A stretch of DNA of 61,879 nt from a virus (taxonomy: Duplodnaviria; Caudoviricetes). Position numbers and translations under genes: made by a program. Positions within the stretch are counted from its first letter, which is position 1. Each line of letters begins with the position of its first letter. Where the stretch lies: the IMG/VR virus record IMGVR_UViG_3300046115_000122, positions 1-61,879 of that record; one strand, 5' to 3'. A model generated the notes under the pieces. The model worked only from the letters and a program-made list of their open reading frames with translations. It was not told the origin of the DNA and did no database searches. Of the stretch, positions 1 to 61,879 are shown one piece after another.

Positions 1-1
1 C

Positions 2-973
2 GACTTTTCCCTCAAGCGTCAATACCGCCGTGATGTCTGGGCGCTCTTTCGCCGGCAGTGTCCTGTGCCGAGGTGCGAGGCGCAGGCTCTATTGTTGCCG
101 TCGATTGAAGGCGACGAGATAGAGGTGACCCTTGCGAGCGGATTCCTCGAAAAGAACTTACATGTCGTCGACCGCAACGCGGCCATAGTCGCGACATTAA
201 AGCGACGCTACCCGCGCATCCAGACCTACGGCGTGGACGTCCTCACAGCGGTGCGTCGCCGCATCCCAAAGGGCACACTGCACCTCGCGAACCTCGACCT
301 GTGCGCTCCGTTGGGCCACCAGTGGGCCGCGATCGCGGTTGTGACGGCGTCGAGACTGTCGCCTGAGGGCGTGATCGCGGCGACATATCTTCGCGGCCGC
401 GACAGTCAAATCTCGTCCATTGTGAACGGGCATCGCCCAGTCGCGAGCACGCGTGAGGAGGCAATCAGATTGTGTTTCGTGCCGGAAGTGCGCGACGCGA
501 TCTTCGCGGGACAGCGCCCAGACCTTGAGCCAGCCATAGAGAGGATGATGTCGTCTGGCGAACCAGGTGAGCCACGCGAGCAGATTGCGCGGAGGTGGCT
601 GGGGCTCTACAACAAAGACTTTCGCGTCGGGCATTATCAGAGTGGTCACAGCCCAATGTCGTGGGTCGCCGGGACGACGGCCATGGCTCTACCAAGACTG
701 CCGAACCGTCCCAGTGAGTTTCCTCTTCAGGCGTGGCGTTCGCCAGAGCAACGGCTCCGCCTGGCCGACCTGTGGCTGTGCGAGTTTGAACGACATGTAT
801 ACGCCAGTCTGCTCGCGGCGTCCCACGCACACATCATTGGGTTCGGGCGCCAGTCTGTAACCGAGCGCTACTTCCACGACAGAATGAACCTGGTGAAACG
901 GTGGTTCCGCGAGCGGGACGAAGCGAAGCACGGTTTATACAGGAGGACTGACCATGCCGGTCTATCGCATTGA
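2..973 (+). CDS. Putative SAM-dependent methyltransferase-like protein, open at the 5' window edge
   Basis: Frame is open from base 2 (DFSLKRQYRRDVWALF...). Rossmann-like order LLLPSIEG / LHVVDRN / YGVDV / ANLDLC. Family call is tentative. Confidence 0.45.
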   Translation, partial: DFSLKRQYRRDVWALFRRQCPVPRCEAQALLLPSIEGDEIEVTLASGFLEKNLHVVDRNAAIVATLKRRYPRIQTYGVDVLTAVRRRIPKGTLHLANLDLCAPLGHQWAAIAVVTASRLSPEGVIAATYLRGRDSQISSIVNGHRPVASTREEAIRLCFVPEVRDAIFAGQRPDLEPAIERMMSSGEPGEPREQIARRWLGLYNKDFRVGHYQSGHSPMSWVAGTTAMALPRLPNRPSEFPLQAWRSPEQRLRLADLWLCEFERHVYASLLAASHAHIIGFGRQSVTERYFHDRMNLVKRWFRERDEAKHGLYRRTDHAGLSH

Positions 974-1241
974 CCTCGGCGACGGGACGACCGCCTTCGC
1001 GCACGTCAACTTCGGGCGTCGCGCGGGACCGCTGCCGTGCGTGGCCTTCGACGAAGAGTTGAAGGCCAAGTGCGGCCGGATGAGCGTCGCGCTCTGTGAC
1101 CACCCGAGCGGCCGCACGCTGGGCGGGAAGGAATTGACCTGCGACGCGCCGATGTGTGAGCGCCACCGAACAAAGGTCGGGCGCGGCGTTGACCACTGCC
1201 CACGGCACGCGCAGCAGCTACGCCTCGCGGAGATGGCGTGA
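954..1241 (+). CDS. Cys/His-rich hypothetical protein
   Basis: AGGAGG RBS; CDHP...TCDAPMCERH...DHCPRH. Confidence 0.7.
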   Translation: MPVYRIDLGDGTTAFAHVNFGRRAGPLPCVAFDEELKAKCGRMSVALCDHPSGRTLGGKELTCDAPMCERHRTKVGRGVDHCPRHAQQLRLAEMA

Positions 1242-1513
1242 ACATCGGGCGCGCGGTGCGCATCTGCCGGGCGGCACGTGGCTGGACGCAGACGGACCTC
1301 GGTAACAAGGCGGCCATTGGACGGTCGATGATGTGCCTCGTCGAGAAGGGGAAGCGGGATCTCTCACTCGACGCGCTGGGCCGCGTGTGCGAGGCGCTCG
1401 ACATTCCCCAACACGTGTTCATGATGATCGCCGCGACCGCGGAGGAGATCGATGCCCTCGCGCCAGGCGCGTGCGTGTCGGCCCTTCGGTGGCTGCAGGA
1501 GGCGGCAGAATGA
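1238..1513 (+). CDS. XRE/Cro-CI family HTH regulator
   Basis: IGRAVRICRAARGWTQTDLG...LVEKGKRDLSLDAL; GTGA overlap with the previous gene. Confidence 0.9.
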   Translation: MNIGRAVRICRAARGWTQTDLGNKAAIGRSMMCLVEKGKRDLSLDALGRVCEALDIPQHVFMMIAATAEEIDALAPGACVSALRWLQEAAE

Positions 1514-1926
1514 AAGCCCTCACAGTGTGCCAGCCCTACGCGACGAGGATCGCGCTCGGCGAGAAGCCGATTGAGAACCGTACGTGGCAGTCATCGTTCA
1601 TCGGACCACTGCTCATCCACGCGGGCATCTCGCGACAGTGGCTCAGCGATGGCGACGAGCGGCGCTACCCGACGATGGCGTTCGGTGCGATCGTCGCGCA
1701 GGTCGAGGTCGTCGCGTGCCTGTCGTGGTCGCTGCCCAACTGGCCGGAGCCGTGGGCCTGTCTCCACGACCACGAGGACGCGGAGGGGCCGTATTGTCTC
1801 ATCCTCGAGCACGTCCGGGCCCTGCCGAAGCCCGTCCCGTGCCGAGGCGCGCTGGGGTTCTGGACGGTGCCGGAGGCTGTGGAGCGCGCCGTGCGTGAGC
1901 AGTTGGAGGCGGTGCCCGCCAGGTGA
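1510..1926 (+). CDS. ASCH-domain protein
   Basis: MKALTVCQPYA..IALGEKPIENRTW and GPLLIHAG signature; ATGA-coupled start at 1510. Confidence 0.9.
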   Translation: MKALTVCQPYATRIALGEKPIENRTWQSSFIGPLLIHAGISRQWLSDGDERRYPTMAFGAIVAQVEVVACLSWSLPNWPEPWACLHDHEDAEGPYCLILEHVRALPKPVPCRGALGFWTVPEAVERAVREQLEAVPAR

Positions 1927-2111
1927 GGCTCCCACTCTTTGACGAGCCCGCACCGGTCAAGACGCCGCCAGCGGTCAGCGCGTGTTACTGGGAGGGATTC
2001 GCCGCGGCGTTCAACGACGACGACGTCTGTCCGTACGCCGCTGACGACCTGCGGCAGCGGTATTGGCAGGACGGTCACCGGCTGGGGCAGATCGCCAAGC
2101 CACGGCCATGA
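1923..2111 (+). CDS. Small RMF/CrpP-fold-like protein
   Basis: YWEGFAA..CPY......RYWQDG resembles the RMF pattern G..A...CPY...W..G. Confidence 0.55.
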   Translation: MRLPLFDEPAPVKTPPAVSACYWEGFAAAFNDDDVCPYAADDLRQRYWQDGHRLGQIAKPRP

Positions 2112-2124
2112 AGGAGATCAGCGA

Positions 2125-2547
2125 ATGAGAATCATGAGGGTCGTAGGTGTAACCATCGTCCTCTGCGCGTACGCGGTGTTGGCGCGCGCGCAGACCCATC
2201 CGTGCGACGTCGTCCCGCCCAACAATCCAAACTTGACGAGCCCGGTGAAAGGCGGCTTCTGCCACAACGGCCTGGACGCGGCCAGCAACCCGACCACCGT
2301 CACGGCGTTTCGTTTGTACATCGACGGTCAGCTCGTGTTCAGCGGCCCACTGACGCCGGTCGGGGCGCCGACGGCGGATGGACGGTTCTACTTCGAGACG
2401 CCACCCGTGAACGTGACCAAGGGCAGTCACGCCGTGACGTTCACGGCGGTGTCAGCCGACGGGGAATCCGCGCCGAGCCCGTCCTACCCTTTCGTGCTCG
2501 CGGGGGCCCCGCCGGCGCCTCCGACGAACCCGCGCGCGAAGAAGTAG
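2125..2547 (+). CDS. Secreted Fn3/Ig-like beta-sandwich protein
   Basis: AAGGAG RBS; signal peptide ending ARA-Q; Fn3-like end (VTFTAVSADGESAPS). Confidence 0.7.
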   Translation: MRIMRVVGVTIVLCAYAVLARAQTHPCDVVPPNNPNLTSPVKGGFCHNGLDAASNPTTVTAFRLYIDGQLVFSGPLTPVGAPTADGRFYFETPPVNVTKGSHAVTFTAVSADGESAPSPSYPFVLAGAPPAPPTNPRAKK

Positions 2548-2584
2548 CCCGGCGACCAGGAACCATGTCTATGGGGGGCTCTCG

Positions 2585-2845
2585 ATGAATCCCATTCCAC
2601 CAAAAGCGCTCAGGTCAGACCAGCGGTTCGTGGTCATCGCGAAGGACCAGGACGATTACACGCCGCTCCCGGCGGGAATGTCGCCCGACGGGGAGATGAT
2701 GATCGAGTTCGAATTCTCGGCTGAGGACCTGGCAGCGATCCTTGCCGGCGGCCGGCTCAGGCTCTGGGCGATGACCTTCAACCACAAGTGCGACGCGTGC
2801 GGTCGTCTGCACTTCAACCCGATCAAGATGGAGATTACCGAGTGA
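2585..2845 (+). CDS. Hypothetical protein
   Basis: ORF in the coupled gene chain. Confidence 0.65.
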   Translation: MNPIPPKALRSDQRFVVIAKDQDDYTPLPAGMSPDGEMMIEFEFSAEDLAAILAGGRLRLWAMTFNHKCDACGRLHFNPIKMEITE

Positions 2846-3174
2846 AGTGCAACGTCTGCCGCGGCGCCTGCTGCGAGTCGCTCACCATCCCGAGCACGGT
2901 CGCCGCGCCGTGGATGTCGATGGGCGAGGACACCGGCGACTGGATCCGGCTCCACGGCGTCCATGTCGAAGCCCGGCGCTTGACGTTCGAGTGTCGCTGT
3001 TCGGCGTTGACGCCCGAGGGCCAATGCGCGCTCTACGAGACCGTCCAGCGGCCGCTGACCTGCATTAGTTATCCCGCCGGCGGCGAGAACTGTCTCGACG
3101 CGGTACGGCGCCGGCGCACGCCGGAGCAGTATCAACAGATTCGACACGACGCTGATCCGAAGGTGTTGCTGTGA
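2842..3174 (+). CDS. YkgJ/CxxCxxCC family cysteine-cluster protein
   Basis: CNVCRGACC...CSALTPEGQCALYE...RPLTCISYP; GTGA-coupled start. Confidence 0.8.
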   Translation: MKCNVCRGACCESLTIPSTVAAPWMSMGEDTGDWIRLHGVHVEARRLTFECRCSALTPEGQCALYETVQRPLTCISYPAGGENCLDAVRRRRTPEQYQQIRHDADPKVLL

Positions 3175-4910
3175 GTGTGCTTCCGACCGCCATCCTTAAT
3201 CAGCACGTCGCCGTCCTGGGCAAGACGCGCTCCGGCAAGTCCTCCGTCATACGCGGGCTGGTCGAGGACCTGCTTGAGCGATCGAAACCGGTCTGTATCG
3301 TTGACCCGAAGGGCGACTGGTGGGGCATCAAGCTGGCGGCCGACGGTAAGGGCCCAGGCTATCCCGTCGTCATTTTCGGCGGGGAGCACGCGGACGTCCC
3401 AATCAACGAGCACGCCGGCGCGCCCGTCGCCGAGCTGTTCGCGACCGGCAACCGGCCGTGCCTGATTGACCTGGGTGGCTGGATGGTTGGACCGCGTACG
3501 CGGTTCTGGATCGAGTTCGCCTCAACGCTGTTCAAGCACACGAAGGGCGACCGCTGGCTGGTCGTCGACGAAATCCACAACTTCGCTCCGAAGGGGAAGG
3601 TGTTCGACGCGGAGGCGGGGAAGGCCCTGCACTGGGCGAACCGGCTGGCGAGCGAAGGCCTCGGCAAAGGTGTCTCGATGCTCTTCGCGTCCCAGCGGCC
3701 GCAGAAGGTGCACAACGACACCCTGACGTCGGCCGAGACGTTGATCGCGATGCGCGTCCTGCATCCGTCCGATCGCGGCGCGGTGTCGGACTGGATCAAA
3801 GGCTGCGGCGACTCGGAAGGCTCCGAGGTTCTCAATAGCCTGGCGAACATGGAGCGCGGCGAGGGCTGGGTCTGGTCGCCGGAGATCAGGTACGGCCCGA
3901 AGCGGGTCAAGTTTCCGATGTTCCGGACGTACGACTCGTTCCGCCCGCAGTCGGTCGACGACTCGAAGCGGTTGAAGGGCTGGGCGGAGGTCGACCTCGA
4001 CGAGGTGCGGGCGAAGCTGACGGCCGTCGTCGAGCAGGCGAAGGCCGACGACCCACGCGAGCTCAGGAAGCAGATCGCTGAGCTGAAGAAGCAGGCTGTT
4101 CAAAATCAACAAACTGTTGATTCAAAACAACCAAAGGTTGAGACGAAGACGGTCGAGAAGTTCGTCCTCAAGGACGGGCAGCTCGCGCGAGCCGAGAAGC
4201 TGGTCGAGCAGGTCAAGGCATCAGCGGATCGTTTTCAATCGCTCTTCGAGCCGGTGCGGCTCGTCCACGAGTCGCTTGACCAGATTGCGCACGGACTCGC
4301 GCAGGCGATCCTGCAAACCAAGACAACACCAACGACGATAGCGGTAGACAGGCCGAGCCCACACGCGCGTCGGGTTGCCCCTGCTGTGGCTCAGGCAACG
4401 AGCAGCAGGCCGGCGCGCGTGGTACCTCCCGTGTCATCGAATGGGCACAGCGAGATCGGAAACAGCGGCTTGAAGCGCATCCTGATCGCGCTGGCGCAGC
4501 GGGGCGGGCTCAACCGGCGTCAGCTCGGGCTGCGCGCCTGCCTGTCCTCGCGAAGCGGGACGTTCGACACGTATCTCAGCAAGGGGCGCACGAACGGCTG
4601 GATCGTCGGCAGTTCGCAGATGCAGATCACGGACGCCGGCGTGCAGGCGCTCGGCTCCTACGACCTGTTGCCGGAAGGCTCCGCGCTGCTCGGCTACTGG
4701 CTCGGCGAGTTGGGCAACAGCGGTGCGTCTCGCATCCTCCGAGCCCTAGCCGACGTCCATCCGCGCGCGCTCACGCGTCAGGAACTCGGGGAAGCCGCGG
4801 TATTGTCAGGTCGCAGCGGCACGTTCGACACCTATCTGAGCAAACTCAGGACGCTGGAATTGATAGAGGGTAAGGGCGAATTGAAAGCCTCGGACGAACT
4901 GTTCGATTGA
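3171..4910 (+). CDS. HerA/FtsK-like (DUF87-type) P-loop ATPase with coiled coil and two C-terminal wHTH-like repeats
   Basis: Walker A GKTRSGKS, IVDPKGD, Walker B LVVDEIH, ASQRPQ; duplicated GNSG..RIL.AL...SGTFDTYLSK. Confidence 0.85.
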   Translation: MSVLPTAILNQHVAVLGKTRSGKSSVIRGLVEDLLERSKPVCIVDPKGDWWGIKLAADGKGPGYPVVIFGGEHADVPINEHAGAPVAELFATGNRPCLIDLGGWMVGPRTRFWIEFASTLFKHTKGDRWLVVDEIHNFAPKGKVFDAEAGKALHWANRLASEGLGKGVSMLFASQRPQKVHNDTLTSAETLIAMRVLHPSDRGAVSDWIKGCGDSEGSEVLNSLANMERGEGWVWSPEIRYGPKRVKFPMFRTYDSFRPQSVDDSKRLKGWAEVDLDEVRAKLTAVVEQAKADDPRELRKQIAELKKQAVQNQQTVDSKQPKVETKTVEKFVLKDGQLARAEKLVEQVKASADRFQSLFEPVRLVHESLDQIAHGLAQAILQTKTTPTTIAVDRPSPHARRVAPAVAQATSSRPARVVPPVSSNGHSEIGNSGLKRILIALAQRGGLNRRQLGLRACLSSRSGTFDTYLSKGRTNGWIVGSSQMQITDAGVQALGSYDLLPEGSALLGYWLGELGNSGASRILRALADVHPRALTRQELGEAAVLSGRSGTFDTYLSKLRTLELIEGKGELKASDELFD

Positions 4911-4918
4911 GAGGAGCG

Positions 4919-5299
4919 ATGATGCTGAGGTTCCTATGGACTCGCCTGATTCGCCGGTGGCCGCTCTGTTGGCGAGCCAGGGTGGAACGGGACGTGGCGG
5001 CGATTGGCAACGAGCATCATGCCGTGGTGCTCCGTCTTCGGCGCCAGCACGAGGAGCAGATCCTCATCGAGCACCAACGCGTCAATGACCTCCTCCAGCA
5101 CCTGACGCGCGTCCGCTGGTCGCGTGAGCCGATGACGCCCTATCGCTACGTCTGCCAGCTTGAGATGGACACCCGAGCGGTAGAGGGGCCGAATGGCCAC
5201 AAACTCCTCGCCGAGTACTTTGCCGACACCATCCGGGGGCACATTGCGAGCAGGGAGTTCGTGCGGATAGCCAACGACGACTGGCGCGGGGCTCGGTAG
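4919..5299 (+). CDS. Hypothetical protein
   Basis: GAGGAG RBS then ATG. Confidence 0.65.
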   Translation: MMLRFLWTRLIRRWPLCWRARVERDVAAIGNEHHAVVLRLRRQHEEQILIEHQRVNDLLQHLTRVRWSREPMTPYRYVCQLEMDTRAVEGPNGHKLLAEYFADTIRGHIASREFVRIANDDWRGAR

Positions 5300-5320
5300 C
5301 TGAGGGGGGGACGTGCGGGC

Positions 5321-5839
5321 ATGGCACAGGAGATGACGAGACTCGCGACTTCGTGGCGTCCGTCGCACAAGTTTGACAGAGCGGCTCTGCCGCTAGCTGA
5401 TAGGCACTACAACCGACGCAAGGTGGGGAGTCCGCAGTTTGTCCCGCCCGGACGGTCGCTGGTGCTCCTAACGGCTGACAGGCAGGCGCTATGGGTGACG
5501 TCGTGGCCGTTCGCGGAGTTCGTCCGTCATGCGTGGCCTGGGGCGTGGGTGTGCAGTCTGTTTCGCAACGAAGGTGCCGAACTGTCGAGCACGCTCATTC
5601 GAGAAGCTGTGGCTATCACGCGAGCTCAGTGGGAACCGCCGCCACTCGGCATGGTGACATTTGTCAACAGTGACAAGGTTCGGACGAAGCGTGATCCTGG
5701 GCGCTGCTTCATTAGGGCCGGGTTCAAAGTCGTAGGTCAGACAAAGGGCGGGCTCGTGGCGTTGCAGTTGTTGCCGAGTGACATGCCAGCGCCTAATTTC
5801 GAGCTAGCCATTCCTGATCTATTTGCAGGCTGGCATTAA
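5321..5839 (+). CDS. Putative Mom-like/GNAT-fold DNA-modification protein
   Basis: ADRHY.R, FRNE..SS.LI.EA, TFV..K..PG.CF..AGF..VG pattern recalls Mom/GNAT-like phage proteins (recollection only). Confidence 0.5.
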   Translation: MAQEMTRLATSWRPSHKFDRAALPLADRHYNRRKVGSPQFVPPGRSLVLLTADRQALWVTSWPFAEFVRHAWPGAWVCSLFRNEGAELSSTLIREAVAITRAQWEPPPLGMVTFVNSDKVRTKRDPGRCFIRAGFKVVGQTKGGLVALQLLPSDMPAPNFELAIPDLFAGWH

Positions 5840-5850
5840 GTCAGGCCCTC

Positions 5851-6093
5851 ATGAACGCAGAAGACCCGACGGTCGCGGCGGTCCTGGCGGATGAGTGCGG
5901 CTACCAGGATGTCGAATGTTGGGTTCGTCAGTTGCGTGCGGCTGGCTGGTTGCCTGTTAGTGTGCGCACCAGCAAAGAGGTACATGGCTCGACAGTGTGG
6001 CGTTCACCGCACGGCCTGTTGTATCGCGGCCCGTATCGTGCGTGGCGGGTAATGAAGGATTCCGCCGGTGAAAGGACGAACGATGACTATTGA
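5851..6093 (+). CDS. Hypothetical protein
   Basis: Member of the small-gene array. Confidence 0.6.
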   Translation: MNAEDPTVAAVLADECGYQDVECWVRQLRAAGWLPVSVRTSKEVHGSTVWRSPHGLLYRGPYRAWRVMKDSAGERTNDDY

Positions 6094-6397
6094 AGCGGTT
6101 CTGGCCGAGATTCAACAGCGGCCATGCCCAGACACATTACCGTGTGCCGAGCGAACGTCGATGATGTCTGGCTGGTGCGACAGATGTCTCCTCGCCGCAG
6201 CCGCTCGCCTGCTCAGGCAGCAGCAGGGGGAAACGTTGACGCAAATTGAACGCCTGCGGGTCGCGGCCTGTCGCCACCGCGATCACACCTACAGTCTCGG
6301 CGCGACTAACGCGCTTGATGAACTAGCAGGCTGGCTGCGTCGTGCGGCGGCTCCCTCCCCAGACGACTCGACCCCAAAGGACGACGATGGCAATTGA
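6083..6397 (+). CDS. Hypothetical protein ending in the DDSTP repeat
   Basis: AAGGA RBS, ATG at 6083. Confidence 0.6.
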   Translation: MTIEAVLAEIQQRPCPDTLPCAERTSMMSGWCDRCLLAAAARLLRQQQGETLTQIERLRVAACRHRDHTYSLGATNALDELAGWLRRAAAPSPDDSTPKDDDGN

Positions 6398-6704
6398 CGC
6401 GAGTGTGTCTTACGTTGAACTTCACGAGGACGGCTCCGGAGTGTTGCATCTATGCGATCGGATCGATGACGGGCGCGCGAAGGGGCTGAGTGGGCAACCA
6501 CGATTGCATTTTGATGATGCGCCATTTGAAGTGACGGCGCTCAACGGGCTGCATGTCTGGGGCGGCGCGACGCAATTAATGCTCGGTGACACGGCAATCG
6601 CGACGCGCATCGGCTACACCAAAATCTCGTTCAATGAACGAGACGTGTTTCTCTCGGCGGTGGCGGAATATCACCGAAAGAGACGATCGGCCGCGGACAC
6701 CTAG
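6387..6704 (+). CDS. Hypothetical protein
   Basis: AAGGA RBS directly after a repeat copy, ATG at 6387. Confidence 0.65.
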   Translation: MAIDASVSYVELHEDGSGVLHLCDRIDDGRAKGLSGQPRLHFDDAPFEVTALNGLHVWGGATQLMLGDTAIATRIGYTKISFNERDVFLSAVAEYHRKRRSAADT

Positions 6705-6707
6705 ACA

Positions 6708-6911
6708 ATGGCAAAGAAGCTGCGCTATCGACTTCATTGGGCATCTGGTCAAGGGCCGAAACCTTCGCTGAAGTGGGTTGTTTACGATTGGGTGTTGATC
6801 TGTCCGGTGGCTCATGTTGAATCGCGCGTGACGGGCCGGAAGGTGTGTGCGCTTCTCAATTATGAGTTGGCGGACGACTCGACCCCACGAGAGACAACAA
6901 AGGAGAATTGA
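6708..6911 (+). CDS. Hypothetical protein
   Basis: Array member; ends ADDSTPRE. Confidence 0.55.
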   Translation: MAKKLRYRLHWASGQGPKPSLKWVVYDWVLICPVAHVESRVTGRKVCALLNYELADDSTPRETTKEN

Positions 6912-7201
6912 AAATTGGTCAAGCATTTGATCGCGATGGCAACGTGTTAGGCGACGCGTTCGGCGACACCAAACGAGAGGTCTTCGACAGACTGGAGAAG
7001 CAATTCAAAGACGCATATGAGATCCGCATCAAATCGCTGTCGGATCGCCTCCAGTGCGAGGAAGATCGGCATCAATGGAACAAGGACGCGAACGCTGAAG
7101 GCGACACTTGCAATTGCGGGGCGTGGTATCGATTCGCTGATCGAATTGAACGGACACCACCTGCGGCGGACGACTCGACCCCACGAGAGAGGACGCCATG
7201 A
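6908..7201 (+). CDS. Hypothetical protein
   Basis: AGGAG RBS, TTG start; ends ADDSTPRE. Confidence 0.65.
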   Translation: MKIGQAFDRDGNVLGDAFGDTKREVFDRLEKQFKDAYEIRIKSLSDRLQCEEDRHQWNKDANAEGDTCNCGAWYRFADRIERTPPAADDSTPRERTP

Positions 7202-7602
7202 GCAGAAGCGGCTATTTAGATGACTGCGAGAACCTTGAACTCTATCGTCAGGCTGTGCGCCGCGCTACGACTGGTTATCGCGGGCAACATCTCCTCCGCA
7301 AGCTCCGCGATGCGTTGGACGCGATGCCAGTGAAACGGCTGATTACTAACGCGATCAAGGACGATCATGGTGATGTCTGCGCGCTAGGCGCGCTGGATCC
7401 GACGGCACCCTATGAAGACGCGGAGGATCTCGCGAAGCATTTCAACGTCGCGTATGCGCTCGCGGCCGAGATCGTCTACATGAACGACGAGTGGGATGCA
7501 TGGCGCTCGCTGAGCGATACGCCCGAGCAACGCTGGGTGAGGATGCGCGCATGGGTTGAGTCGCAGATCGTTCCTGGCCCGAGAGAGGATGTGAGCGCAT
7601 GA
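7198..7602 (+). CDS. Conserved phage hypothetical protein (MSRSGY.DD type)
   Basis: MSRSGYLDD...ALDAMP.KRLI...CALG...EIVY.NDE...PEQRW.RMR.WV, a pattern I recognise from phage hypotheticals. Confidence 0.75.
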   Translation: MSRSGYLDDCENLELYRQAVRRATTGYRGQHLLRKLRDALDAMPVKRLITNAIKDDHGDVCALGALDPTAPYEDAEDLAKHFNVAYALAAEIVYMNDEWDAWRSLSDTPEQRWVRMRAWVESQIVPGPREDVSA

Positions 7603-8255
7603 GCGACCTATCCTGTAGCCATCAATATTGGGACCTTGGGCATTGCATTGACTGTTTCAAAACACAAAACCAGATTGACGCTGAGAAACGGCAGGCCCCA
7701 CCTGTTCCCAAGGCCCCGCTGCCGTCAGAGCCGCTGGACGACATGCTGCGAGAGATTCGGCGTGTTGGTGCGGATGTGGCGTGTGATCTTCATGGTAAGC
7801 CTACGCCTTCGTGTTATTACTGCCTCTGGGAAGCGATGACAGCGGCCGAAAAGTTGCTGGCCCAGCTCCGTCAGTCCCTCGCGGAGAGCCAGCAGGCGCA
7901 CGAAATGGCAGAAGACTCGCTTGCATCTGCGCTGGAAGCCGCCCAGCAGGCGCTCGCCACCGTCCAGCAGGAACGAGACGAGGCGCGCGACTTGAACAAC
8001 GAACTGCGAAAGCAGCGGTATGCGCGTCCTGGAGACCACGCTAGAGCAGATCGTGCTGAGGCTCAGGTTGCGGTGCTGACCGCCCGCGTTCGAGCCCTAG
8101 AGGCCGCGCTGACGTGGGCGCTCAATTACGTAGAGCGCGAGCTTCGACAGCTCCACGTGCTGCCGTCCGAACCATTTGAAACGTGCGTCAGTCCTCAATG
8201 CATGAAGTATCGAGAGGTAGCGGCTCTCACAACGACTCGCAGACACCCGGGCTGA
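7599..8255 (+). CDS. Coiled-coil hypothetical protein
   Basis: ATGA overlap; heptad-rich middle; CxxC motifs. Confidence 0.65.
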   Translation: MSDLSCSHQYWDLGHCIDCFKTQNQIDAEKRQAPPVPKAPLPSEPLDDMLREIRRVGADVACDLHGKPTPSCYYCLWEAMTAAEKLLAQLRQSLAESQQAHEMAEDSLASALEAAQQALATVQQERDEARDLNNELRKQRYARPGDHARADRAEAQVAVLTARVRALEAALTWALNYVERELRQLHVLPSEPFETCVSPQCMKYREVAALTTTRRHPG

Positions 8256-8715
8256 AAGCTCCCGTCGATCACTCCTGACCGAAATCTTGCTACCGTTGAG
8301 GTCGTCGACCCGAAACAGGCGCGCTCGGCTCGAAGTACCTCGGGGTGGGGTCTGTGGTGGGGGCCACGGTTCGAGTCGAGCGCTGTCCTGTATTCTGGCA
8401 CGTCCCTTGACGCTCGCGGCAAACCCGCGCTACGCCCCGCTACGACGAATCTCACCCAATCTCATTATTCAATTCTCCTAACAAAAACATCACTTTTGCA
8501 CTTCTGCTTATATCCCCATTGACCCGTCGTTTTCTCGCGTCCTGGTCCATCCTCGCGCGATTTGTTTCTCCTCGTGTTGACCCGCTCCGCCTCGCTCGAG
8601 CGATCAGATCGCTAGTACGCCGCGCAGGCGACGCGCGGTACGCGGGCGCGTAGCGATCGCAAATATATTTCGCGGACGCCGGCAGAAATTATTTCGCGGT
8701 CGATGTTCTTTTTCC

Positions 8716-8770
8716 TTGACCTGGCCGTCTGGTCCACTATCCTTTATTTATGAAACTTGATAACAATCAA
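8716..8770 (+). promoter_or_regulatory. Early promoter cassette, copy 1
   Basis: TTGACC 8716-21, 16-bp spacer, TATCCT 8738-43, ATGAAACTTGATAACAATCAA from 8750. Confidence 0.85.
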
Positions 8771-8784
8771 GATCGGAGGACAGC

Positions 8785-9804
8785 ATGGCTCACAACCTAG
8801 CGACCATCAACGGGAAAGTCGCCATGGCGTACGAAGGCGAGACGCCCTGGCATCACCTCGGCACCCGGATCGAAGGCGACACCGTCCGTAGTATTCCAGC
8901 GGCGATGGCGGCTGCCAGCCTCGACTGGACCGTCGCCCTGCAGCCGGTCTTCACCAAGATCGGCGACACCTACCAGAACATCGACCACCGACGGGCCGTC
9001 GTCCGTGACGGCGACTCCATAGTGCTCGGAGTCGTCTCGCAGTGGTATCACCCCATCCAGAACGCGGAGGCCTTCGGGGTCTTCGCGCCCGCCATGGAAG
9101 AGTTCGGGCTCACGGTCGCCGCGGCCGGCGCCCTCGGCAAGGGCGAGCGTGTGTGGATGCTTTTCAAGCTCCCCACCGTCCTCGCGCCAGTGCCTGGGGA
9201 CGACGTCAACGGCTACGGCCTCGCGATCACTGGCCACGACGGCGCCACGATCGACGAGTTCCGGCCGACGCCGATTCGGGTGGTCTGCCAGAACACGTTG
9301 AACGCCGCGGTCGGTGTCGGCGGCATCAAGGGCCGGATGTTCTCGGTCGCCCACGACGGGCAGGCGAACAAGCGGATCGACGCGGCCCGTGGGATCGTTC
9401 GGAACGTCCTCACCGCGATGCAGCAGACCGGTGAGACGTTCGCGACGATGGCCCGGAAGCGCATGACGCCTGAGCAGGTGGTCGAGTACATCGAGCGCGT
9501 GTTCCCAAACCCGCAAGAGGACAAGGGCAAGGAAGCCTCGAAGCAGCTGCAGGAGAAGCGGCGCCAGGTGGCGGAGCTGGTCTTCCGCGGCAAGGGCGCG
9601 GAGCTGGCGATGTCCGCGACCAACGGTCTCCCGAACCCGTGGGCGGCCTACAACGCGGTGACCGAGTACTTCGACCACGTGAGCACCGGCGAAGCGAAGA
9701 CCGAGAAGGTTCGCATCCAGCGCAGCACGTCGGCGCTCTTCGGCAACAACGACCTCGTTAAGCTGCAGGCGCTGCAGCTGGCGCGCAAGCTGGTGGCCGT
9801 GTAG
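8785..9804 (+). CDS. DUF932/DUF945 family phage/plasmid protein
   Basis: TPWHHLG, LDWTV, TPIRVVCQNTLNAA, WAAYNAVTEYFDH; GGAGG RBS. Confidence 0.9.
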   Translation: MAHNLATINGKVAMAYEGETPWHHLGTRIEGDTVRSIPAAMAAASLDWTVALQPVFTKIGDTYQNIDHRRAVVRDGDSIVLGVVSQWYHPIQNAEAFGVFAPAMEEFGLTVAAAGALGKGERVWMLFKLPTVLAPVPGDDVNGYGLAITGHDGATIDEFRPTPIRVVCQNTLNAAVGVGGIKGRMFSVAHDGQANKRIDAARGIVRNVLTAMQQTGETFATMARKRMTPEQVVEYIERVFPNPQEDKGKEASKQLQEKRRQVAELVFRGKGAELAMSATNGLPNPWAAYNAVTEYFDHVSTGEAKTEKVRIQRSTSALFGNNDLVKLQALQLARKLVAV

Positions 9805-9806
9805 TC

Positions 9807-10139
9807 ATGGTGACCATCACTGACCCCCGTCGTCTGTTGAACGGATTCACCATCGCGGTGGTGCCGTTCCTTAAGTGCTACGTGGGCGGCTGCTACGAGG
9901 AGGCGTCAGTGGGACGCCTCCACCAGCAGTTCGGCCGCGTGGACACGTGCGCCTCCCACGACCCGGCCAAGCACGGGTACGCGCGTCCGTTCGGCGTACC
10001 AGCCCCGATCGCCGAGTTGCCCACCTCTACCATCCCGCCGCTGACCGGAGGCACGCGCGTGCCCCGGCGGCCGATTCAACCGATCATCCCGCCCGCGCCG
10101 GCGGCACTGCCGCTGCCCGGCGCGTTGCGGCCGTTTTAA
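9807..10139 (+). CDS. Hypothetical Pro-rich protein
   Basis: Starts 2 nt after the previous stop. Confidence 0.6.
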   Translation: MVTITDPRRLLNGFTIAVVPFLKCYVGGCYEEASVGRLHQQFGRVDTCASHDPAKHGYARPFGVPAPIAELPTSTIPPLTGGTRVPRRPIQPIIPPAPAALPLPGALRPF

Positions 10140-10153
10140 GAGGGAGAGATGTC

Positions 10154-10663
10154 ATGGGCTACACACATTACTGGGAACGGCCAGAAGAACTAGATCGCGC
10201 GGCGTTCGCGGCGTTCGCCTCGGACTGCCGCCGGATCTTCACGGTGGCTGATGCGCAGGGACTGGCGCTCGCTGACGGGGTCGGCCAAGGCGCACCGCAC
10301 GCGACAGAGGACAGTGTCGTCTTCAACGGCGCCGCGCCGGACGACCACGAGACGTTCGCGGTGGACAGGCTGGCACCCAAGCAGCTCTGGCGGGAGGGTC
10401 CGCTGACATTCACGTTCTGCAAGACGCGTCTCAAACGGTACGACACCGCTGTGACGGCGGTCCTGATCGCGGTGAAGCGCCACTTCCCGATGGCGCGTGT
10501 GAGTTCTGACGGCGATGACGGCTGCTGGGACGCGGGCCGGGCGCTCTGCCAGACCGCTTGCGGCTACGGCGACCGTTTCCACATCACGTACGTCGGCGAT
10601 GACGAAGTACTCGTCGAACAACCTCTTGACATGGCTAGTGGGTCCATTACACTCCCATCATGA
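10154..10663 (+). CDS. Conserved phage hypothetical protein (MGYTHYW type)
   Basis: GGGAG RBS; MGYTHYW...HETF...FCKT..K.YD...VSSDG. Confidence 0.75.
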   Translation: MGYTHYWERPEELDRAAFAAFASDCRRIFTVADAQGLALADGVGQGAPHATEDSVVFNGAAPDDHETFAVDRLAPKQLWREGPLTFTFCKTRLKRYDTAVTAVLIAVKRHFPMARVSSDGDDGCWDAGRALCQTACGYGDRFHITYVGDDEVLVEQPLDMASGSITLPS

Positions 10664-10680
10664 AACTTATCCAGAATCAA
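10626..10680 (+). promoter_or_regulatory. Early promoter cassette, copy 2
   Basis: TTGACA 10626-31, 16 bp, TACACT 10648-53, ATGAAACTTATCCAGAATCAA from 10660. Confidence 0.9.
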
Positions 10681-10830
10681 ACGGACGACGTGGAAATCGA
10701 GGTCACCGATGACCCGCAACAAGAACCAGAGGACCCCCAGCAGGGCGACGTCCCCTGCTGGGGCTGCGGATGCGTCCCCGGCCTCGCCGGTTGCGCTTGT
10801 GACGACTTCGGCTGGAAGGACGACGGTTAA
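10660..10830 (+). CDS. Predicted leaderless 56-aa acidic Cys-rich protein (absent from the ORF track)
   Basis: MKLIQNQTDDVEIEVTDDPQQEPEDPQQGDVPCWGCGCVPGLAGCACDDFGWKDDG; ATG at predicted +1. Confidence 0.65.
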   Translation: MKLIQNQTDDVEIEVTDDPQQEPEDPQQGDVPCWGCGCVPGLAGCACDDFGWKDDG

Positions 10831-10849
10831 CACGCTCGCCGACAACCCG

Positions 10850-11047
10850 GTGCTGCGGGCGCTGGCGCACCCGTGCTGGCGGAAGACGAAGCACGACAGT
10901 CGCGGAAAAGCGGAAGCAGCCATGCGCGGGCTGCTCAATCGGACGGAGCGGCTCCGCGACGGCGACAGCCTGTGCGTCTATCGCTGTAAGTGGTGCGCGC
11001 ATTTTCACGTTGGCCACGACCGCGGGCAGAAAGGAGCGCGGCGATGA
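10850..11047 (+). CDS. Small Zn-ribbon-like protein (start uncertain)
   Basis: C.RK...A.........VYRCKWCAHFHVGH. Confidence 0.55.
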   Translation: MLRALAHPCWRKTKHDSRGKAEAAMRGLLNRTERLRDGDSLCVYRCKWCAHFHVGHDRGQKGARR

Positions 11048-11316
11048 AAGCGATTCTCGACAAGCAGGTCGCCACCGTCGAAGAAACGTGCGGCGACTAC
11101 ATCGTGCTCAGGACCGAGCCGTGGGCGACGACGATGGTTCATCTGTCGCACCGGGACCTCGTCATCGACCCGACGGACGAGCAGATCGCCACGGTCGAGC
11201 GCGGTGAAGACCTGCCGCGGTGCGTGGAATGTGAATCGTTGGGCTGCAACTGCGCGGAGATCGCCGCGCTGATGGACGAGTCCGGCATCACGAAGAAAAA
11301 GGACAAGGAGAGCTGA
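11044..11316 (+). CDS. Hypothetical protein
   Basis: AAGGAG RBS, ATGA overlap. Confidence 0.7.
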   Translation: MKAILDKQVATVEETCGDYIVLRTEPWATTMVHLSHRDLVIDPTDEQIATVERGEDLPRCVECESLGCNCAEIAALMDESGITKKKDKES

Positions 11317-11356
11317 CATGACCAAACCCACCATCCACAATCAAACGGAGGCGACG

Positions 11357-11587
11357 ATGAGCACCATGAAGCCGGCGGATGTCAGAGTCGACGACAAACC
11401 CTACTACCGCGAATACCGCAAGACCCCGCGCGGCAGCGGCGGCTGGGCGTTCTGCACGGTCAGCCCGAATCGCGCGGACTACCTGGACCACATGCTCTGG
11501 GAGCGCGGCGCCTACGGCGCGGCGAAGCGGGCCGCCAAGCTGCGCGCCGCTGGCCTCAACGTCTCGGTTCTTTACGTCTGCAGCTAG
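11357..11587 (+). CDS. Hypothetical protein (alternative start 11318)
   Basis: GGAGG RBS; PRGSGGWAF motif. Confidence 0.65.
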   Translation: MSTMKPADVRVDDKPYYREYRKTPRGSGGWAFCTVSPNRADYLDHMLWERGAYGAAKRAAKLRAAGLNVSVLYVCS

Positions 11588-11596
11588 GAGTTGGCG

Positions 11597-11791
11597 ATGA
11601 CGAAGTTCTACCAGTTGGCCAGCGACTACAACCTGAAGTGCCAACGCCTCTTCATCGAGGACGGCATTTACTGGAAGGACCTCGGGACAGTCGATGGCGA
11701 CGCCGAATTTCGCGAGCGCGACGTGCGTGAGCGCCTCGCCAACTACGCGGTGGCCTACAAACTCGGCGACGTGACTTGGATTCGGAAGTAG
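11597..11791 (+). CDS. Hypothetical protein
   Basis: AGGAG RBS. Confidence 0.65.
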   Translation: MTKFYQLASDYNLKCQRLFIEDGIYWKDLGTVDGDAEFRERDVRERLANYAVAYKLGDVTWIRK

Positions 11792-11800
11792 GAGGGCGCC

Positions 11801-12133
11801 ATGACGAAACAGCGCGAAATCGACATCCTCGACGCCACCATCAAGTCGCTCGGTCCCGACTCCTACCTCGGCCCGTGGCTGAAAGAGTCGCGGCCGTCGC
11901 TCGTGGCGGACATCAGCAACGACTTCCCGGTGGTCTGCCAGATGCCCGGCGCGGCCAGGGCGGAGGCGCTCGACATTATCCAGGGGGCCGAGACGCGCGC
12001 CCGTGCGATTCGCGAGGACGCCGAGAAGCAGGCGCGCGACGTCGTCGAGAAGGCCTACGCGCAGGCGGCCGACATCCGGCGGAAAGCGCGCTGGGCGGTC
12101 GAGCGACTGGCCGAGCAGTTGACGGAGCGGTGA
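11801..12133 (+). CDS. Coiled-coil hypothetical protein
   Basis: AGGAGG RBS; EA..II..AE..A repeats. Confidence 0.7.
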   Translation: MTKQREIDILDATIKSLGPDSYLGPWLKESRPSLVADISNDFPVVCQMPGAARAEALDIIQGAETRARAIREDAEKQARDVVEKAYAQAADIRRKARWAVERLAEQLTER

Positions 12134-12249
12134 GAGCGGCCCGAGCGGGTCGCGAACGGAAAGGCGGCTACTGAGTCCGCCAACATCCAGCGTAGACGGG
12201 ACGGCCGAGCGATTTGCAGCCGTCCCTCTTTCCTCAGCAGGAGGTAGAC

Positions 12250-12639
12250 ATGGCCGAGTCCGCGATGCCTGACCACTACGACCGACTCCTCGGCGCCCTC
12301 GACGGGCTGCCGGGCGTGCTGGCCACCGAGCCATCCACGATCGAGATCATCACCCCACTCCTGGGCACGAGTCAGACGTTCATCGTCCGCACCGTGCGCC
12401 AGCAGGATCGCGTGGAGCGCGACGGCAAGGAAACCGCGCTGCCCGCGAAGTTCACCGTGTTCCTGAAGTTCGACTCGGTCCACGGGCTCATCAAGGTCGC
12501 GTTGCCGCCGAAGGTCGCGGACCTGATCGCACGGCAGCGGGACGCGCTCACCACGCGGGCGAACAAACGAACAGCCAGGCGGGCGGCCGAAACGCGCAAG
12601 GAGCGCGGGTACGTCCCGACGTTCACGAAGAAGAAGTAG
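12250..12639 (+). CDS. Hypothetical protein with basic C-terminus
   Basis: AGGAGGT RBS, ATG at 12250. Confidence 0.7.
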   Translation: MAESAMPDHYDRLLGALDGLPGVLATEPSTIEIITPLLGTSQTFIVRTVRQQDRVERDGKETALPAKFTVFLKFDSVHGLIKVALPPKVADLIARQRDALTTRANKRTARRAAETRKERGYVPTFTKKK

Positions 12640-12674
12640 AGCGTTCCAACAATAGACACCAGAGGAGAACGACG

Positions 12675-12968
12675 ATGACTGTGAAGATTATTCCGAACGA
12701 CAACGGCAACCCTCCAGGGAAAGTCGCGGACGCCGAGCTGCACTTCGAGGACGGTCCGCTCGCAGGGCTCAAGCTGGTTGGCTTCTGCGTCTGGGAGCGG
12801 AGGGCGGGTGCAGGCCTCAACGTCACCTTCCCGGCCAGGGCGTACTCGATCAACGGTGAGCGGCGGTCGTTCGCGCTGCTCCGTCCGATCGTCGACCAAG
12901 CGGCGGCGGACCGCATCAGGGATCTGATCGTTGATGCGTATCTGCGAGAGAAGGCCGCGGCGGCGTAA
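12675..12968 (+). CDS. SpoVG-like nucleic-acid-binding protein
   Basis: Beta-rich N-half (GKVADAELHF, LKLVGF.VW, NVTFPAR..GERRSF..RPI) plus C-terminal helix ending ..DAY, as in SpoVG. Confidence 0.55.
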   Translation: MTVKIIPNDNGNPPGKVADAELHFEDGPLAGLKLVGFCVWERRAGAGLNVTFPARAYSINGERRSFALLRPIVDQAAADRIRDLIVDAYLREKAAAA

Positions 12969-13034
12969 GCCGAAACCGGGCTTCGGCCCGGTTGTCACGG
13001 GCTCGGCTCCCGTGGCCTGACGATGGCAGCCGAG
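12969..13034 (+). ncRNA. Type II hammerhead ribozyme with pseudoknot
   Basis: GCC-GAAA-stem III (CCGGGC UUCG GCCCGG)-UU-stem I (GUCACGGG/CCCGUGGC)-CUGACGA-U-GGC; loop I CUCGGCU complements AGCCGAG (13028-34). Confidence 0.88.
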
Positions 13035-13048
13035 AAGGGAAGTGGGAG

Positions 13049-13966
13049 ATGGCGATCGCATTGAAGAAAGACCCGCTGTTCGAGCAATACAAGCGCACCT
13101 CGCGCGTCGGCGACATCGAGTTCTGGCTCAGGGCTCAGGGCTCGAGGATGACGCCGCAGACAAAAGCCGACTTCGAGCAACTGCTCGTCACGGCCAGGGT
13201 CGACCTGGAGAAGAACCGGATGCCGACTGGCGCGACGCTCCAGCGCTACATCGTCCTCACCCAGCGACACTGGTCGGAGCGGCCGATGGCGGAGCGACGT
13301 CGGACGCACATGCCGGAGTTCGCGAAGGTCGACGCGACCTTTCGTGACCTCACGACACGTCTCACGACCGAGGTCACCGAAGGCCTCAACAGTCAAGCGG
13401 CGACGGCGACGGTCCACGACTGGACGGTGACGCTGGCGCAGGTGAATCCCGAGGAGACGCGGCGGTTCTCGAAGTGGCTGGTGACAGCCACGAAGCGCAC
13501 CGGACTCCCGCCCGAGGTCTGCGAGCTGGACGAGAAGCACGACAAGACCGAGGCCGTGCTGGCTGCGGTCCGATTCCTGGAGCACCGGCTCCACGACCTG
13601 TTCCGCGAGTTGTCGGTGAGCGCGTCGGCCGACACGTTCGCGCCGGCGTTGGTGCCAGCCGAACCGGAGCCAGACCAGATCGCCGCGTGGGAGGCCGATG
13701 GCGGCGCACCAGAGCCAGAGGCGCCGCTGGTCATCAGCTACGGCTCGGCGGTCGTCCACCACACCACGACACCTTCGCCCGTTGTCAGCGAGGCGCCAGC
13801 GCCCGCCGGTCGCCTCCTGCAATGGCGCTACGCCTGGACCATCAAGGGCGAGCGCGCGGAAGGGGAGATCGCGGCGGCCAGCGAGGCGGCGGCCAGGCTC
13901 GCCATCCGTCAGCAGTTCGGATTCAAGTGGTTGCCCGACCGGACCACGATCGTGCGTGCGTCGTAG
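13049..13966 (+). CDS. Hypothetical protein
   Basis: GGGAG RBS just after the ribozyme; ATG at 13049. Confidence 0.7.
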   Translation: MAIALKKDPLFEQYKRTSRVGDIEFWLRAQGSRMTPQTKADFEQLLVTARVDLEKNRMPTGATLQRYIVLTQRHWSERPMAERRRTHMPEFAKVDATFRDLTTRLTTEVTEGLNSQAATATVHDWTVTLAQVNPEETRRFSKWLVTATKRTGLPPEVCELDEKHDKTEAVLAAVRFLEHRLHDLFRELSVSASADTFAPALVPAEPEPDQIAAWEADGGAPEPEAPLVISYGSAVVHHTTTPSPVVSEAPAPAGRLLQWRYAWTIKGERAEGEIAAASEAAARLAIRQQFGFKWLPDRTTIVRAS

Positions 13967-14016
13967 GTGCTGCGTGGAGCGCATGAAAATAAATTGTGCG
14001 CTCCACCGCAAACCTC

Positions 14017-14071
14017 TTGACACAGCTGGCTGGTCCTTTACACTTCTTACATGAAACTTATCAACAATCAA
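14017..14071 (+). promoter_or_regulatory. Early promoter cassette, copy 3
   Basis: TTGACA 14017-22, 16 bp, TACACT 14039-44, ATGAAACTTATCAACAATCAA from 14051. Confidence 0.9.
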
Positions 14072-14254
14072 GTGACGGAAGTAACGGAAATGCTGAAACG
14101 CGCCATCGACGCGGCCATCGCCTATGACGCGCTGCCGGTGCGTTATGTGCGCTGCCCGCGCAATGGGTGGGCGGGCTACAAGGGCTGTCGGCGCATTACG
14201 AAGTTCCACTTCTCGGAAGCTGCCGCGAAACTCGAGCTGGGCTACACCACGTAG
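14051..14254 (+). CDS. Predicted leaderless hypothetical protein (MKLINNQ...)
   Basis: ATG 7 nt after the last -10 base; no SD. Confidence 0.65.
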   Translation: MKLINNQVTEVTEMLKRAIDAAIAYDALPVRYVRCPRNGWAGYKGCRRITKFHFSEAAAKLELGYTT

Positions 14255-14264
14255 GAGGCTTGTC

Positions 14265-15368
14265 ATGACACTGGTGCGAGAGTTCCAGAGCAAATCGGAT
14301 CCCGGAAGGAAGTATAAAGTCACACGGAACCCGGCGACGGGAACCTACTGGTGCACGTGCTGGCCGTGCAAGCGGAACCACACGTGCCCCCACATTGAGA
14401 CGGTGCAGGCGGAGGCGGGCACGCAGTATCTGCCGGACCCCCACCGAGGCCCGCGCGAAGTGGGCGGCTGCGTGGTCGTGGCCTCGTCGCCGGCGCCAGT
14501 GGTTGTGCGCCAGGCCGCGGCGTCCGCGAGCGCGCTGGGCTGGACGAAGCCGATGCTGGCCAGCGCGATGAAGCCAGGCACGACCATCGCGGCGTACGAG
14601 GACGACGCGTTCGTGCTGCAGGAGAAGAAGGACGGCGACCGGGTGCTGGTCCGCAAGCAGGGGGACGCGGCGCAGGCGTGGAGCCGCCCGAAGGCCGGCA
14701 AGGAACCGCTCGCACGGATGCTCCCGCCGGACATCTTGGCCGCCGTGCTGGAACTGCCAGACGGGCTCTACGACGGCGAGTTGATGCTCCCGGGCACGAC
14801 CTGCCGGACGGACGCGCCGCGCGGCTACTTCCTGTTCGACCTCCTCGAACTGCTCGGGGAGAACCTGCACGGCAAGCCGTTCAGCGAGCGCCACGATCTC
14901 CTCACCCTCGCGGTTGCCCACCACACGGTCGCACGGACCGCGCAGGACGGATCGGTCGAGGGACCCATCCTCCTCATCGTCCCGCCGCTCGAGCCCGTGA
15001 GTATGGATGCCATCGAGCGCCTGTGGGCGGCTGGCAAAGAGGGCGCCGTGTTGAAGAGGCTCGAATCAACCTATCAACCAGGACACCGAACCGCGGACTG
15101 GATCAAAGTCAAAAAATCAGCCGTCGACGTTTTGACCATCGTCGGTTTCAAAGCCGGGAAGCTCGGCCCGTACGCCGTCGCCGAATTGAGATCAGATGAC
15201 GGCCGAGAGACGCGCGTCACCACAAAGGACGGGGCCACAATGCGCGACGTTGCAAAAGACCCCAGTCGTTACATCGGCCGTCGGCTCGTCATTGCTTACA
15301 CCGAGAAAACCGAGAGCGGTTCATGGCGTCACGCAGGTTGGGATCATGTGCTCGGAGTTGGCGAATGA
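14265..15368 (+). CDS. ATP-dependent DNA ligase with N-terminal SWIM-type Zn finger
   Basis: KPMLA, motif I EKKDGDR, DGEL, FDLL, EGAVLK, WIKVK; N-terminal WCTC...TCPHI; AGGAGG RBS. Confidence 0.9.
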   Translation: MTLVREFQSKSDPGRKYKVTRNPATGTYWCTCWPCKRNHTCPHIETVQAEAGTQYLPDPHRGPREVGGCVVVASSPAPVVVRQAAASASALGWTKPMLASAMKPGTTIAAYEDDAFVLQEKKDGDRVLVRKQGDAAQAWSRPKAGKEPLARMLPPDILAAVLELPDGLYDGELMLPGTTCRTDAPRGYFLFDLLELLGENLHGKPFSERHDLLTLAVAHHTVARTAQDGSVEGPILLIVPPLEPVSMDAIERLWAAGKEGAVLKRLESTYQPGHRTADWIKVKKSAVDVLTIVGFKAGKLGPYAVAELRSDDGRETRVTTKDGATMRDVAKDPSRYIGRRLVIAYTEKTESGSWRHAGWDHVLGVGE

Positions 15369-15973
15369 GGGCCTTTCAACTAGCCGGAGAGCGATTCGGC
15401 AGGCTTGTGGCGACAACGCTGGCAGGCAAAGACCGCTTCGGGCTCCTGCTCTGGAAATGTCAGTGCGATTGCGGCGCGACGACCATCGTGCCAGGCCGGG
15501 ATCTAGTTCGTGGGCGCACTAAGAGTTGCGGTTGCCTCTCGGCTGATGTCACCAGGGCTCGGAATCGTCGACACGGCCTACGCCGTCTGCCGGAGTATGA
15601 AATCTGGAAGGCGATGAAGCAGCGGTGCGGGAATCCTCGCAGCAAGGATTTTCCTGATTACGGCGGCCGAGGAATATCGGTCAGCGAGCCATGGCGTCGC
15701 AGTTTCGCAGTGTTCTACGCCGACATGGGACCGAGGCCGCCGGGCGCGCTTCTAGACAGACGCGATAACGAAGCTGGTTACTCCAAAGAGAACTGTCGGT
15801 GGGCGACGGCGACCCAGTCCGTAGCCAACAGGCGGCCTAAGACGCATTGCAAGAACGGTCACGCATTCACTCCTGAGAACACCAAAACCTACGCCGACGG
15901 GCGGCGGTCCTGCTGGACCTGCCTGCTCGCCTATCACCGTCGCTGGCAGCGACAACGAAAGGAACGGTCATGA
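15365..15973 (+). CDS. HNH-type homing endonuclease-like protein
   Basis: GERFGRL, WKCQCDCG, KSCGC, MKQRC.NP, YGGRGI, LDRRDN..GY..ENCRWAT, KTHCKNGH. Confidence 0.85.
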   Translation: MRAFQLAGERFGRLVATTLAGKDRFGLLLWKCQCDCGATTIVPGRDLVRGRTKSCGCLSADVTRARNRRHGLRRLPEYEIWKAMKQRCGNPRSKDFPDYGGRGISVSEPWRRSFAVFYADMGPRPPGALLDRRDNEAGYSKENCRWATATQSVANRRPKTHCKNGHAFTPENTKTYADGRRSCWTCLLAYHRRWQRQRKERS

Positions 15974-16052
15974 CGACACGGTATCGACTCTATCGGTTGT
16001 GCGGCTGGCACCCGCTCACGGCGGCGTTCTGGTCTGCGTGTGGAGGTGAGTG

Positions 16053-16322
16053 ATGAATGTTTGGATTGCGTACGCGGAGCACGGCGCGGTGCACCAGGAC
16101 CGCGTTGACATCGGGGTCTACACTACGGAGGCGGCGGCGCAAGTCGCGGCGGACAAGGCCCTGCGCGACGCCATCGAGGAGGGCCAGATCCCCTACTACC
16201 ATCCCGACACGCACGAGGAAGAGGCGGACTGGGACATCGACACGGGGGTTGATGGCCCCTTCAATCTCGACGACGCTGTTGAAGGCGACAGCGACCGCCA
16301 GGCGAAGGAGGTGCGACCATGA
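16053..16322 (+). CDS. Acidic hypothetical protein
   Basis: GGAGGT RBS. Confidence 0.7.
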   Translation: MNVWIAYAEHGAVHQDRVDIGVYTTEAAAQVAADKALRDAIEEGQIPYYHPDTHEEEADWDIDTGVDGPFNLDDAVEGDSDRQAKEVRP

Positions 16323-16567
16323 AGAACAACACTATCACCCTTCCTGGCGGTATTGAGGCTGTGCCGCACAACCTCAAGTGTCACATCCCTGGTTGCCGTC
16401 GTCGGAAGCATGGGTATCTCACGGTCGATCGCTCTAACCTTGGTGGTGGAGCGTTCTACGACAAGAGCGGACGCCTGCTCGCGGATCTCCGTGAGCGTCA
16501 CTTCGTCTGTTCCGAGCACGGCATTGCCGACGGCTCAGCGCCGTTCCTGATCGAGGATAGAGGCTGA
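16319..16567 (+). CDS. Hypothetical protein
   Basis: AGGAGG RBS, ATGA overlap. Confidence 0.65.
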   Translation: MKNNTITLPGGIEAVPHNLKCHIPGCRRRKHGYLTVDRSNLGGGAFYDKSGRLLADLRERHFVCSEHGIADGSAPFLIEDRG

Positions 16568-16570
16568 GGC

Positions 16571-16599
16571 TTGCAGGATTGATTGTTGAGATGTATCGT
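16571..16599 (+). promoter_or_regulatory. Putative regulator promoter with an inverted AACAATCAA box
   Basis: TTGCAG-17 bp-TATCGT; TTGATTGTTGA (16579-89) is the reverse complement of TCAACAATCAA. Confidence 0.6.
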
Positions 16600-16606
16600 G
16601 CGCCGC

Positions 16607-16867
16607 ATGACCAAACGAAAGCGAGATGCGGTGCGGGGTGGGTATCGCGAAGGGGCGGGCCGGAAGTCGTTGTTTCCCGGGAAGTGGGAAAACGGCGGGC
16701 CCGCACCAGGCGCGGGGTGCGTGAAGACAGTGCTGGGGCGACCGTCGTTCGAGGCGCTCCACGCCAAGCAGGAGGAGCTCTCGGCTCGGGAAGGTCGGCC
16801 GGTGACGATGAGCGACACGGTCGAGTGGTGTATTCGGAAGGCGACACGGACGCCGATGGACGCGTGA
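16607..16867 (+). CDS. Small putative DNA-binding regulator (RGGxRxGAGRK motif, RHH-like helices)
   Basis: RGGYREGAGRK, then helices SFEALHAKQEEL / TMSDTVEWCI. Confidence 0.65.
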   Translation: MTKRKRDAVRGGYREGAGRKSLFPGKWENGGPAPGAGCVKTVLGRPSFEALHAKQEELSAREGRPVTMSDTVEWCIRKATRTPMDA

Positions 16868-16879
16868 CTGTCTTCCCTC

Positions 16880-16934
16880 TTGACCGGGCTGGCCGGTCTG
16901 ATAGGATCACGTTATGGAACTTACCAACAATCAA
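16880..16934 (+). promoter_or_regulatory. Early promoter cassette, copy 4
   Basis: TTGACC 16880-85, 16 bp, TAGGAT 16902-07, ATGGAACTTACCAACAATCAA from 16914. Confidence 0.85.
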
Positions 16935-17354
16935 CAGAAGCCGCCCGTGTATAGCTTCGGCTATCAGGGTCAGGCGGTGGAGCCGTTCGCGCGGCGCGTC
17001 GTCGAGCTGGGCGCCACCGTCATCGACACTCGGCTGAAGCCGTACAGCCGGAACCCCACCTGGAACAAGTCGAGGCTCCAGGCCGTGCTGGGCGACCGCT
17101 ACGTGTGGGTCGAGGCATTGGGCAACCTGAACTACAAGGGCGGGCCGACGGTCATCAAGGACCTCGAGCACGGGCTCGCGAACGTCCGCACGCGCCTGGC
17201 GGCAGGGCCGGTCGTCCTCATCTGCGTCTGCGCAGACGTGACGGACTGTCACCGGAACGTCACGCTGGCCGCGCTGCGGTCGGAGGGGTTTCTCACGATC
17301 GAGTGGGCGGCCATCACCACGCCAGCGACCAAGAAGGCGCCGGCGCTGTTCTGA
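16914..17354 (+). CDS. DUF488 family protein (predicted leaderless)
   Basis: YSFGYQG, VIDTRLKPYSR, YVWVEALGN, LICVC.D...CHR. Confidence 0.8.
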   Translation: MELTNNQQKPPVYSFGYQGQAVEPFARRVVELGATVIDTRLKPYSRNPTWNKSRLQAVLGDRYVWVEALGNLNYKGGPTVIKDLEHGLANVRTRLAAGPVVLICVCADVTDCHRNVTLAALRSEGFLTIEWAAITTPATKKAPALF

Positions 17355-17374
17355 GGGACGACGTGCTGCCAGAC

Positions 17375-17554
17375 ATGGTCTACGTCCTCCTCGACAACCG
17401 AGGCGAGGAATGCGGCGGATTCGTCGGCGTCTACCGCACGCTGGAAGGCGCGCAGAAGTACGTCGCCACCCACTACCCGAGTGAGGCCAAATGGAAGGCC
17501 TGGCCCGAGCGCGAGCGAGAAGTTGCTGCGCGTCTTCGTAAAGCGTCTCTGTGA
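17375..17554 (+). CDS. Hypothetical protein, 3' end probably replaced by insert DNA
   Basis: MVYVLL...VGVY.TLEGA; its last codons overlap the antisense insert. Confidence 0.5.
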   Translation: MVYVLLDNRGEECGGFVGVYRTLEGAQKYVATHYPSEAKWKAWPEREREVAARLRKASL

Positions 17555-17984
17555 ACCGACGACCGCGATCATCGAACAGTGCGGTGTAGTCATCCTCGGT
17601 CGGTAAGAGAGAGCCGGTCCCAATCAGTTCATGGAAGTACGGGAACGCATCGTCGTCTTCACCCGAGCGATGCAACCCGTAGGCGCACAGCCATACCACT
17701 CGCTCCGTCTGGTCGTACCACGTCGCACCCCGGTGATCATGCCCATGACCCAGACGGTACGCTGTCAGTTCCCCGGCGGCAGGACCGACGGTGCGAGTTC
17801 CAATAGGCTCATCGGCACGCTGATTTTCGAATGCTCGAACGATCGGGTGGGAACGGCATTGGTCGAACGGCGCGCTCGCCTGGAATCCGAGATCGGAAAC
17901 TAGACACCGCCGCGTGATTCTGAGGTCGTACTTTTCGCAGATGCACGAACCACGATGGCATCGATGAGGCAATCGACTGTTCAC
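17490..17984 (-). pseudogene. Apparently 3'-truncated gene of the foreign insert (RelE-like or hypothetical)
   Basis: Protein-like YRLGHGHDHRGATWYD..VVWLCAYGLHRSG..DD until about 17495, then runs into antisense phage sequence. Confidence 0.45.
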
Positions 17985-18015
17985 AGCGCGCTCGGCGTGA
18001 CCTCACGTCCATGGA

Positions 18016-18891
18016 CTAGCGCTTGATTCGCGAAGCCGCCTGTTTGGCGCGCTCACGGTTGTGGCGATTCGCGTAGGCCGCCAGTCCTTCCTGATCGTTC
18101 TCTTTGAGCATGCGTCGGACCTCCTTCGAGTCCACGTCAAGGACATCGCGATGTCGGTCCAAAAATTCTCGCCAAGCTCTCAGCAGAACTTCGCCCGGGT
18201 TAGAGCCCTGGACGGTCGCAACTGCTCGAATGGCCTCGCGAATGTCCTCCGGTATCGTGAACTCTTCGGTTGAGGTGGACACCGGCTGGGTGTCAGTTAT
18301 CGTCGCGGCGACGCTCTGCTCTGCGGCCGAGAGGAGGTCTACGTACGCGTCGCCCTCACGCCGGGATCTGGCGACTCGATGGACATACCCCTTTCTCGCC
18401 AGCGCGCTGAGACGATTGACGGCGGCGTTCACTTCGATCCCGGCGAGATCTGCGACTCCGGAGCTCGTGACCTCGCCACCAGCGCTGCGGATCAGGCCGT
18501 ACGTCTCCATTTCGGCAGTCGTCAGCGCCCCGACCGGTCGCGCGTCGCTCAGCGGCGAATCCGGGGAGCGCGAAAGAAAGATCGGAAGCTCGTGTTTCTG
18601 AGCCAACGCTTCCAAAAACGCCACGGTCCCGTCGTCCGATGACACGACCACTAAGGCCGCGGATCCGTACACTCCGCCACGGATTGCTTGCCCAATTGGA
18701 ACAATCATCTCCATTAGTGCGCCAGGCGAGAAGAATCCTCCCTCCAGGTTGATGCAGAAGACGCGCTCCCAATCCGTGGCAGTAGGAGGGAACTCTCGGT
18801 CGCGATATTGCGCCATTTGGTGCCGGTCAGGGTAGACCGCTGTCGGCGGCCGCGACTTCCGATATTCAACCGGTTTTTCCAAAACGCTCAT
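18016..18891 (-). CDS. Regulator-like protein: STAS-like region + winged HTH + helical C-terminus
   Basis: LTTAEMETYGLI..VTSSGVADLAGIEVNAAVNRLSALARKGYVHR. Confidence 0.75.
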   Translation of the reverse strand: MSVLEKPVEYRKSRPPTAVYPDRHQMAQYRDREFPPTATDWERVFCINLEGGFFSPGALMEMIVPIGQAIRGGVYGSAALVVVSSDDGTVAFLEALAQKHELPIFLSRSPDSPLSDARPVGALTTAEMETYGLIRSAGGEVTSSGVADLAGIEVNAAVNRLSALARKGYVHRVARSRREGDAYVDLLSAAEQSVAATITDTQPVSTSTEEFTIPEDIREAIRAVATVQGSNPGEVLLRAWREFLDRHRDVLDVDSKEVRRMLKENDQEGLAAYANRHNRERAKQAASRIKR

Positions 18892-19190
18892 GCCGGGCAG
18901 CATAGCAGCGAATGACCGCGAGGCGTTGGTACGGGCCGGTTTTGGCAGTTTTATGATGCAGCTCCGCGCGCGAGGGCATCGACAGCATCGACCGGACCTC
19001 TTGACGCGGCGTGTTACACTGGCCGCGCTCGTCCCCCACGAGCACCGCATTTCCACAGCCAACCCCACCCCGAACGGCGACGCCAGTAGTCCGCCGGTAG
19101 CTCAGGCTGGATAGAGCACCGCGATTCTTTCGCGGAGGTCGGACGTTCAAATCGTCCCCGGTGGTCCACCGCGGCGTGTGCGTCAGTGCT

Positions 19191-20636
19191 ATGGCGCTTG
19201 GGTTCAATTCGCCGGAAATCCTGTTCCTGAACACTTGGGACGAGCCCGAGCGGAACTATCTCTACCCGATTTTTCAGAAGCTGCGGCAGCGTGGCTACAC
19301 GCGGTTTGTGGAGCCGTGCGCCGGCGCGTTCGTGATGCCGTCGATCGCGGTCGAAGGTGGGTGGCCGCGCGCGCAGATGCTCATGTCGGACGTCTCGCTC
19401 TTTTCCTCGCTCATGGGCTACACGTTCATGGGCAAGCCGTTGGACGATCTGGAGATCCGCGTCGACGGGGAGCCGATTGCGATGGCAGACGGGGTCACCG
19501 TCGCCCGCCAGGCGGCGACGGTGCTCTATCGCCAGTTGGTTCTGCGCATGGATCGCCGGCCGGAGCTGCCGTACTGGGATGAACTGCGCCACGACCTCAG
19601 CGAGCGCGAGGCTGCGCACATCGCAGACATCGAGCGCCACATCCTACGCCTGGACGAGCGAATGCACGGCGTGCAGTACGTGCCGAAGGACATCTGGCAG
19701 CACGTCGAGGACGTGGCCGACGACCCGCACACGGTCATCTCGGTCAACCCGCCGACGTACAAGGGCGGCTTCGAAAAGTTCTACGACACGGGTGGCCGCC
19801 TGACCTGGAAAGAACCGGCCTACGACGTGTTCGACGCCCAGGTCGACGTCTACCGGTTGCTCGAGCAAATGCAAGGCCGTGCCGCGCTCATCCTCTGCCA
19901 GCAGCAGCAGGAACCAGGCAAGGCGGGTCACTGGCCGGTGTACGCCCGCCACCTGTCGCTCGGCCAGTACGTCTACGTCTGCGCAAATCGTCCGACCGAG
20001 GTCCTGGAACTCGCTGGTGGGATGAAAGTGATGCCGTTGAAGGGCAAGGACATCCAGCGGTTGGACGTGCCGACGATTCCGAAGGACCACGAGATCACCG
20101 CCGCCTCGACTCTCACGGTTATGGCGGTCACCGACAAGGAAGCGACGTACTACCGTGACCTGTGGATGCACAAGCTCGACTACCGGTCAGCAGGCTACTA
20201 CGTGGCGGTTGTGCTCGACGGGTTCCTGGCCGGAATGATTGGCTACGACGCCGCGCCGATCTACCGCCCGTACCCGGGCGCCGGCGACAACGTCAAGGGC
20301 GCGCTGCTTCTCACCTTCGCGGTGGGTGCCCCGCACACGCGGCGGTTGACCCGCCTGACGACGATGGTCGCTCTGTCTAAGGACACTCTCACGAAAGTGC
20401 TCCGACCCGACCTGGCGGTGCTCATCGAGCGAATCATCACCGTCGAGTTGACGAAGTACCCGGAAGCGAAGGGCCTCCGCGGGCTGATGACGCTCATGCG
20501 ACGCCCCGACCCGAAGTACGGCAACCGGCTCGTGTACGGCACCGCGGCGACGACCCAGGCCCTGACCGCGATTCCCGGGATCTGGCGCCGCAAAGAGGAC
20601 GCATGGCAGAAGGAACGACAGAAGCAGCTGGTTTGA
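19191..20636 (+). CDS. Amino-methyltransferase-like protein (NPPTY variant) with an extra C-terminal domain
   Basis: FVEPCAG (motif I-like), MSDVS, SVNPPTY (motif IV-like). Confidence 0.7.
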   Translation: MALGFNSPEILFLNTWDEPERNYLYPIFQKLRQRGYTRFVEPCAGAFVMPSIAVEGGWPRAQMLMSDVSLFSSLMGYTFMGKPLDDLEIRVDGEPIAMADGVTVARQAATVLYRQLVLRMDRRPELPYWDELRHDLSEREAAHIADIERHILRLDERMHGVQYVPKDIWQHVEDVADDPHTVISVNPPTYKGGFEKFYDTGGRLTWKEPAYDVFDAQVDVYRLLEQMQGRAALILCQQQQEPGKAGHWPVYARHLSLGQYVYVCANRPTEVLELAGGMKVMPLKGKDIQRLDVPTIPKDHEITAASTLTVMAVTDKEATYYRDLWMHKLDYRSAGYYVAVVLDGFLAGMIGYDAAPIYRPYPGAGDNVKGALLLTFAVGAPHTRRLTRLTTMVALSKDTLTKVLRPDLAVLIERIITVELTKYPEAKGLRGLMTLMRRPDPKYGNRLVYGTAATTQALTAIPGIWRRKEDAWQKERQKQLV

Positions 20637-21544
20637 ACGTCGCGCTCGAAGGCGGGCTGTTCATCAGGACCGTCGACATCGCCGACCTGAAAGAGCAAGA
20701 CGTGAATGCTCACGTGATGCCGCCGGCGATGTTCGAACGCCTGGTGGAGAACATCCGCATCACGGGACGGATGGAGTCGCTGCCGTTCTGCGCGCAGCCG
20801 AAGGGCTCGGGCCCCGTCGAGATCGTCTCCGGCCACCACCGTGTTCGCGCCGCGCGCAAGGCCGGGCTCACGCGCGTGGACGTCCTCGTCGACACCGCCG
20901 ATCTGACACGGTCGCAGATCGTCGCCAAGCAGCTGGCGCACAACGCCTTGGTCGGCTTCGACGACCGCGATCTCGTCAAGCAGTTGCTCGCCATGGTCAC
21001 GAACGTGGACGACCTGCTCGAAAGCGGCCTGAACGCGGACCTGCTGCCGACGCCCGACAAGTTCAAGGTCACGCTGTTCACGCCGCACGCCGACTATAAG
21101 TGGAAGACCGCCACGTTCGTGTTCCTGTCGCACCAGCTCGACAAGTTCGAGGAGCTCGTGAAGTCGCTGAAGTCCGAGGCCAAGACGGTCTGCGTCGCGT
21201 GCGAGGGTCAGTTCGAACCGTTCATGAAGGCGGTCGCGGCGTTCGCCAGGGAACGGAACATCCTGAGCGCCGCCTCCGCCGTCGCCACGCTCACCGACCT
21301 GGCGCTCGAGCAGGCGCGGGAACTCGCCGAGCAGCGCGAGGCCGCCGAGGGTGGGGAGAACAAGCCCGTCAAGGTCTCAGGTCCGCTGCTGTCGCAGCTC
21401 TTCGGGACGTCACGGATTCCGGAGGACGCGGCGGAGGTCATCCGGGCGGCGATCGACAAGATGGTCGAGAACCACGACCTGGACAAGAAGTCGAAGTGGT
21501 TGGCCCTCGAACGGTGGGCCGCAGATTACCTGGCTGGCGCCTGA
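20603..21544 (+). CDS. ParB/Srx N-terminal domain protein
   Basis: EQDVNAHVM..FERLVENI, IVSGHHRVRAA, HNALVG. Confidence 0.85.
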   Translation: MAEGTTEAAGLNVALEGGLFIRTVDIADLKEQDVNAHVMPPAMFERLVENIRITGRMESLPFCAQPKGSGPVEIVSGHHRVRAARKAGLTRVDVLVDTADLTRSQIVAKQLAHNALVGFDDRDLVKQLLAMVTNVDDLLESGLNADLLPTPDKFKVTLFTPHADYKWKTATFVFLSHQLDKFEELVKSLKSEAKTVCVACEGQFEPFMKAVAAFARERNILSAASAVATLTDLALEQARELAEQREAAEGGENKPVKVSGPLLSQLFGTSRIPEDAAEVIRAAIDKMVENHDLDKKSKWLALERWAADYLAGA

Positions 21545-21768
21545 TGATGGACCGACGCACGTTTCTCGCCTCGCTCGTCACCGTGGTGGTCGCGCCGGTC
21601 CTGCCAGCGCCGCCACCAGTCGGGCTGTCGCGTTCCGTCATGAAGTTTCGCGCGCACGCGTTTCGGATGCTGTGGCAAGGCGAGAACGTCGTGCCACTCG
21701 ACCGCTTCGACGTGCTCTGGGGCTTCAAGACCGTCCGGCCGGAGTTGGCCTGTCGGATTGAGGGGTAA
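21544..21768 (+). CDS. Twin-arginine-signal mini-protein ending in a capsid C-terminal-like peptide
   Basis: MDRRTFLASLVTVVVAP...RFDVLWGFKTVRPELACRIEG versus capsid RFSYDLLFGAKTVRPELGTRIAG. Confidence 0.7.
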   Translation: MMDRRTFLASLVTVVVAPVLPAPPPVGLSRSVMKFRAHAFRMLWQGENVVPLDRFDVLWGFKTVRPELACRIEG

Positions 21769-21772
21769 TCCG

Positions 21773-22282
21773 ATGGGCCGCCGGAATGGACGCCCGTCGA
21801 AGCTCACGCCAGACGTGCAGGACACGATCTGCCAGCACATCGAGCTGGGGCAGTTCCAGCACATCGCGGCGGCGCTGGCCGGCATCTCGGATGAGACGTT
21901 CTGGCGGTGGATGCGCCAGGGCGAGGATGTCGTCGAAGAGGGCACCGGGCGCGTTCTCCAGGTCGCCCCGAAACGGTTCCGCCTGTTCCGCGCGGCCGTG
22001 CTGCAGGCCCGCACCAAGTGCGAGGCCGCGATGGTGGTCAACGTCCGGCTCGCGGCGCAGAACGGCGACTGGAAAGCCGCGGCGTTCTGGCTCGAACGCG
22101 TCTTCCCCGAACGGTGGGGACGGCGCACGCGGTTGGAGCACGTCGGCGAGGGTGGGGGCCCAGTGAAAGCGGAGGTCGCGGTCGATTTCGACCGATTGTT
22201 CAGCGAATTGAGTAGTGACGAACGCGCTGTTGTCAGAACCATCCTGGAGCGCCGCGCTCTCCAATCCGGCCCGAGCGCTTGA
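21773..22282 (+). CDS. terS: Terminase small subunit
   Basis: GRPSKLTP, AAALAGIS..TF..W, DWKAAAFWLER..P..WG; directly precedes TerL. Confidence 0.85.
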   Translation: MGRRNGRPSKLTPDVQDTICQHIELGQFQHIAAALAGISDETFWRWMRQGEDVVEEGTGRVLQVAPKRFRLFRAAVLQARTKCEAAMVVNVRLAAQNGDWKAAAFWLERVFPERWGRRTRLEHVGEGGGPVKAEVAVDFDRLFSELSSDERAVVRTILERRALQSGPSA

Positions 22283-23864
22283 CGCGCTCGACCGGTGGGA
22301 GTCCGAGCAGTCGCTGATCTCGTTCATTGAACGAGGGTGGCACACGCTTGAGCCGCCGACGCGGCCGTTCGTACGGAGCCGGGCCATCGACCGCATCTGC
22401 GAGCACCTGGAAGCGGTGCACACCGGCCAGATCACCCGCCTGTTGATGAACGTCCCGCCTGGCTGCACGAAGTCGATGACGACGAACGTGTTCATGCCGG
22501 CGTGGATTTGGGGCCCGCAGCGGCGGCCAGACCGTCGATTCATCTCGTGGTCGTATGCGGAAAACCTCACGCTTCGCGACAACCGGCGGTGCCGCAATCT
22601 CATCACGTCAGCCTGGTACCAGCGGCTGTGGTCTGACCGCTTTTGCCTGTCCGACGACCAGAATCAGAAAGTCAAGTTCGAGAACGACCATCGGGGCTGG
22701 AAGTTCGCGACCTCGGTCGGCGGCGTGGGCACCGGCGAGCGCGGCGACATCCTGATCGTCGACGACCCGCACAACGTCCTCGAGGCCGAGTCGGCGCTCG
22801 TGCGCAAGAACGCGCTGCAGTGGTTCGCCGAGGTGCTGCCGACACGTCTCAACGACCCGTCGTCCAGCGCGATTGTCGTGATTATGCAGCGCGTGCACGA
22901 AGAGGACGTCAGCGGGCTCATCCTGGCGCACGAGCTGGGCTACGAGCATCTGATGCTGCCGATGCGCTTCGAGGAAGAGCGTCGGTCGTTCACCGTCGTA
23001 CCCAACGGGAACCAGCCGCGACAGCAGATGCGGTACCTGGTCGCGGAGCAGCGGTGGGTGCCGGAGCAGTGGCAACCAGACCCGGCGAAGGACCCAGCCG
23101 AATCACACGCATCGCTGATTGAGCAGCACGCCAAGGCCCCGACGCGCGAGGTCTACGCGCAGGACGTGCGCACCGCCGAGGGAGAACTACTCGACATAGA
23201 GCGCTTCCCGCAGGAGGTAGTCGACCGCGACGAAAAGGTGCTCTCGTCCGTCGGCGGCTCGTACGCGGTCGCGGGTCAGATGCAGCAGCGGCCGACGGCG
23301 CGCGGCGGCGGCATGTTCCTGCGCGAGTGGTTCACGATCGTGGACGCCGCGCCGGTGGACGGCAAACGGGTGCGCTACTGGGACAAGGCGGGCACCGAAG
23401 GCGGAGGCGACTGGACCGCCGGCGTCAGGATCGTGAAGACGCCAGAGGGCAAGTACTACGTCGAAGACGTCGTTAAAGGGCAGTGGTCGAGCGGAACGCG
23501 AAACAAGAACATCAAGCTGACCGCCGAATTGGACACGTGGTCGGTCGCCGTCTGGGTCGAGCAGGAACCCGGCAGCGGCGGCAAGGAGAGCGCGGAATTC
23601 TCGCTGCAGGACCTCGCTGGCTACGACGTCCACAAGGAGCCGGTGTCGGGCGACAAGGAGACACGCGCGCGCCCGTTCGCGGCGCAGTGCGAAGCCGGGA
23701 ACGTGTACCTGGTGAAGGCACGCTGGAACAAAGAGTTCATCGACGAGTTGTGCGGCTTCCCGATGGGGAAGCACGACGACCAAGTGGACGGGGCGTCGGG
23801 CGCGTTCAACAAGCTCGCGCTCGGACCGACCGGCTTCCGGATTCAGAAGCTCGAGGGGTTCTGA
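22215..23864 (+). CDS. terL: Terminase large subunit
   Basis: NVPPGCTKS, LIVDDPH, VIMQRVHEED, RYWDKA, HDDQVD. Confidence 0.95.
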   Translation: MTNALLSEPSWSAALSNPARALDALDRWESEQSLISFIERGWHTLEPPTRPFVRSRAIDRICEHLEAVHTGQITRLLMNVPPGCTKSMTTNVFMPAWIWGPQRRPDRRFISWSYAENLTLRDNRRCRNLITSAWYQRLWSDRFCLSDDQNQKVKFENDHRGWKFATSVGGVGTGERGDILIVDDPHNVLEAESALVRKNALQWFAEVLPTRLNDPSSSAIVVIMQRVHEEDVSGLILAHELGYEHLMLPMRFEEERRSFTVVPNGNQPRQQMRYLVAEQRWVPEQWQPDPAKDPAESHASLIEQHAKAPTREVYAQDVRTAEGELLDIERFPQEVVDRDEKVLSSVGGSYAVAGQMQQRPTARGGGMFLREWFTIVDAAPVDGKRVRYWDKAGTEGGGDWTAGVRIVKTPEGKYYVEDVVKGQWSSGTRNKNIKLTAELDTWSVAVWVEQEPGSGGKESAEFSLQDLAGYDVHKEPVSGDKETRARPFAAQCEAGNVYLVKARWNKEFIDELCGFPMGKHDDQVDGASGAFNKLALGPTGFRIQKLEGF

Positions 23865-24136
23865 TGGACCACCAACACGACAGATGGACCAACACGGCAC
23901 TCGACGGCAAGCTGGACGCGAAGCTCCAGGGCCTCGACCCGTTAGGGCCAGGCACCACGCAGTCCAAGAACTGGCGAGTGTGCTCGAACGCGAAGTGCAA
24001 GGACGTGTTCTGGGACGCGCGCTACACGCTCTGCCCGTCCTGCCGGTACATCGGGCAGGTCGGGTTCTACATGGGCGCGGTGCTCGCCGGGGCCTGCTAC
24101 GTCCTATGGCAGGTGGTGCAGTGGCTCGCCCGGTGA
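23864..24136 (+). CDS. Small Cys-containing membrane protein
   Basis: CSNAKC / CPSC plus C-terminal hydrophobic helix. Confidence 0.6.
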   Translation: MDHQHDRWTNTALDGKLDAKLQGLDPLGPGTTQSKNWRVCSNAKCKDVFWDARYTLCPSCRYIGQVGFYMGAVLAGACYVLWQVVQWLAR

Positions 24137-24609
24137 TGCTGAACCTCACGCGTCTGTCGATGGAGGCGATGGCTCTCCTGCGCCAGGAGCTCGTTAGGAG
24201 CACGACCTACGTCGGCTGCCGGTATTGCGGCCACACGCGGTCACCGCAGGCGAACTGTCCAGGCTGCGGTGCGCCGTTGCCGAGCACGCGTGCCTTGACG
24301 CTTCCGTTTCCGCGCGTGACCAAGGGGAACGTGAACGTGTGGTGGACTGTCAGCGTGCTGCACGCGCCCGACCTGCTCGAGGGTGAGAAGCCGAAGCTCG
24401 CCGCGGGCATGCACGCGCTGGCGATGGAGGTCGCGAAGCTGAAAGGAATTATGGAGGTGCCATCGCCTATCGGGCCAATGCAGACGTGGATGCGCGTCGA
24501 CGACCCGCAGACAGGCGTGTCGATGCGGTGTCGCCCTGAGTTGCCAGGAATTGAGCAGGAATTCGAGGGTCCGGTGATCTACGAGTTCAGCGTAGTAGGC
24601 GCGCGATGA
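24136..24609 (+). CDS. Hypothetical protein with Zn ribbon and capsid-like segments
   Basis: CRYCG..CPGCG; RVDDPQTGVSMR versus capsid AVDPVSGLTLR. Confidence 0.55.
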   Translation: MLNLTRLSMEAMALLRQELVRSTTYVGCRYCGHTRSPQANCPGCGAPLPSTRALTLPFPRVTKGNVNVWWTVSVLHAPDLLEGEKPKLAAGMHALAMEVAKLKGIMEVPSPIGPMQTWMRVDDPQTGVSMRCRPELPGIEQEFEGPVIYEFSVVGAR

Positions 24610-24863
24610 GTTTCATCGTGCAGGTCTACGTGGGGCCGTGCGAGCCGATTGGGCTTGAGGCCACGGACTGGCAGCGGCCGAAGCCAAAAACGTTCGAGGT
24701 GCGTCAGGTGTTCAGCGTAGCAGGGACGCGATGAAGTTGACGGCCGGTCGTGAGGTCGAGAACCGTCCGCTGGGAACGCAGGCTGCCCCGTCTGTGAGGC
24801 TGGTGTCTTGGCCCGCGGCCGGTCCGTCAGCGCGCATTGTAGCAGGTTGAGTCGAGGCGACGC

Positions 24864-25331
24864 ATGTTGAAGCTTAAGACGCGGAGTCAACTCGTGGCCG
24901 AGGTCCTCGCCCGTTCGTTGGGTAAGCGCGTCGTGCAGGCTGAACCGACCGCGACCGCGACCCCGACCGACGCGCTCGGCCGCCCGCTTGTCTACGCGCC
25001 GGACCTGCCGCGCAAGTCGCGCAACACGGTCCTCCCTGTTGGCCACCAGTGGAACGGCGCCGACGTGCGCGCCGGCGGGAAGGCGATGGGGCGTCGCATC
25101 GCCCAGATGCAGGCGCGCGGCCTCCGACACTGCGACATCGGTCAGCACTGGGTCCGGATCGCGGAGACGCGGATCCTCGGACAGAAGGTCTCGTGCTTCG
25201 ACTGCATTCCGGAAACGGTCGCAGACGTCGAGGCGCGCACGCACGCCGACGCCGACAATGCGCGCCTGGATACGCGCGCGATGAGCGACCCGGTCGAGAA
25301 CCATTTCGAGGTTCAGGAGATCGACGAATGA
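24864..25331 (+). CDS. Hypothetical protein
   Basis: ORF in the gene chain. Confidence 0.6.
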   Translation: MLKLKTRSQLVAEVLARSLGKRVVQAEPTATATPTDALGRPLVYAPDLPRKSRNTVLPVGHQWNGADVRAGGKAMGRRIAQMQARGLRHCDIGQHWVRIAETRILGQKVSCFDCIPETVADVEARTHADADNARLDTRAMSDPVENHFEVQEIDE

Positions 25332-25513
25332 AAGAGCACACTAAAGTCGTCTGCCCCGCGTGTCGAGGAGTGATCACCCAGTGCCGCTGCTTCGAACCGG
25401 ACAAGGCGATCGTGGTGTCACAGGCCCTCTGCGACACATGCCAAAAGAAGAGATCCGGAGAGTCGAGCGCAACGGACGTCGGCTCGGACATTCCTGGCGG
25501 CGGTGCTGCGTGA
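25328..25513 (+). CDS. Small Cys-rich protein
   Basis: AGGAG RBS; CPAC..QCRC..CDTC. Confidence 0.6.
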   Translation: MKEHTKVVCPACRGVITQCRCFEPDKAIVVSQALCDTCQKKRSGESSATDVGSDIPGGGAA

Positions 25514-25764
25514 TGAAAGTCAACACCGCCTACTGTGCCGGCCTGCAGCGCTGCAGTGCGTGCGGGTACACGCAGTTCACGTTCTGGCCGCTCCGCCAGG
25601 ACCGCGGGCATAGCGCCTTCGAATGCGGTGACTGCGGCGAACTGGCTGCGGAGATCCACGGTACGGCAGTCGTCGTGTGGAGTGGGTTGTTCGGCGAACT
25701 GGCGGCGGCCGCATGCCGTGAGGCCATTCGGGCCACGGAGTTGCGCGGGCGATTCCATTCGTGA
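25513..25764 (+). CDS. Small Zn-ribbon protein
   Basis: CSACG...CGDCG; coupled start. Confidence 0.55.
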   Translation: MKVNTAYCAGLQRCSACGYTQFTFWPLRQDRGHSAFECGDCGELAAEIHGTAVVVWSGLFGELAAAACREAIRATELRGRFHS

Positions 25765-25788
25765 GGGCCCGATGACTGGAGGTCGGTG

Positions 25789-26172
25789 GTGATAGTGCGT
25801 TGCCACTCGTGCGATCGCGTCTATGACGATGCGGAGTGCTGGACGATCTGTCCGCACGGGCCGCTCTGGGCTGGCGTCAGCGCGTACTGCCCGCTCCACG
25901 ACCTCGTCCACTGCCCGAACCACCCGCCGACGCGGGGCCCGGACGGCTGCTACGGCCTGTTCACCGTCGACGACGCGGCGCTGCTCGGCGGCGTAAAGGT
26001 ATTCCTGGACGGCGTCGAGTTGACGGAGACGTTCTGCGCGGACGACCGCCAGGGCTGGGTCGCGCGGTACTGCGACAGCCCGCCAGCGACCCATCCAGAC
26101 CGGCCGGACGACGTGCGGACCGAGGTCCTGGTCGGACGCGTGCGAATCGAGCGGAAGGGCGCGGCGGCATGA
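25789..26172 (+). CDS. Hypothetical Cys/His-rich protein
   Basis: GGAGG RBS; CHSC..YDD..CPH. Confidence 0.6.
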   Translation: MIVRCHSCDRVYDDAECWTICPHGPLWAGVSAYCPLHDLVHCPNHPPTRGPDGCYGLFTVDDAALLGGVKVFLDGVELTETFCADDRQGWVARYCDSPPATHPDRPDDVRTEVLVGRVRIERKGAAA

Positions 26173-26414
26173 CGCCGCTGGAATGGCCCGTGGACCCGCG
26201 CGGTCAGTGGTCCGCGCGGCAAGTACCCTACGTGCTCGAGGCGAACGCCACGTTCTGTCTGGAGCGCGGGATCGAACTCCGCGTCCTCGACATCAGCACG
26301 TGGGGTGAGCCGTTCTGTCGCCTGATTACCGTTCACTGTCGCCGGCACGCCGCGCGGATCGACATGGACGCGGGCTGCCCACGCTGTGTGAAGGAGTCGA
26401 CCGATGCCGATTGA
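26169..26414 (+). CDS. Hypothetical protein
   Basis: ATGA overlap. Confidence 0.55.
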   Translation: MTPLEWPVDPRGQWSARQVPYVLEANATFCLERGIELRVLDISTWGEPFCRLITVHCRRHAARIDMDAGCPRCVKESTDAD

Positions 26415-27897
26415 CAGCCCGTGTGCGGAATACGAGAAGGCGTCAGCGAAGTGGCAGAAATGCCGCGACGTCATCGCCGGCGGCGACGCTATCAAAGGCA
26501 ACCGGGTGCTCTACGTCGCGAAGCCGTCAGGAATGGACAAGGACGACTACAACGCGTACATCGAGCGCCCGGAGTTCTTCAACGCCACTGCCCGAACGGT
26601 GCAGGGGATGAGCGGCGCCATCATGCGACGCCCGCCTACGCACGAGGCTCGGCCGGACGTCGAGAAACTGTTCACCGACGTCACGCTCAACGGCCGCGCG
26701 CTGGAGAGCTTCGCGGCGGACGTCCTCAAGGAGACCATGTCGGTGGGCCGCGCCGGTGTGCTCGTCGATATGCCACCCGCCGGCTCAGAGAACCAGCGGC
26801 CGTACTGGGTCCTGTATACCGCCGAGCAGATCTTCAACTGGCGCGTGGTCGTCGTCGATGGGAAACGCGTCCTGCGGCTCGTGGTGCTGCGCGAGTGCGC
26901 GAAGACACCGTCGCCAGATGACCCATACGTGATGGAGGAGGAGATCACGTACCGGGAATTGCGGCTACTGATGTCGGACGGCCCGCGGCCGGTCCCGACC
27001 GGGTACGTGCAGGTGATCTGGCGGAAGGTCATCACAGCCTCCGACGACGGGACGAAGAAAGAAGAGTGGGTCGCGGACGCCCCGATTGCGATTGTCCGCC
27101 GCGGCGAGGCGCTCACGTTCATCCCGTTCGTGTTCTTCAACGCGGACGACAACGAGACCGACATCAGCGAGCCGCCGCTCAACGACCTCGCGGACGTCAA
27201 TGTCTCGCACTTCCGCACGAGCTGTGATTGGGAGCACGGCGCGCACTACACCGCATGCCCGACGCCGTGGGCTGTCGGCGTACCCACGCAGACCACGCTC
27301 AAGATCGGCAGCGGGACAGCGTGGATTCTGAACGACGGCCCGCACTCGAAGGCCGACATGCTGGAGTACAGCGGCCAGGGCCTCGGCGCGCTCGAAGCGC
27401 TCGTCGACCGCAAGGAAAAGCGGATGGCAGTCCTTGGCGCACGGCTGCTCGAGCAGCAGGCCACGCACGTCGAGACGGCGGAAGCGGTCCGCCTGCGACA
27501 GCGGGGCGACGAGAGCGTCATGGTCCGCCTCGCGAACACCGTCAGCGCCGGCCTGACGCGCGCCCTGCAGTGGACGACGTGGTGGATGGGCTCCGGGAAG
27601 CTCGAACAGTCGGAGATCCAGAAGGCCAAGATCACGCTGAACACCGACCTCATCGAAGTCAAGATGGACGCCCCGACGATGACGGCGCTCATGGGCCTGT
27701 TCCAGGGCGGCGCGATGTCATTCGAAGTGCTGTTCCACAACCTCAAGCAGGGTGAACTGATTCCGGCTGGGCGCACGCTCGAAGATGAGCAAGAGGCCAT
27801 CGAAGGCGAGGAGCGCAAGCGGCTTGATATCACGAAGGAGGAGCTCGCGGCGGCGAAGGCGCCGGTCATCGCGCCAGCCGGAGGGACCGGCGTATGA
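26404..27897 (+). CDS. Portal protein (DUF4055-like)
   Basis: 497 aa after terminase; FFNATARTV.G, GRAGVLVD, PYW..YTAEQI.NW, PPL.DLA..N..H, MAVLGARL. Confidence 0.9.
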   Translation: MPIDSPCAEYEKASAKWQKCRDVIAGGDAIKGNRVLYVAKPSGMDKDDYNAYIERPEFFNATARTVQGMSGAIMRRPPTHEARPDVEKLFTDVTLNGRALESFAADVLKETMSVGRAGVLVDMPPAGSENQRPYWVLYTAEQIFNWRVVVVDGKRVLRLVVLRECAKTPSPDDPYVMEEEITYRELRLLMSDGPRPVPTGYVQVIWRKVITASDDGTKKEEWVADAPIAIVRRGEALTFIPFVFFNADDNETDISEPPLNDLADVNVSHFRTSCDWEHGAHYTACPTPWAVGVPTQTTLKIGSGTAWILNDGPHSKADMLEYSGQGLGALEALVDRKEKRMAVLGARLLEQQATHVETAEAVRLRQRGDESVMVRLANTVSAGLTRALQWTTWWMGSGKLEQSEIQKAKITLNTDLIEVKMDAPTMTALMGLFQGGAMSFEVLFHNLKQGELIPAGRTLEDEQEAIEGEERKRLDITKEELAAAKAPVIAPAGGTGV

Positions 27898-27918
27898 CCG
27901 AACGTGTTGAGGTGGTCC

Positions 27919-28332
27919 ATGGTCGCGCGTAGTCGAGACAAGCTCCGTCAAGTGCTCCAGACGCAGCCGCGGGCTTGCGGGGCGGCGTGCATCGCGATGG
28001 TCGCCCGCATGAGCCTTGAGGCCGCCGAGTACATCAACGGCGGAGGCCTGACGACGACGCGGCAGCTCGTCGCCGTGCTTCGCGCGTTGAAGCTCAAAGT
28101 CCCGCACCCAGTGCTGGTGGACGTCGCGAAAGGCCGGCAGCCACGCCCGGGCGACATCGTACGGCTGAAGTGGCCGACGGGCGGGCACTGGGTCGTTAAG
28201 GCCGACGTCGGCTACTTCGACCCGATCCATGGCCACGTGCCAGACGAGTCGTTCTACAAGGGCCTGGAGAAGCCGGGCGTGGTGACGAGCTTCCTGCCGA
28301 TTGGCTGGGATCCGCTCGCCAAGGAGACGTAA
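27919..28332 (+). CDS. Peptidase C39-like cysteine protease
   Basis: Q....CGAACIAM, HWVV, FDP: Cys-His-Asp pattern. Confidence 0.8.
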   Translation: MVARSRDKLRQVLQTQPRACGAACIAMVARMSLEAAEYINGGGLTTTRQLVAVLRALKLKVPHPVLVDVAKGRQPRPGDIVRLKWPTGGHWVVKADVGYFDPIHGHVPDESFYKGLEKPGVVTSFLPIGWDPLAKET

Positions 28333-28334
28333 CG

Positions 28335-28825
28335 ATGGCGACCGACGACAAGGGCCAGGAACTGAGCACGACCAGCGGCGCGCCGGTGGAGGAGGTCCGG
28401 CCTATCAAACCGCCGAGACCGGGCAGCACGCCGCGTACATCGTCCTCAGCGAGGAGGAGCGCGCGAAGGGCTTCATTCGCCCGTACCGTGACGCGTACAA
28501 GCACGTTGGGCAGCGGCCGACGTACCCGACCCGCGATCTGACCACGGAGGAGCACGAACGCTACGACAAGTTCGGCTACGTCTCCTTCGAGGCGTACCCG
28601 GATGACGCCCCGGAGAAGGGTGGCACCTCGGTGACTGGGCGGTATTGGACGCTCGCGCAGTTGAACAGCGGCGGCGGTGCCGTCACGACGATGGGTCGCT
28701 CGCTCTCGGAGACCTACGCACGTGACCCGACGTTCTACGGCTCCACGTTCTGCACGCGCTGCAACCGTCACCGTCCCGTGTCTGAGTTCGTCTGGACGGC
28801 GGACAACGCCGTCGTCGGTTCCTAA
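28335..28825 (+). pseudogene. Conserved phage protein split by a frameshift near 28400
   Basis: RBS and ATG 28335 (MATDDKG...EEVR) are out of frame with GQHAAYIVLSEEERAKGF...ETYARDP.FYG.TFC. Confidence 0.6.
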
Positions 28826-28839
28826 GCGAGGAGGAAGTA

Positions 28840-29103
28840 ATGATTCGCTGTTCCGAGTGCGGCGGCACGCGCCTCGACCCGTCGTCCGTGACGTGGCGAC
28901 GGCCGACGCGGTTTTGGCGGTTCTGGGCCTGGCGGGACGTCGACGAGGTCACGCAGCCAGACGACACGTGGGAGCGCCTGGAACTACGCAACCTCCACGT
29001 GGCGCTGGACATCCGCGTGCCGTTGCCCACGTGGGTCCTGCACGCAGTCGTGTGGTTCCGCAGGACGCGGCAGCGAATGGCCAGACGTTGGAGGGGTGTA
29101 TGA
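28840..29103 (+). CDS. Hypothetical protein
   Basis: GAGGAGG RBS. Confidence 0.6.
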   Translation: MIRCSECGGTRLDPSSVTWRRPTRFWRFWAWRDVDEVTQPDDTWERLELRNLHVALDIRVPLPTWVLHAVVWFRRTRQRMARRWRGV

Positions 29104-29366
29104 GCGACGACTCGTTCACGCACGAACCGTTGCCGTACGTAATCACGCTGCGCAGCACGTTGGACGACGACGCGCCGCCGACGGTGCGCGAGTTCAAGGT
29201 GACGGCCTACAGCCTCTTCGAGGCGGTGATCCAGGCCACGGTCGAAGCAGGCGGCTCTGGGCTCGCGGATGAAAAGCACAAGGCTGAGCGTATCGCCCCG
29301 GACCTCGACGCCTACTGGAAGGTGAAGGCGTGGCGCGAGGAGATGGCGAGGACTCATGGCAAGTAA
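29100..29366 (+). CDS. Hypothetical protein
   Basis: GGAGG RBS, ATGA overlap. Confidence 0.6.
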   Translation: MSDDSFTHEPLPYVITLRSTLDDDAPPTVREFKVTAYSLFEAVIQATVEAGGSGLADEKHKAERIAPDLDAYWKVKAWREEMARTHGK

Positions 29367-29544
29367 GGCGCGTCGCCCAGTGGACGTCGGCATCAAGCGC
29401 ATCCAAGCCTCCGCACGACAGCTTGAGGTCGCGTTCCGTCAGGCTGGAGCGGCACTCAGCGAACTGTCGCTGGAGGTCGATCGACTCAGAAAGGTCCTGC
29501 AGTTCGTGGAGATGCAGCGGCGGCGCCCGCGCAAGGGCTCGTAA
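29356..29544 (+). CDS. Small coiled-coil protein
   Basis: GAGG RBS. Confidence 0.5.
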   Translation: MASKARRPVDVGIKRIQASARQLEVAFRQAGAALSELSLEVDRLRKVLQFVEMQRRRPRKGS

Positions 29545-29547
29545 GTG

Positions 29548-30417
29548 ATGGAGCCTGAGTGGCGCGCTATTCATCGAATCGCCGACCGGCTCACGCCGGA
29601 GCTTCGTCGGGCGTTCCTGCTCGCCGTCGAGCAACTCCGCGGCCGCGTGAGCGTCGAGACGCTCGCCATCGCCCTGTCGACAAATCGGGTGGCGGCCGTG
29701 GAGTTCGTGTTAGACCCGGACCAGTTCGCGGAGCACCTGCGTCCGGCCGTCGCCGTCGTGAATGAAGCGTTCGCTGCCGCCGGCGCGGTCGCGGCGCGAC
29801 ACCTGGGCGCCGACGTCGGATCGGCGATGTCGTTCAACCGCACGAACCCGCAGGCGGTGCGCGCGGTCGATCGCGTCGGCGCGGTGCTGGTCAAGAACAT
29901 CACCGACGAGACGCGCGTTGCGATTCGGGAGGTAGTCAAGCGCGGATTCACGCAGGGCATCGCGCCGCGCGATTTGGCCCGGATGATTCGGGAGATGGTC
30001 GGCCTGTCGGAATCCGACCAGATGGCGGTGATCAATTACCGCTTCGGCCTGCTCAAGCAGGGCCTCCCGGCCGACCGCGTGGACCGCTTGGCGCGGATCT
30101 ACGCGGACAAGAAGCTGCGGGAGCGGGCGCTGACGATCGCGCGCACCGAGGTTCTCAACGCGAGCAACGAGGGGCAACTGGAACTATGGCGGCAAGCACG
30201 TCGCGACGGCCTCGTGAGCGAGCCGCTGAAGGTGTGGATCGTCACGCCGGACGACCGCCTCTGTCCGCGGTGCCGGCCGATGGACGGTCAAACGCGCAAA
30301 CTCGACGAGCCCTTCGATACGCCCCTCGGGCCACGCCAGCGGCCGACGCTGCACCCGCGGTGCCGGTGCGCGATGGGGCTGAAGGTGGCGACGGTCACGC
30401 GCGCGCGAGTCGCCTGA
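29548..30417 (+). CDS. Minor head morphogenesis protein (Mu gpF / SPP1 gp7-like)
   Basis: RALTIARTE, W..T.DDRLCPRC..MDG, PTLHPRCRC. Confidence 0.9.
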   Translation: MEPEWRAIHRIADRLTPELRRAFLLAVEQLRGRVSVETLAIALSTNRVAAVEFVLDPDQFAEHLRPAVAVVNEAFAAAGAVAARHLGADVGSAMSFNRTNPQAVRAVDRVGAVLVKNITDETRVAIREVVKRGFTQGIAPRDLARMIREMVGLSESDQMAVINYRFGLLKQGLPADRVDRLARIYADKKLRERALTIARTEVLNASNEGQLELWRQARRDGLVSEPLKVWIVTPDDRLCPRCRPMDGQTRKLDEPFDTPLGPRQRPTLHPRCRCAMGLKVATVTRARVA

Positions 30418-30619
30418 CGCCGCCGGCGGAACGGCACACCGCCATCGCGTTGGTCGTCCGCCTGCGAACGATCATCGCGCGACTGGCGGACACGATGGGG
30501 CAGGCGGACCCGTCGATCGAACCGTCGATCACGCGGGTGGAAAACGACCTGGCTGAGCTCGTGGACCGCGTCCACCAGCGCGTGCTGCGCCAGGCGGTTC
30601 GGGATGCGCGGCACGGACG

Positions 30620-30937
30620 ATGAGCGACCAGTGGGTGACAGCCGTCGTCACGTGCACGCGCTGCACCCGGTCCTGGCAGGCCGTCTACCTGTCGCGGATC
30701 CGGCTGCTCGAGTGCCCGTTCTGCGAGAAGTTCAGCGTCTGGTCGCCACAGACGGCGCTGCGGTGTGAAGCGCCCAAGCTGGGACCGAAGGCGGAGGCGC
30801 GACCGCCGCGCGTTCCCTGGGTACTCACGGACTGGGACAAGAAGGCGCTGCGAAGTTATCGGATTGACGTCGAGGAGCCGGGGCCAGATCCGAAGCCAGA
30901 GGACACGGCGCCGTCCAAGGAGAAACCGTGCGAGTGA
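30620..30937 (+). CDS. Zn-ribbon hypothetical protein
   Basis: CTRC..W.AV....LECPFC. Confidence 0.6.
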   Translation: MSDQWVTAVVTCTRCTRSWQAVYLSRIRLLECPFCEKFSVWSPQTALRCEAPKLGPKAEARPPRVPWVLTDWDKKALRSYRIDVEEPGPDPKPEDTAPSKEKPCE

Positions 30938-31116
30938 TTCGTCGCGTGCTGATATGGCTGGAGGCCCGGCGGGTACGGCGCAAGTACCGGCAAGCGAGCG
31001 AGCAACTCGCCTACATCGTGCGCATGCTCGAAGACAACCGCACGGTGCGTGAGCACGTGCGACGAGCCTTGTTCAACGACCCCCACGTCAAGGTCGTGCA
31101 ACGCGGGCGGCGGTAG
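30928..31116 (+). CDS. Hypothetical protein
   Basis: AAGGAG RBS. Confidence 0.5.
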   Translation: MRVIRRVLIWLEARRVRRKYRQASEQLAYIVRMLEDNRTVREHVRRALFNDPHVKVVQRGRR

Positions 31117-31377
31117 ATGCACCTCAGCATGAGCGACGATCAGTCGGCACCCGGCCGGCGCCGCGGACGCAAGCCTCGGGTTCCCGGGCAACCCGTCACC
31201 CGGTTCAACTTCGAGCTGACCGAGCAAGAGCACGCCGACCTGCTGGAGACGGCACGCGAGCTCGGGACGCATCCGTCTGACTTTCTGCGCGAGGCGGTCA
31301 ACGAAGCGGTGGCAGACTTTCGGGAGCGAAAATTGTTCGCCCCCGGCCGACGGCGGCGTCACAGTCGCCGGCACTGA
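31117..31377 (+). CDS. Ribbon-helix-helix regulator
   Basis: RGRKP..VTRFNFELTEQEH..L...A..LG..PSDFLREAV. Confidence 0.75.
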   Translation: MHLSMSDDQSAPGRRRGRKPRVPGQPVTRFNFELTEQEHADLLETARELGTHPSDFLREAVNEAVADFRERKLFAPGRRRRHSRRH

Positions 31378-31387
31378 CGGTCGCCCT

Positions 31388-31426
31388 ATTCCCTGCGTAG
31401 GAAATTCGCGGCGGGTCTGATCATCG
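31388..31426 (+). repeat. 39-bp direct repeat, copy A (candidate late promoter/operator)
   Basis: ATTCCCTGCGTAGGAAATTCGCGGCGGGTCTGATCATCG; 38/39 identical to 39669-39707. Confidence 0.95.
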
Positions 31427-31467
31427 GTGCGTTCACCTCCCCGCCTTTTTGACGGAGCCGACCGCCG

Positions 31468-31851
31468 ATGTCTGACGAGAAACCGAAGACGCTGCCGGAG
31501 CGGATCGACGCCTGTGTCGCGAAGGTCGCGCCGAAGGCGTTCGCGTACTTCCAGGCGCACGGCCGCTGGCCCCATCCCGGCTCGTTCGCCGAGGATGGCA
31601 CCGCGATTCCGCCCGCCGTCTCGCTCAAGGACCGCCTGACGCGGTTTCTCGCGGAGGGCCTGGCGGAGAAAGACGCCGCCGACTCCGCGCAGCGCGCCGA
31701 CGACCAGCATCGCCGCTGCCCGTACGTCATCCAGACCCTGTCGGAGAACCGTCGCCGCCTCACGATTACGAACGCCGACGGCGACGTCGTGACCGGCGTC
31801 GGCGCCGACATCGAGGCGGCCATCGCCGCTGTGGAGGCCAAGCTGTCATGA
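31468..31851 (+). CDS. Hypothetical protein
   Basis: GGAG RBS; first gene after the repeat. Confidence 0.7.
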   Translation: MSDEKPKTLPERIDACVAKVAPKAFAYFQAHGRWPHPGSFAEDGTAIPPAVSLKDRLTRFLAEGLAEKDAADSAQRADDQHRRCPYVIQTLSENRRRLTITNADGDVVTGVGADIEAAIAAVEAKLS

Positions 31852-32615
31852 ACAGCATCCGCACGGGTGGTGACGCGCAGCCGAACGGCGAGCTGGACCT
31901 CCAGCGCACGCGCGATTTGGGCGTGCTCCAAGGGATGCCGATCAAGCCGGGCCTCCGCTGGCACCTGACGAACTGGCTCCGCTACCGCCGGCGCGACATG
32001 CCCAAGGTCCTCGCGACGCGGTTCCTGGGGCAACTGCCGGGGCTCTGCACGTACGAGGCGCGGCTGTACGCCACCGTATATCGCGCGCCGTGGGCGTCGC
32101 TCGCGCCCTGGCAGGTGGCCAAGCTCCGCGCGCTGCTCGCCGAGAACGCGCTCGTCTTCGAGTTGCCGCGCTTTTTCGGCGGTGAGCTGTGTCACTACGG
32201 CCTGCTGTCGACGCGCGTGGTCACGACCGCCGGCGTCAACTTCATCGTCGACGCGTTCCAGAATACGACTGAGCTGGAGAACCTCAAGTTCCACGGCTTC
32301 GGCACCGGCACGAACTCGGAAGCGTCGGGGGACACCGCCCTCCAGACCGAGGAGACGACCCAGTACGCGACCGACAACACGCGGCCGACCGGGTCGACGA
32401 CAGAAGGCGCGAGCGCGAACATCTACCGCACCGTCGCGACGTATAGCCCGGACTCCGGCGGCACGCGCGCCATCACCGAGCATGGCGTGTTCAGCCAGGC
32501 GGCGACCGGCGGCGGCACACTGCTCGATCGCTCCGTGTTCAGCGCGGTGAACCTCGTCGCCGGGTCCGATTCGCTCCAGACGACCTACGACCTCACGTTC
32601 ACGGCTGGCTCGTAA
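31848..32615 (+). CDS. Probable virion structural protein (fibre-attachment-like)
   Basis: VVTTAG.N, GFGTGT..DTALQTE, ITEHGVF, GTLLDRSVF pattern of fibre N-terminal domains. Confidence 0.7.
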   Translation: MNSIRTGGDAQPNGELDLQRTRDLGVLQGMPIKPGLRWHLTNWLRYRRRDMPKVLATRFLGQLPGLCTYEARLYATVYRAPWASLAPWQVAKLRALLAENALVFELPRFFGGELCHYGLLSTRVVTTAGVNFIVDAFQNTTELENLKFHGFGTGTNSEASGDTALQTEETTQYATDNTRPTGSTTEGASANIYRTVATYSPDSGGTRAITEHGVFSQAATGGGTLLDRSVFSAVNLVAGSDSLQTTYDLTFTAGS

Positions 32616-32637
32616 CGCCAGCGCAAGGAGAGAGCCC

Positions 32638-33102
32638 GTGCGTGTTTCCAGTTTCGTGATGGCCGCGGCCCTGCTCATCGTGGCCGGCGAGCCCGTGCAG
32701 GCGCAGACGACCGGTCCCTGGACGATGACGGCGCAGGCCAATCCGGACCACAACACCATCGCGCAGACGGTGAACGTGGTCGCGTCGTACGAGTTGACCT
32801 TTACGCCACAAGGTGGGGTCGCGCTGCCGGCCCTCAACCTGGGCAAGCCGCCGCTGGTCCCGTCGTGCACGATCGCTGGGGCGACGGTGCAGAACTGCCT
32901 CGTGGTGGACATCAACACCGCGGTGAACGGGCTGCCGCCGGGGACATATACGGGCACGCTCAAGGCGGTCGGACCGGGGGGCCAGGCGGTCTCCCCAGCC
33001 GGCCCAAGTTTTCCACTAACAGTCCCTGCGCCGGGTCCGCAGGGAGCGCCGGGTATTTCACGGTCGGGCACCGCGTCGCGGCAAGCGACGCCACGACGGT
33101 AA
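32638..33102 (+). CDS. Secreted Fn3/Ig-like protein
   Basis: Signal peptide ending VQA-Q; LPPGTYTGTLKAVGPGG. Confidence 0.7.
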   Translation: MRVSSFVMAAALLIVAGEPVQAQTTGPWTMTAQANPDHNTIAQTVNVVASYELTFTPQGGVALPALNLGKPPLVPSCTIAGATVQNCLVVDINTAVNGLPPGTYTGTLKAVGPGGQAVSPAGPSFPLTVPAPGPQGAPGISRSGTASRQATPRR

Positions 33103-33166
33103 CGCTCGAAATTACGGTCACGGACTGCGCGGGCGTCGCGCGGACGACCTGGGTGCTGTTCCCCCG

Positions 33167-34054
33167 ATGACGCCGCGTCGTACTGCTCCCGTCGTGCTCA
33201 CCGCGCTCGGCATTGCTGTGCTGATCCCGCTGCTGGTGGCGTCGCCACGACTGCCGGAGGCGCCCGTGCTCCGCGCGGTAGCGGTGGCTCCGGCATCAGT
33301 CCAGCTCGCCTGGGACTTCAATCCGCTATCGGACTTCGTCGATCGGTACTACGTCGGGTACCGGACCTCCCCGACTGGGCTCGAGACGCTCGTCGACGTC
33401 GGCAACGTGAACACGTGGACGCTGACGACCGCCGTGCCGGGCACGACGTACATTTTCCGATTATTTGCCGAGAACACCACCGGCCGTAGTGGGCCCTCGA
33501 ATGAAGTCAGCACGACGATCCCTGGAGGGCAGGTGCCAGCGCCAGGGCCGCAGGGCGCGCCAATCATCGCGCGCGCGCCGCCGGTGTCGGCCACGGTGCG
33601 GATCAACTTCCAGCCCGCCAGCGCGCCCGTGCCCACGGGCTACCTCGCGGACGTGGGGCTCGTCTACGGGGTTCGTGGCAATGGGCAGACCTACGGCTGG
33701 ACGACCGACAACACGGGCCAGGCGCGCGATCGCGACTCCCCGCTCTCGCCGGACCAGCGCTACGACACGCTGAACCAGCTGCAGCGGCCAGCCAATCCCG
33801 ACGCGGTGTGGGAACTGGCCGTCGCCAACGGCACGTACACGGTGCGTGTGGTCGCCGGGGACCCGGTATTCGTCGACAGCACGCATCGGCTGACGGTCGA
33901 AGGGGTGGTCGTCGTCGATGGCACGCCCACGACGGCCGCGCCATGGCTTGACCGCACCGCGACGGTCATGGTAATCGACGGACGACTGACGCTGCGGAGC
34001 GCAGCAGGGGGCCTCAACAGCAAAGTCTGTTTTCTCGAAGCCACCCGGCAATAG
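33167..34054 (+). CDS. Exported Fn3 + galactose-binding-like beta-sandwich protein
   Basis: Hydrophobic N-terminus; Fn3 (VQLAWD..Y.VGY..PGTTY.F...AEN..G.S..SNEVS); second domain INFQP...YGW...WELAVANGTYTV. Confidence 0.75.
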   Translation: MTPRRTAPVVLTALGIAVLIPLLVASPRLPEAPVLRAVAVAPASVQLAWDFNPLSDFVDRYYVGYRTSPTGLETLVDVGNVNTWTLTTAVPGTTYIFRLFAENTTGRSGPSNEVSTTIPGGQVPAPGPQGAPIIARAPPVSATVRINFQPASAPVPTGYLADVGLVYGVRGNGQTYGWTTDNTGQARDRDSPLSPDQRYDTLNQLQRPANPDAVWELAVANGTYTVRVVAGDPVFVDSTHRLTVEGVVVVDGTPTTAAPWLDRTATVMVIDGRLTLRSAAGGLNSKVCFLEATRQ

Positions 34055-34067
34055 TTCGGAGGAGCCA

Positions 34068-34346
34068 ATGCCGATTCCCGTGAACATGAACGACCTGCCG
34101 ATTGTCGGCCAGGTGCTGAAGGTCCATGGCGGCTTCATGACCGCCACGATGACCTGCCAGTGCAAACCTGGGAACCCGCCGCTGCTGCTCCGTGGCGTGG
34201 ACAACCTCGTGCCTTGCCGCGCGTGCGGGCGCGTGTTCGCGATCACGAAGGTCACCTACGACGCGAGCAAAGGCCCGCAGATGACGTTGGACTGCTCCGT
34301 CGTGCAATTCGGCAGCGGGGACGGCGCGCCGCCACCCGGTAACTGA
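34068..34346 (+). CDS. Zn-ribbon hypothetical protein
   Basis: GGAGG RBS; CQC...CRACG. Confidence 0.65.
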   Translation: MPIPVNMNDLPIVGQVLKVHGGFMTATMTCQCKPGNPPLLLRGVDNLVPCRACGRVFAITKVTYDASKGPQMTLDCSVVQFGSGDGAPPPGN

Positions 34347-35047
34347 TGGCGACCGACCCCTCGTTCGTTCGTGTCGCCGCCGACGGCGCTGGCAAAGCGA
34401 TCCGCAATCTGTCGCTGTACGTCCTGCAGCCGGACGGCACGCCAACGCTCGTCCAGATGCAGGCGACGGCCACGGTCGACGAGGACGGCAACGTCGTCGA
34501 CACCGACCTCAAGCCCGTCCTCGACGAACTGCTCGAGGTCAACACCCGGATCGCGGGCTGGATGGAGTTGCTCGTCGGCGCGTTCGGCGGCGGTTCGCCC
34601 GTGGCAGGCCAGGGGGAGCTCGCCTCGTTCCTGGGACGCACGCAGCTCCAAGCGCCCGCGGCGCCGTCGCAGTTGGTCAGCGGGATCGGCGACATCTTCG
34701 GTCGGCAGATCACGATCCCGTGGGGCGCACGGGACCTCTTCCTCCCCGGGTTCTCGGGGACGTTCTCGGACACGACGAGCCACACGCTCGTGGCCGGGGT
34801 CAACGATACGTTCCTCGACCTGGCGATGCTGCTCATCAGCAACACGTCGGCGTCGACGAACACGCGCGTGGATGTCAGCGATGGCGCGAACACCTACCCA
34901 TTCATGAGCATCGGCAGCGCCGGCCCGGTCGGGTTTTCGTCCGGGCTGATTCTGCCAGCGACGACGCGCGGCGCGGGATGGACGATCCAAGCGGCGGCCG
35001 CGGTCACGGACCTGCGCGCGTTCGCGCTGTTCGTGAGGAATAAATAG
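34346..35047 (+). CDS. Probable virion-associated protein
   Basis: Coupled ORF, Thr/Gly/Ala-rich. Confidence 0.6.
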   Translation: MATDPSFVRVAADGAGKAIRNLSLYVLQPDGTPTLVQMQATATVDEDGNVVDTDLKPVLDELLEVNTRIAGWMELLVGAFGGGSPVAGQGELASFLGRTQLQAPAAPSQLVSGIGDIFGRQITIPWGARDLFLPGFSGTFSDTTSHTLVAGVNDTFLDLAMLLISNTSASTNTRVDVSDGANTYPFMSIGSAGPVGFSSGLILPATTRGAGWTIQAAAAVTDLRAFALFVRNK

Positions 35048-35049
35048 CC

Positions 35050-36447
35050 GTGCGGCGCGTCGGCCGCTGGTACGTCGGCACGCGGCAGCTGCCGTCGCTC
35101 GACGCGGGCCCGCTTGCGACCGTGACACCCAGCGTCCAGTTCCCCGTTGGGCCGGATGCCTCCGCCCGCTTTCAGGTCGATGCGCGCGGGACGCCATTCC
35201 CCATCCTCGGGCGACACCTCAACCTGATCTTTAGTCTCTCGCCGACCGACTACGGCTTTGTCCTCGACGACACGCTGGCGAAGGGCTTCAACAGCATCTA
35301 CATCAAGGTGCCGATCACGCCCGGCAACGACAACGGCACGGGCCGCGATGCCGACGGCAATCTCCCCTTCGCCAAGCGGCTCGACGGGGCGACGTACACG
35401 GGCTCGTTCACGTTTAGCGACATCAACAACGAGGCCCCGGACTTCAACACGACCGCGGCGGCCGAGCCGTTCTGGCGCAACTTCGACCGCTTCCTGGCGG
35501 CGTGTCTCACGCGCGGCCTCCTCGTCTTCTGGCAGCCCGCCTACGTGGGCTTTCACAATACCGATTGGTGGATGGGCCTGGACAACATCCTGGTGGCCAA
35601 CGGCGCGGCGAAGCTGGAAGCGTACGGCGCCTGGGTGGCTGGTCGGTATCAGAACCAAAAGAATCTGGTCTGGATGCTCGGGGGCGACAAGGGCACGGAC
35701 GGCACGCCGTTCAGCAGCCCTGAAACCGCCGTGCTCACGGGCTTCCACACCGGACTCAAGAGTGTCGTGACGGCGTCCGCGCAGTACTCCGCGCTGTGGC
35801 TCCGCGATTCGATCGCCAAGGACCTCTTCGCGTCGGACATCACGCTGAACGGCACCTATGCCGCGGCGCTCCAGGTCAACAATCAAGGCGCCCGCGCGTG
35901 GGCGTTCTCTCCGACGACACCCGCCTACATGCAGGAGTGTCCGCTCGAGCCTGGATCTGGGATCGTTCGCCGGTTCATGGCATGGGGATGGCTCTCGAGT
36001 GTTGGCGGGTACATGTTCTTGAATGGGGATGTCGCCGCCTTTGTGCCGACCTACCTCGCGAACCTGAACACGCAGGGGACGCTCGATACCAAACGTCTCA
36101 ACGAGCTCATTCGGTCGATCCAGTGGTGGAAGCTCGCGCCGGACAACGCGGCCATCAGCGCCGGCGGCGGCACGGTGGATACCGAAACGCAGGTCGCGGT
36201 GGCCTCGTCGTTTGCGGCTGATGGCGGCTCGCTGCTCTTCGCCTACTGTCCTCCGTCGCACACGGGCACGCTGACGTTGACGATGTCGCGCATGCGCGGG
36301 CTGACGCGGGCGCGCTGGTGGGATCCGACGAACGGCGCCTATACGGACGATTCGTCCGGGCTCGCGAACAGCGGCACGCACGAGTTCACGAAGCCAGGCA
36401 CGAACGCGCTCGGGGACAACGACTGGCTGTTGAGGCTCGACGCCTAA
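35050..36447 (+). CDS. DUF4038/apiosidase-like glycoside hydrolase with C-terminal collagen-binding-like domain
   Basis: GTPF..LG, KGFN, YG.WV..RY..N.VW.LGGD; C-terminal ARWWDPTNG...PG.NA.G.NDWLL.L. Confidence 0.75.
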   Translation: MRRVGRWYVGTRQLPSLDAGPLATVTPSVQFPVGPDASARFQVDARGTPFPILGRHLNLIFSLSPTDYGFVLDDTLAKGFNSIYIKVPITPGNDNGTGRDADGNLPFAKRLDGATYTGSFTFSDINNEAPDFNTTAAAEPFWRNFDRFLAACLTRGLLVFWQPAYVGFHNTDWWMGLDNILVANGAAKLEAYGAWVAGRYQNQKNLVWMLGGDKGTDGTPFSSPETAVLTGFHTGLKSVVTASAQYSALWLRDSIAKDLFASDITLNGTYAAALQVNNQGARAWAFSPTTPAYMQECPLEPGSGIVRRFMAWGWLSSVGGYMFLNGDVAAFVPTYLANLNTQGTLDTKRLNELIRSIQWWKLAPDNAAISAGGGTVDTETQVAVASSFAADGGSLLFAYCPPSHTGTLTLTMSRMRGLTRARWWDPTNGAYTDDSSGLANSGTHEFTKPGTNALGDNDWLLRLDA

Positions 36448-37142
36448 TGGCGATCGCCTTCAATCCGCTGCTGAGCAATGAGGGAACACCAACAGCTGGC
36501 GTCATCGTCACCGCCTCGGCGGCGTTCGCGCTGGATGCGTTGAGTCTGATCTGGGTGACGTGTCGCGCGACGACCGATCCGTTCGGGGGCACGTTTTCCC
36601 TCTCGGGCGGTAGTCGGACCTGGGTAGAAGTCGGGCGCGAGGGCGATCCGAATCGTGTCGGCGTGCTCTTTCGATCGATGGGGTCGGGCTTCACGAGCGC
36701 GATTACGATCACTGGCCCAACCGACATGCTCAATGCGACGTGGTCGCTATCGGAAGCGACCGGCGTGATTACCGGGAACAACGGCGCGGACGCGATCACG
36801 GACGTTGCCGTCAACGGCGGCCAGTCCAATGTGAGTCAGCCCAACGTGACGATCGGCGGGACCCCCGCGGCTGGGGATGTCACCTTCGCGGCGTTGATGG
36901 TGGAGGACGCGCAGACCTACACGGAAGAGGGCGGCTGGACCACGGTCCACGAGTTGACGGGAACCCTCGAGACGGGTCACGGCGTGTACTACTCGACGGG
37001 ACAGGACCAGACATTCACGGTCACGGGCTACGACACCAGCTCGCGTGACTGGGGCGTTGTCGGGTGCATTTTGAAGGCGGCGGCGAGCGGCGGCGGATCG
37101 AAGCGCGGCGGGTCGCTGCTCTTGGGCGGTGTCGGTCACTAA
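36447..37142 (+). CDS. Probable virion beta-rich protein
   Basis: Coupled ORF, Thr/Gly-rich, ends LLLGGVG. Confidence 0.6.
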   Translation: MAIAFNPLLSNEGTPTAGVIVTASAAFALDALSLIWVTCRATTDPFGGTFSLSGGSRTWVEVGREGDPNRVGVLFRSMGSGFTSAITITGPTDMLNATWSLSEATGVITGNNGADAITDVAVNGGQSNVSQPNVTIGGTPAAGDVTFAALMVEDAQTYTEEGGWTTVHELTGTLETGHGVYYSTGQDQTFTVTGYDTSSRDWGVVGCILKAAASGGGSKRGGSLLLGGVGH

Positions 37143-37167
37143 CCACGGAAGTAAAGGAGTCAGGGAT

Positions 37168-37893
37168 ATGGATGTCACCATCAACAGTGGCCGCGGAACG
37201 GGTGCCAAACTTGGGGTCGACGCCGTCGTCGACGCGCTGCGTGGCGCCCTGCGGTCGAGCAATGCCCCTCTCGATCACACAACCCTCGACGGCAATTTGC
37301 TCGGGTTCTACCGGGCGACGGCTATCACGGGCGCCTCGGTCAGCATCGGTGCCGGCGGCATTCTGGCGTACCTGCGCTGGTCGGACCTCTCGCGCTACTT
37401 GGTGCTGATGCGCGTGGCGGCCTCGGTGGCCATCAGCGGGGCCATCACGGCCGTGACGGTCGCCGATCTGGGTGTCTTCCGCAGCCGGGGATCGACGGCG
37501 GCCGGATCGGGCGGCAACGCACTCACGCTCACGGGCGATAACGGCAAGATGCGCCAGAACATGGGGCCGACACTCGTCACCGATGCACGCGTCGGCACGA
37601 CAGGCGCGCTGACGCGACCGACCGGGGGTGTCGCGGATGCACACGCCATCGCGGCGAGTGCGTTCCCGTTGCTGTTCCCGGTGTCCGCGACCGGCACGGC
37701 GACGCTGGGCGCGGTCGGCATGGCGACGCCGATTCAGGATCTCTACAAGTGGGACGTCATGGCTTCGCATCCGGTCGTCATGGCGCCAGGCGCCGGTGAA
37801 ACCATCGAAGTGCAGGAGATCACGGCGGGCCCGACCACCGGCTCGCTGAAGTGGTACATCACGTTCGAGTGGGCCGAACTCGCTTACTTTTAG
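37168..37893 (+). CDS. Probable virion structural protein
   Basis: AAGGAG RBS; ends ITFEWAE. Confidence 0.6.
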   Translation: MDVTINSGRGTGAKLGVDAVVDALRGALRSSNAPLDHTTLDGNLLGFYRATAITGASVSIGAGGILAYLRWSDLSRYLVLMRVAASVAISGAITAVTVADLGVFRSRGSTAAGSGGNALTLTGDNGKMRQNMGPTLVTDARVGTTGALTRPTGGVADAHAIAASAFPLLFPVSATGTATLGAVGMATPIQDLYKWDVMASHPVVMAPGAGETIEVQEITAGPTTGSLKWYITFEWAELAYF

Positions 37894-37915
37894 CTAGAGT
37901 CTGAGGTCGTCCCGC

Positions 37916-39229
37916 ATGCTCCTCGACCTCCGGTCGCTTGTCGAAGGTACAGGCGGGACGACCTTCACGCTCGATTTGAGCGGGTCGGTCACCCCGGCGG
38001 GGACGCTCGTCCGCGACAGCACGCAGACGCTGAGCGGTGGCATCACCCCGACGGGCGCGCTGCTGAAAGACAGCAGCCGCACGCTGGCCGGATCGGTGAC
38101 GCCTGGTGGCGTGCTGGTGCGCCAGACCACCAAGAGCCTCGCGGGCGACCTCACGCCCAGTGGCGCGCTCACGCTGGTGCGGCTGATCCTCCAGTCGCTG
38201 TCCGGCACCCTGACGCCCGCCGGCGCGCTGGTGAAGTTCGTCACGAAACCGCTCAGCGGCGGCGTGACACCGACCGGGGCCCTGGTGAAGACGATCACGA
38301 ACACCGCGAGTGGCACGGTCACGCCGACCGGGTCGCTCGTGAAGCTGGTGGACAAGCTGCTGACAGGCAGCCTGACGCCGAGTGGCGTCCTGACGTCGAC
38401 GCGCGTCATCCTGCGAACGCTCACGGGCACGATCACGCCGAGTGGAACGCTGGTCAAGTTCATCACGAAAGCGCTGGCGGGCGGCGTGACCCCCACCGGC
38501 GCGCTCGCGAAGCAGGACCAGCGGCCGCTCGCGGGCACGGTCGCCTCGAGCGGCGCGCTCGTCAAGGCCGTCTCGAAGACGCTGACGGGAAGCATCACGC
38601 CGAGCGCGACCGTCACCCACATCAAGGTCCTACTGCGGACGTTGACGGGGACGATCACGCCGGCAGGCACGGTGGTCAAGGCGGTGTCGAAGTCGCTCGC
38701 GGGGACGATCACACCGAGCGCGACCGTCGTGAAGGCGGTGTCCAAGGCGCTCGTGGCCTCGATCACGCCGACGGGGGCGCTGATCAAGAGCATCGCGAAG
38801 GCGCTCGCCGGGTCACTGACGCCGACGGGGACGCTGACGAGCCTGCGGACGGTCGTGCGCTCGTTCAGCGGCACCGTCACGCCGACCGGGGCGCTGCAGA
38901 AGACGGCCCAGAAAGGCCTCAGCGGATCGGTCGCGCCGGTCGGCTCGACGCCGGTGAAGGCGGTGACGAAAGGCCTGGCCGGCGTGCTCGTGCCGAGCGG
39001 CGCGCTGCTGAAGGCCATCACGCGGACGCTGAGCGGCACGATCGCGCTCGCCGGCGTCGTCATCACCAGCGCGGGCCCGGCCATCGTGCCGGCCATCATT
39101 CACGCGTTTGGACGACTGAAGGGCCCGATCCTCGGACGCGGGCGACTCAAAGGCCCGATCCAGGGCCAGGGGCGCGTCAAGGGCCCGATTGAAGGACAGG
39201 GTCGTGTTGGTGGCGGCAGCGACGACTAG
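37916..39229 (+). CDS. Fibre-like tandem-repeat protein (about 20 repeats of 18-20 aa)
   Basis: LxGx(I/V/L)TPxGxLxK repeats; C-terminal GR(L/V)KGPIxG x3. Confidence 0.85.
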   Translation: MLLDLRSLVEGTGGTTFTLDLSGSVTPAGTLVRDSTQTLSGGITPTGALLKDSSRTLAGSVTPGGVLVRQTTKSLAGDLTPSGALTLVRLILQSLSGTLTPAGALVKFVTKPLSGGVTPTGALVKTITNTASGTVTPTGSLVKLVDKLLTGSLTPSGVLTSTRVILRTLTGTITPSGTLVKFITKALAGGVTPTGALAKQDQRPLAGTVASSGALVKAVSKTLTGSITPSATVTHIKVLLRTLTGTITPAGTVVKAVSKSLAGTITPSATVVKAVSKALVASITPTGALIKSIAKALAGSLTPTGTLTSLRTVVRSFSGTVTPTGALQKTAQKGLSGSVAPVGSTPVKAVTKGLAGVLVPSGALLKAITRTLSGTIALAGVVITSAGPAIVPAIIHAFGRLKGPILGRGRLKGPIQGQGRVKGPIEGQGRVGGGSDD

Positions 39230-39237
39230 GAGACACC

Positions 39238-39669
39238 GTGGCGATCGAAATCAACTACAGCACCGAGGACCACATTTTCCTCGGCACCAACAAGGTCTTC
39301 GACTACGAGATCTTCGAGGACGACGGCATCGACGAGGACCTCCCCGACGGCTCGCCGAACCCCGCCAAAACCATGGTGGACGCCACCACCATCGAGTTCG
39401 CGTGGGCGATGGCGAAGACGGAAAAGGGCACGCCCGTCGTGCTGAAACGCACCTCGCCCGCTGGCATCGGCATCACCGTCATCGGGATTTACAACGTCAG
39501 TCGCACCGTCAACACGCAACGCGTGCGCGTGACGATCGACGACGAAGACACCGACTTCCTCAAGGCGGCGACCTACTTTTACGGCTTGAAGCGCATGACC
39601 GACGGCGCAGAGGAAATTGTGACCTTCGGCACGATGCCCTGGCGGAAGAATCCAGCGCCGGCAGAGTAA
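39238..39669 (+). CDS. Adaptor-like structural protein (BppU N-terminal-like)
   Basis: RVRVTIDDEDT..L....YFY.LK..D......TFG pattern. Confidence 0.55.
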   Translation: MAIEINYSTEDHIFLGTNKVFDYEIFEDDGIDEDLPDGSPNPAKTMVDATTIEFAWAMAKTEKGTPVVLKRTSPAGIGITVIGIYNVSRTVNTQRVRVTIDDEDTDFLKAATYFYGLKRMTDGAEEIVTFGTMPWRKNPAPAE

Positions 39670-39707
39670 TTCCCTGCGTAGGAAATTCGCCGCGGGTCTG
39701 ATCATCG
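39669..39707 (+). repeat. 39-bp direct repeat, copy B
   Basis: ATTCCCTGCGTAGGAAATTCGCCGCGGGTCTGATCATCG, upstream of the scaffold gene. Confidence 0.95.
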
Positions 39708-39764
39708 TGACTCGACCGGCAACGGAGAGCCGTCGAGTCTCACCCGCACAGGACGCAGGACCTC

Positions 39765-40559
39765 ATGAAGCTCAAGTTTGCGCTCGCCAACAAAGGCGAG
39801 CTGGACGCGCTGGCTGAACCGCTGCGCGCCCTCTACGTCGAGAAGAACGGCCGCTGGCAGCTCGATCTTGACGGCGCCGTGGACGTCGCGGAGTTCGACA
39901 CGGTCAACACGAAACTGACCGAGTTCCGGGACACCAATATCCGGATCCTCAAGGAACGCGACGACCTGCAGACACGGTTCAAGGACGTCGACCCGGTGCT
40001 GTTCCAGACGCTGAAGGCAGAGAAAGACAAGCTGACGGCGCAGGGCATCACGAAGCCGGACGAGATCGCAACGATCGTAGCGACCGCCGTCGAGAAGGCG
40101 ACCAACCCGCTGAAGGATCAGATCACGGCCATCCAGACCGAGCGGAACACCGCGAAGCAGGAGCTGGCGAACCGGGATCGGGACGACAAGCTCTGGGCGA
40201 TCGGCCTGGCCGCCGGCGTGCGCGAGACGGCGAAGGATGACTTCCTGAATCGGGCCCAGCGCGTGTGGCAACGGAACGACAAGGGCGACCTCGTCGCGAT
40301 GAAGGGCGACACCCAGTTGTTCAGCAAGCAGCGCGGCAAGGTGACCGAGCCCCTGACACCGGAAGAGTGGGCGACGGAGTGGCTGATCGCTGAGGCCGAT
40401 CACCTCTACAAGAGTTCGGGCGGCGGCGGCGCGAACAATCAGAACCGCACGACCGGTGATGGGGCCAGGCTCATCGCCAACGACCCGGTCGCGATCGGCG
40501 AGAACCTGGAAGCGCTCGCCAAAGGCACGGCCAGAGTCAGCGGCACCGCAGCCGCATAG
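39765..40559 (+). CDS. Capsid scaffolding protein
   Basis: LYVEKNGRWQLDLDG, EFRDTNI, coiled coil, HLYKSSGGGGA; precedes the capsid gene. Confidence 0.8.
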   Translation: MKLKFALANKGELDALAEPLRALYVEKNGRWQLDLDGAVDVAEFDTVNTKLTEFRDTNIRILKERDDLQTRFKDVDPVLFQTLKAEKDKLTAQGITKPDEIATIVATAVEKATNPLKDQITAIQTERNTAKQELANRDRDDKLWAIGLAAGVRETAKDDFLNRAQRVWQRNDKGDLVAMKGDTQLFSKQRGKVTEPLTPEEWATEWLIAEADHLYKSSGGGGANNQNRTTGDGARLIANDPVAIGENLEALAKGTARVSGTAAA

Positions 40560-40570
40560 CAGATAGACCC

Positions 40571-40649
40571 GGGCGATCGCGGTGCGGTCGCCCAACCTTC
40601 AGTCGTGAAGACGGCCGCGCGGTGCGCGGATCGTCGGCCCCGGTGGGGC
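40571..40649 (+). promoter_or_regulatory. Three hairpins with identical CGGUG loops in the capsid leader
   Basis: GGGCGATCG-CGGTG-CGGTCGCCC; CCGCG-CGGTG-CGCGG; GCCC-CGGTG-GGGC. Confidence 0.75.
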
Positions 40650-40686
40650 TTCTCGTGAACCGATTTTTTCACAAGGAGTCTCCGCG

Positions 40687-41811
40687 GTGGCCAACACCCT
40701 CTCTCCCATTATCCCGAAGCTGCTCGCGCAGGGCCTGATGGCACTGCGCCAGATGGCGATCATGCCCCGGGTCGTGAATCGCGGCTACGAAGGCACGGCT
40801 GGCGAGAAGGGGTCCATGGTCGAAGTGCCGATCCCGTCCGCGATTGCCGCGCAGGCCGTGTCGCCGTCCAACACGCCGCCGACAACCGCCGACATCGCGC
40901 CGACCGTCGCGCAGGTGGCCCTCGACCAGTGGTATGAGGCGCCGTTCTACATGACGGACAAGGACTTCCTCGAAGTCGAGCGCGGCATCATCCCGATGCA
41001 GGCCTCCGAGGCCGTCAAGTCCCTCGCCAATATCGCCGACAACTACATCCTCGGCAAATACAAGGAAATATACGGGTTCGCCGGCACGCCGGGGACCACG
41101 CCGTTCGCGGCCGATGTCTCGGCCTACACCGCGGCGCGCACCGTGCTGAACAAGCAGCTGGCGCCGATGGAACCCCGGTTCGTGGTCCTCGGGCCCGACG
41201 CCGAAGGCAACGCGCTCGGCCTGCGCGCATTCCAGGACGCGTCGTTTACCGGCAACCTCGACGGCATCATCAACGGGCAGATCAACAACAAGCTGGGCGC
41301 CCGCTGGCTGATGGACCAGAACATCCCGACGCACACCGCCGGGACCGGCACGGGCTACCTCGTGAACAACGGTGCGGGCTATGCGATCGGCATCAAGACG
41401 ATTGCGGTCGACACCGGCACGGGCACCGTGCTGGCTGGCGACATCATCACGTTCTCAACGCACACGCAGACCTACACGGTCGTGTCGTCGGTCGGCGGTG
41501 GCACCGTCACCTCGATCACCTTCGAGCCCGGCCTGGTGGTCGCGGTCGCGGACAACGTCGCGCTGACGCTCAAGGCCAGCCACGTCGTGAACCTCGCCCT
41601 GCACCGTGACTCCATCGCGTTTGGGTCGCGGCCGTTCGCGGGCGCCGATCCGATGGGCATCGGCAACTTCCTCAGCGCGGTCGACCCCGTCTCAGGCCTG
41701 ACGCTGCGACTCGAGGTGACGCGCGAGCACAAGCGCACGCGCTTCTCCTACGACCTCCTCTTCGGCGCGAAGACCGTCCGGCCCGAGTTGGGCACGCGGA
41801 TCGCCGGATAG
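40687..41811 (+). CDS. Major capsid protein, P22 coat-like with inserted beta domain
   Basis: MANTL..VNRGY..KG..V.VP; MDQNIP.HT.G; AGDIITF; LHRD..AF; DLLFG.KT.RPEL..RI. Confidence 0.9.
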   Translation: MANTLSPIIPKLLAQGLMALRQMAIMPRVVNRGYEGTAGEKGSMVEVPIPSAIAAQAVSPSNTPPTTADIAPTVAQVALDQWYEAPFYMTDKDFLEVERGIIPMQASEAVKSLANIADNYILGKYKEIYGFAGTPGTTPFAADVSAYTAARTVLNKQLAPMEPRFVVLGPDAEGNALGLRAFQDASFTGNLDGIINGQINNKLGARWLMDQNIPTHTAGTGTGYLVNNGAGYAIGIKTIAVDTGTGTVLAGDIITFSTHTQTYTVVSSVGGGTVTSITFEPGLVVAVADNVALTLKASHVVNLALHRDSIAFGSRPFAGADPMGIGNFLSAVDPVSGLTLRLEVTREHKRTRFSYDLLFGAKTVRPELGTRIAG

Positions 41812-41823
41812 CGATACAGGCGT

Positions 41824-41846
41824 CGGGTGCGGCCGCGCCGCACCCG
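41824..41846 (+). terminator. GC-rich hairpin after the capsid gene
   Basis: CGGGTGCGGC-CGC-GCCGCACCCG; no U-tract. Confidence 0.4.
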
Positions 41847-41882
41847 CTCACCTGCCACGCGCATTTCTGAGAGGACAGACCG

Positions 41883-42176
41883 ATGATCCTGAGCCCCAAC
41901 ACCCAGATGAACGAGTCGAAGCTCGTGGAGGGTCAGCAGACGACCGTCGCCGCGAACGACATCGTCACCGCGCCCGGGCTGCGCACCGTCTCCCGCGTGG
42001 TCGCGACGCTCGAAGACGACCCGGTCGCGGGTTGCCAGTTCGTGACGGCGGTGCCCATCGCTGGCGGTAATACCTTCCGCATCAAGACCTGGAAGGCGAC
42101 CGCGACCGCGGACACCGCGCTGATCGCAGCCACGACCTTCGGCAAGAAGGTCAACTGGCTCGCGTTCGGCTCATAA
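41883..42176 (+). CDS. Probable head decoration protein
   Basis: GAGGA RBS; ends VNWLAFG. Confidence 0.6.
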   Translation: MILSPNTQMNESKLVEGQQTTVAANDIVTAPGLRTVSRVVATLEDDPVAGCQFVTAVPIAGGNTFRIKTWKATATADTALIAATTFGKKVNWLAFGS

Positions 42177-42193
42177 GCACGCAGCACGGAGGA

Positions 42194-42445
42194 GTGCAGG
42201 TGGAACTCAACGAGACGGTCGCGGTGAAGTCCGGGGACTCCTACGCCGTCATCCGCAAAGGTGATTTCGATCCAGCCGTCCACGAGCTGTACGTCGAGGC
42301 GTCGAGCCCGGGCCCGGGGTCGCCGACCGCCAGTGATCCCAGCTCTCCGTCTGGTCCTGCCACGGGCGACAAGGAGACCTCGGCTCCGGACTCGAAGCCT
42401 GCAGACGGCGCGGACCACAAGAAGTCGAAGGGCGGCAAGAAGTAG
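42194..42445 (+). CDS. Hypothetical protein
   Basis: GGAGGAG RBS; DFDPAVHELY plus low-complexity tail. Confidence 0.65.
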   Translation: MQVELNETVAVKSGDSYAVIRKGDFDPAVHELYVEASSPGPGSPTASDPSSPSGPATGDKETSAPDSKPADGADHKKSKGGKK

Positions 42446-42447
42446 CG

Positions 42448-42720
42448 ATGGACGGCGTCGGCAAGTATCGACGGCTCACCGCCACGGGCAACGTGCCGCC
42501 GCATCTCGACGGCGGGACGTGCTGGGGCGGGTATCTGACGCCAGGGGCCGCCACGGCGACCGTCACGCTGCGCGAGGGCGGCTCTGGCGGCACGGTCATC
42601 GCGGTGTTCTCGGCGCTGACGAGCGGAGACAGCGTGCCGATTCCGGGGCCGTTCCGGTTCGATGGTGTGCTGCACGCGACGTTGTCGGGGGCTGGCGCAG
42701 AAGTCGGGCTGCTGGTGTGA
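42448..42720 (+). CDS. Probable structural protein
   Basis: Beta-rich, in the head module. Confidence 0.6.
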   Translation: MDGVGKYRRLTATGNVPPHLDGGTCWGGYLTPGAATATVTLREGGSGGTVIAVFSALTSGDSVPIPGPFRFDGVLHATLSGAGAEVGLLV

Positions 42721-42726
42721 CCGCCG

Positions 42727-43251
42727 ATGGCGATCATCATCGACGCGACGCCGGCGGGACCGAACGCCAATAGCTACCTGACGCTGGCGGAGGCGAACGC
42801 CTACTACGCCGGGCACTCGCACCCGGAGCATTGGGACGACGCCGACGACGACGAAGCCAGGAATCGCGCGCTGGTGACGGCGACGCGGTTGCTGGACGAG
42901 CACCTGGAATACGACGGCTATGTCGCGACGGCGACGCAGCGATTGCTGTGGCCACGCGGCGGGCTGTTGGGGGTCACCGGCTACGCGCTGGAATCCGACG
43001 TGGTGCCGGAACGCGTGAAGCAGGCGACCGCGGAGTACGCGCGGTTCCTCCTGCAGTCGGACCGCACGGGTGAGCGCGACGATGAGCTCGACGCCATCGC
43101 CGAGTTGAAGGCGGGCCCGGTGGAGGTGAAGTTTCTCGAGAACGAGGCGAGTTCGCGGCGCACGGTGCCCGATGAAGTGCTGGCCATGCTCCGGTTGTGG
43201 ACGACGGCGCAGCCGGGCCGCGACGTCACCGCGAAGCTGCTGAGGACCTGA
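42727..43251 (+). CDS. Head-tail adaptor (DnaT-like family)
   Basis: ANSYLTLAEANAYY, ALV.AT..LD, Q.L.WPR, VP..VKQAT.E.A. Confidence 0.85.
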   Translation: MAIIIDATPAGPNANSYLTLAEANAYYAGHSHPEHWDDADDDEARNRALVTATRLLDEHLEYDGYVATATQRLLWPRGGLLGVTGYALESDVVPERVKQATAEYARFLLQSDRTGERDDELDAIAELKAGPVEVKFLENEASSRRTVPDEVLAMLRLWTTAQPGRDVTAKLLRT

Positions 43252-43649
43252 TGGGCCTGGATCGCCTGATACGGCTCGCGGTCAGCACGGCGAACGCGCA
43301 GACCGCAGACGTGCAAGGGAAGGTGACCTTCCAGCGGGTCAAGAAGAACCCGGACGGGTCGGTCAAGCAGGACGGGCGCGGCAACAAGGAATACGAGTCG
43401 GGCGTCCCCATCGACGCGTTCATCGAAGACGAGCAGCGGCCGATTCGCACCGAGGACGGCACGAAGCGCCAGGTGAACTCGAAGGTGACGTTCTTCACGT
43501 CCATGGAGGTCGACAGCGAAGACAAGATCACGCTGCCGAACGGGAAGAGTGGCCCGATTTTGCGCATCAAGGCACTGTTGGATAAAGCCGGCGACCCCTA
43601 CATGACTGAGGTCTGGCTGGGGACGAACGTCGGCGTGCGGCGGAGTTGA
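43251..43649 (+). CDS. Head closure protein
   Basis: Gene position; DKITLPNG motif. Confidence 0.7.
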   Translation: MGLDRLIRLAVSTANAQTADVQGKVTFQRVKKNPDGSVKQDGRGNKEYESGVPIDAFIEDEQRPIRTEDGTKRQVNSKVTFFTSMEVDSEDKITLPNGKSGPILRIKALLDKAGDPYMTEVWLGTNVGVRRS

Positions 43650-44044
43650 TGGCGAAGACGCGGATCCATTTCCGGGGCACGGCGCAAGTCGCAGCGAATC
43701 TCCGGACACTCGTCCGCGCGGTGCCCGCAGCGGTCGGGCGGGCCCTCCGCGAAGAGGCCGAGATCGAGATGACCGAGGCCAAAGAGCGGACGCCGGTCGA
43801 TACGGGCGCGCTCCGCGCGTCGGGCCACGTCGAGGGCCCCGACCACCAGGGCCGCGCGATCTCGGTCGACCTGAACTACGGCGGGCCGTCGGCGCCCTAC
43901 GCGGTGTACGTGCACGAGGACCTGGAAGCGCATCATCCCGTCGGCCAGGCGAAGTTCCTTGAGTCGACGCTGTTGGAGTCGGCGCCGCACCTGCCGCGAC
44001 GGATTGCGGCGCGCGTGTCGCGGTATCTCCAGAACGCGGTGTGA
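43649..44044 (+). CDS. HK97 gp10-like tail completion protein
   Basis: TPVDTGALRASG, APYAVYVHE, GQAKFLE. Confidence 0.85.
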   Translation: MAKTRIHFRGTAQVAANLRTLVRAVPAAVGRALREEAEIEMTEAKERTPVDTGALRASGHVEGPDHQGRAISVDLNYGGPSAPYAVYVHEDLEAHHPVGQAKFLESTLLESAPHLPRRIAARVSRYLQNAV

Positions 44045-44047
44045 CGC

Positions 44048-44449
44048 ATGAGTCTCACGCAGGAGGACCTGGTCACGCGGCTGACGGCCGCGGGCGTTGG
44101 AACGCTGGCGACCTCGCTGTTCACGGGGAGCGGCACACCGGCGCCGGATGGGGACGGGCCCTATACGTTCGTGATCGCGACGCCGGGCGAACGGCCGGTG
44201 GTGACGCACACGAAGGGTAAGACGGATTACACGCGGCCGCGGGCGCAGATCGTCACGAAGGCGCGCAACTCGGTCGTGGCGCTGAACAAGTGCACCGATG
44301 CGTGGGCCGCGCTCGACCTGACGAACGTGACCATCGGGACGACGCGCTACCTGAAGATTCGGCCCCTGCAGGAGCCGTTCGACATGGGCCGCGACGAGAA
44401 CGATTTGTATCGCTACGGCTTCAACGTGAGTATGGAACGCGCCGCATAG
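44048..44449 (+). CDS. Tail terminator
   Basis: P..QI..A, PF.MG.DEN...Y.FN; gene position. Confidence 0.75.
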   Translation: MSLTQEDLVTRLTAAGVGTLATSLFTGSGTPAPDGDGPYTFVIATPGERPVVTHTKGKTDYTRPRAQIVTKARNSVVALNKCTDAWAALDLTNVTIGTTRYLKIRPLQEPFDMGRDENDLYRYGFNVSMERAA

Positions 44450-44467
44450 GCGACACGGGAGCGACCA

Positions 44468-44878
44468 ATGGCTGATCTCGCAATCACCGCAACGAGCGTC
44501 GTGCTCATCTCGGGACAGACGTCGAGCCTGATTGCTGGCGAAACACTCGTCGCCGGCGATGCGGTGTACCAGAAGCCGTCAGATAGCCGGGCCTGGAAGG
44601 CGCAGTGCGACGGCACCGCAGATGAAGGTGCGTTCCTCGGCATTGCCCTCAATGGTGGCGCAGCCGGGCAGCCGATCCAGCTTGCACTCGACGGCGCGTC
44701 GATCAATATCGGCGCGACGACCGCGAAGACTACAGCCTACATGCTCAGCGCGGCGCTCGGGAAGATCTGTCCGCAGGCGGACTTGATCTCGACCAACAAG
44801 ATCGTCTACGTCGGCTACGCGACCGACACGACGGGCACGTTCGTGCTGCGGCGGGCCCTGACAGGAGCAGTCGTCTGA
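44468..44878 (+). CDS. Probable structural (decoration-like) protein
   Basis: AGETLVAGDAVY...GIALNG..AGQP. Confidence 0.65.
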   Translation: MADLAITATSVVLISGQTSSLIAGETLVAGDAVYQKPSDSRAWKAQCDGTADEGAFLGIALNGGAAGQPIQLALDGASINIGATTAKTTAYMLSAALGKICPQADLISTNKIVYVGYATDTTGTFVLRRALTGAVV

Positions 44879-44879
44879 G

Positions 44880-45224
44880 ATGCCGCGCGCCGCGGATGGG
44901 GAATGGTCTGGTCTGCCGCTCTATCGGTGCCGCTGGTGCCGGTTCGAACGGGTGAACGACGCCGACACGGTCAACGCGCACGAGCAGCAGGTGCATCGGG
45001 AGCAGGCGTTCAACGCGCTGGTGAATCCGCCGCCGACTCGCGAACAGATCGAGCGGGAGGCCTGGCTCGAAGCGGCGACCTTAGTGCGCACGCTGGTGGC
45101 GGATGGGAAGTCGGCCGCCGAGATCGGGACCATCTTCGAGAGCCTCGCCGCCATCGGCGAGGTGCCCGACGACGGGACGGACGCGGCGGCACCGGTCGAC
45201 GAGGAGTCGGCACTGACGGAGTAA
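44880..45224 (+). CDS. Hypothetical protein with C2H2-like motif
   Basis: YRCRWC.F........H....H. Confidence 0.6.
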   Translation: MPRAADGEWSGLPLYRCRWCRFERVNDADTVNAHEQQVHREQAFNALVNPPPTREQIEREAWLEAATLVRTLVADGKSAAEIGTIFESLAAIGEVPDDGTDAAAPVDEESALTE

Positions 45225-45243
45225 CGGGTTCGACGTTCAGCTA

Positions 45244-45384
45244 GGCGCGGAGTCATGACCTGCGCCGCAACGGTGCCCGACCCGGCACCGCGCTGACACA
45301 CAAAGGGTCGCGAGGACGAGGGTCACTCGCTGACGCCGCTATAGCTGCGGCGCTGGCGGGTGGCCCTTTTGTCGTCTGCGGCCC
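45244..45384 (+). promoter_or_regulatory. Structured leader upstream of the tail tube gene
   Basis: Hairpins 45244-66 and 45271-90; long stem 45320-45366 followed by TTTT. Confidence 0.5.
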
Positions 45385-45426
45385 GGCGTTTCGCGCGTGT
45401 TCGCCAACTAGGAGCAGGAGTCGTCC

Positions 45427-45855
45427 ATGTCCAACGCCATTCTCGCAACCGGCACGCTCATTCAGATGGCCGACGCCGGCGGCTCCGTCTTCACGACGCT
45501 GGCCGAACTCCGGAGCATCAGCGGCCCCGCGCTCACGCGCAACGTCAACGACGTCACCACGCACAACAGCGTCGGCGGCTGGGAAGAGGCGCTGCCCGGG
45601 ATGGCCCGGTCTGGCGAGATCTCGTTCGACATCAACTACGTCCCGACCGAGGCCACGCACAACAACAGCACCGGCCTCGTGTTCGTGTTCCGCACGAACG
45701 CCAAGCGCAACTTCAAGCTGATTTTCTCGAACGTTGGCGCGACCACGTGGACGTTCGCCGGCTACGTCGTCGGGTTCGAAGTCGGAGCCGAGGTCGACAC
45801 CGCGCTCACCGCGAGCGTGACGATCAAGCCCGACGGCACGATGACGCTGGCGTAA
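45427..45855 (+). CDS. Major tail (tube) protein
   Basis: ISGP.L....DVTTH.S.GGW.E...G....GEISF..NY.P, WTF.GYV. Confidence 0.9.
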   Translation: MSNAILATGTLIQMADAGGSVFTTLAELRSISGPALTRNVNDVTTHNSVGGWEEALPGMARSGEISFDINYVPTEATHNNSTGLVFVFRTNAKRNFKLIFSNVGATTWTFAGYVVGFEVGAEVDTALTASVTIKPDGTMTLA

Positions 45856-45911
45856 CGCCAGCGTCGCACCACAGCCCGGAGTAGGGACCGGGTGTTGAGC
45901 AGGAGGAGCAG

Positions 45912-46376
45912 ATGGCAGAAGAGGTAGGAGTTCCGCTGGACGCGGTCGCCGAGCACGCGCCGCCACTCGAGACGTTGCTCTCGGCGGACGCGATTCTCAC
46001 GGCCGACGACATCGAGTACGAAAACAAGTACATCCCCGCGTGGGGTGGCTGGGTGCGCATCAAGGGCCTCAGCGGCAGCGAACGCGACGAGTTCGAAGAC
46101 TTCATCATCGTCACCAAAGGCCAGGGCAAGAAGATGACCCGCGAGGCTCGGATGGCCAACGCGCGGGCGAAGCTCTGCTCCCTCGCGATCGTGAACAAGG
46201 ACAACGTCCGGCTGTTCGGTCCGCACGCGATCGGCGCGCTGGGCGCGAAGAGCGCGAAGGCGCTGCAGACGTGCTTTGAGATCGCCATGCGCCTCGCGGG
46301 CATGACCGAGGAGGAGATTGACGACCTGGGAAACGACTCCGCGCCAGACCAGAGCGGCAGTTCTACTTCCGCCTAG
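45912..46376 (+). CDS. Tail assembly chaperone (gpG-like)
   Basis: IP.WGG.V.IKGLSG.ERD.FE; between tube and tape measure genes. Confidence 0.85.
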   Translation: MAEEVGVPLDAVAEHAPPLETLLSADAILTADDIEYENKYIPAWGGWVRIKGLSGSERDEFEDFIIVTKGQGKKMTREARMANARAKLCSLAIVNKDNVRLFGPHAIGALGAKSAKALQTCFEIAMRLAGMTEEEIDDLGNDSAPDQSGSSTSA

Positions 46377-46729
46377 CGCTGGCGCTGGGCAAGTCGGTCG
46401 AGGAGCTGCTCGCGAGCACCTCCAGTCGGGAATTGTCGGAGTGGATGGCGTACGACCGGATGTCGCCCATCGGTCCTCAACGCGGGGACCTGCGGGCGGC
46501 GCTCATCGCAACGGTCCTCGCCAACGTGCATCGCAACCCGAAGAAACACCAGGCCTTCAAGCTGGACGACTTCCTGTTGCGGTGGGAAGAGAAACCCGCG
46601 CAGACGCCGGACGAGCAACTGCGCATCGTGGAGCTGATCAATGCCGCATTTGGCGGCGTCGATCTGCGGCAGCCGCAGCACCAGATCATCCTGACCGATG
46701 CGGCCCCGCTGATCACGCCCGCGGCGTGA
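46328..46729 (+). CDS. -1 frameshift extension (gpGT-like); slippery site G GGA AAC at 46328-46334
   Basis: In-phase X XXY YYZ heptamer; -1 frame reads RQFYFRLALALGKSVEELL..SRELSEWMAY to 46729. Confidence 0.85.
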   Translation, partial: GKRLRARPERQFYFRLALALGKSVEELLASTSSRELSEWMAYDRMSPIGPQRGDLRAALIATVLANVHRNPKKHQAFKLDDFLLRWEEKPAQTPDEQLRIVELINAAFGGVDLRQPQHQIILTDAAPLITPAA

Positions 46730-47510
46730 GTTCTGGCAGTGAGAGTTGTCGAACACCTAGCGGTGGGTCGTGCGACGGTTCACGGCGCCGTCTCATTTCA
46801 AGGCGGCTATGGCACCGCTTACAGAGTGTAACGAGGTTTGAAAGGTCGTTCGCCGCTATGTAGTCACCGTCGAATGCGTCGAACGGGCGACGGTGATGGA
46901 CCTGGAGTTTGGGTCGAGTCTGATGAAGACCACAGTCCTGACAGGTATTGCCGTCGCGCTCTCGTGCGTGCTGCGCCTGTACGCTCCAGTTCGCCCCTCT
47001 CGCTCCGCGCCACGGACCGACGATACCCGCTGCACGCTGGTATGTGTGCCAACACGTCAACGAGCAGAAACGCTGCTGTCGCTTCCTGCCGTGGTGCATC
47101 GCATAGCCGCGACCGCACTGGACACACGAGCGTCTCTCTGGGGACTTTCTCTTCCACGGACTGCCAATGGCTCGACGGCTTGCGGAGATCCTCAGGCGCG
47201 TCTGCGCGCTGTGTGGCCTACGGCGCGCACCGCGAACGGCGACACGCGCGCAACTTACCGAGCAGTAGCGGTGCGCGCCCAGCGAAGGTGCTCGGTAGAA
47301 CTCCCGATCGCAGTACTCGCAGTTTCGCGTCTGGCCTGTGCGCTTGACGACGTTCGGATGACTCCGCGTCTTCCAACGCTCGCTGTCGGCAACGGCCTTA
47401 CACGCTCTTCCGCAGAAGACCACCCGATAGGGCGGAGCCTGCGATCGAATCCTAAGCACCTCTCGGCCGCACCGCGTACACGGAACAACAAGTCGTCCAT
47501 AGGCCGGCAC
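46713..47510 (-). CDS. HNH endonuclease with repeated Cys clusters, antisense insertion
   Basis: RERDGNTCQDCG..LQVHHRRP..NDLSNLVTLCKRCH; three C..C..(F/Y)C..C modules. Confidence 0.9.
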   Translation of the reverse strand: MPAYGRLVVPCTRCGREVLRIRSQAPPYRVVFCGRACKAVADSERWKTRSHPNVVKRTGQTRNCEYCDREFYRAPSLGAHRYCSVSCARVAVRGARRRPHSAQTRLRISASRRAIGSPWKRKSPERRSCVQCGRGYAMHHGRKRQQRFCSLTCWHTYQRAAGIVGPWRGARGANWSVQAQHARERDGNTCQDCGLHQTRPKLQVHHRRPFDAFDGDYIAANDLSNLVTLCKRCHSRLEMRRRREPSHDPPLGVRQLSLPELTPRA

Positions 47511-47538
47511 GCCGTCATTCTAGCGGAGGTGTGACCTC

Positions 47539-50500
47539 TTGGCCGGCATCAATTTGGGAACAATCTACGCGAGGCTCACCGCTGACGACGAACTGTCGGC
47601 CGTGCTCGCGCGCGCCTCGACCAACCTCGACACCTTCGCGAAAAAAGCCGACCGGATGGGGTCCCGCCTGCAGGCCGCCGGCGGGCAGCTCACGACGGCC
47701 GTCACCGTCCCGATCGTGGCGATGGGCGCCGCCATCATCAAGACCGGCGCCGACTTCGACCGCGGGATGAACCTCGTCAACGCGGTGCTCGAGGCCACGC
47801 CGCCGCAGATGGAGATACTGCGGAAGAAGGCCATCGAGATGGGCCGCGACACGGTCTTCTCCGCCTCCGACGCGGCCGAAGCGCTCGCCGAGCTGGCCAA
47901 GGCGGGGCTCGACGTCGACGAGACGATGGGCGCCGTGTCGCCCGTCATGCAACTGGCGGCCGCCTCCGGCCTCTCCATGGGCGAAGCGGCGTCGATCTCG
48001 GCACGCGCGATGCGGGCGTTCGGGCTCGAGACGTCCGACCTCACGCACCTCAACGACATTCTCGCGAAGGGCGTCAACGACTCCACGCTCGAGTTGACTG
48101 ACATCGCCACGGCCTTCAAGTACGTCGGCCCTGTGGCGACAGGCTTCGGGATGACGGTCGCCCAAACGGTCGCAGCGCTCGCGGAGATGCGCGACGCTGG
48201 CCTTGGTGCGTCCATGGCCGGCCGCGCATTGCGTGAAGGCCTTGAGCGCCTCGCGAACCCTGTCAAGAGCGTCCGCGACGTGATGGGGGAACTCGGGATC
48301 GAGTCCTTCATGTCTGGTGGCAGCCTGATGAACCTGTCCCAGGTCATCGGGCTGCTGGAGTCGAAGTCACTCTCGGTACCGCAGTCCCTCAAACTGTTCG
48401 GGGACGCGGCCGGACCAGGGATGTACGCCCTCGTTCATCGAGGGAAAGAGGCGCTCGATGAATTGACGCTGTCGTTCGACGGTGCGAGCGGCACGGCGCA
48501 AAAGATGGCCGACGCGATGATGTCCGGCTTGCCTGGCGCGCTCGAACAGTTGCGCGGCTCGGTTGAAACGGCGCTCATCGCGTTGAAGGACGCCTTCGAG
48601 CCGACGCTGATTCGGGTCATCCAGACCGCCGAACGGGCGGCGGACTTCGTGACGAACCGTCTGGTGCCGGCGTTTACATCGCTCCCAGTGGGTGTCCAGC
48701 AGGGCGTGCTGGCGTTCATCGCCATGCTCGCGGCGCTGGGGCCCGTGCTGGTCGGCCTGGGCACCTTCATTCGGGTCGTGGGCTTCGCGGCCGAAGGGCT
48801 CCAGGTGCTGATCACCTACCTCGGACCGGTCGTGCGCCTGTGGGGACTCCTCGGGGCCGCCTTCGCGGCCGTCTCGTGGCCGGTCGTCGCCATCGTCGCG
48901 TTCGTCTCAGCGGTCGGGGCGGCGGGCGTCGCCGTCCTGAAGTTCACCGGGCTCTGGGATCCGCTGATGGGCATGCTGTCCGACGTCATGCGCATCGCGA
49001 AGAACCTCGTCATCCTGGGCTTCGAAGAGATGAAGACCGTGCTCGAGGACGTGGCGCACGTCATCACGGGCATGTTCAAGGACGCCTGGGTGGAAATGCG
49101 GTCGATGCTGGCCGGGATCCTCGGCGTGACGGAGGCGCAGGTGATTCCCGCGCTGAAGGGCATCGGGCTCGCCGTCCTGTCGTCCATCCCGGGCCTGCGG
49201 GAGATGATCTCGGCCATCGCCTGGCTGAAGAACAACGTCCCGGGGGCGTCGAGAGGGTTGAAGGGCGCGGCGGACGCGTCGGATGCGCTGGTGAAGGCGG
49301 CACGCGAGCGTGGGGCGCCACCGCTCCCGCCAGGATTCGGCAGTGCCGCATTTCCGACCGGCCTCGGCATGGGGCTCGGCAGCATCGGCAGCGAGACGAA
49401 GTGGACGTTGCCTACCGCGCCGCGAGGGGGTAGTGGTGGCGGCGGGGGCAAGGTCGACAGCGCGTGGAAGGACTTCCTCGACGAGATCAGCGGCCGCTCG
49501 GCGGTCACCGAAGCGCAGAAGTGGATGCGTGGCCTGGAGGCCATCGGCGGCCTGACCAAGATGACCGCCGAGACGCAGGACCGGCTGAACAACGTCCTCG
49601 GCGACGCGCTGACCGCGTACGCCGCGCTCGGCGTGCGCGCCCCCGTCGACATGGCCAAGGTCTGGCTCGCGACGCTCCCGACGCCCAAGGTCATCACCGG
49701 GCTGGGCGAGCTCGCGGAGCACGTCCTCGACGTCAAGAAGTCGATCGCGGTCCCGTTCGAGTCCTTCCTGCCGGTGACGTCTGGACTGGGCAACCTCGCC
49801 GGCGCCGGCGCGACCGGCGTGATGGCTGGCGCCGGGCTGAAGAAGATGCCGACGTTCCTGCAGGACGCCTTCGGGAGCGCCGGGGACTTCGGCTCGAACC
49901 TGTCGAAGACCATCATGTCGGCGGTCACGGGCGGCGGCTCGGTCGTCAACGCCGTGAGCGGGATGCTGGGCGGCAGTCTGATGTCGGGTGTGGTCGGCCG
50001 GTTCTCGAAGACGTTTGCCAGCACGTTCCTCGGCGGCACGCTCTCGGCGATTCTGCCGGGACTCGGCGCGCTCGTTGGCCCGCTGATGGAGAAGATCACC
50101 AGCCTGTTCAATAAGCCCGAGTGGAAAAAGATCCTGTCGGGCGTCGGCCGTGACTGGGGGGTCGACATCTCCGAGGGCCTCGCGAAGTCGATCGAGACGG
50201 ACGCCAAGCGCCTGAATAGCCGGTTTGCCGCGACGCTCTTGCACATCGCCGACATCGTGAAGGAAGGAGGCGGCGTCGAGAAGTTCGGGCTGGAGAAGAC
50301 CATCGCGAAGACGCGCGACCTGTTTGTCGAGGTGGGCCAGAAGGCGATCACGACGAAGGAGGCCGCGACGGCGATGGGCTCCATCTTCCCGCAGATCGCC
50401 GAGGTCATCGTCAAGAGCAACCGGATTGCGTCCGCGTCGTTCGTGGAACTCATCGCGCTCAACAAGCAGTTCGGACTCGACACGCAGGAGATCCTCACGT

Positions 50501-51636
50501 TCGTCACCAGTCAAGCGGGCCGGGCCGCGGACGGCATCGTGGCGATGCTGGGCCCACTGACCGCACAGAAGGAACTGACCGCCGAGAGCGCGGCGGAGTT
50601 CGAGCGCATGGGGATCGTGGCGCTCGGGACGTTCAACGCGGCCATCACCGCCGGCGTCGACTGGCTCACGGCCGTCCAGACCATCGGGCCCGCGCTCGAC
50701 GCGCTGCTGGCCATCCAGACCAACCTCGGCATCACGACCGAGAACGCGGCGCTGTCGCAGTTGCACCACTACCGCGAGCTGGTGAGCGCGAACGAGACGC
50801 TGGTGGTGTCCGCCGGCGCGCTGAACCAGACCCTGCTGGCGCTGTCGAACATCGGCGGGCTGACCGTGGAGACGCTGGCGGCGATGGAAGCGCAGGGCCT
50901 CGCGACGTTCGATCGGCTGACCGCGGCGGGGTTCAGCCAGAACGAGTCGCTGATGATGATGAAGGGGTTCCTCGAGAACATCATCCTTGCGCACCAGCAG
51001 CTCGGCGTCCCCATCGACGAGAACACGCAGCGGCTGATCAATATGGCGACGGAGCAAGGGATCCTCAGCGAGCAGTCGCTGTCGACGAACGACATCCTGA
51101 TGCAGGGTTTCGCCGCGCTGATCGAAGCCGTGGGCGGGCAGCTGCCGGAAGCGTTCCAGAAGATGCGCGACGCGGCGGTGCTCGCCAGCACGGACATCAC
51201 GACGGCGGTCAACGGCATCCCGCGCGATGTCCCGGTATACGTCCACCTCGACGATGGGACGTCGCCGGCGGCGACCGCCGAAGGCGCGTGGCGCGGCGCG
51301 ATGGTCATGGCGAGTCGGCTGCAGCACCTCGCCGGCGGCGGCCTCGTCGCCTTCCAGCCGCGCGGCACGGACACGGTGCCCGCGATGCTCACGCCGGGGG
51401 AAGGTGTGGTCAGCGTGCGCGGCATGGACGCGCTCGGCGCCGACGGGCTCGCGAGCCTCAACAACGGCGCCGGCCTGGGCGGCACGACGGTGCGCAACTC
51501 GTTCGTCATCAACAACCCGCAGATGGACTCCGACGACCGCGTCGAGCAGCTCGCGGACGCCATCGCGAGGCGGATCTATAACGGCGGCAAAACGCGCACG
51601 TCGTGGGATCGCGCGCTGAAGGGGCTGGGCCGCTGA
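47539..51636 (+). CDS. Tape measure protein (TP901-type core)
   Basis: 1365 aa; T.FSAS.AAEA...LAKAG, FKYVGPVA, AG.ALR; C-terminal GTDTVPAMLTPGE.V. Confidence 0.95.
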   Translation: MAGINLGTIYARLTADDELSAVLARASTNLDTFAKKADRMGSRLQAAGGQLTTAVTVPIVAMGAAIIKTGADFDRGMNLVNAVLEATPPQMEILRKKAIEMGRDTVFSASDAAEALAELAKAGLDVDETMGAVSPVMQLAAASGLSMGEAASISARAMRAFGLETSDLTHLNDILAKGVNDSTLELTDIATAFKYVGPVATGFGMTVAQTVAALAEMRDAGLGASMAGRALREGLERLANPVKSVRDVMGELGIESFMSGGSLMNLSQVIGLLESKSLSVPQSLKLFGDAAGPGMYALVHRGKEALDELTLSFDGASGTAQKMADAMMSGLPGALEQLRGSVETALIALKDAFEPTLIRVIQTAERAADFVTNRLVPAFTSLPVGVQQGVLAFIAMLAALGPVLVGLGTFIRVVGFAAEGLQVLITYLGPVVRLWGLLGAAFAAVSWPVVAIVAFVSAVGAAGVAVLKFTGLWDPLMGMLSDVMRIAKNLVILGFEEMKTVLEDVAHVITGMFKDAWVEMRSMLAGILGVTEAQVIPALKGIGLAVLSSIPGLREMISAIAWLKNNVPGASRGLKGAADASDALVKAARERGAPPLPPGFGSAAFPTGLGMGLGSIGSETKWTLPTAPRGGSGGGGGKVDSAWKDFLDEISGRSAVTEAQKWMRGLEAIGGLTKMTAETQDRLNNVLGDALTAYAALGVRAPVDMAKVWLATLPTPKVITGLGELAEHVLDVKKSIAVPFESFLPVTSGLGNLAGAGATGVMAGAGLKKMPTFLQDAFGSAGDFGSNLSKTIMSAVTGGGSVVNAVSGMLGGSLMSGVVGRFSKTFASTFLGGTLSAILPGLGALVGPLMEKITSLFNKPEWKKILSGVGRDWGVDISEGLAKSIETDAKRLNSRFAATLLHIADIVKEGGGVEKFGLEKTIAKTRDLFVEVGQKAITTKEAATAMGSIFPQIAEVIVKSNRIASASFVELIALNKQFGLDTQEILTFVTSQAGRAADGIVAMLGPLTAQKELTAESAAEFERMGIVALGTFNAAITAGVDWLTAVQTIGPALDALLAIQTNLGITTENAALSQLHHYRELVSANETLVVSAGALNQTLLALSNIGGLTVETLAAMEAQGLATFDRLTAAGFSQNESLMMMKGFLENIILAHQQLGVPIDENTQRLINMATEQGILSEQSLSTNDILMQGFAALIEAVGGQLPEAFQKMRDAAVLASTDITTAVNGIPRDVPVYVHLDDGTSPAATAEGAWRGAMVMASRLQHLAGGGLVAFQPRGTDTVPAMLTPGEGVVSVRGMDALGADGLASLNNGAGLGGTTVRNSFVINNPQMDSDDRVEQLADAIARRIYNGGKTRTSWDRALKGLGR

Positions 51637-52355
51637 TGCGCTACGTCCGGCCCGACGAAAGCATCATGTTTTGGGGGGTCACCGGGACCGTCCAGACGAC
51701 CTACTCCGCCGCCTGGCTGACCGATGGGCTGCCGGGGTTTCCCGCGCGAGGCGCGACGTCGCTGTCGCTGACGGCGTCGGGATCCGCGCGCACGATTAGC
51801 TTGCTCGCCGCGGTCAATACGAACATTACCGGCACGATCGGGATCAGCGGCGGCGTGACGGCGACGATCCCGGCGGCGACCTACCGCAAGGATGCGATTC
51901 CGCTCAACAGCTGGGTCGCCATCACGCCGGTCGTCGGCGCGACGTCGCTGGTGATGGCCGTGACGCAGACGCCCGCCATCGTCGGCGAGCTCTACGCGGG
52001 CACATCGCGCACGCTCGAGCGGGACCTCCTGGTCGAGCCGGACTTCGACCCGGCCGACACGTTCCCGTGGGAGGGCGAGTTCAGCTCGCTCGCGCCCTAC
52101 GACAACGGCATCGACTTCCGCCGGTTGGCGGGGCAGACCATCGTCACGCAGACCGGGATGACCGCGATCGAGGACTGGTGGACGAGCACCCGCCGCGGAT
52201 CGCGGCCGACACTCATCGTGCCGTTCGAGGAAAAGAACGACGCGTGGCTCGTGGTGTTCCAGTACCGCGCGAAGTCGCTCTATCGCGATCCGGCGGGCGT
52301 GCAGATGTACCAGGTCTCGTTCGAGTTCCTCGAACTGCCGCGGTATCGGTGGTGA
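51636..52355 (+). CDS. Distal tail protein (putative)
   Basis: Directly after the tape measure; ends VSFEFLEL. Confidence 0.6.
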   Translation: MRYVRPDESIMFWGVTGTVQTTYSAAWLTDGLPGFPARGATSLSLTASGSARTISLLAAVNTNITGTIGISGGVTATIPAATYRKDAIPLNSWVAITPVVGATSLVMAVTQTPAIVGELYAGTSRTLERDLLVEPDFDPADTFPWEGEFSSLAPYDNGIDFRRLAGQTIVTQTGMTAIEDWWTSTRRGSRPTLIVPFEEKNDAWLVVFQYRAKSLYRDPAGVQMYQVSFEFLELPRYRW

Positions 52356-52359
52356 TCTG

Positions 52360-53226
52360 ATGCCGGTCATCATCGACACCAGCTTCGAGGACTACGCCGA
52401 CGGCACCTCCGATCTCACGCCGCACGGCTGGGACAACGGCGCGCACGGCGGGGGCGTGTGGGCCGACGTCGTGTCTTCGCAGGCGCACACGGGCTCGAAG
52501 TCGTTCTATTGCCAGAGTGTGGCGCTACAGCGCACGACCGGCTATCTCGGCCGCTCGGTCACCCTGCAGATGTGGGTCAAGAGCGTCACGGGCGAGCCGT
52601 TGACCGACTTGCGGTCGCTGCAGGTGACGTCGTCGCTCGGCACCGACGGGGTCAACCGCTGGGTCGTGGCGGCCTACCAGCCGCCCGCCACGCAGAACCT
52701 CAGCATCTCCATCTTCAACGTCGTCCTCGGCACGGCGGTCGGCGTGTTCAGCCCGGACGTGTACCAGAAGCTGCGCTTCCAGATGCGCTTCTCCACGGTG
52801 AATGCCGCCGGGACGGACATCAACGCGGACGGGTGCTGTCGCGCCTACGTCGACGACGTGCTGGTGCTGAGTTTCAGCGCGATTCGTGTCGGCGTGACCT
52901 CGGTGCAGTGGGCGACGTTCCAGAACGAGTGGACGATTCTCTACTGGGACGTCGACGGCTACATGGACGACGTGTACGCCGACAACAACGAAGTCACGTG
53001 CGCCGGCACCGCCAATCCGCCGCCCAGCGGGACGCCCTGTTGCGGATCTGAGCCGCCAGAGGTCCCGCCGGATGGGGATCCCGGCACGCCGCCGGGCACG
53101 CAGCCAGGCCCGGTGGACCCACCAAACCCGTTCGAGCCCTTGCCCCCGTGGGTGCCGAGTTGCGCCGGCGGCGGCACGGTGCCGAGCGCGGCCGATGAAA
53201 CCGACAGCGAGAGCTGGGTGCACTGA
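52360..53226 (+). CDS. Tail protein with ConA/LamG-like domain and Pro-rich tail
   Basis: AHTGSKS...DG..RAYVDD..YMDDVY. Confidence 0.6.
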   Translation: MPVIIDTSFEDYADGTSDLTPHGWDNGAHGGGVWADVVSSQAHTGSKSFYCQSVALQRTTGYLGRSVTLQMWVKSVTGEPLTDLRSLQVTSSLGTDGVNRWVVAAYQPPATQNLSISIFNVVLGTAVGVFSPDVYQKLRFQMRFSTVNAAGTDINADGCCRAYVDDVLVLSFSAIRVGVTSVQWATFQNEWTILYWDVDGYMDDVYADNNEVTCAGTANPPPSGTPCCGSEPPEVPPDGDPGTPPGTQPGPVDPPNPFEPLPPWVPSCAGGGTVPSAADETDSESWVH

Positions 53227-55457
53227 TGGCCGAACCCCTCCAGCCCTCTATCTGGATCGAATGCCGGCTCGAGCAGGTGCCCGTGAGCGCGGGCACGACG
53301 CTCTACCGGTGGAGCACGCGCCCGCTCGCGGACGCGGAGTTCGTCGAAGGCCGCGTCCTGTCGTGGGGGCGCATTGTCCGGTCGTTGTCGGATGGCATGG
53401 GCCAGTACGACGTCGGGAAGGCGAGCGTCCTCCTGAACGACGCGGACGGGTTGTTCCGCGGCCTCATGGAGACCGGGTCCACGACGGAGTGGTTCGACAA
53501 CCGCGAAGCGGCGATTAAGGTCCTGTCCGAGGCTGGCCGGCACGCGGCGCTCGAGCCGCGCCTCTTGTTTCGCGGCGTGCTCGACAACGTCCAGTTGCAG
53601 GCCGGGCGGCGCGCGTCGATTGATTTGGTCGACCGGATCCGACCCTACCTCGACGTCGTCTTGCCACAGGCAACGTTCGAGCGGACGTACGTCGACACGA
53701 GCGTGACTCCCTACGTCAGTGTCTCCGGCTTTCCCGACATCCACAAAGATCTGGTGGGCACGCCGATTCCGCTGGTCGGCGGGGAGTTCAGCGACGCCGG
53801 CGCACTGGACATTTCGGGGGCACCCGCCGACAAGGGGATGCTGCCCGCCATCTACGTCGGCCAGCGGCAGACGATCAACGAAGCGACGAGCCTGCCCGCG
53901 TTTCTCGAGCCGCCGACGCTGAGTGCGTCCGTGGTCGGCACCCCGGGCACCCGCACGGTCGCCTACGGCGTCACCGCGTGGTCGGGCTACGGCGAGACGG
54001 TGCTCAGCAACGTCGCGGTGGTCACCAACGCGCCCAACACGCTGAGCGGCTCGAACTATGTGTCGCTGACCTGGCCCATCGTGGTGGGCGCCACGCACTA
54101 CGTGGTCTACGGCCGGACACTCCTCAACCCGAGCCGGCGCCTGAAGGTCGTGACCACGAACAGCTACAGCGACACCGGCGTCGATGGCGAGTCCGCCCCG
54201 GGCCCTCCGTTGGTAAACCTGGCGCAAGTGCCGGGGGTCGACGGCTCGTTTTTCTGGGACCTGTACATCATTTGCCTCGGAGTGGTCCGCATCCAGAGCC
54301 TCTATGCCTCCGGCGAGCGGCCAGGCATCGCCCCCGCCCGCGAGTTGATGACCGAAGACATGTACGGCGTGGACTTCCTCCTCCCTGACGGTCCGTCCTG
54401 GCCACACCCCGACCCGTGGATCGAGATCGGCGGGATGCGGCTGACGGGATTCTACGCCCGGGGACCACGGTCGTACCGGCACGTCGTCGGCGAGGTCACG
54501 ATGGCCGTCAACGCGTGCGGCTACGAGGACGTCGGCGACGGCTCCGGGAATCCGATTAATCAGGCGTTCCCGCTGTTGCAGCTGTTCTTGAACGAGCACC
54601 TGCTCAAGAACCGCGGGACCGGCTACCGTGACGGCGATTGGGGTCCGCTCGAGGAGTGGGACGACGGCGGCGTGGCGATCCTGCAGACGTCGAAGTTTGC
54701 GGACTGCCAGGCCCTGACGGCGACGCGGCTCGGCGACAGCGTCGGCTACACCGCGGCGATCTACCTGCGCGAACGGACCACGGTGCGCGAGTTCCTCCAG
54801 CGCTTCTGTCAGACGTTTGACGCGTTCCTGGCGACGAATCATCACGGGCAGCTCTACCCCGTGCTCATCGACGACGGCGCGAGTGCCACCGTGGGTCGGC
54901 ACTACCGCGAGCGCATGGAGATCGCCGACGAGCTCCCGGCGCCGGTCATCGACCACGACGCGACCGAGAACAAATGGATCTACCAGTTCGACTTCGACCC
55001 AGACGCGGGCGCGTTCCGGGGCGACGCCGAATCGTTGACGGACCAGCCCGGGATTGACGCGCTGCGCGGGAAGGTGCGCGAGCGGTCGATCAAGCAGTAC
55101 TACACGCGAGACGCCGCGACCGCGCGCGACGTGATCGGCCGCCGACGGCTGCGGAATCGCCACGCGCCACGCACGCAGGAGATCCCAACCAACCTGCTGG
55201 CGCTTGAAGACGAGAACGGCGACCAGATCCTCGTCACGCATCGTGACGGCATCGGCCCGAACGGATACGAGCAGACCCCGTTTCTGGTGGTCTCGCACGT
55301 GGTGGAGCCGAGCAGCGGTCGCGGGAGCGAGACGCGCGCGACGCTCGTGGGCTTGGACCTGTCGCGCCTCCTGGCGACGTCCTTCCCCCCGAACATCGTG
55401 GAAGACGCGTCGAACATCTTTGAGGGCAATCCGGGCGAGCCGGTGGAGATCCGATGA
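53226..55457 (+). CDS. Tail tip/hub protein with Fn3-like insert
   Basis: 743 aa; L.D.DG.F, G.PIP.V.G, YGVTA...GET...LTW..V.GAT.Y.VY. Confidence 0.7.
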   Translation: MAEPLQPSIWIECRLEQVPVSAGTTLYRWSTRPLADAEFVEGRVLSWGRIVRSLSDGMGQYDVGKASVLLNDADGLFRGLMETGSTTEWFDNREAAIKVLSEAGRHAALEPRLLFRGVLDNVQLQAGRRASIDLVDRIRPYLDVVLPQATFERTYVDTSVTPYVSVSGFPDIHKDLVGTPIPLVGGEFSDAGALDISGAPADKGMLPAIYVGQRQTINEATSLPAFLEPPTLSASVVGTPGTRTVAYGVTAWSGYGETVLSNVAVVTNAPNTLSGSNYVSLTWPIVVGATHYVVYGRTLLNPSRRLKVVTTNSYSDTGVDGESAPGPPLVNLAQVPGVDGSFFWDLYIICLGVVRIQSLYASGERPGIAPARELMTEDMYGVDFLLPDGPSWPHPDPWIEIGGMRLTGFYARGPRSYRHVVGEVTMAVNACGYEDVGDGSGNPINQAFPLLQLFLNEHLLKNRGTGYRDGDWGPLEEWDDGGVAILQTSKFADCQALTATRLGDSVGYTAAIYLRERTTVREFLQRFCQTFDAFLATNHHGQLYPVLIDDGASATVGRHYRERMEIADELPAPVIDHDATENKWIYQFDFDPDAGAFRGDAESLTDQPGIDALRGKVRERSIKQYYTRDAATARDVIGRRRLRNRHAPRTQEIPTNLLALEDENGDQILVTHRDGIGPNGYEQTPFLVVSHVVEPSSGRGSETRATLVGLDLSRLLATSFPPNIVEDASNIFEGNPGEPVEIR

Positions 55458-55948
55458 GTTACGCCGAATGGGTGGGGAGCGGCGGCGGTGGCGCGATCGC
55501 GGTCGGCGATGACTGGGATCGGCCCGTCATCGAGGGTGTCCGCCAGAACATCAAGGCGCTGGCCGCGCGCCGCGCGGTCTATCCGCTCGGGGGCTCGCGC
55601 AATGTTGGGATCCAGTACAACGCGGTCATCGACGCCTACGACTGGCTCCCGTTCTACTTCGATGGCACCGAGTTTCAGGCGGGTGCGACGGTGCGCGCGC
55701 GGGTGGACGTGCGCTCGGCGGACGCGGCCACGAGCATCACGCCCCAGATCTACAACGTGACCGACACGAGTGTCGCGGTGACGGGCGCGGCCTGCAGCGC
55801 CACGCTCGCCGACTACACCGGCGCCAACCAGCGCCAGACGCTGAGTTTCACGCCAGCGACGGGGGCGAAGGAGTACCGGCTGCGGCTGACGCCGTCGAAC
55901 GACACCAATCTCGTGTACTGCATCGGCCTCGTGGAGGTGTTCTTCTAA
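55454..55948 (+). CDS. Minor tail protein
   Basis: Coupled ORF in the tail-tip cluster. Confidence 0.6.
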   Translation: MSYAEWVGSGGGGAIAVGDDWDRPVIEGVRQNIKALAARRAVYPLGGSRNVGIQYNAVIDAYDWLPFYFDGTEFQAGATVRARVDVRSADAATSITPQIYNVTDTSVAVTGAACSATLADYTGANQRQTLSFTPATGAKEYRLRLTPSNDTNLVYCIGLVEVFF

Positions 55949-57315
55949 TGCGGAAATTGTTCACGGGAGTCCTTTTCCTCTCGGCCTTCCTGTATGGGAG
56001 TTGGGTGGTCACGCCGCTGGCGCAGGAGACCATCGGCCAGTTCTCGCGGCTCGTGCTCGGCGGCACGTCGCCCGGAGCGGGCACCGTCGACATCCGCGCG
56101 GGGACGGGCACGCCCGAGGGTGTGGTCGTGGGCACCGTCGGGGACATCTTCATCCGGACGAACGGCGGCGCGGCGACCACGCTCTATGTCAAGGAAAGCG
56201 GGACCGGGAACACGGGCTGGAGCGCCATCAGCGGCGGCGGCAGTTCGCACGCGATTCTCTCGGCGACGCACACGGACACGAGCGCGGCGACGGTGGTGCA
56301 GGGCGACCTCATCTTCGGCAACGCCACGCCTGCGTGGGCGCGGCTGGCGAAGGACACCAACGCGACGCGGTACCTGTCCAATACCGGCTCCTCGAACGCG
56401 CCCGCCTGGGCGCAGGTCAATCTCGCCAACGGGGTCACGGGCAACCTGCCGACCGCGAATTTGAACAGCGGCACGAGCGCGAGCGCGACGACCGTCTGGC
56501 GCGGGGACGCGACGTGGTCGAGCGTGACGAGCGCGATGATCACCGACGCGACGATCGCGCTGGTCGATCTGTCGAGCATGTCGTGCTCGAACAACGAGAT
56601 CCTCAAGTGGAACGCGGGCGGCTCGACGTGGGCGTGCGCGGCCGACAACGGCGCCTCCGGCTCCACCAACGCGCTGCTCGACGGCACGAATCACACGGAC
56701 ACGACGAACTCAGCCGTCACCAAGGGCGACCTCGTCGTAGGCAACGGCACGCCGCTCTGGGACGACCTCGCGGTCGGCTCCAACGGCCAGGTGCTGACGG
56801 CGAACAGCGCCGCGACGAACGGCGTCGAGTGGGCCACGCCAGCGGGCGGTTCCGGAGCGACGTACGTCATCAAGGGCTCGACGGAAACCGTCACGAATAG
56901 CACGACGCTACAGGACGACGACGCGCTGTTCTTCAGCGTAGCCACCAGCTCGAAGTACTGGTTTGAGGCGGTGTTGTTGGTCGATGGCAGCACGACTGGC
57001 GACATCAAGATTCAATTCAACGTGCCCGCGTCGGCGACTGGGTTCTGGGCGCCGGAAGGCGGCACGGCACCGGCGAACCACTGGAGCGCGGTGAACACTG
57101 GAGGCACGCCAGTCACGTTGGGGGCGTACGGCGCGTCGCAGTCGTTCGGCATGACGGGCTCGTGCGCGCCCTGCGGCATCCGTATCTCTGGGATCGTGTC
57201 GACGGCCGGCACGAGCGGCACCGTGCAGATGCAGTTCGCGCAGGCCTCGCTCGATGCGGGGGTCGCGGTCGAAGTGCAGGTCAACAGTTTTATCAGCTAC
57301 ACAAAGATTCAGTAA
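55948..57315 (+). CDS. Tail fibre-like protein with hydrophobic N-terminus
   Basis: GTGTPEGVV.G.VG, YVKESGTGNTGW, GVTGNLP, KGDL.V..L.VGSNGQVLTANS fibre motifs. Confidence 0.75.
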   Translation: MRKLFTGVLFLSAFLYGSWVVTPLAQETIGQFSRLVLGGTSPGAGTVDIRAGTGTPEGVVVGTVGDIFIRTNGGAATTLYVKESGTGNTGWSAISGGGSSHAILSATHTDTSAATVVQGDLIFGNATPAWARLAKDTNATRYLSNTGSSNAPAWAQVNLANGVTGNLPTANLNSGTSASATTVWRGDATWSSVTSAMITDATIALVDLSSMSCSNNEILKWNAGGSTWACAADNGASGSTNALLDGTNHTDTTNSAVTKGDLVVGNGTPLWDDLAVGSNGQVLTANSAATNGVEWATPAGGSGATYVIKGSTETVTNSTTLQDDDALFFSVATSSKYWFEAVLLVDGSTTGDIKIQFNVPASATGFWAPEGGTAPANHWSAVNTGGTPVTLGAYGASQSFGMTGSCAPCGIRISGIVSTAGTSGTVQMQFAQASLDAGVAVEVQVNSFISYTKIQ

Positions 57316-57366
57316 AAGTTACCGACAGGTGTCGTAGACGCACGACCTGGAGACGAGGAGACGACC

Positions 57367-57492
57367 ATGTTCACACCGCACAACGCGCTGCTAGTGCTGA
57401 CGCTCGTGTTCATCGCGGCGGACGCGATCTACAAGCTCCCCTCGTGGACGTGGGGGCTGTGTCTGTTCCTCTTGCTGTTGCTGGGTCGATGA
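57367..57492 (+). CDS. 41-aa membrane protein with two hydrophobic segments (holin candidate; absent from the ORF track)
   Basis: AGGAG RBS; MFTPHNALLVLTLVFIAADAIYKLPSWTWGLCLFLLLLLGR. Confidence 0.6.
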   Translation: MFTPHNALLVLTLVFIAADAIYKLPSWTWGLCLFLLLLLGR

Positions 57493-58007
57493 GGGTCGGA
57501 CTTATGCGGCTCGTACTGGTCATCGCAATCCTGACCACGCTCGTGGCGTCGTCGGCGTGGCGGCAGCCGTCGCTGGTGACGTCCACCGCCGCCCAGGCCG
57601 CGCAGCCACCCGTCGCGGCGGTGGGCACGGGCCCGCAGACCGACGCGCACCCCGCGGAGAGCAGCGACATGAACTGGACGCAACAGTTCGAATTGATCCG
57701 GTGGGCGGTCACGCAGGGCGGCCTGACGATCGTGCTGCTCATCGTGCTCGCGAGTTATCGGCGCGACTTCTTTCGCAAGGACGATGGGCGGGTCCTGGAG
57801 TTGGCCGCGAAGGAAGAAGAGAAACGGCAACTCAAGGAAGACAAGCGCGAGCTGGTGGCGCTGTTGCGCGACCTCAACACCACCAACCAAGCGCAGGTCG
57901 TGTCGGTCGTCCAGAACACGAACGCGACGAACAAGCTGGCCGAGAGCGTGGACCGATTCGCGGAGCGCCGCGTGGTGCTCCGTCGCGAGGCGGATCCCTC
58001 GTCATGA
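57489..58007 (+). CDS. Membrane protein with coiled coil (holin-like candidate)
   Basis: Two hydrophobic segments; lysis-module position. Confidence 0.6.
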   Translation: MRVGLMRLVLVIAILTTLVASSAWRQPSLVTSTAAQAAQPPVAAVGTGPQTDAHPAESSDMNWTQQFELIRWAVTQGGLTIVLLIVLASYRRDFFRKDDGRVLELAAKEEEKRQLKEDKRELVALLRDLNTTNQAQVVSVVQNTNATNKLAESVDRFAERRVVLRREADPSS

Positions 58008-58095
58008 CCGAGGAAAGTGACGGGGGCGGTCAAGCCAGTCGAGATCCCAAAGCTGCAGAAGACCGAGCAGGGAAGCGAGACACCGAAGGGGAACC

Positions 58096-58503
58096 ATGAC
58101 GAGTTACGGTCCAGGGATCGCGGCCAGCGTGGGTGCCGCCGCAGTCGGCACAGTGGGAACGGTGCTTGCCGTGTCCTATACGTCTGGCGAAGTGCTCCTG
58201 ATTCTTGCCGCGGTTGGCACGCTCGTCACGATCATTGGCGGCCAGATTGTGACCATCATCGTGACCATCCGGGCACACCGGGAGACGAGTCGGAAGGTGG
58301 AGGAAAACACAGTGCTGACGGCAGCCGTCGCGGAAAAAACTGCCGTGATTGAACACGCGACCAATGGCGCCATGACGAAGGCTGAAGAAATTATCAAAAC
58401 GCTCCGTGAGCAGATTCGATTTCAGGAAGCGGCCCGGGACGAATTGGCACGCGCGGCCGCGGACGTGTTGAAGGAGAAGGCCGGCATCATCACACCGAAG
58501 TAG
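58096..58503 (+). CDS. Membrane protein (holin/antiholin candidate)
   Basis: Long hydrophobic N-terminal half, HATNG motif. Confidence 0.6.
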   Translation: MTSYGPGIAASVGAAAVGTVGTVLAVSYTSGEVLLILAAVGTLVTIIGGQIVTIIVTIRAHRETSRKVEENTVLTAAVAEKTAVIEHATNGAMTKAEEIIKTLREQIRFQEAARDELARAAADVLKEKAGIITPK

Positions 58504-58511
58504 AGACGACT

Positions 58512-58634
58512 ATGGTTGACACCGTCCTACTGCTGCTCGCTCTTGTCGCACTCGTTGTGGCACTGGTCGCTGAGCGCCGCTCGCGCCATCTTCGCGATGC
58601 CGCCGCCGCCAGCACCACCAAGGAGGACGCGTGA
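58512..58634 (+). CDS. 40-aa single-TM peptide
   Basis: MVDTVLLLLALVALVVALVAERRSRH... Confidence 0.5.
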   Translation: MVDTVLLLLALVALVVALVAERRSRHLRDAAAASTTKEDA

Positions 58635-58662
58635 AAGTCAAACTATTCATCCTGTCACTCAT

Positions 58663-59205
58663 ATGACCGAGGACCAGCTCGTCGCCGACGTGTTCGTGCG
58701 GGAAGGCGAGACGTACGCCGACGAGCACTCGACGCCGCCCATCGACCAGCCGACGGCGCCAGGCGGGATCATCCTCGCCACGTTGTCGGCGTACCTCGGG
58801 CGGCCCGCGACGCTGGCGGAGCTACAGGCGCTGACGAAGGAGACGGCGACGCCGATCGTGCGGTGGGTGCTCCACCAGTTCATGGCGCGGTACGGGCTGA
58901 CCGCGATCACGTACGAGCCGCTGCGCCTGCAGATGATCGACTTCGCCTACAACTCCGGGCCGGAGCGGGCGATTCGCTGGCTCCAGCGCGTGCTGCAGGT
59001 CGAGGTGACCGGTCGGATGGACGCTCAGACGATCTGGGCGGTGCAGCACGAAAAGGGCTTTCTGGTCCACCACGCGCTCATCGCGGCGCGGCTCCAAATG
59101 ATCGACATGTGGACGGACTTGGAGGTGCGTCGGAGAGCCTGGGAAGAGGGATTGGAGTCGAGAACCTTAAGTTTCTCCCTGTTACTGAAAGTGGGGACCG
59201 CGTGA
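58663..59205 (+). CDS. Endolysin, GH108-like with PG-binding region
   Basis: REG..Y.D, T..GI, DFAYNSGP..AI.WLQR.L.V..G.M..QT. Confidence 0.8.
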   Translation: MTEDQLVADVFVREGETYADEHSTPPIDQPTAPGGIILATLSAYLGRPATLAELQALTKETATPIVRWVLHQFMARYGLTAITYEPLRLQMIDFAYNSGPERAIRWLQRVLQVEVTGRMDAQTIWAVQHEKGFLVHHALIAARLQMIDMWTDLEVRRRAWEEGLESRTLSFSLLLKVGTA

Positions 59206-60662
59206 AAGTGAAGTTCTTCGTCCTGGCGCTCATCGTGGCGCTGTCGACATCGACCACATCGGCGGCCGCGGCAACGCGAATCGATGTGCCCGGGGGCTGG
59301 TATGCCTTCGCCTGTGTCAATGGCGAGTATGGGGCGCTCGTCAAGGATGTGCGCCTCGACACGCGAGTTGGCGTGGTACCGCTGCCGTCTGGGCAGAACG
59401 CGCTCTATCTCACTGGGGCCTGCGACGGCTCCGGACGGATTGCCTCCGTCGGGCATCGGGACGACAACGCGTGGGAATGGACGGGTGCCTGGACGTCGCG
59501 GGGGTTGGCCTTCGGCCCGAACGCCGTTATCTACGACGCGGCCAAACTCCTGCAGGTGGTGTGGGGTCCTGGGACACCGACGGGATCGCAGGGCTGGCGC
59601 TACGTCGCCGACGATGGACGGCTCGTCACGGGGGATGAAAGCTACGCCGATCCCGCGCGGCATCTCTGGGAATACACGGTGCGCGGGGACATCCGCTGCG
59701 GCCAGGGCGGCGACGAAGAAGGCCTCCAGTGCCTCATCCGCGACCGGCGCGTACTTGTCGAGCCCGGGGTGATCCGCTTCATCCGGTTCTACCGGGAAGG
59801 GGACCGGCTCGCGCTTGCGTGGGTGCGGCAGGATACCGCCTCCGCCGGCCTGCTCTGGCTCACGGTCGCCGAACTGGACGCCTACCCGACGTACCTGCTC
59901 CCGGGCGAGCCGCCCCCGCCCGTCGAAATCTGCGGCAACGGCATCGACGACGACAAGGACGGCGCGATCGATGAGGGCTGTCCGCCCATCGACCCTCCGC
60001 AAGCGTGCGGCGAGATCCCAGCGGCTGGCCAGTCGGCGCTGCGCCAGCTGTGGGCGCGGGCAGACGTCAACGTGCTCGTACGCAGCCAGGACGACGAGGA
60101 CCGCCGGAAGTCGGCGCGCATGTTCGCCGAGCAACTCGCGTTCACGGTCGATCGCGCGTGGGGGACCAAGAACGCCGGCGGCGGACGGCCGCCCTCAAAG
60201 GACGCCGTCGCACGCATGGTCGGCGGCACGCTCTGCGGATGGGACATCGTCAATGGCACGACGCGCGAGCTCAGTTTCGGTCACGGCGAGCCGCTGCCAG
60301 GGCAGGAGTTCATCGCGGTCACCCCGACGAATCACCTGGGCGGCACACCACCGGACCCGGAGCCGTCGAACCATGAAGCGCGCATCGCGGCGCTCGAAGC
60401 GCAGATCAAGGCACAGGGCTCCGGGCTGACCGCGCTGGCCGACGAGATCGCGGCCCTGCGCCGCCGCTCCGTCGACATCGACGAGCGCGTCGTGCGGCTC
60501 GAACAGAAGCCCGGGCTCACCCCCGAACAGGACGCCGACCTCGCGGCGGTGCGCGCCTTTCTTGAGGCCCTCAAGCAGGGCCTCGGGCTGAAGACCGGAA
60601 CGACGCTGCCGAATCCGTTCCGCGCTCACGATCATCCGGTCACGATTCGCTGGCCGCAGTAG
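59202..60662 (+). CDS. Secreted multidomain protein with EICGNGIDDDxDGxIDEGC motif and coiled coil
   Basis: Signal peptide MKVKFFVLALIVAL..AAA; Cys/Asp metal-binding-like motif; C-terminal heptads. Confidence 0.7.
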   Translation: MKVKFFVLALIVALSTSTTSAAAATRIDVPGGWYAFACVNGEYGALVKDVRLDTRVGVVPLPSGQNALYLTGACDGSGRIASVGHRDDNAWEWTGAWTSRGLAFGPNAVIYDAAKLLQVVWGPGTPTGSQGWRYVADDGRLVTGDESYADPARHLWEYTVRGDIRCGQGGDEEGLQCLIRDRRVLVEPGVIRFIRFYREGDRLALAWVRQDTASAGLLWLTVAELDAYPTYLLPGEPPPPVEICGNGIDDDKDGAIDEGCPPIDPPQACGEIPAAGQSALRQLWARADVNVLVRSQDDEDRRKSARMFAEQLAFTVDRAWGTKNAGGGRPPSKDAVARMVGGTLCGWDIVNGTTRELSFGHGEPLPGQEFIAVTPTNHLGGTPPDPEPSNHEARIAALEAQIKAQGSGLTALADEIAALRRRSVDIDERVVRLEQKPGLTPEQDADLAAVRAFLEALKQGLGLKTGTTLPNPFRAHDHPVTIRWPQ

Positions 60663-60680
60663 TGGAAGAGGAATGCACCC

Positions 60681-61217
60681 ATGACCTGTCGCGATCTGCT
60701 GCTTCTCTGTGTGCTGGCGTCGAGTTGTGCGACGACGACGACGCCATTGCGCGGGCTCTATCAGGAAACGCTCGACACGCCCTGGCAGCAGGCGCAATAC
60801 GTCGCGACGACGCGTGAGGGCTGCGAGCCGGGGCTCGAAGTCCTCGCCGCACGGGCCGCCGCGCTCAAGCTACCGATCACCCTCGCCGAGATGGACCGCA
60901 ACACCGTGGGGCGGTTCTACCACGAGGAGCGGCGCATCGAAATCAATGCCCTGCTGGGCTCCTGTAGTCGCTTAGAGGTCCTAGCGCACGAGCTCGGACA
61001 CGCGCTCGCCCCACCGCAACTCGCGGGATCACAGGACGGGCAAGTGTTTGCCGACGGCGTTAGTTATCTGGCGGTGCAGCAACTCGGCGGGTACAGTCCA
61101 CGGGCGGTGTACGCGACCTACCTCGCGGGGCGGAAGTTCTCGGTGCCGACGCTCTTGATCTACGAACGCGACATCGAGCGGGCCGCCGACTGGCTCGTCC
61201 ACGGAGGCGCGCGGTGA
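60681..61217 (+). CDS. Lipoprotein with HExxH metallopeptidase-like domain
   Basis: Lipobox LASSC; G.F....IEIN...EVLAHELGH. Confidence 0.75.
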   Translation: MTCRDLLLLCVLASSCATTTTPLRGLYQETLDTPWQQAQYVATTREGCEPGLEVLAARAAALKLPITLAEMDRNTVGRFYHEERRIEINALLGSCSRLEVLAHELGHALAPPQLAGSQDGQVFADGVSYLAVQQLGGYSPRAVYATYLAGRKFSVPTLLIYERDIERAADWLVHGGAR

Positions 61218-61597
61218 ACAGGTGGGCGTTCATCGCGCTGCTGGCCGTGCTGGTGTTCGTCGTGCTTCTGGCGCTCACCAGCGTGCGACTCGGCGCGCGA
61301 GAGACGGTGTCGCCGGCACCGGCACCGGAGCCGGAGCGGCGGACGTTCGTCTGGGTCCGGGGGCCCGACCGGAACATCGGCGGGGCGCACGTGCAGTTCG
61401 TCGATCGTGTCGGCGACTCGTGGGGATTCCCGCTGACCAACGAGGGCGGGTGGACCAAGCGGGCGGTCCCGGACGGCTATTACTCGGTCCTGGTGTCCGC
61501 CGACGGCTGGAAGACGCGGCGGATCCGCCTGCACACACCGACGCGTGAGCGGTATGCGACGCGAGATTTCACGGTCTGGATGGAGCGGGTGAAGTGA
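61214..61597 (+). CDS. Membrane-anchored carboxypeptidase-regulatory-like domain protein
   Basis: N-terminal TM; IGGAHV...TNEGG...PDG.Y.V.VSADGW. Confidence 0.65.
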   Translation: MNRWAFIALLAVLVFVVLLALTSVRLGARETVSPAPAPEPERRTFVWVRGPDRNIGGAHVQFVDRVGDSWGFPLTNEGGWTKRAVPDGYYSVLVSADGWKTRRIRLHTPTRERYATRDFTVWMERVK

Positions 61598-61869
61598 GGG
61601 CGCTGCTCCTCCTCGCGGCGCTGAGCGTCGGCTGCGCGGCGCATCGGGAGGTGAGGCCGATCTGGTTTCGGAACGCGCCGGAGGACTGGGTGCCGCCGAA
61701 GCAATTCCAGACGGCCAACTGTAAGGTGCGGGACGAGGTGGTGATTGTGAATTTTACGCCCAGCGGCCGCGCCACGATCCGGATCGAATGCAGGGACCAG
61801 ACGGGGTTCGTGCGGACGGTGCTTGTGGACAAGAAGACAAAGCGCGTCGTCACGGAGTGGTACTGGTGA
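61594..61869 (+). CDS. Small lipoprotein
   Basis: Lipobox LSVGC. Confidence 0.65.
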   Translation: MRALLLLAALSVGCAAHREVRPIWFRNAPEDWVPPKQFQTANCKVRDEVVIVNFTPSGRATIRIECRDQTGFVRTVLVDKKTKRVVTEWYW

Positions 61870-61879
61870 GCTGGCTACT

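What the first reader, a model, noticed from the sequence alone, without database searches (positions are those of the whole stretch)
12969..13034. Pseudoknotted type II hammerhead ribozyme inside an early operon
Seen: core elements in type II order. Stem II GCC (12969-71)/GGC (13025-27); GAAA; stem III capped by cUUCGg; GUU triplet with predicted cut after 12993; 8-bp stem I; CUGACGA (13017-23) plus one extra U; and a perfect 7-bp loop-I pseudoknot CUCGGCU/AGCCGAG. Known: pseudoknotted type II hammerheads occur in bacteria and phages, mostly without a known role. Inference: it splits the polycistron between the SpoVG-like stop and the next RBS, giving a hairpin-protected upstream RNA and a 5'-OH downstream mRNA.
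Basis: partly seen in the sequence, partly recalled or inferred. Interest (0 to 1): 0.88.

Follow-up and report, generated by a model that had tools for sequence, protein, structure and literature searches.

The report
Type II hammerhead ribozyme between phage genes
A well-formed self-cutting RNA (a type II hammerhead ribozyme) fills the gap between two genes of an uncultured sediment phage, probably cutting one long message in two; it is real but belongs to a kind known in phages since 2011.

Summary
Rfam's Hammerhead_II model (RF02276) matches window 12968-13035 (+) over its full length at 48.9 bits (cut-off 37, E 5.2e-07). It is the only ribozyme hit in the 61.9-kb phage record. All 25 proposed pairs are standard pairs, including the 7-bp loop I/3'-tail pseudoknot. 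The ribozyme starts one base after the TAA of a 97-aa gene and ends one base before the ribosome-binding site of a 305-aa orphan gene. Both genes are on the + strand, between two promoter-like sites with no + strand terminator. No orthologue of this exact copy was found. However, 102 related copies in viral contigs show strong covariation for all three stems and the pseudoknot core. They also show the same stop-ribozyme-RBS layout. The extra U after A9 is a common natural variant. Unusual features are the GUU cut site (4 of 95) and the 7-bp pseudoknot (1 of 95). "SpoVG-like" was not confirmed. Cleavage and its effect remain untested. This scan has already noted such phage hammerheads on other DNA. 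Verdict: a new member of a known kind, of modest interest.

The parts
10626..10653 (+). Promoter-like site (TTGACA, 16 nt, TACACT); likely start of the transcription unit that holds the ribozyme
   Evidence: 10 of 12 consensus matches. Five promoter-like sites were found in 8500-17500, against 0.8 expected from shuffles.
12675..12968 (+). Upstream gene, 97 aa, stop TAA at 12966-12968; function unknown ('SpoVG-like' not confirmed)
   Evidence: GC3 0.80. No Pfam or PHROG hit. Two relatives at 72-73% identity in IMG/VR.
12968..13035 (+). Type II hammerhead ribozyme, whole Rfam match
   Evidence: RF02276, 48.9 bits (cut-off 37), E 5.2e-07, model 1-66 of 66; own model R1, 56.4 bits.
12969..12971 (+). 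Stem II, 5' strand (GCC)
   Evidence: pairs with GGC at 13025-13027.
12972..12974 (+). Core G12 A13 A14
12975..12992 (+). Stem III hairpin: 7 bp from A15.1-U16.1 outwards, UUCG loop at 12982-12985
   Evidence: A variant contig of run X3 has G12985A, in the loop.
12993..12993 (+). H17 = U; predicted cleavage between 12993 and 12994
   Evidence: alignment. U at this position in 4 of 95 related copies and C in 90.
12994..13016 (+). Stem I hairpin: 8 bp with a 7-nt loop
13002..13008 (+). Loop I, 5' strand of the pseudoknot (CUCGGCU)
   Evidence: 7 Watson-Crick pairs with 13028-13034.
13017..13023 (+). Core C3 U4 G5 A6 N7 G8 A9 (CUGACGA)
13024..13024 (+). Extra U between A9 and G10.1
   Evidence: Treated as an insertion in the alignment. 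Present in 59 of 95 related copies (the set was seeded with a pattern that requires it) and in 159 distinct full-pattern sequences.
13025..13027 (+). Stem II, 3' strand (GGC)
13028..13034 (+). 3' tail, 3' strand of the pseudoknot (AGCCGAG)
   Evidence: The family-level pseudoknot core covaries or is conserved.
13035..13040 (+). Shine-Dalgarno-like AAGGGA, 8 nt before ATG 13049
   Evidence: Read. The assignment is an inference.
13049..13966 (+). Downstream gene, 305 aa, orphan
   Evidence: frame GC3 0.86. No Pfam or PHROG hit. No relative in IMG/VR. No usable Atlas hit.
14017..14044 (+). Next promoter-like site, marking the start of the following unit

Best explanation
This is a functional cis-cleaving type II hammerhead ribozyme, transcribed as part of a + strand polycistronic phage mRNA that probably starts at the promoter-like site at 10626.

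Once the 3' tail (to 13034) has been made, the RNA folds into the three-way junction. Loop I pairs with the tail in a 7-bp pseudoknot that stacks on the 3-bp stem II. The RNA then cuts itself between U12993 and G12994.

- **Upstream product.** It carries the genes up to the 97-aa ORF and ends, 25 nt after its stop codon, in the GC-rich stem III hairpin with a 2',3'-cyclic phosphate.
- **Downstream product.** It begins with a 5'-OH at the base of stem I. It keeps both pseudoknot strands and presents the ribosome-binding site of the 305-aa gene directly after that structure.

The likely purpose is to uncouple the stability or translation of the 305-aa gene's message from that of the upstream genes.

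Shown here by computation: the motif, its placement, and family-level selection on the structure. Inferred: transcription, cleavage, and the effect on expression.
For: - **Rfam match.** Full-length RF02276 match at 48.9 bits against a cut-off of 37, and the only such hit in the window. The same family search gave no match in any of the 14 control genomes.
- **Core and pairs.** All conserved core bases and all 25 proposed pairs are present.
- **Energy.** The nested hammerhead fold is -30.1 kcal/mol. A crude -11.1 for the pseudoknot duplex makes it competitive with the nested-only minimum of -36.6.
- **Covariation.** 102 related copies (92 distinct rows) were aligned to my model. 91.6% of cells are paired, against 71.7% in shuffles (0 of 500 shuffles reach it) and 33-58% when partners are slid. 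18 of 24 pairs have changes on both sides. The pseudoknot was not part of the model, yet its GG/CC core pairs in 85-87 of 87 rows with letters.
- **Layout in relatives.** Of 95 distinct copies with their flanks, 81 have an ORF of 60 aa or more (30 where the contig end cuts the frame) ending within 60 nt upstream (median gap 3 nt; 70 within 20 nt). 74 have an SD-led start within 80 nt after stem II (median 27 nt). All copies on a locus share one strand.
- **Window layout.** The gap to the upstream stop is -1 nt. The ATG lies 21 nt after stem II. Genes are nearly all on the + strand, there is no + strand terminator-like site in 8500-17500, and promoter-like sites sit at 10626 and 14017.
- **Literature.** Type II hammerheads with this pseudoknot are reported to cleave in vitro and, after cloning in E. 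coli, in vivo. Clustered copies were proposed to process phage transcripts (PMC3088659, passages). Three type II copies were shown to be active in Desulfovibrio vulgaris (PMC8782182, abstract and passages).
Against: - No orthologue of this exact copy was found, so its own stems have no direct covariation support. The four related phage records I reached have no hammerhead (0 of 4). In the two relatives of the upstream gene, the next gene overlaps it directly.
- The phage has only one copy. That is unlike the arrays on which the processing idea was built.
- The cut-site triplet is GUU, found in 4 of 95 copies. I recall, without a citation checked here, that GUU is slower than GUC in minimal hammerheads.
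- The 7-bp pseudoknot is the longest of 95 copies. The 2011 paper reports that changes around the pseudoknot or longer stems can lower activity by orders of magnitude.
- The nested-only minimum-free-energy fold is not the hammerhead, and the region's z-score is only -1.16.
- There is no RNA evidence at all.
- The alignment used for stem counts was fitted to the model, so it leans towards the model's structure.
Confidence: 0.6

Rival explanations
1. The ribozyme is active, but its effect is negative. Cleavage exposes a 5'-OH end that marks the downstream 305-aa message for decay, as with the glmS ribozyme. The element would then hold down expression of the last gene of the unit.
For: The glmS precedent: cleavage followed by degradation by cellular RNases lowers expression (PMC6765202, passages). 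I recall from memory that RNase J1 is the nuclease involved. The downstream gene is the last before the next promoter-like site.
Against: The 5' end of the 3' product is base-paired in stem I and held in a pseudoknot, which should hinder 5' exonucleases. In relatives the ribozyme sits before nearly every gene of an array, which fits poorly with a silencing role. The host and its RNases are unknown.
Confidence: 0.17
2. The ribozyme is a passenger at a mosaic junction. It arrived with the 305-aa gene cassette, or served as a short conserved sequence for recombination between phages. It may still cleave, but it has no tuned role in this phage.
For: Synteny breaks exactly here. In L002 and L003 the homologous upstream gene is followed directly by a different gene, with no ribozyme. 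The downstream gene is an orphan. The core strand and tail are shared with copies in unrelated phages: the exact 18-mer occurs in L006, and 159 distinct sequences fit the full pattern.
Against: The core is intact with no disabling change. In this set, the pseudoknot is longest in this copy. The same sequence is present unchanged in a second sediment sample. The one variant seen in the ribozyme lies in a loop (up to three more differences of that contig were not shown to me). Family-wide covariation shows selection on the RNA fold, not only on DNA identity.
Confidence: 0.13
3. It is an inactive look-alike. The extra U after A9, the GUU site and the over-long pseudoknot together abolish cleavage.
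For: All three features depart from the strict consensus. The 2011 paper found that small changes near the pseudoknot cost orders of magnitude in rate. The nested minimum-free-energy fold prefers another structure.
Against: The extra U is in 59 of 95 related copies and 159 distinct sequences that keep full covarying structure. U is an allowed H17 (consensus quoted). The match scores 12 bits above Rfam's cut-off.
Confidence: 0.06
4. It is a translational switch. The helix CUCCCGU (13007-13013) with GUGGGAG (13042-13048) masks the region just before ATG 13049 unless the ribozyme fold forms, which would couple translation to correct folding or cleavage.
For: This helix appears in the nested minimum-free-energy structure of 12966-13052. 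It excludes stem I.
Against: Across 66 related copies, pairing between the stem I 3' strand and the 23 nt at the start codon is no stronger than with shuffled strands (mean z 0.05; 4 of 66 below -1.64). The ribozyme should fold before 13042-13048 is transcribed.
Confidence: 0.03

Closest known systems
Hammerhead ribozyme type II with loop I/3'-tail pseudoknot (Rfam RF02276; Perreault et al. 2011, PMC3088659)
   Same: Same core, same permutation (stems I and III capped, stem II open and short), and same pseudoknot between loop I and the bases right after stem II. It scores above the family cut-off.
   Different: The pseudoknot is 7 bp; the other 94 copies I compared have at most 5. The cut-site triplet is GUU, where 90 of 95 have GUC. 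There is one extra U between A9 and G10.1, which proved to be a common natural variant.
Clustered hammerheads flanking single genes in prophages (Perreault et al. 2011, Figure 3 text; arrays seen here in L006, L019, L053, L081, L105, L121)
   Same: Phage context and the same strand as the genes. The ribozyme fills the gap between a stop codon and the next ribosome-binding site.
   Different: Here there is a single copy in 61.9 kb, not an array. It would therefore make one cut in the unit, not one per gene.
glmS ribozyme (5'-UTR self-cleavage that controls mRNA decay)
   Same: Self-cleavage in an mRNA gives a 5'-OH downstream fragment whose fate sets gene expression (PMC6765202).
   Different: A different fold, a metabolite cofactor, and a 5'-UTR position. 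No ligand dependence is suggested here.

Membership tests
Hammerhead ribozyme, type II (RF02276) | Conserved core: C3 U4 G5 A6 N7 G8 A9, G12 A13 A14, A15.1-U16.1, H17 (consensus as quoted from the Methods of PMC3088659) | tested here: met
   CUGACGA at 13017-13023; GAA at 12972-12974; A12975-U12992; U12993.
Hammerhead ribozyme, type II (RF02276) | Three-way junction in the type II permutation: stems I and III closed by loops, stem II open | tested here: met
   alignment. All pairs are standard.
Hammerhead ribozyme, type II (RF02276) | Score at or above Rfam's gathering cut-off over the full model | tested here: met
   48.9 bits against 37, model positions 1-66 of 66.
Hammerhead ribozyme, type II (RF02276) | Intact pairs next to the core (1.1-2.1, 10.1-11.1, 15.1-16.1) | tested here: met
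   G12994-C13016, G13025-C12971 and A12975-U12992. An extra U (13024) lies between A9 and G10.1, as in 59 of 95 relatives.
Hammerhead ribozyme, type II (RF02276) | Pseudoknot of 4 or more pairs between loop I and the bases just after stem II | tested here: met
   7 Watson-Crick pairs, 13002-13008 with 13028-13034. Family core pairs are conserved or covary.
Hammerhead ribozyme, type II (RF02276) | Structure kept by compensatory change in relatives | tested here: inconclusive
   Strong at family level: 18 of 24 pairs have two-sided changes, and 0 of 500 shuffles reach the score. No orthologue of this copy was found.
Hammerhead ribozyme, type II (RF02276) | Mg-dependent self-cleavage 3' of H17, giving 2',3'-cyclic phosphate and 5'-OH ends | not testable with these tools
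   No RNA run holds the sequence. A bench assay is needed.
Clustered intercistronic phage hammerheads (Perreault 2011) | Lies between co-oriented genes of a phage or prophage, on their strand | tested here: met
   Stop at 12968, ATG at 13049.
Clustered intercistronic phage hammerheads (Perreault 2011) | Several copies close together flanking single genes or short blocks | tested here: not met
   One copy in the window by Rfam at gathering and at E up to 5, and by model R1.
SpoVG (PF04026), for the upstream 97-aa gene | Match to the Pfam model, or to solved SpoVG structures | tested here: not met
   No Pfam hit even at E up to 10. Best PDB sequence hit has E 0.29, ribosomal protein L19. The AlphaFold model (pLDDT 80.9) gave 0 Foldseek PDB matches at E 0.001 or better, and no SpoVG entry among the rows printed, out of 87 matches at E up to 10. 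The only lead is an ESM Atlas neighbour cluster in which 14% of members carry PF04026.

The most novel reading that the evidence does not exclude
After cleavage, the ribozyme's remains are not waste. They would act as a protective 5' cap structure. Both pseudoknot strands stay on the downstream RNA, whose very first base (G12994, 5'-OH) is paired at the foot of stem I. The 305-aa gene's message would therefore start with a compact 8-bp + 7-bp pseudoknot directly followed by its ribosome-binding site. On this reading, the unusually long 7-bp pseudoknot of this copy was selected for exonuclease resistance of the product, analogous to viral exoribonuclease-resistant RNAs, more than for catalysis.
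Probability: 0.1. Interest if true: 0.55.

Novelty: new member of a known kind. Interest (0 to 1): 0.25.

Why it matters
This adds one clean, single-copy example to the large and functionally unresolved set of phage hammerheads. A lone ribozyme with a defined upstream gene block and one downstream gene is a simpler test case than the dense arrays. With it one can ask what cleavage does to the two halves of an operon. It also shows that the extra U after A9 is a widespread natural variant: at least 159 distinct sequences in viral contigs and bacterial genomes, mostly Planctomycetota and Streptomyces. It does not reveal a new kind of system.

Tried and rejected
1. **Orthologues of this copy.** Relatives of the upstream gene (L002, L003), of the 141-aa gene (L004) and of the ligase (L005) were found, but 0 of 4 records hold a hammerhead. 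The downstream gene has no relative in IMG/VR.
2. **Annotated phage collection.** megablast and blastn of 11500-15500 gave no match.
3. **Expression.** No RNA holder was listed among 4 runs, all DNA contigs of sediment metagenomes. Laying them showed an identical 366-nt contig in X2. It also showed a variant contig in X3 with G12985A in loop III. Three further differences of that contig were not listed to me.
4. **Internal AUG as start codon.** The AUG made by A9-U-G10.1 was tested as the start of the next gene and rejected. It is in frame in only 14 of 52 copies that carry the extra U. Where the downstream flank prints a recognisable SD-led start, it lies about 20 to 50 nt further on. In the window it opens only a 13-codon frame.
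5. **SD-masking switch.** Rejected at family level.
6. **SpoVG identity of the upstream gene.** Not supported.
7. **Second ribozyme in the other 80-nt gap (12134-12213).** Nothing found.
8. **Literature on dense arrays in Streptomyces or Planctomycetes phages.** The listings of searches (titles and abstract openings only) showed no paper that looked relevant. Searches gave Perreault 2011, cyPhyRNA-seq and the 2019 review. Supplements of these papers (alignments, figures S1-S8) could not be seen. They may already show copies with the extra U.

Full report
**What is there.** The window is a 61,879-base IMG/VR virus record, classed as linear and about 77% complete. Nearly all its genes are on the + strand. 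It has a large terminase at 22215, a portal at 26404, a major capsid protein at 40687 and a tape measure at 47539.

Rfam's covariance model for type II hammerheads (RF02276) matches 12968-13035 on the + strand over all 66 model positions. The score is 48.9 bits against a curated cut-off of 37, with E 5.2e-07. It is the only Rfam family above threshold. A permissive scan to E 5 adds only the tRNA-Arg and two chance microRNA hits. The same family search found no match in any of the 14 control genomes.

- Stem II is GCC 12969-71 with GGC 13025-27.
- GAA(A) is at 12972-75.
- Stem III has 7 bp and a UUCG loop.
- H17 is U12993, so the predicted cut lies between 12993 and 12994.
- Stem I has 8 bp, including one U-G.
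- CUGACGA is at 13017-23, followed by an extra U at 13024.
- Loop I (13002-08) and the tail right after stem II (13028-34) form seven Watson-Crick pairs.

**Surroundings.** The ribozyme begins one base after the TAA (12966-68) of a 97-aa gene. It ends one base before AAGGGA (13035-40), which lies 8 nt ahead of ATG 13049 of a 305-aa gene. The 80-nt gap is therefore almost entirely ribozyme.

Promoter-like sites on the + strand lie at 8716, 10626, 11313, 14017 and 16880. That is five found against 0.8 expected. All nine terminator-like sites in 8500-17500 are on the - strand. The ribozyme therefore sits inside a unit that probably runs from 10626 to about 14000, and it would split off that unit's last gene. 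This agrees with an earlier first-reader note on the promoter cassettes; I tested that note only through. Whether the unit is 'early' is unknown.

Neither flanking protein has a Pfam or PHROG match. The 305-aa protein has no usable relative in IMG/VR or the ESM Atlas.

The 'SpoVG-like' label for the 97-aa protein was not confirmed:
- There is no Pfam hit even at E 10.
- There is no significant PDB sequence hit.
- A fairly confident AlphaFold model (pLDDT 80.9) found no PDB structure at E 0.001 or better, and no SpoVG entry among the rows printed for the 87 weak matches.
- The only lead is an Atlas neighbour cluster in which 14% of members carry PF04026.

**Relatives.** I found no orthologue of this exact copy. 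Two phages with a 72-73% identical upstream gene have the next gene overlapping it directly and carry no hammerhead. Two more distant relatives also lack one.

The same DNA occurs unchanged in a 366-nt contig of a second sediment sample. A variant contig in a third sample differs inside the ribozyme at G12985A, in the stem III loop. Three further differences of that contig were not displayed.

The ribozyme's core strand and tail are shared with many other copies. An exact 18-mer found L006, a 5.1-kb contig with five Hammerhead_II matches: four above Rfam's cut-off and one at 36.8 bits. The pattern CTGANGATGGCAGCC hit 117 or more viral stretches. Of 126 pattern matches in the loci then held, 48 had the 5' half of a hammerhead at the right distance.

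I built a covariance model from 44 of these sequences. It found 102 copies at E 1e-4 or better in 51 sources, with the window's copy at 56.4 bits.

On that alignment:
- 91.6% of pair cells are standard pairs, against 71.7% in shuffles (0 of 500 reach it) and 33-58% when partners are slid.
- 18 of 24 pairs show changes on both sides.
- The pseudoknot's GG/CC core pairs in 85 to 87 of the 87 rows with letters. The pseudoknot was not in the model, so this count is not biased by the fit.

The stem counts do lean towards the model, because the alignment was fitted to it.

**Ordinary and unusual features of this copy.** The extra U after A9 is ordinary. It is present in 59 of 95 distinct copies (a set seeded with it). 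It is also present in 159 distinct sequences that fit the full pattern in viral contigs and bacterial genomes. Most of the 80 listed genome titles are Planctomycetota, with 7 Streptomyces and 2 Paenibacillus.

Unusual features are U at the cut site (4 of 95; C in 90) and the 7-bp pseudoknot, the only one longer than 5 bp among 95. The 2011 paper reports that altering the geometry around the pseudoknot can cost orders of magnitude in rate. Activity of this copy is therefore likely but not certain.

**Layout across the family.** Of the 95 copies, 81 have an ORF of 60 aa or more (30 where the contig end cuts the frame) ending within 60 nt upstream (median gap 3 nt). 74 have an SD-led start within 80 nt after stem II (median 27 nt). 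Every locus with several copies has them on one strand. The window's copy fits this layout, with gaps of -1 nt and 21 nt. It stands alone, however, whereas some contigs carry 6-9 copies.

**How it most likely works.** The ribozyme should fold during transcription and cut between 12993 and 12994. This leaves an upstream RNA that ends in the stem III hairpin with a cyclic phosphate. It also leaves a downstream RNA that starts with a paired 5'-OH base, keeps stem I and the pseudoknot, and presents its ribosome-binding site immediately after.

The idea that hammerheads process phage polycistronic RNAs into pieces with different stability or translation was proposed in 2011 and repeated in a 2019 review. 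Neither settled it. The direction of the effect is open, because the glmS precedent shows that cleavage can lead to decay.

Two further ideas were tested and rejected. The internal AUG is not the start codon of the next gene. A helix that masks the start region appears in the nested minimum-free-energy fold, but it has no family-wide support.

**Comparison and verdict.** The element meets every sequence and structure criterion of RF02276 that can be tested here. Cleavage itself cannot be tested with these tools. It shares the intercistronic phage context of the clustered hammerheads but is not part of a cluster. This scan has already recorded many phage hammerhead arrays on other DNA (111 findings in at least 101 genomes). 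The finding is a genuine, tidy new member of a known kind. Its interest lies mainly in being a simple single-cut test case and in its long pseudoknot.

Noticed in passing
L105 6400-13934, L121 8545-13471, L053 315-3789, L019 161-5111, L081 246-5343, L006 19-3706: Dense same-strand arrays of type II hammerheads in IMG/VR contigs: 9, 7, 7, 7, 6 and 4-5 copies, roughly one per gene. The copies are a mix of forms with and without the extra U after A9. This scan has noted such arrays before.
   Followed up: partly
e.g. L065 2853-2919 (-), L038 4693-4761 (+), L112 10744-10809 (+): In the Planctomycetota-type copies, a conserved box CCAUCG follows the pseudoknot tail at a fixed distance (AGCC-A-NN-CCAUCG). 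CCAUC is complementary to GGUGG of stem I/loop I, so an alternative pairing is possible. It is unexplained.
   Followed up: no
window 13023-13064: A9, the extra U and G10.1 spell AUG. In the window this opens a 13-codon frame that overlaps the start of the 305-aa gene in another frame.
   Followed up: partly
window 8716, 10626, 14017, 16880: Four near-identical promoter-like sites (TTGAC[AC], 16 nt, TAnnnT), each followed within about 7 nt by an ATG. This suggests leaderless transcripts. Small ORFs at 10660 and 14051 begin MKLIQNQ and MKLINNQ (first-reader note e1-6319758).
   Followed up: partly
window 12134-12213: A second 80-nt intergenic gap in the same unit has two GC-rich hairpins but no Rfam or R1 match. 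Its folding z-score is only -0.62.
   Followed up: yes
window 12675-12900: Many short, 10-20% divergent contigs from all four sediment runs align to the 97-aa gene only and then diverge. The gene is therefore shared by many different phages or genomes in these samples.
   Followed up: no
window 19091-19168: tRNA-Arg (anticodon TCT) lies just upstream of a 491-aa gene, ahead of the ParB-like gene and the terminase.
   Followed up: no

Follow-up and report, generated by a model that had tools for sequence, protein, structure and literature searches.

A small phage gene that couples a Tat-like N-terminus to a miniature of the coat protein C-terminus

Results

A small gene in the packaging module

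The window (the whole stretch of DNA that was analysed, 61,879 nt) contains a small gene on the plus strand, at 21544..21768, whose 74-aa product, P0001, combines a twin-arginine (Tat)-like N-terminus with a passenger derived from the C-terminal end of P22-type coat proteins. Our best guess at its role, a tentative one, is that it mimics the coat tail from an exported or membrane-held position. The gene comprises 74 codons plus TAA and is defined by its translation, its codon-position GC and its relatives. The translated N-terminus reads MMDRRTFL and continues into an uncharged hydrophobic, proline-rich stretch; the ORF with MDRRTFL and a hydrophobic stretch that an earlier note on this DNA had placed at 21544-21768 is thus present.

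Upstream on the same strand lies a ParB-like gene (20603..21544; phrog_7405, E 2.9e-59; phrog_620, E 3.7e-14; PF02195, E 8.7e-4, under its cut-off). Downstream, also on the plus strand, follow terS for the small terminase subunit (21773..22282; phrog_4102, E 2.9e-30) and terL for the large subunit (22215..23864; PF17289, E 1.2e-13), the latter with 351 relatives confirmed by tblastn in viral contigs. The first ATG of the small gene at 21544 is overlapped by the TGA of the ParB-like gene (21542-21544), and a second ATG at 21547 provides an alternative start yielding MDRR, which is nearer to the MNRR/MKRR start of the family described below. At the other end, the TAA is completed at 21768, the likely ATG of terS is found at 21773, and GAGGGG at 21760-21765, inside the 3' end of the small gene, is the likely ribosome-binding site of terS. 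This arrangement, with the neighbours identified by PHROGs, bears out the coupling between ParB and terS proposed in the earlier note.

ATGA-type overlaps tie the small gene to its neighbours in the window and in L104. Its codon-position GC of 0.68/0.45/0.83 resembles that of the flanking genes, and the small gene in L104 is coding-like by the same measure. From the coding-like codon-position GC, the conserved relatives and the ATGA-type overlaps, we consider it a real gene of the packaging/head operon, encoding a 74-aa precursor. The phage is present in sediment samples. Contigs from two further runs (X2, X3) carry identical pieces, including a 210-nt contig corresponding to 21540-21749, and offer no variation for dN/dS.

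A rare and conserved protein family

A homologous-protein search with P0001 yielded P0001 as the sole match. When 1.84 billion representatives were searched by phmmer at E<=0.001, 26 matches were obtained, consisting of P0001, two unrelated repeat proteins and 23 relatives. All 23 relatives possess an RR N-terminus, and most are 68-102 aa long, the exceptions being one of 186 aa and one truncated form. The family alignment comprises 22 full-length members, P0001 included, in which pairwise identity to P0001 is 37-48% and seven positions are invariant: R4, R5, F7, R54, D56, G60, and P66. By these comparisons the small protein is assigned to a rare conserved family, most members of which measure about 70-100 aa. 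The earlier note had named a lack of homologues under purifying selection as evidence against its reading; what was found instead are 23 divergent relatives with an RR N-terminus and invariant positions in the full-length alignment. Given this conserved family, a relic or pseudogene was rejected.

The Tat-like N-terminus

The twin-arginine motif R4-R5-T-F-L is encoded at 21553..21567 (plus strand), and none of the 22 aligned members departs from R4, R5 and F7. Residues 7-29 (21562..21630, plus strand) form the uncharged hydrophobic and then proline-rich stretch that would correspond to the h- and c-regions of a signal peptide. RR is located at residue 3-4 in nearly all members, leaving an n-region of just 2-3 residues. 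RRxF is followed by L in most members and by F or I in three, and the consensus lysine after FL is absent. As judged from the alignment, the family N-terminus fits the twin-arginine consensus M-N/K-R-R-x-F-L. At E<=10, the Tat-signal model PF10518 matches 15 of the 22 members (best E 5.7e-5) and TIGR01409 matches 13 (best E 0.0013), while P0001 alone is matched by neither. Therefore, the Tat reading of P0001 depends on its motif and its family, and to that extent the "Tat-like signal" of the earlier note is supported.

The hydrophobic core measures 11 residues in P0001 (family median 11, range 2-20, according to a crude script split and not to TatP or SignalP), with a mean Kyte-Doolittle hydropathy of 2.23; a core of 11-16 residues is assigned to the family N-terminus. 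At this length, the core is predicted not to sustain a stable membrane helix. The proline-rich stretch has the family consensus VAPFVPxP, which is unusually conserved for a signal peptide and may mean that the N-terminus has another role. P0001 contains no clear AxA cleavage site, AxA-like sites occur only in some members with none being consistent, and a conserved cysteine (lipobox) is absent from the signal region of the family alignment.

The coat-like passenger

The major coat protein of the window, P0002, is encoded at 40687..41811 (plus strand) and is of the P22 type (PF11651 P22_CoatProtein, E 6.3e-15, residues 16-374). It has 2733 relatives at E<=1e-10, and its nearest cultured relatives, with 52% identity, are MAR10/SSP002-like Vibrio phages. 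The scaffold is encoded at 39765-40559. The last 20 residues of P0001 (55-74; 21706..21765, plus strand) align without gaps to coat residues 355-374, 13 being identical and 16 positive (pairwise BLASTP, E 9e-7), and both segments end precisely at the stop codon. The shared tail at the exact C-terminus reads R-x-D-V-L-Y-G-x5-P-E-L-A-C-R-I. Profile comparison by hhalign extended the similarity to the whole passenger: P0001 residues 30-74 (21631..21765, plus strand) correspond to coat residues 302-374 over 45 columns (probability 97.3%, E 1.7e-11, family profile against coat subfamily profile). The passenger is thus the end of the coat in miniature, ~73 residues shortened by two internal deletions. 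The homologous coat segment, residues 302-374 plus stop, is encoded at 41590..41811 (plus strand) and was delimited by BLASTP, DNA alignment and hhalign. In PHROGs, phrog_283 (major head protein) matches P0001 residues 44-72 at its positions 351-381 of 385 (E 0.007); over the family, phrog_283 matches 15/22 members and PF11651 7/22, and P0001 alone is matched at E<=10 by no coat model in Pfam or NCBIfam, PF11651 included. The match to the capsid end and the capsid derivation, both put forward in the earlier note, agree with these data. The DNA match it had also mentioned was recovered as 14 identical bases, one mismatch and 7 identical bases (alignment columns 88-109). This identity is largely accounted for by protein identity and codon bias (the genome has 65% GC, with GC3 near 0.85).

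Only coat residues 302-374 are matched; N-arm, E-loop, spine helix, A-domain core, and I-domain have no counterpart in P0001. Searches of PDB sequences with the coat gave matches confined to its N-terminal half or middle, and the tail was therefore mapped through the domain limits of P22 gp5 as given in section 3.2 of PMC9965877. From this mapping we infer that the residues matching the passenger are the C-terminal P-domain sheet strands and the final A-domain strand. According to the same section, the corresponding P-domain strands pair with the N-terminal strand of the coat, and section 5 of PMC9962691 describes the gp5 C-terminus as directed to the capsid exterior. The ESM Atlas model of P0001 is poor (pLDDT 0.50) and has no usable neighbour.

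On these grounds P0001 appears to be derived from the P22-type coat family without being a member of it. Its tail is 89% identical (17/19) to the coat tails of L001 and 65% identical to that of its own resident coat. Since foreign coat tails are closer than the resident one, the tail does not seem to be a recent copy, and recent duplication of the resident coat tail was rejected. Ranked by tail similarity, the resident coats of the three carriers occupy positions 31, 28, and 55 of 83, ranks that are biased, the set having been picked by similarity to the mini-proteins; such as they are, they give no sign of co-evolution between small protein and resident coat. R54, invariant in the family, is replaced by S in the resident coat subfamily, and coat R365 is invariant where the family position is variable. 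These differences, together with the 89% versus 65% tail identity, suggest that the small-protein family is under its own selective regime.

Distribution and genomic context

Besides the window, the small gene is present in two further phage records, G037 and G038, and all three carriers encode a P22-type coat. These two, both already known, were the only ones with a full-length match among 38 whole records searched. The gene is absent from 22 other coat-tail-bearing records, complete ones among them, and from 14 terL-related records. None of 80 terL-related loci with flanks of 6 kb or less contained it, and one of them, L027, gave a weak match to the N-terminus only (E 0.042). Further searches were directed at GenBank phages and contigs. 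Searching 50,697 GenBank phage records by tblastn with P0001, P0011, P0006, and P0018 detected coat tails only, or nothing. Searches for related loci yielded no confirmed locus in viral contigs with query A3, none in genome contigs with P0011, and two in viral contigs with coat P0002. A gapped DNA pattern had no match in viral contigs or in metagenome contigs. Family members located on long contigs are P0018 (60.7 kb), P0011 (35.7 kb), P0034 (26.6 kb) and P0033 (23.4 kb). By this distribution the small gene is best regarded as an optional, rare accessory outside the core assembly machinery. A core head-assembly factor is unlikely, with the gene in only 2/38 records and in 0/80 terL-related loci.

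In all three contexts the small gene is housed in the packaging/head module. When the window, G037, and G038 were compared all against all by BLASTP, the coat and the small gene were the only genes common to the three, and a shared partner gene was thereby dismissed. In a search for ParB-terS synteny lacking the small gene, no locus had both ParB and terS.

A sister family and other coat fragments

Next to the small gene of G037, another gene was detected in which the coat N-terminus is copied behind a second RRxFL signal. The copy is 63% identical (34/54) to the first 54 residues of the resident coat (E 9e-21), and the gene product has weak similarity to Rieske/PetC Tat anchors (E 0.012 and 0.14). 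This 134-aa ORF forms a sister family with a 99-aa ORF of G039 and a 109-aa ORF of G042, all designed as an RRxF(F/L) signal, then LDPEKALWVPGKK, then coat-like segments; in the 99- and 109-aa members, these segments match the coat weakly (E 1e-3 to 2e-4). As in the small-protein family, a Tat-like signal is joined to coat pieces in phages with P22-type coats, but the pieces are the N-arm/F-loop, or the start of the spine helix plus a GDxFTIxGV strand, and the motif after the signal is another one. The G042 gene is positioned directly upstream of an ORF matching the 'DNA ejection' PHROG phrog_598 (E 1.1e-5).

P0047 has a Sec-looking signal joined to roughly the final 85 residues of the coat. 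Coat C-termini also occur as separate fragments that lack a signal, for example P0042, P0048, and a frameshifted coat in L175. The RRxFL signal before the coat N-terminus in G037 and the Sec-looking signal before the coat end in P0047 suggest that export of coat pieces is a recurring theme.

Discussion

Relation to known proteins

With Tat signal peptides (PF10518, TIGR01409), including the uncleaved anchors of the Rieske type, the family shares RR-x-F-L near the N-terminus, with a moderately hydrophobic stretch and prolines behind it. It differs from them in its very short n-region, the lack of lysine after FL, the conserved VAPFVPxP, and the absence of a regular AxA. Compared with Tat substrates, the passenger of ~45 residues has no cofactor, and P0001 itself is below model detection. 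With P22-type coats (PF11651, phrog_283), homology covers the last about 45 aligned columns, the tail being at the exact C-terminus in both. At 74 aa versus about 370-430 aa, P0001 cannot form the HK97 fold, and it carries an export-type N-terminus that is absent in coats.

Small exported accessory proteins of phages are a known kind, comprising the T4 antiholin RI, T5 Llp, phi80 Cor, and exclusion proteins of the HK97 gp15 type. Like these, the family is small, phage-encoded and optional and has an N-terminal signal; to our knowledge, none of them is coat-derived or uses Tat. Unlike lipoproteins such as Llp and Cor, the family shows no lipobox cysteine in its aligned signal region, and in contrast to T4 RI and other small exported accessory proteins, the P0001 gene has no lysis gene beside it in the window. 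Arbitrium AimP is a small secreted precursor encoded beside a receptor/regulator gene in the lysis-lysogeny region, whereas the small gene is placed in the packaging module between the ParB-like gene and terS, with no receptor-like gene adjoining it. Capsid-sensing defences (CapRel, Lit/Gol, PifA-type) read a conserved coat element, and a free copy could compete. Decoys or triggers of such defences have in common with the small protein the idea of a copy of a coat element that defences read. The capsid sensors that we know of are cytoplasmic or located on the inner face of the membrane.

Possible mechanism and alternatives

Assuming that the host possesses a Tat system, its translocase would probably read the N-terminus, and the ~45-residue coat-like passenger would be delivered to the periplasm or, if the signal is uncleaved, stay attached to the inner membrane at its outer face. 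There it may act by mimicry, offering the conserved element of the coat tail to its binders, as a bait or a competitor, a step proposed with considerably more reserve than export itself. Candidate targets would be a host factor or sensor in the envelope, or material of other phages that binds coat protein. The earlier note had proposed a decoy for capsid-sensing immunity, an assembly anchor or an inhibitor as hypothetical roles. Regarding the Tat step, the failure of P0001 to match a Tat model at E<=10, the n-region of 2-3 residues, the missing lysine after FL and the lack of a consistent AxA site count against it. Against mimicry count the chance that a 45-residue beta-sheet piece may not fold alone and the low ranks of the resident coats (31, 28, and 55 of 83, in a biased set).

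Tat moves folded complexes, and exported pieces could therefore drag a coat-binding host factor out of the cytoplasm. A wider and rather doubtful proposal builds on this. Some phages with P22-type coats might export miniaturised coat-fold pieces via the host Tat system, C-terminal P-/A-domain strands and, in at least one phage, also the N-arm/F-loop, which would act alone or together as an extracytoplasmic coat mimic or as such a bait.

Coat ancestry could also be purely historical. The protein would then be an exported accessory with a periplasmic role unrelated to coat recognition, for example in lysis timing, receptor masking or superinfection exclusion, and the coat strands would have been reused as a small beta scaffold. 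The rarity and optional nature of the gene (2/38 records, 0/80 terL-related loci), the absence of co-variation with the resident coat, invariant positions differing from those of the resident coat subfamily, and the precedent of T4 RI, T5 Llp, and phi80 Cor all fit. On the other hand, a P22-type coat is encoded by all three carriers, the invariant R-x-D-x3-G-x5-P residues are the ones conserved in many coat tails, the G037 neighbour with its Tat-like signal and 63%-identical coat N-terminus looks like deliberate copying of the coat, and the small gene of the window is not adjacent to lysis genes. A purely historical link to the coat is thus rather unlikely. Alternatively, the RR/hydrophobic N-terminus might be a membrane tether, leaving the coat-like strands in the cytoplasm. 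There, strand complementation would pair them with coat subunits, and they would serve to tether, nucleate or restrain the assembly of heads at the membrane. This would suit the location in the packaging/head module in 3/3 contexts, the correspondence of the passenger to P-domain strands that pair with the N-terminal strand of the coat (PMC9965877, section 3.2), the encoding of N-arm and C-terminal-strand pieces side by side in G037, and the absence of a consistent cleavage site. However, a stable helix needs more than a core of about 11-16 residues, the N-terminal arginines predict an N-in, C-out topology with the passenger outside the cytoplasm, and most phages with this coat ought to encode an assembly factor, whereas 22 other coat-bearing records are without the gene; we consider a tether unlikely.

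Less probable still is a virion-packaged pilot or ejection protein, whose coat-like strands would dock in the procapsid and whose hydrophobic N-terminus would insert into the membrane of the new host after ejection. Although the gene is located in a structural module and the related Tat-like gene of G042 precedes the phrog_598 'DNA ejection' ORF (E 1.1e-5), the G042 gene belongs to the sister family and not to that of P0001, no packaging role is known for an invariant RRxF, and the C-terminus of the P22 coat faces outward, not inward (PMC9962691, section 5). It is very improbable that the gene is the non-functional remnant of a second coat gene or an ORF that high GC keeps open by chance. High-GC DNA does contain many long spurious ORFs, signal-less coat C-terminal fragments exist (P0042, P0048, the frameshifted L175 coat), and most family members are singletons on short contigs; but 22 divergent full-length members keep start, length, RRxF and tail residues, codon-position GC is coding-like, and the gene is intact in three unrelated phage backgrounds. 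Judged by these sequence comparisons, the relic or chance-ORF reading is already largely refuted.

Conclusions

A phage gene coupling a copy of a coat piece to an export signal was not described in Pfam, PHROGs, NCBIfam, the 50,697 GenBank phage records searched by tblastn, or the full-text literature as far as it was covered. The literature search, conducted mostly at the level of abstracts, retrieved neither a Tat or other signal peptide fused to a capsid fragment nor a coat-fragment decoy with or without export signal.

Coat proteins are a main signal by which bacterial defences detect phages and the main target of phage satellites, and we know of no coat function outside the cytoplasm. If the small protein is truly exported, coat-derived peptides would gain a role there, and a phage-encoded substrate, or exploiter, would be added to the Tat pathway. 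Tat export of coat pieces, if true, would define a new class of capsid-mimicry accessory proteins. With about 70 aa, the family provides a construct short enough to test, for which an RR-to-KK exchange is a clear control. Even if the signal does not work, the family would still illustrate cleanly how part of a structural gene can give rise to a new gene that selection maintains.

Small gene ahead of the terminase genes

The phage record is linear, 61,879 bp long and estimated to be 77% complete; its GC content is about 65% and nearly all genes are located on the + strand. At 21544-21768 (+), an ORF of 74 codons was found. Its product, P0001, begins with MMDRRTFL, followed by an uncharged hydrophobic stretch and then a proline-rich stretch. 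The last 20 residues could be aligned without gaps to the last 20 of the coat protein of the same phage (40687-41811, +; P22 coat type, PF11651, E 6.3e-15), 13 being identical and 16 positive (pairwise BLASTP, E 9e-7). The corresponding DNA sequences share 14 matching bases, one mismatch and seven matching bases.

The first ATG of the small ORF is overlapped by the TGA of a ParB-like gene (phrog_7405, 2.9e-59; phrog_620, 3.7e-14), and its stop codon lies 4 nt ahead of the likely ATG of the small terminase gene, terS (phrog_4102, 2.9e-30), the GAGGGG of which sits within the small ORF. Genes for the large terminase (terL), the portal (26404-27897, between terL and coat), an SPP1 gp7-like head-morphogenesis protein (29545-30417), and the scaffold (39765-40559) follow downstream. 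The ORF, the match to the capsid end in protein and DNA, and the coupling to parB and terS had all been described in the earlier note, and were recovered by translation, BLASTP, DNA alignment, and PHROG searches; the naming of the two halves as a Tat-like signal and a capsid C-terminus was also correct. The interval between terL and coat (23884-40559) measures about 17 kb, and several large ORFs in it, at 34346-36447 and 37916-39229, had no PHROG match. Upstream, the ParB-like gene shares a 34-nt overlap with a gene (19161-20636) whose 491-aa product joins two phage domains, one Dam-like methylase (PF22555, E 1.4e-65) and one GNAT-like (PF22559, E 9.8e-28).

A conserved family of small proteins

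The GC content at the three codon positions of the small ORF (0.68/0.45/0.83) follows the pattern of the ParB-like, terS, terL, and coat genes. When 5.8 billion proteins were searched by word index, P0001 retrieved nothing but itself. Exhaustive scanning of 1.84 billion cluster representatives with phmmer yielded 26 proteins at E<=0.001: the query, two unrelated repeat proteins (P0012 and P0026), and 23 proteins with an RR N-terminus, mostly 68-102 aa long and matching from residue 2 or 3 to 72-74. Among the latter, P0016 is N-terminally extended (186 aa) and P0022 consists of the N-terminal portion only; these two and both repeat proteins were excluded from the family alignment, which therefore comprises P0001 and 21 relatives with 37-48% identity to it. 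Seven residues, R4, R5, F7, R54, D56, G60, and P66, are invariant in the 22 sequences, and A17, F40, and R71 are almost so. A few further members with an RR start (P0031-P0034 and P0043) emerged from a profile search of the 5.8-billion set, which also detected many C-terminal coat fragments without it. Family members are mostly singletons on short metagenomic contigs (Logan, ENA, JGI, NCBI).

According to the earlier note, the absence of homologues under purifying selection, together with a lack of expression, would refute its reading. Homologues were found, and the divergent members retain the start, the length, and a few invariant residues, which is the pattern expected from purifying selection on the protein. 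Phage DNA identical to the window (21540-21749; 20051-23236 in pieces) is also present in two public runs from other studies, a sediment metagenome (0.57 of sampled words) and a soil metagenome, in which a 210-nt contig spans most of the small gene. In one low-depth sediment contig, the proline-rich part of the gene is interrupted at 21599-21602 by 7 inserted nucleotides.

The N-terminal half

The N-terminal consensus of the family is M-N/K-R-R-x-F-L-x-x-L-x-A-x-x-V-A-P-F-x-P-x-P. When members were scanned one by one at a loose threshold (E<=10), Pfam TAT_signal matched 15 of 22 (best E 5.7e-5) and NCBIfam TIGR01409 13 of 22 (best E 0.0013); P0001 itself matched neither model at this threshold. 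By a crude script, RR is located at residues 3-4 in 26 of 27 members and is followed by a hydrophobic core with a median of 11 residues and an uncharged Pro-rich stretch. Judged by these features, the N-terminus is signal-peptide-like and below the length for a stable membrane helix. With its RR motif, it resembles a Tat signal peptide. Among the members listed, AxA-type cleavage sites are irregular and follow no common pattern. The VAPFVPxP block shared by the members suggests that the family arose only once.

The C-terminal half

The coat-like part of P0001, residues 30-74, is referred to as the passenger. Phrog_283 (major head protein) matches 15 of the 22 members and PF11651 seven. Profile-profile comparison with an alignment of 33 coats of the subfamily present in the window placed columns 30-74 of the family alignment against residues 302-374 of the coat (probability 97.3%, E 1.7e-11; 45 columns, two deletions). 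By eye, three coat segments are kept in varying combinations, the 'FHKDAF' strand, the 'GISMRFVRxxD' strand, and the tail 'RxDVLYGxxxxRPELACRI'; P0001 is among a few members that seem to retain shortened forms of all three.

For P22 gp5, residues 31-33, 79-127, and 358-416 are assigned to the P-domain and 417-430 to the end of the A-domain in section 3.2 of PMC9965877; the C-terminus is described as lying on the capsid exterior and tolerating fusions in section 5 of PMC9962691. Given these limits, and since the Pfam match of the coat extends to the final profile positions, we infer that the passenger would correspond to the C-terminal P-domain strands and the last A-domain strand of gp5. The coat tail had no sequence match to any solved structure. 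P0001 is derived from P22-type coats at its C-terminus, but since it lacks the HK97 core, it is not itself a coat.

The closest IMG/VR matches to the P0001 tail are the ends of coats of about 400 aa in other phages. Identity is 89% over 19 residues to one such coat (locus L001), but 65% to the resident coat, i.e. the one encoded in the same phage. Among 83 coats ranked by local alignment score to the passenger, the resident coats of the three carriers took places 31, 28, and 55; these ranks are biased downward, because the coats had been selected for their similarity to the mini-proteins. Constraint also differs: R54, invariant in the family, is aligned with S in the resident coat subfamily, whereas R365, invariant in the coats, corresponds to a variable family position. 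A fresh copy of the resident coat tail is ruled out by the closer foreign coats and this different constraint.

Distribution and genomic contexts

Besides the window, the small gene was found in two other genomic contexts, G037 and G038, which were also the only ones of 38 whole viral records searched to give a full-length match. In G037 (48.4 kb, linear, 66% complete), the small gene (L089:10001-10237) follows a terL that appears to contain an intein and precedes large ORFs, with coat 12 kb away on the same strand. In G038 (41.8 kb, terminal repeats, 100% complete), its stop codon (L104:1105-1338) overlaps the ATG of the next gene, and coat follows about 2 kb downstream. The GC3 values of the two copies, 0.80 and 0.71, agree with those of neighbouring genes. 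All carriers so far have P22-type coats, and in each the small gene lies in or beside packaging or head genes; no further protein is common to all three at E<=1e-4.

Whole-record searches detected the coat match alone in 22 other records with this coat-tail type, several of them complete, and no match at all in 14 terL-related records. Nor was the small gene found within the fetched flanks of 80 terL-related loci (terL at most 49% identical), and four family queries against GenBank phage records gave coat tails or nothing. With so few carriers among the records and loci searched, the small gene is best regarded as a rare accessory gene. Nearest to the coat among cultured phages are MAR10/SSP002-like Vibrio phages (52% identity), and phages of other Proteobacteria gave matches as well; the host is therefore likely Gram-negative.

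Some peculiarities were noted in these and related records. The G037 terL (L089:7019-8758) appears intein-bearing (Intein_splicing, E 1.6e-7, below the Pfam cut-off), and terL PHROGs cover only the first 220 or so residues of its product. In G038, a GIY-YIG/NUMOD3 homing-endonuclease gene (L104:2512-3222) directly precedes coat, the frame of which is open from 3324 with the first listed start codon at 3651 only; this could reflect a free-standing endonuclease, an intron, or an unusual coat start. A short ORF (L027:5420-5587) with NRRQFI and a hydrophobic N-terminus, some 400 nt ahead of a related terL, is without a coat-like tail; its match to the family model (E 0.042) falls in the N-terminal part. 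A coat-tail-like motif (E 1.5e-5 to the family model, positions 40-70) occurs in G043 beside a QueC-like gene, within a longer non-coat frame (L209:527-1264, -) that is uncertain in very GC-rich DNA. In provirus G020, coat (L175:1495-2726, -) is split into overlapping frames of 298 and 115 aa, which could be due to a frameshift, a sequencing error, or decay of a prophage gene, and which illustrates how coat C-terminal fragments without a signal originate.

Signal-like starts joined to other coat pieces

Directly downstream of the G037 small gene, a 134-aa ORF (L089:10371-10775) begins with another signal-like N-terminus of the RRxFL kind. A linker of some 50 residues separates it from the end of the protein, a copy of the first 54 residues of the resident coat, with 34 of the 54 identical (E 9e-21). 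Genes combining Tat-like starts with the coat N-arm and the coat C-tail are thus adjacent in this phage. According to the P22 map in PMC9965877, these 54 residues would comprise the N-arm that binds the scaffold, the beginning of the P-domain, and the F-loop.

The motif that comes after the signal, LDPE(K/R)xLW(V/T)P, is found again in other Tat-like or small ORFs of G037 (L182:1560-2186, -, 208 aa, its third), G039 (L201:5998-6297, 99 aa), G042 (L204:5938-6267, 109 aa), and G040 (L202:4903-5265, 120 aa); the small ORFs of these four records have in common the motif LDPEKALWVPGKK and a signal-like start, RRxF(F/L). G039 and G042 are complete and have P22-type coats. The G042 protein matches its resident coat weakly and collinearly in two places, where the spine-helix region begins (E 2e-4) and at the GDxFTIxGV strand (E 0.019), and it also matches phrog_283 (E 0.006); the G039 protein shows one weak match to its own (E 0.001). 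These ORFs may represent a sister family of exported coat-fragment proteins. A separate GNAT-type gene (L204:5474-5977) precedes the one in G042. P0047, a single unverified sequence of 128 aa on a 748-bp ENA contig, joins a Sec-looking signal ending in an AxA-like site to the last 85 or so residues of a coat from the same subfamily as that of the window. Taken together, an export-type signal with a coat piece looks like a recurring design and not an accident, the case being statistically strong in G037 only.

Possible function

Because we know of no other reason for its invariance, the RRxF motif would probably be read by TatC, and the small protein exported or inserted via the Tat pathway. 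More tentatively, the passenger could then serve, at the membrane or beyond the cytoplasm, as a mimic of the conserved coat tail and compete for whatever binds this element. Against these proposals stand the score of P0001 below the Tat models, the lack of a cleavage-site pattern, and the absence of co-variation with the resident coat. We also know of no periplasmic reader of coat proteins, which counts against mimicry.

Coat ancestry might instead be purely historical, the exported protein having an unrelated role, which we regard as unlikely. A role of the N-terminus as a tether, with cytoplasmic pairing between the strands and coat subunits, seems rather unlikely as well, and a packaged pilot protein would be improbable. 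A relic is the least probable reading, being largely excluded by the conserved family. Known systems differ: the lipobox of Llp/Cor-type proteins is absent from the small protein, the receptor gene neighbouring arbitrium peptides is absent beside its gene, and, unlike what would be expected for an antiholin, this gene does not adjoin lysis genes in the window.

No Pfam, PHROG, or NCBIfam family spans the whole of P0001, and full-text literature searches gave no account of a protein that joins a signal peptide to part of a capsid protein. The RR-start proteins constitute a new small-protein family with a previously undescribed architecture, and they hint at a wider design principle in which a signal is combined with a piece of the coat.
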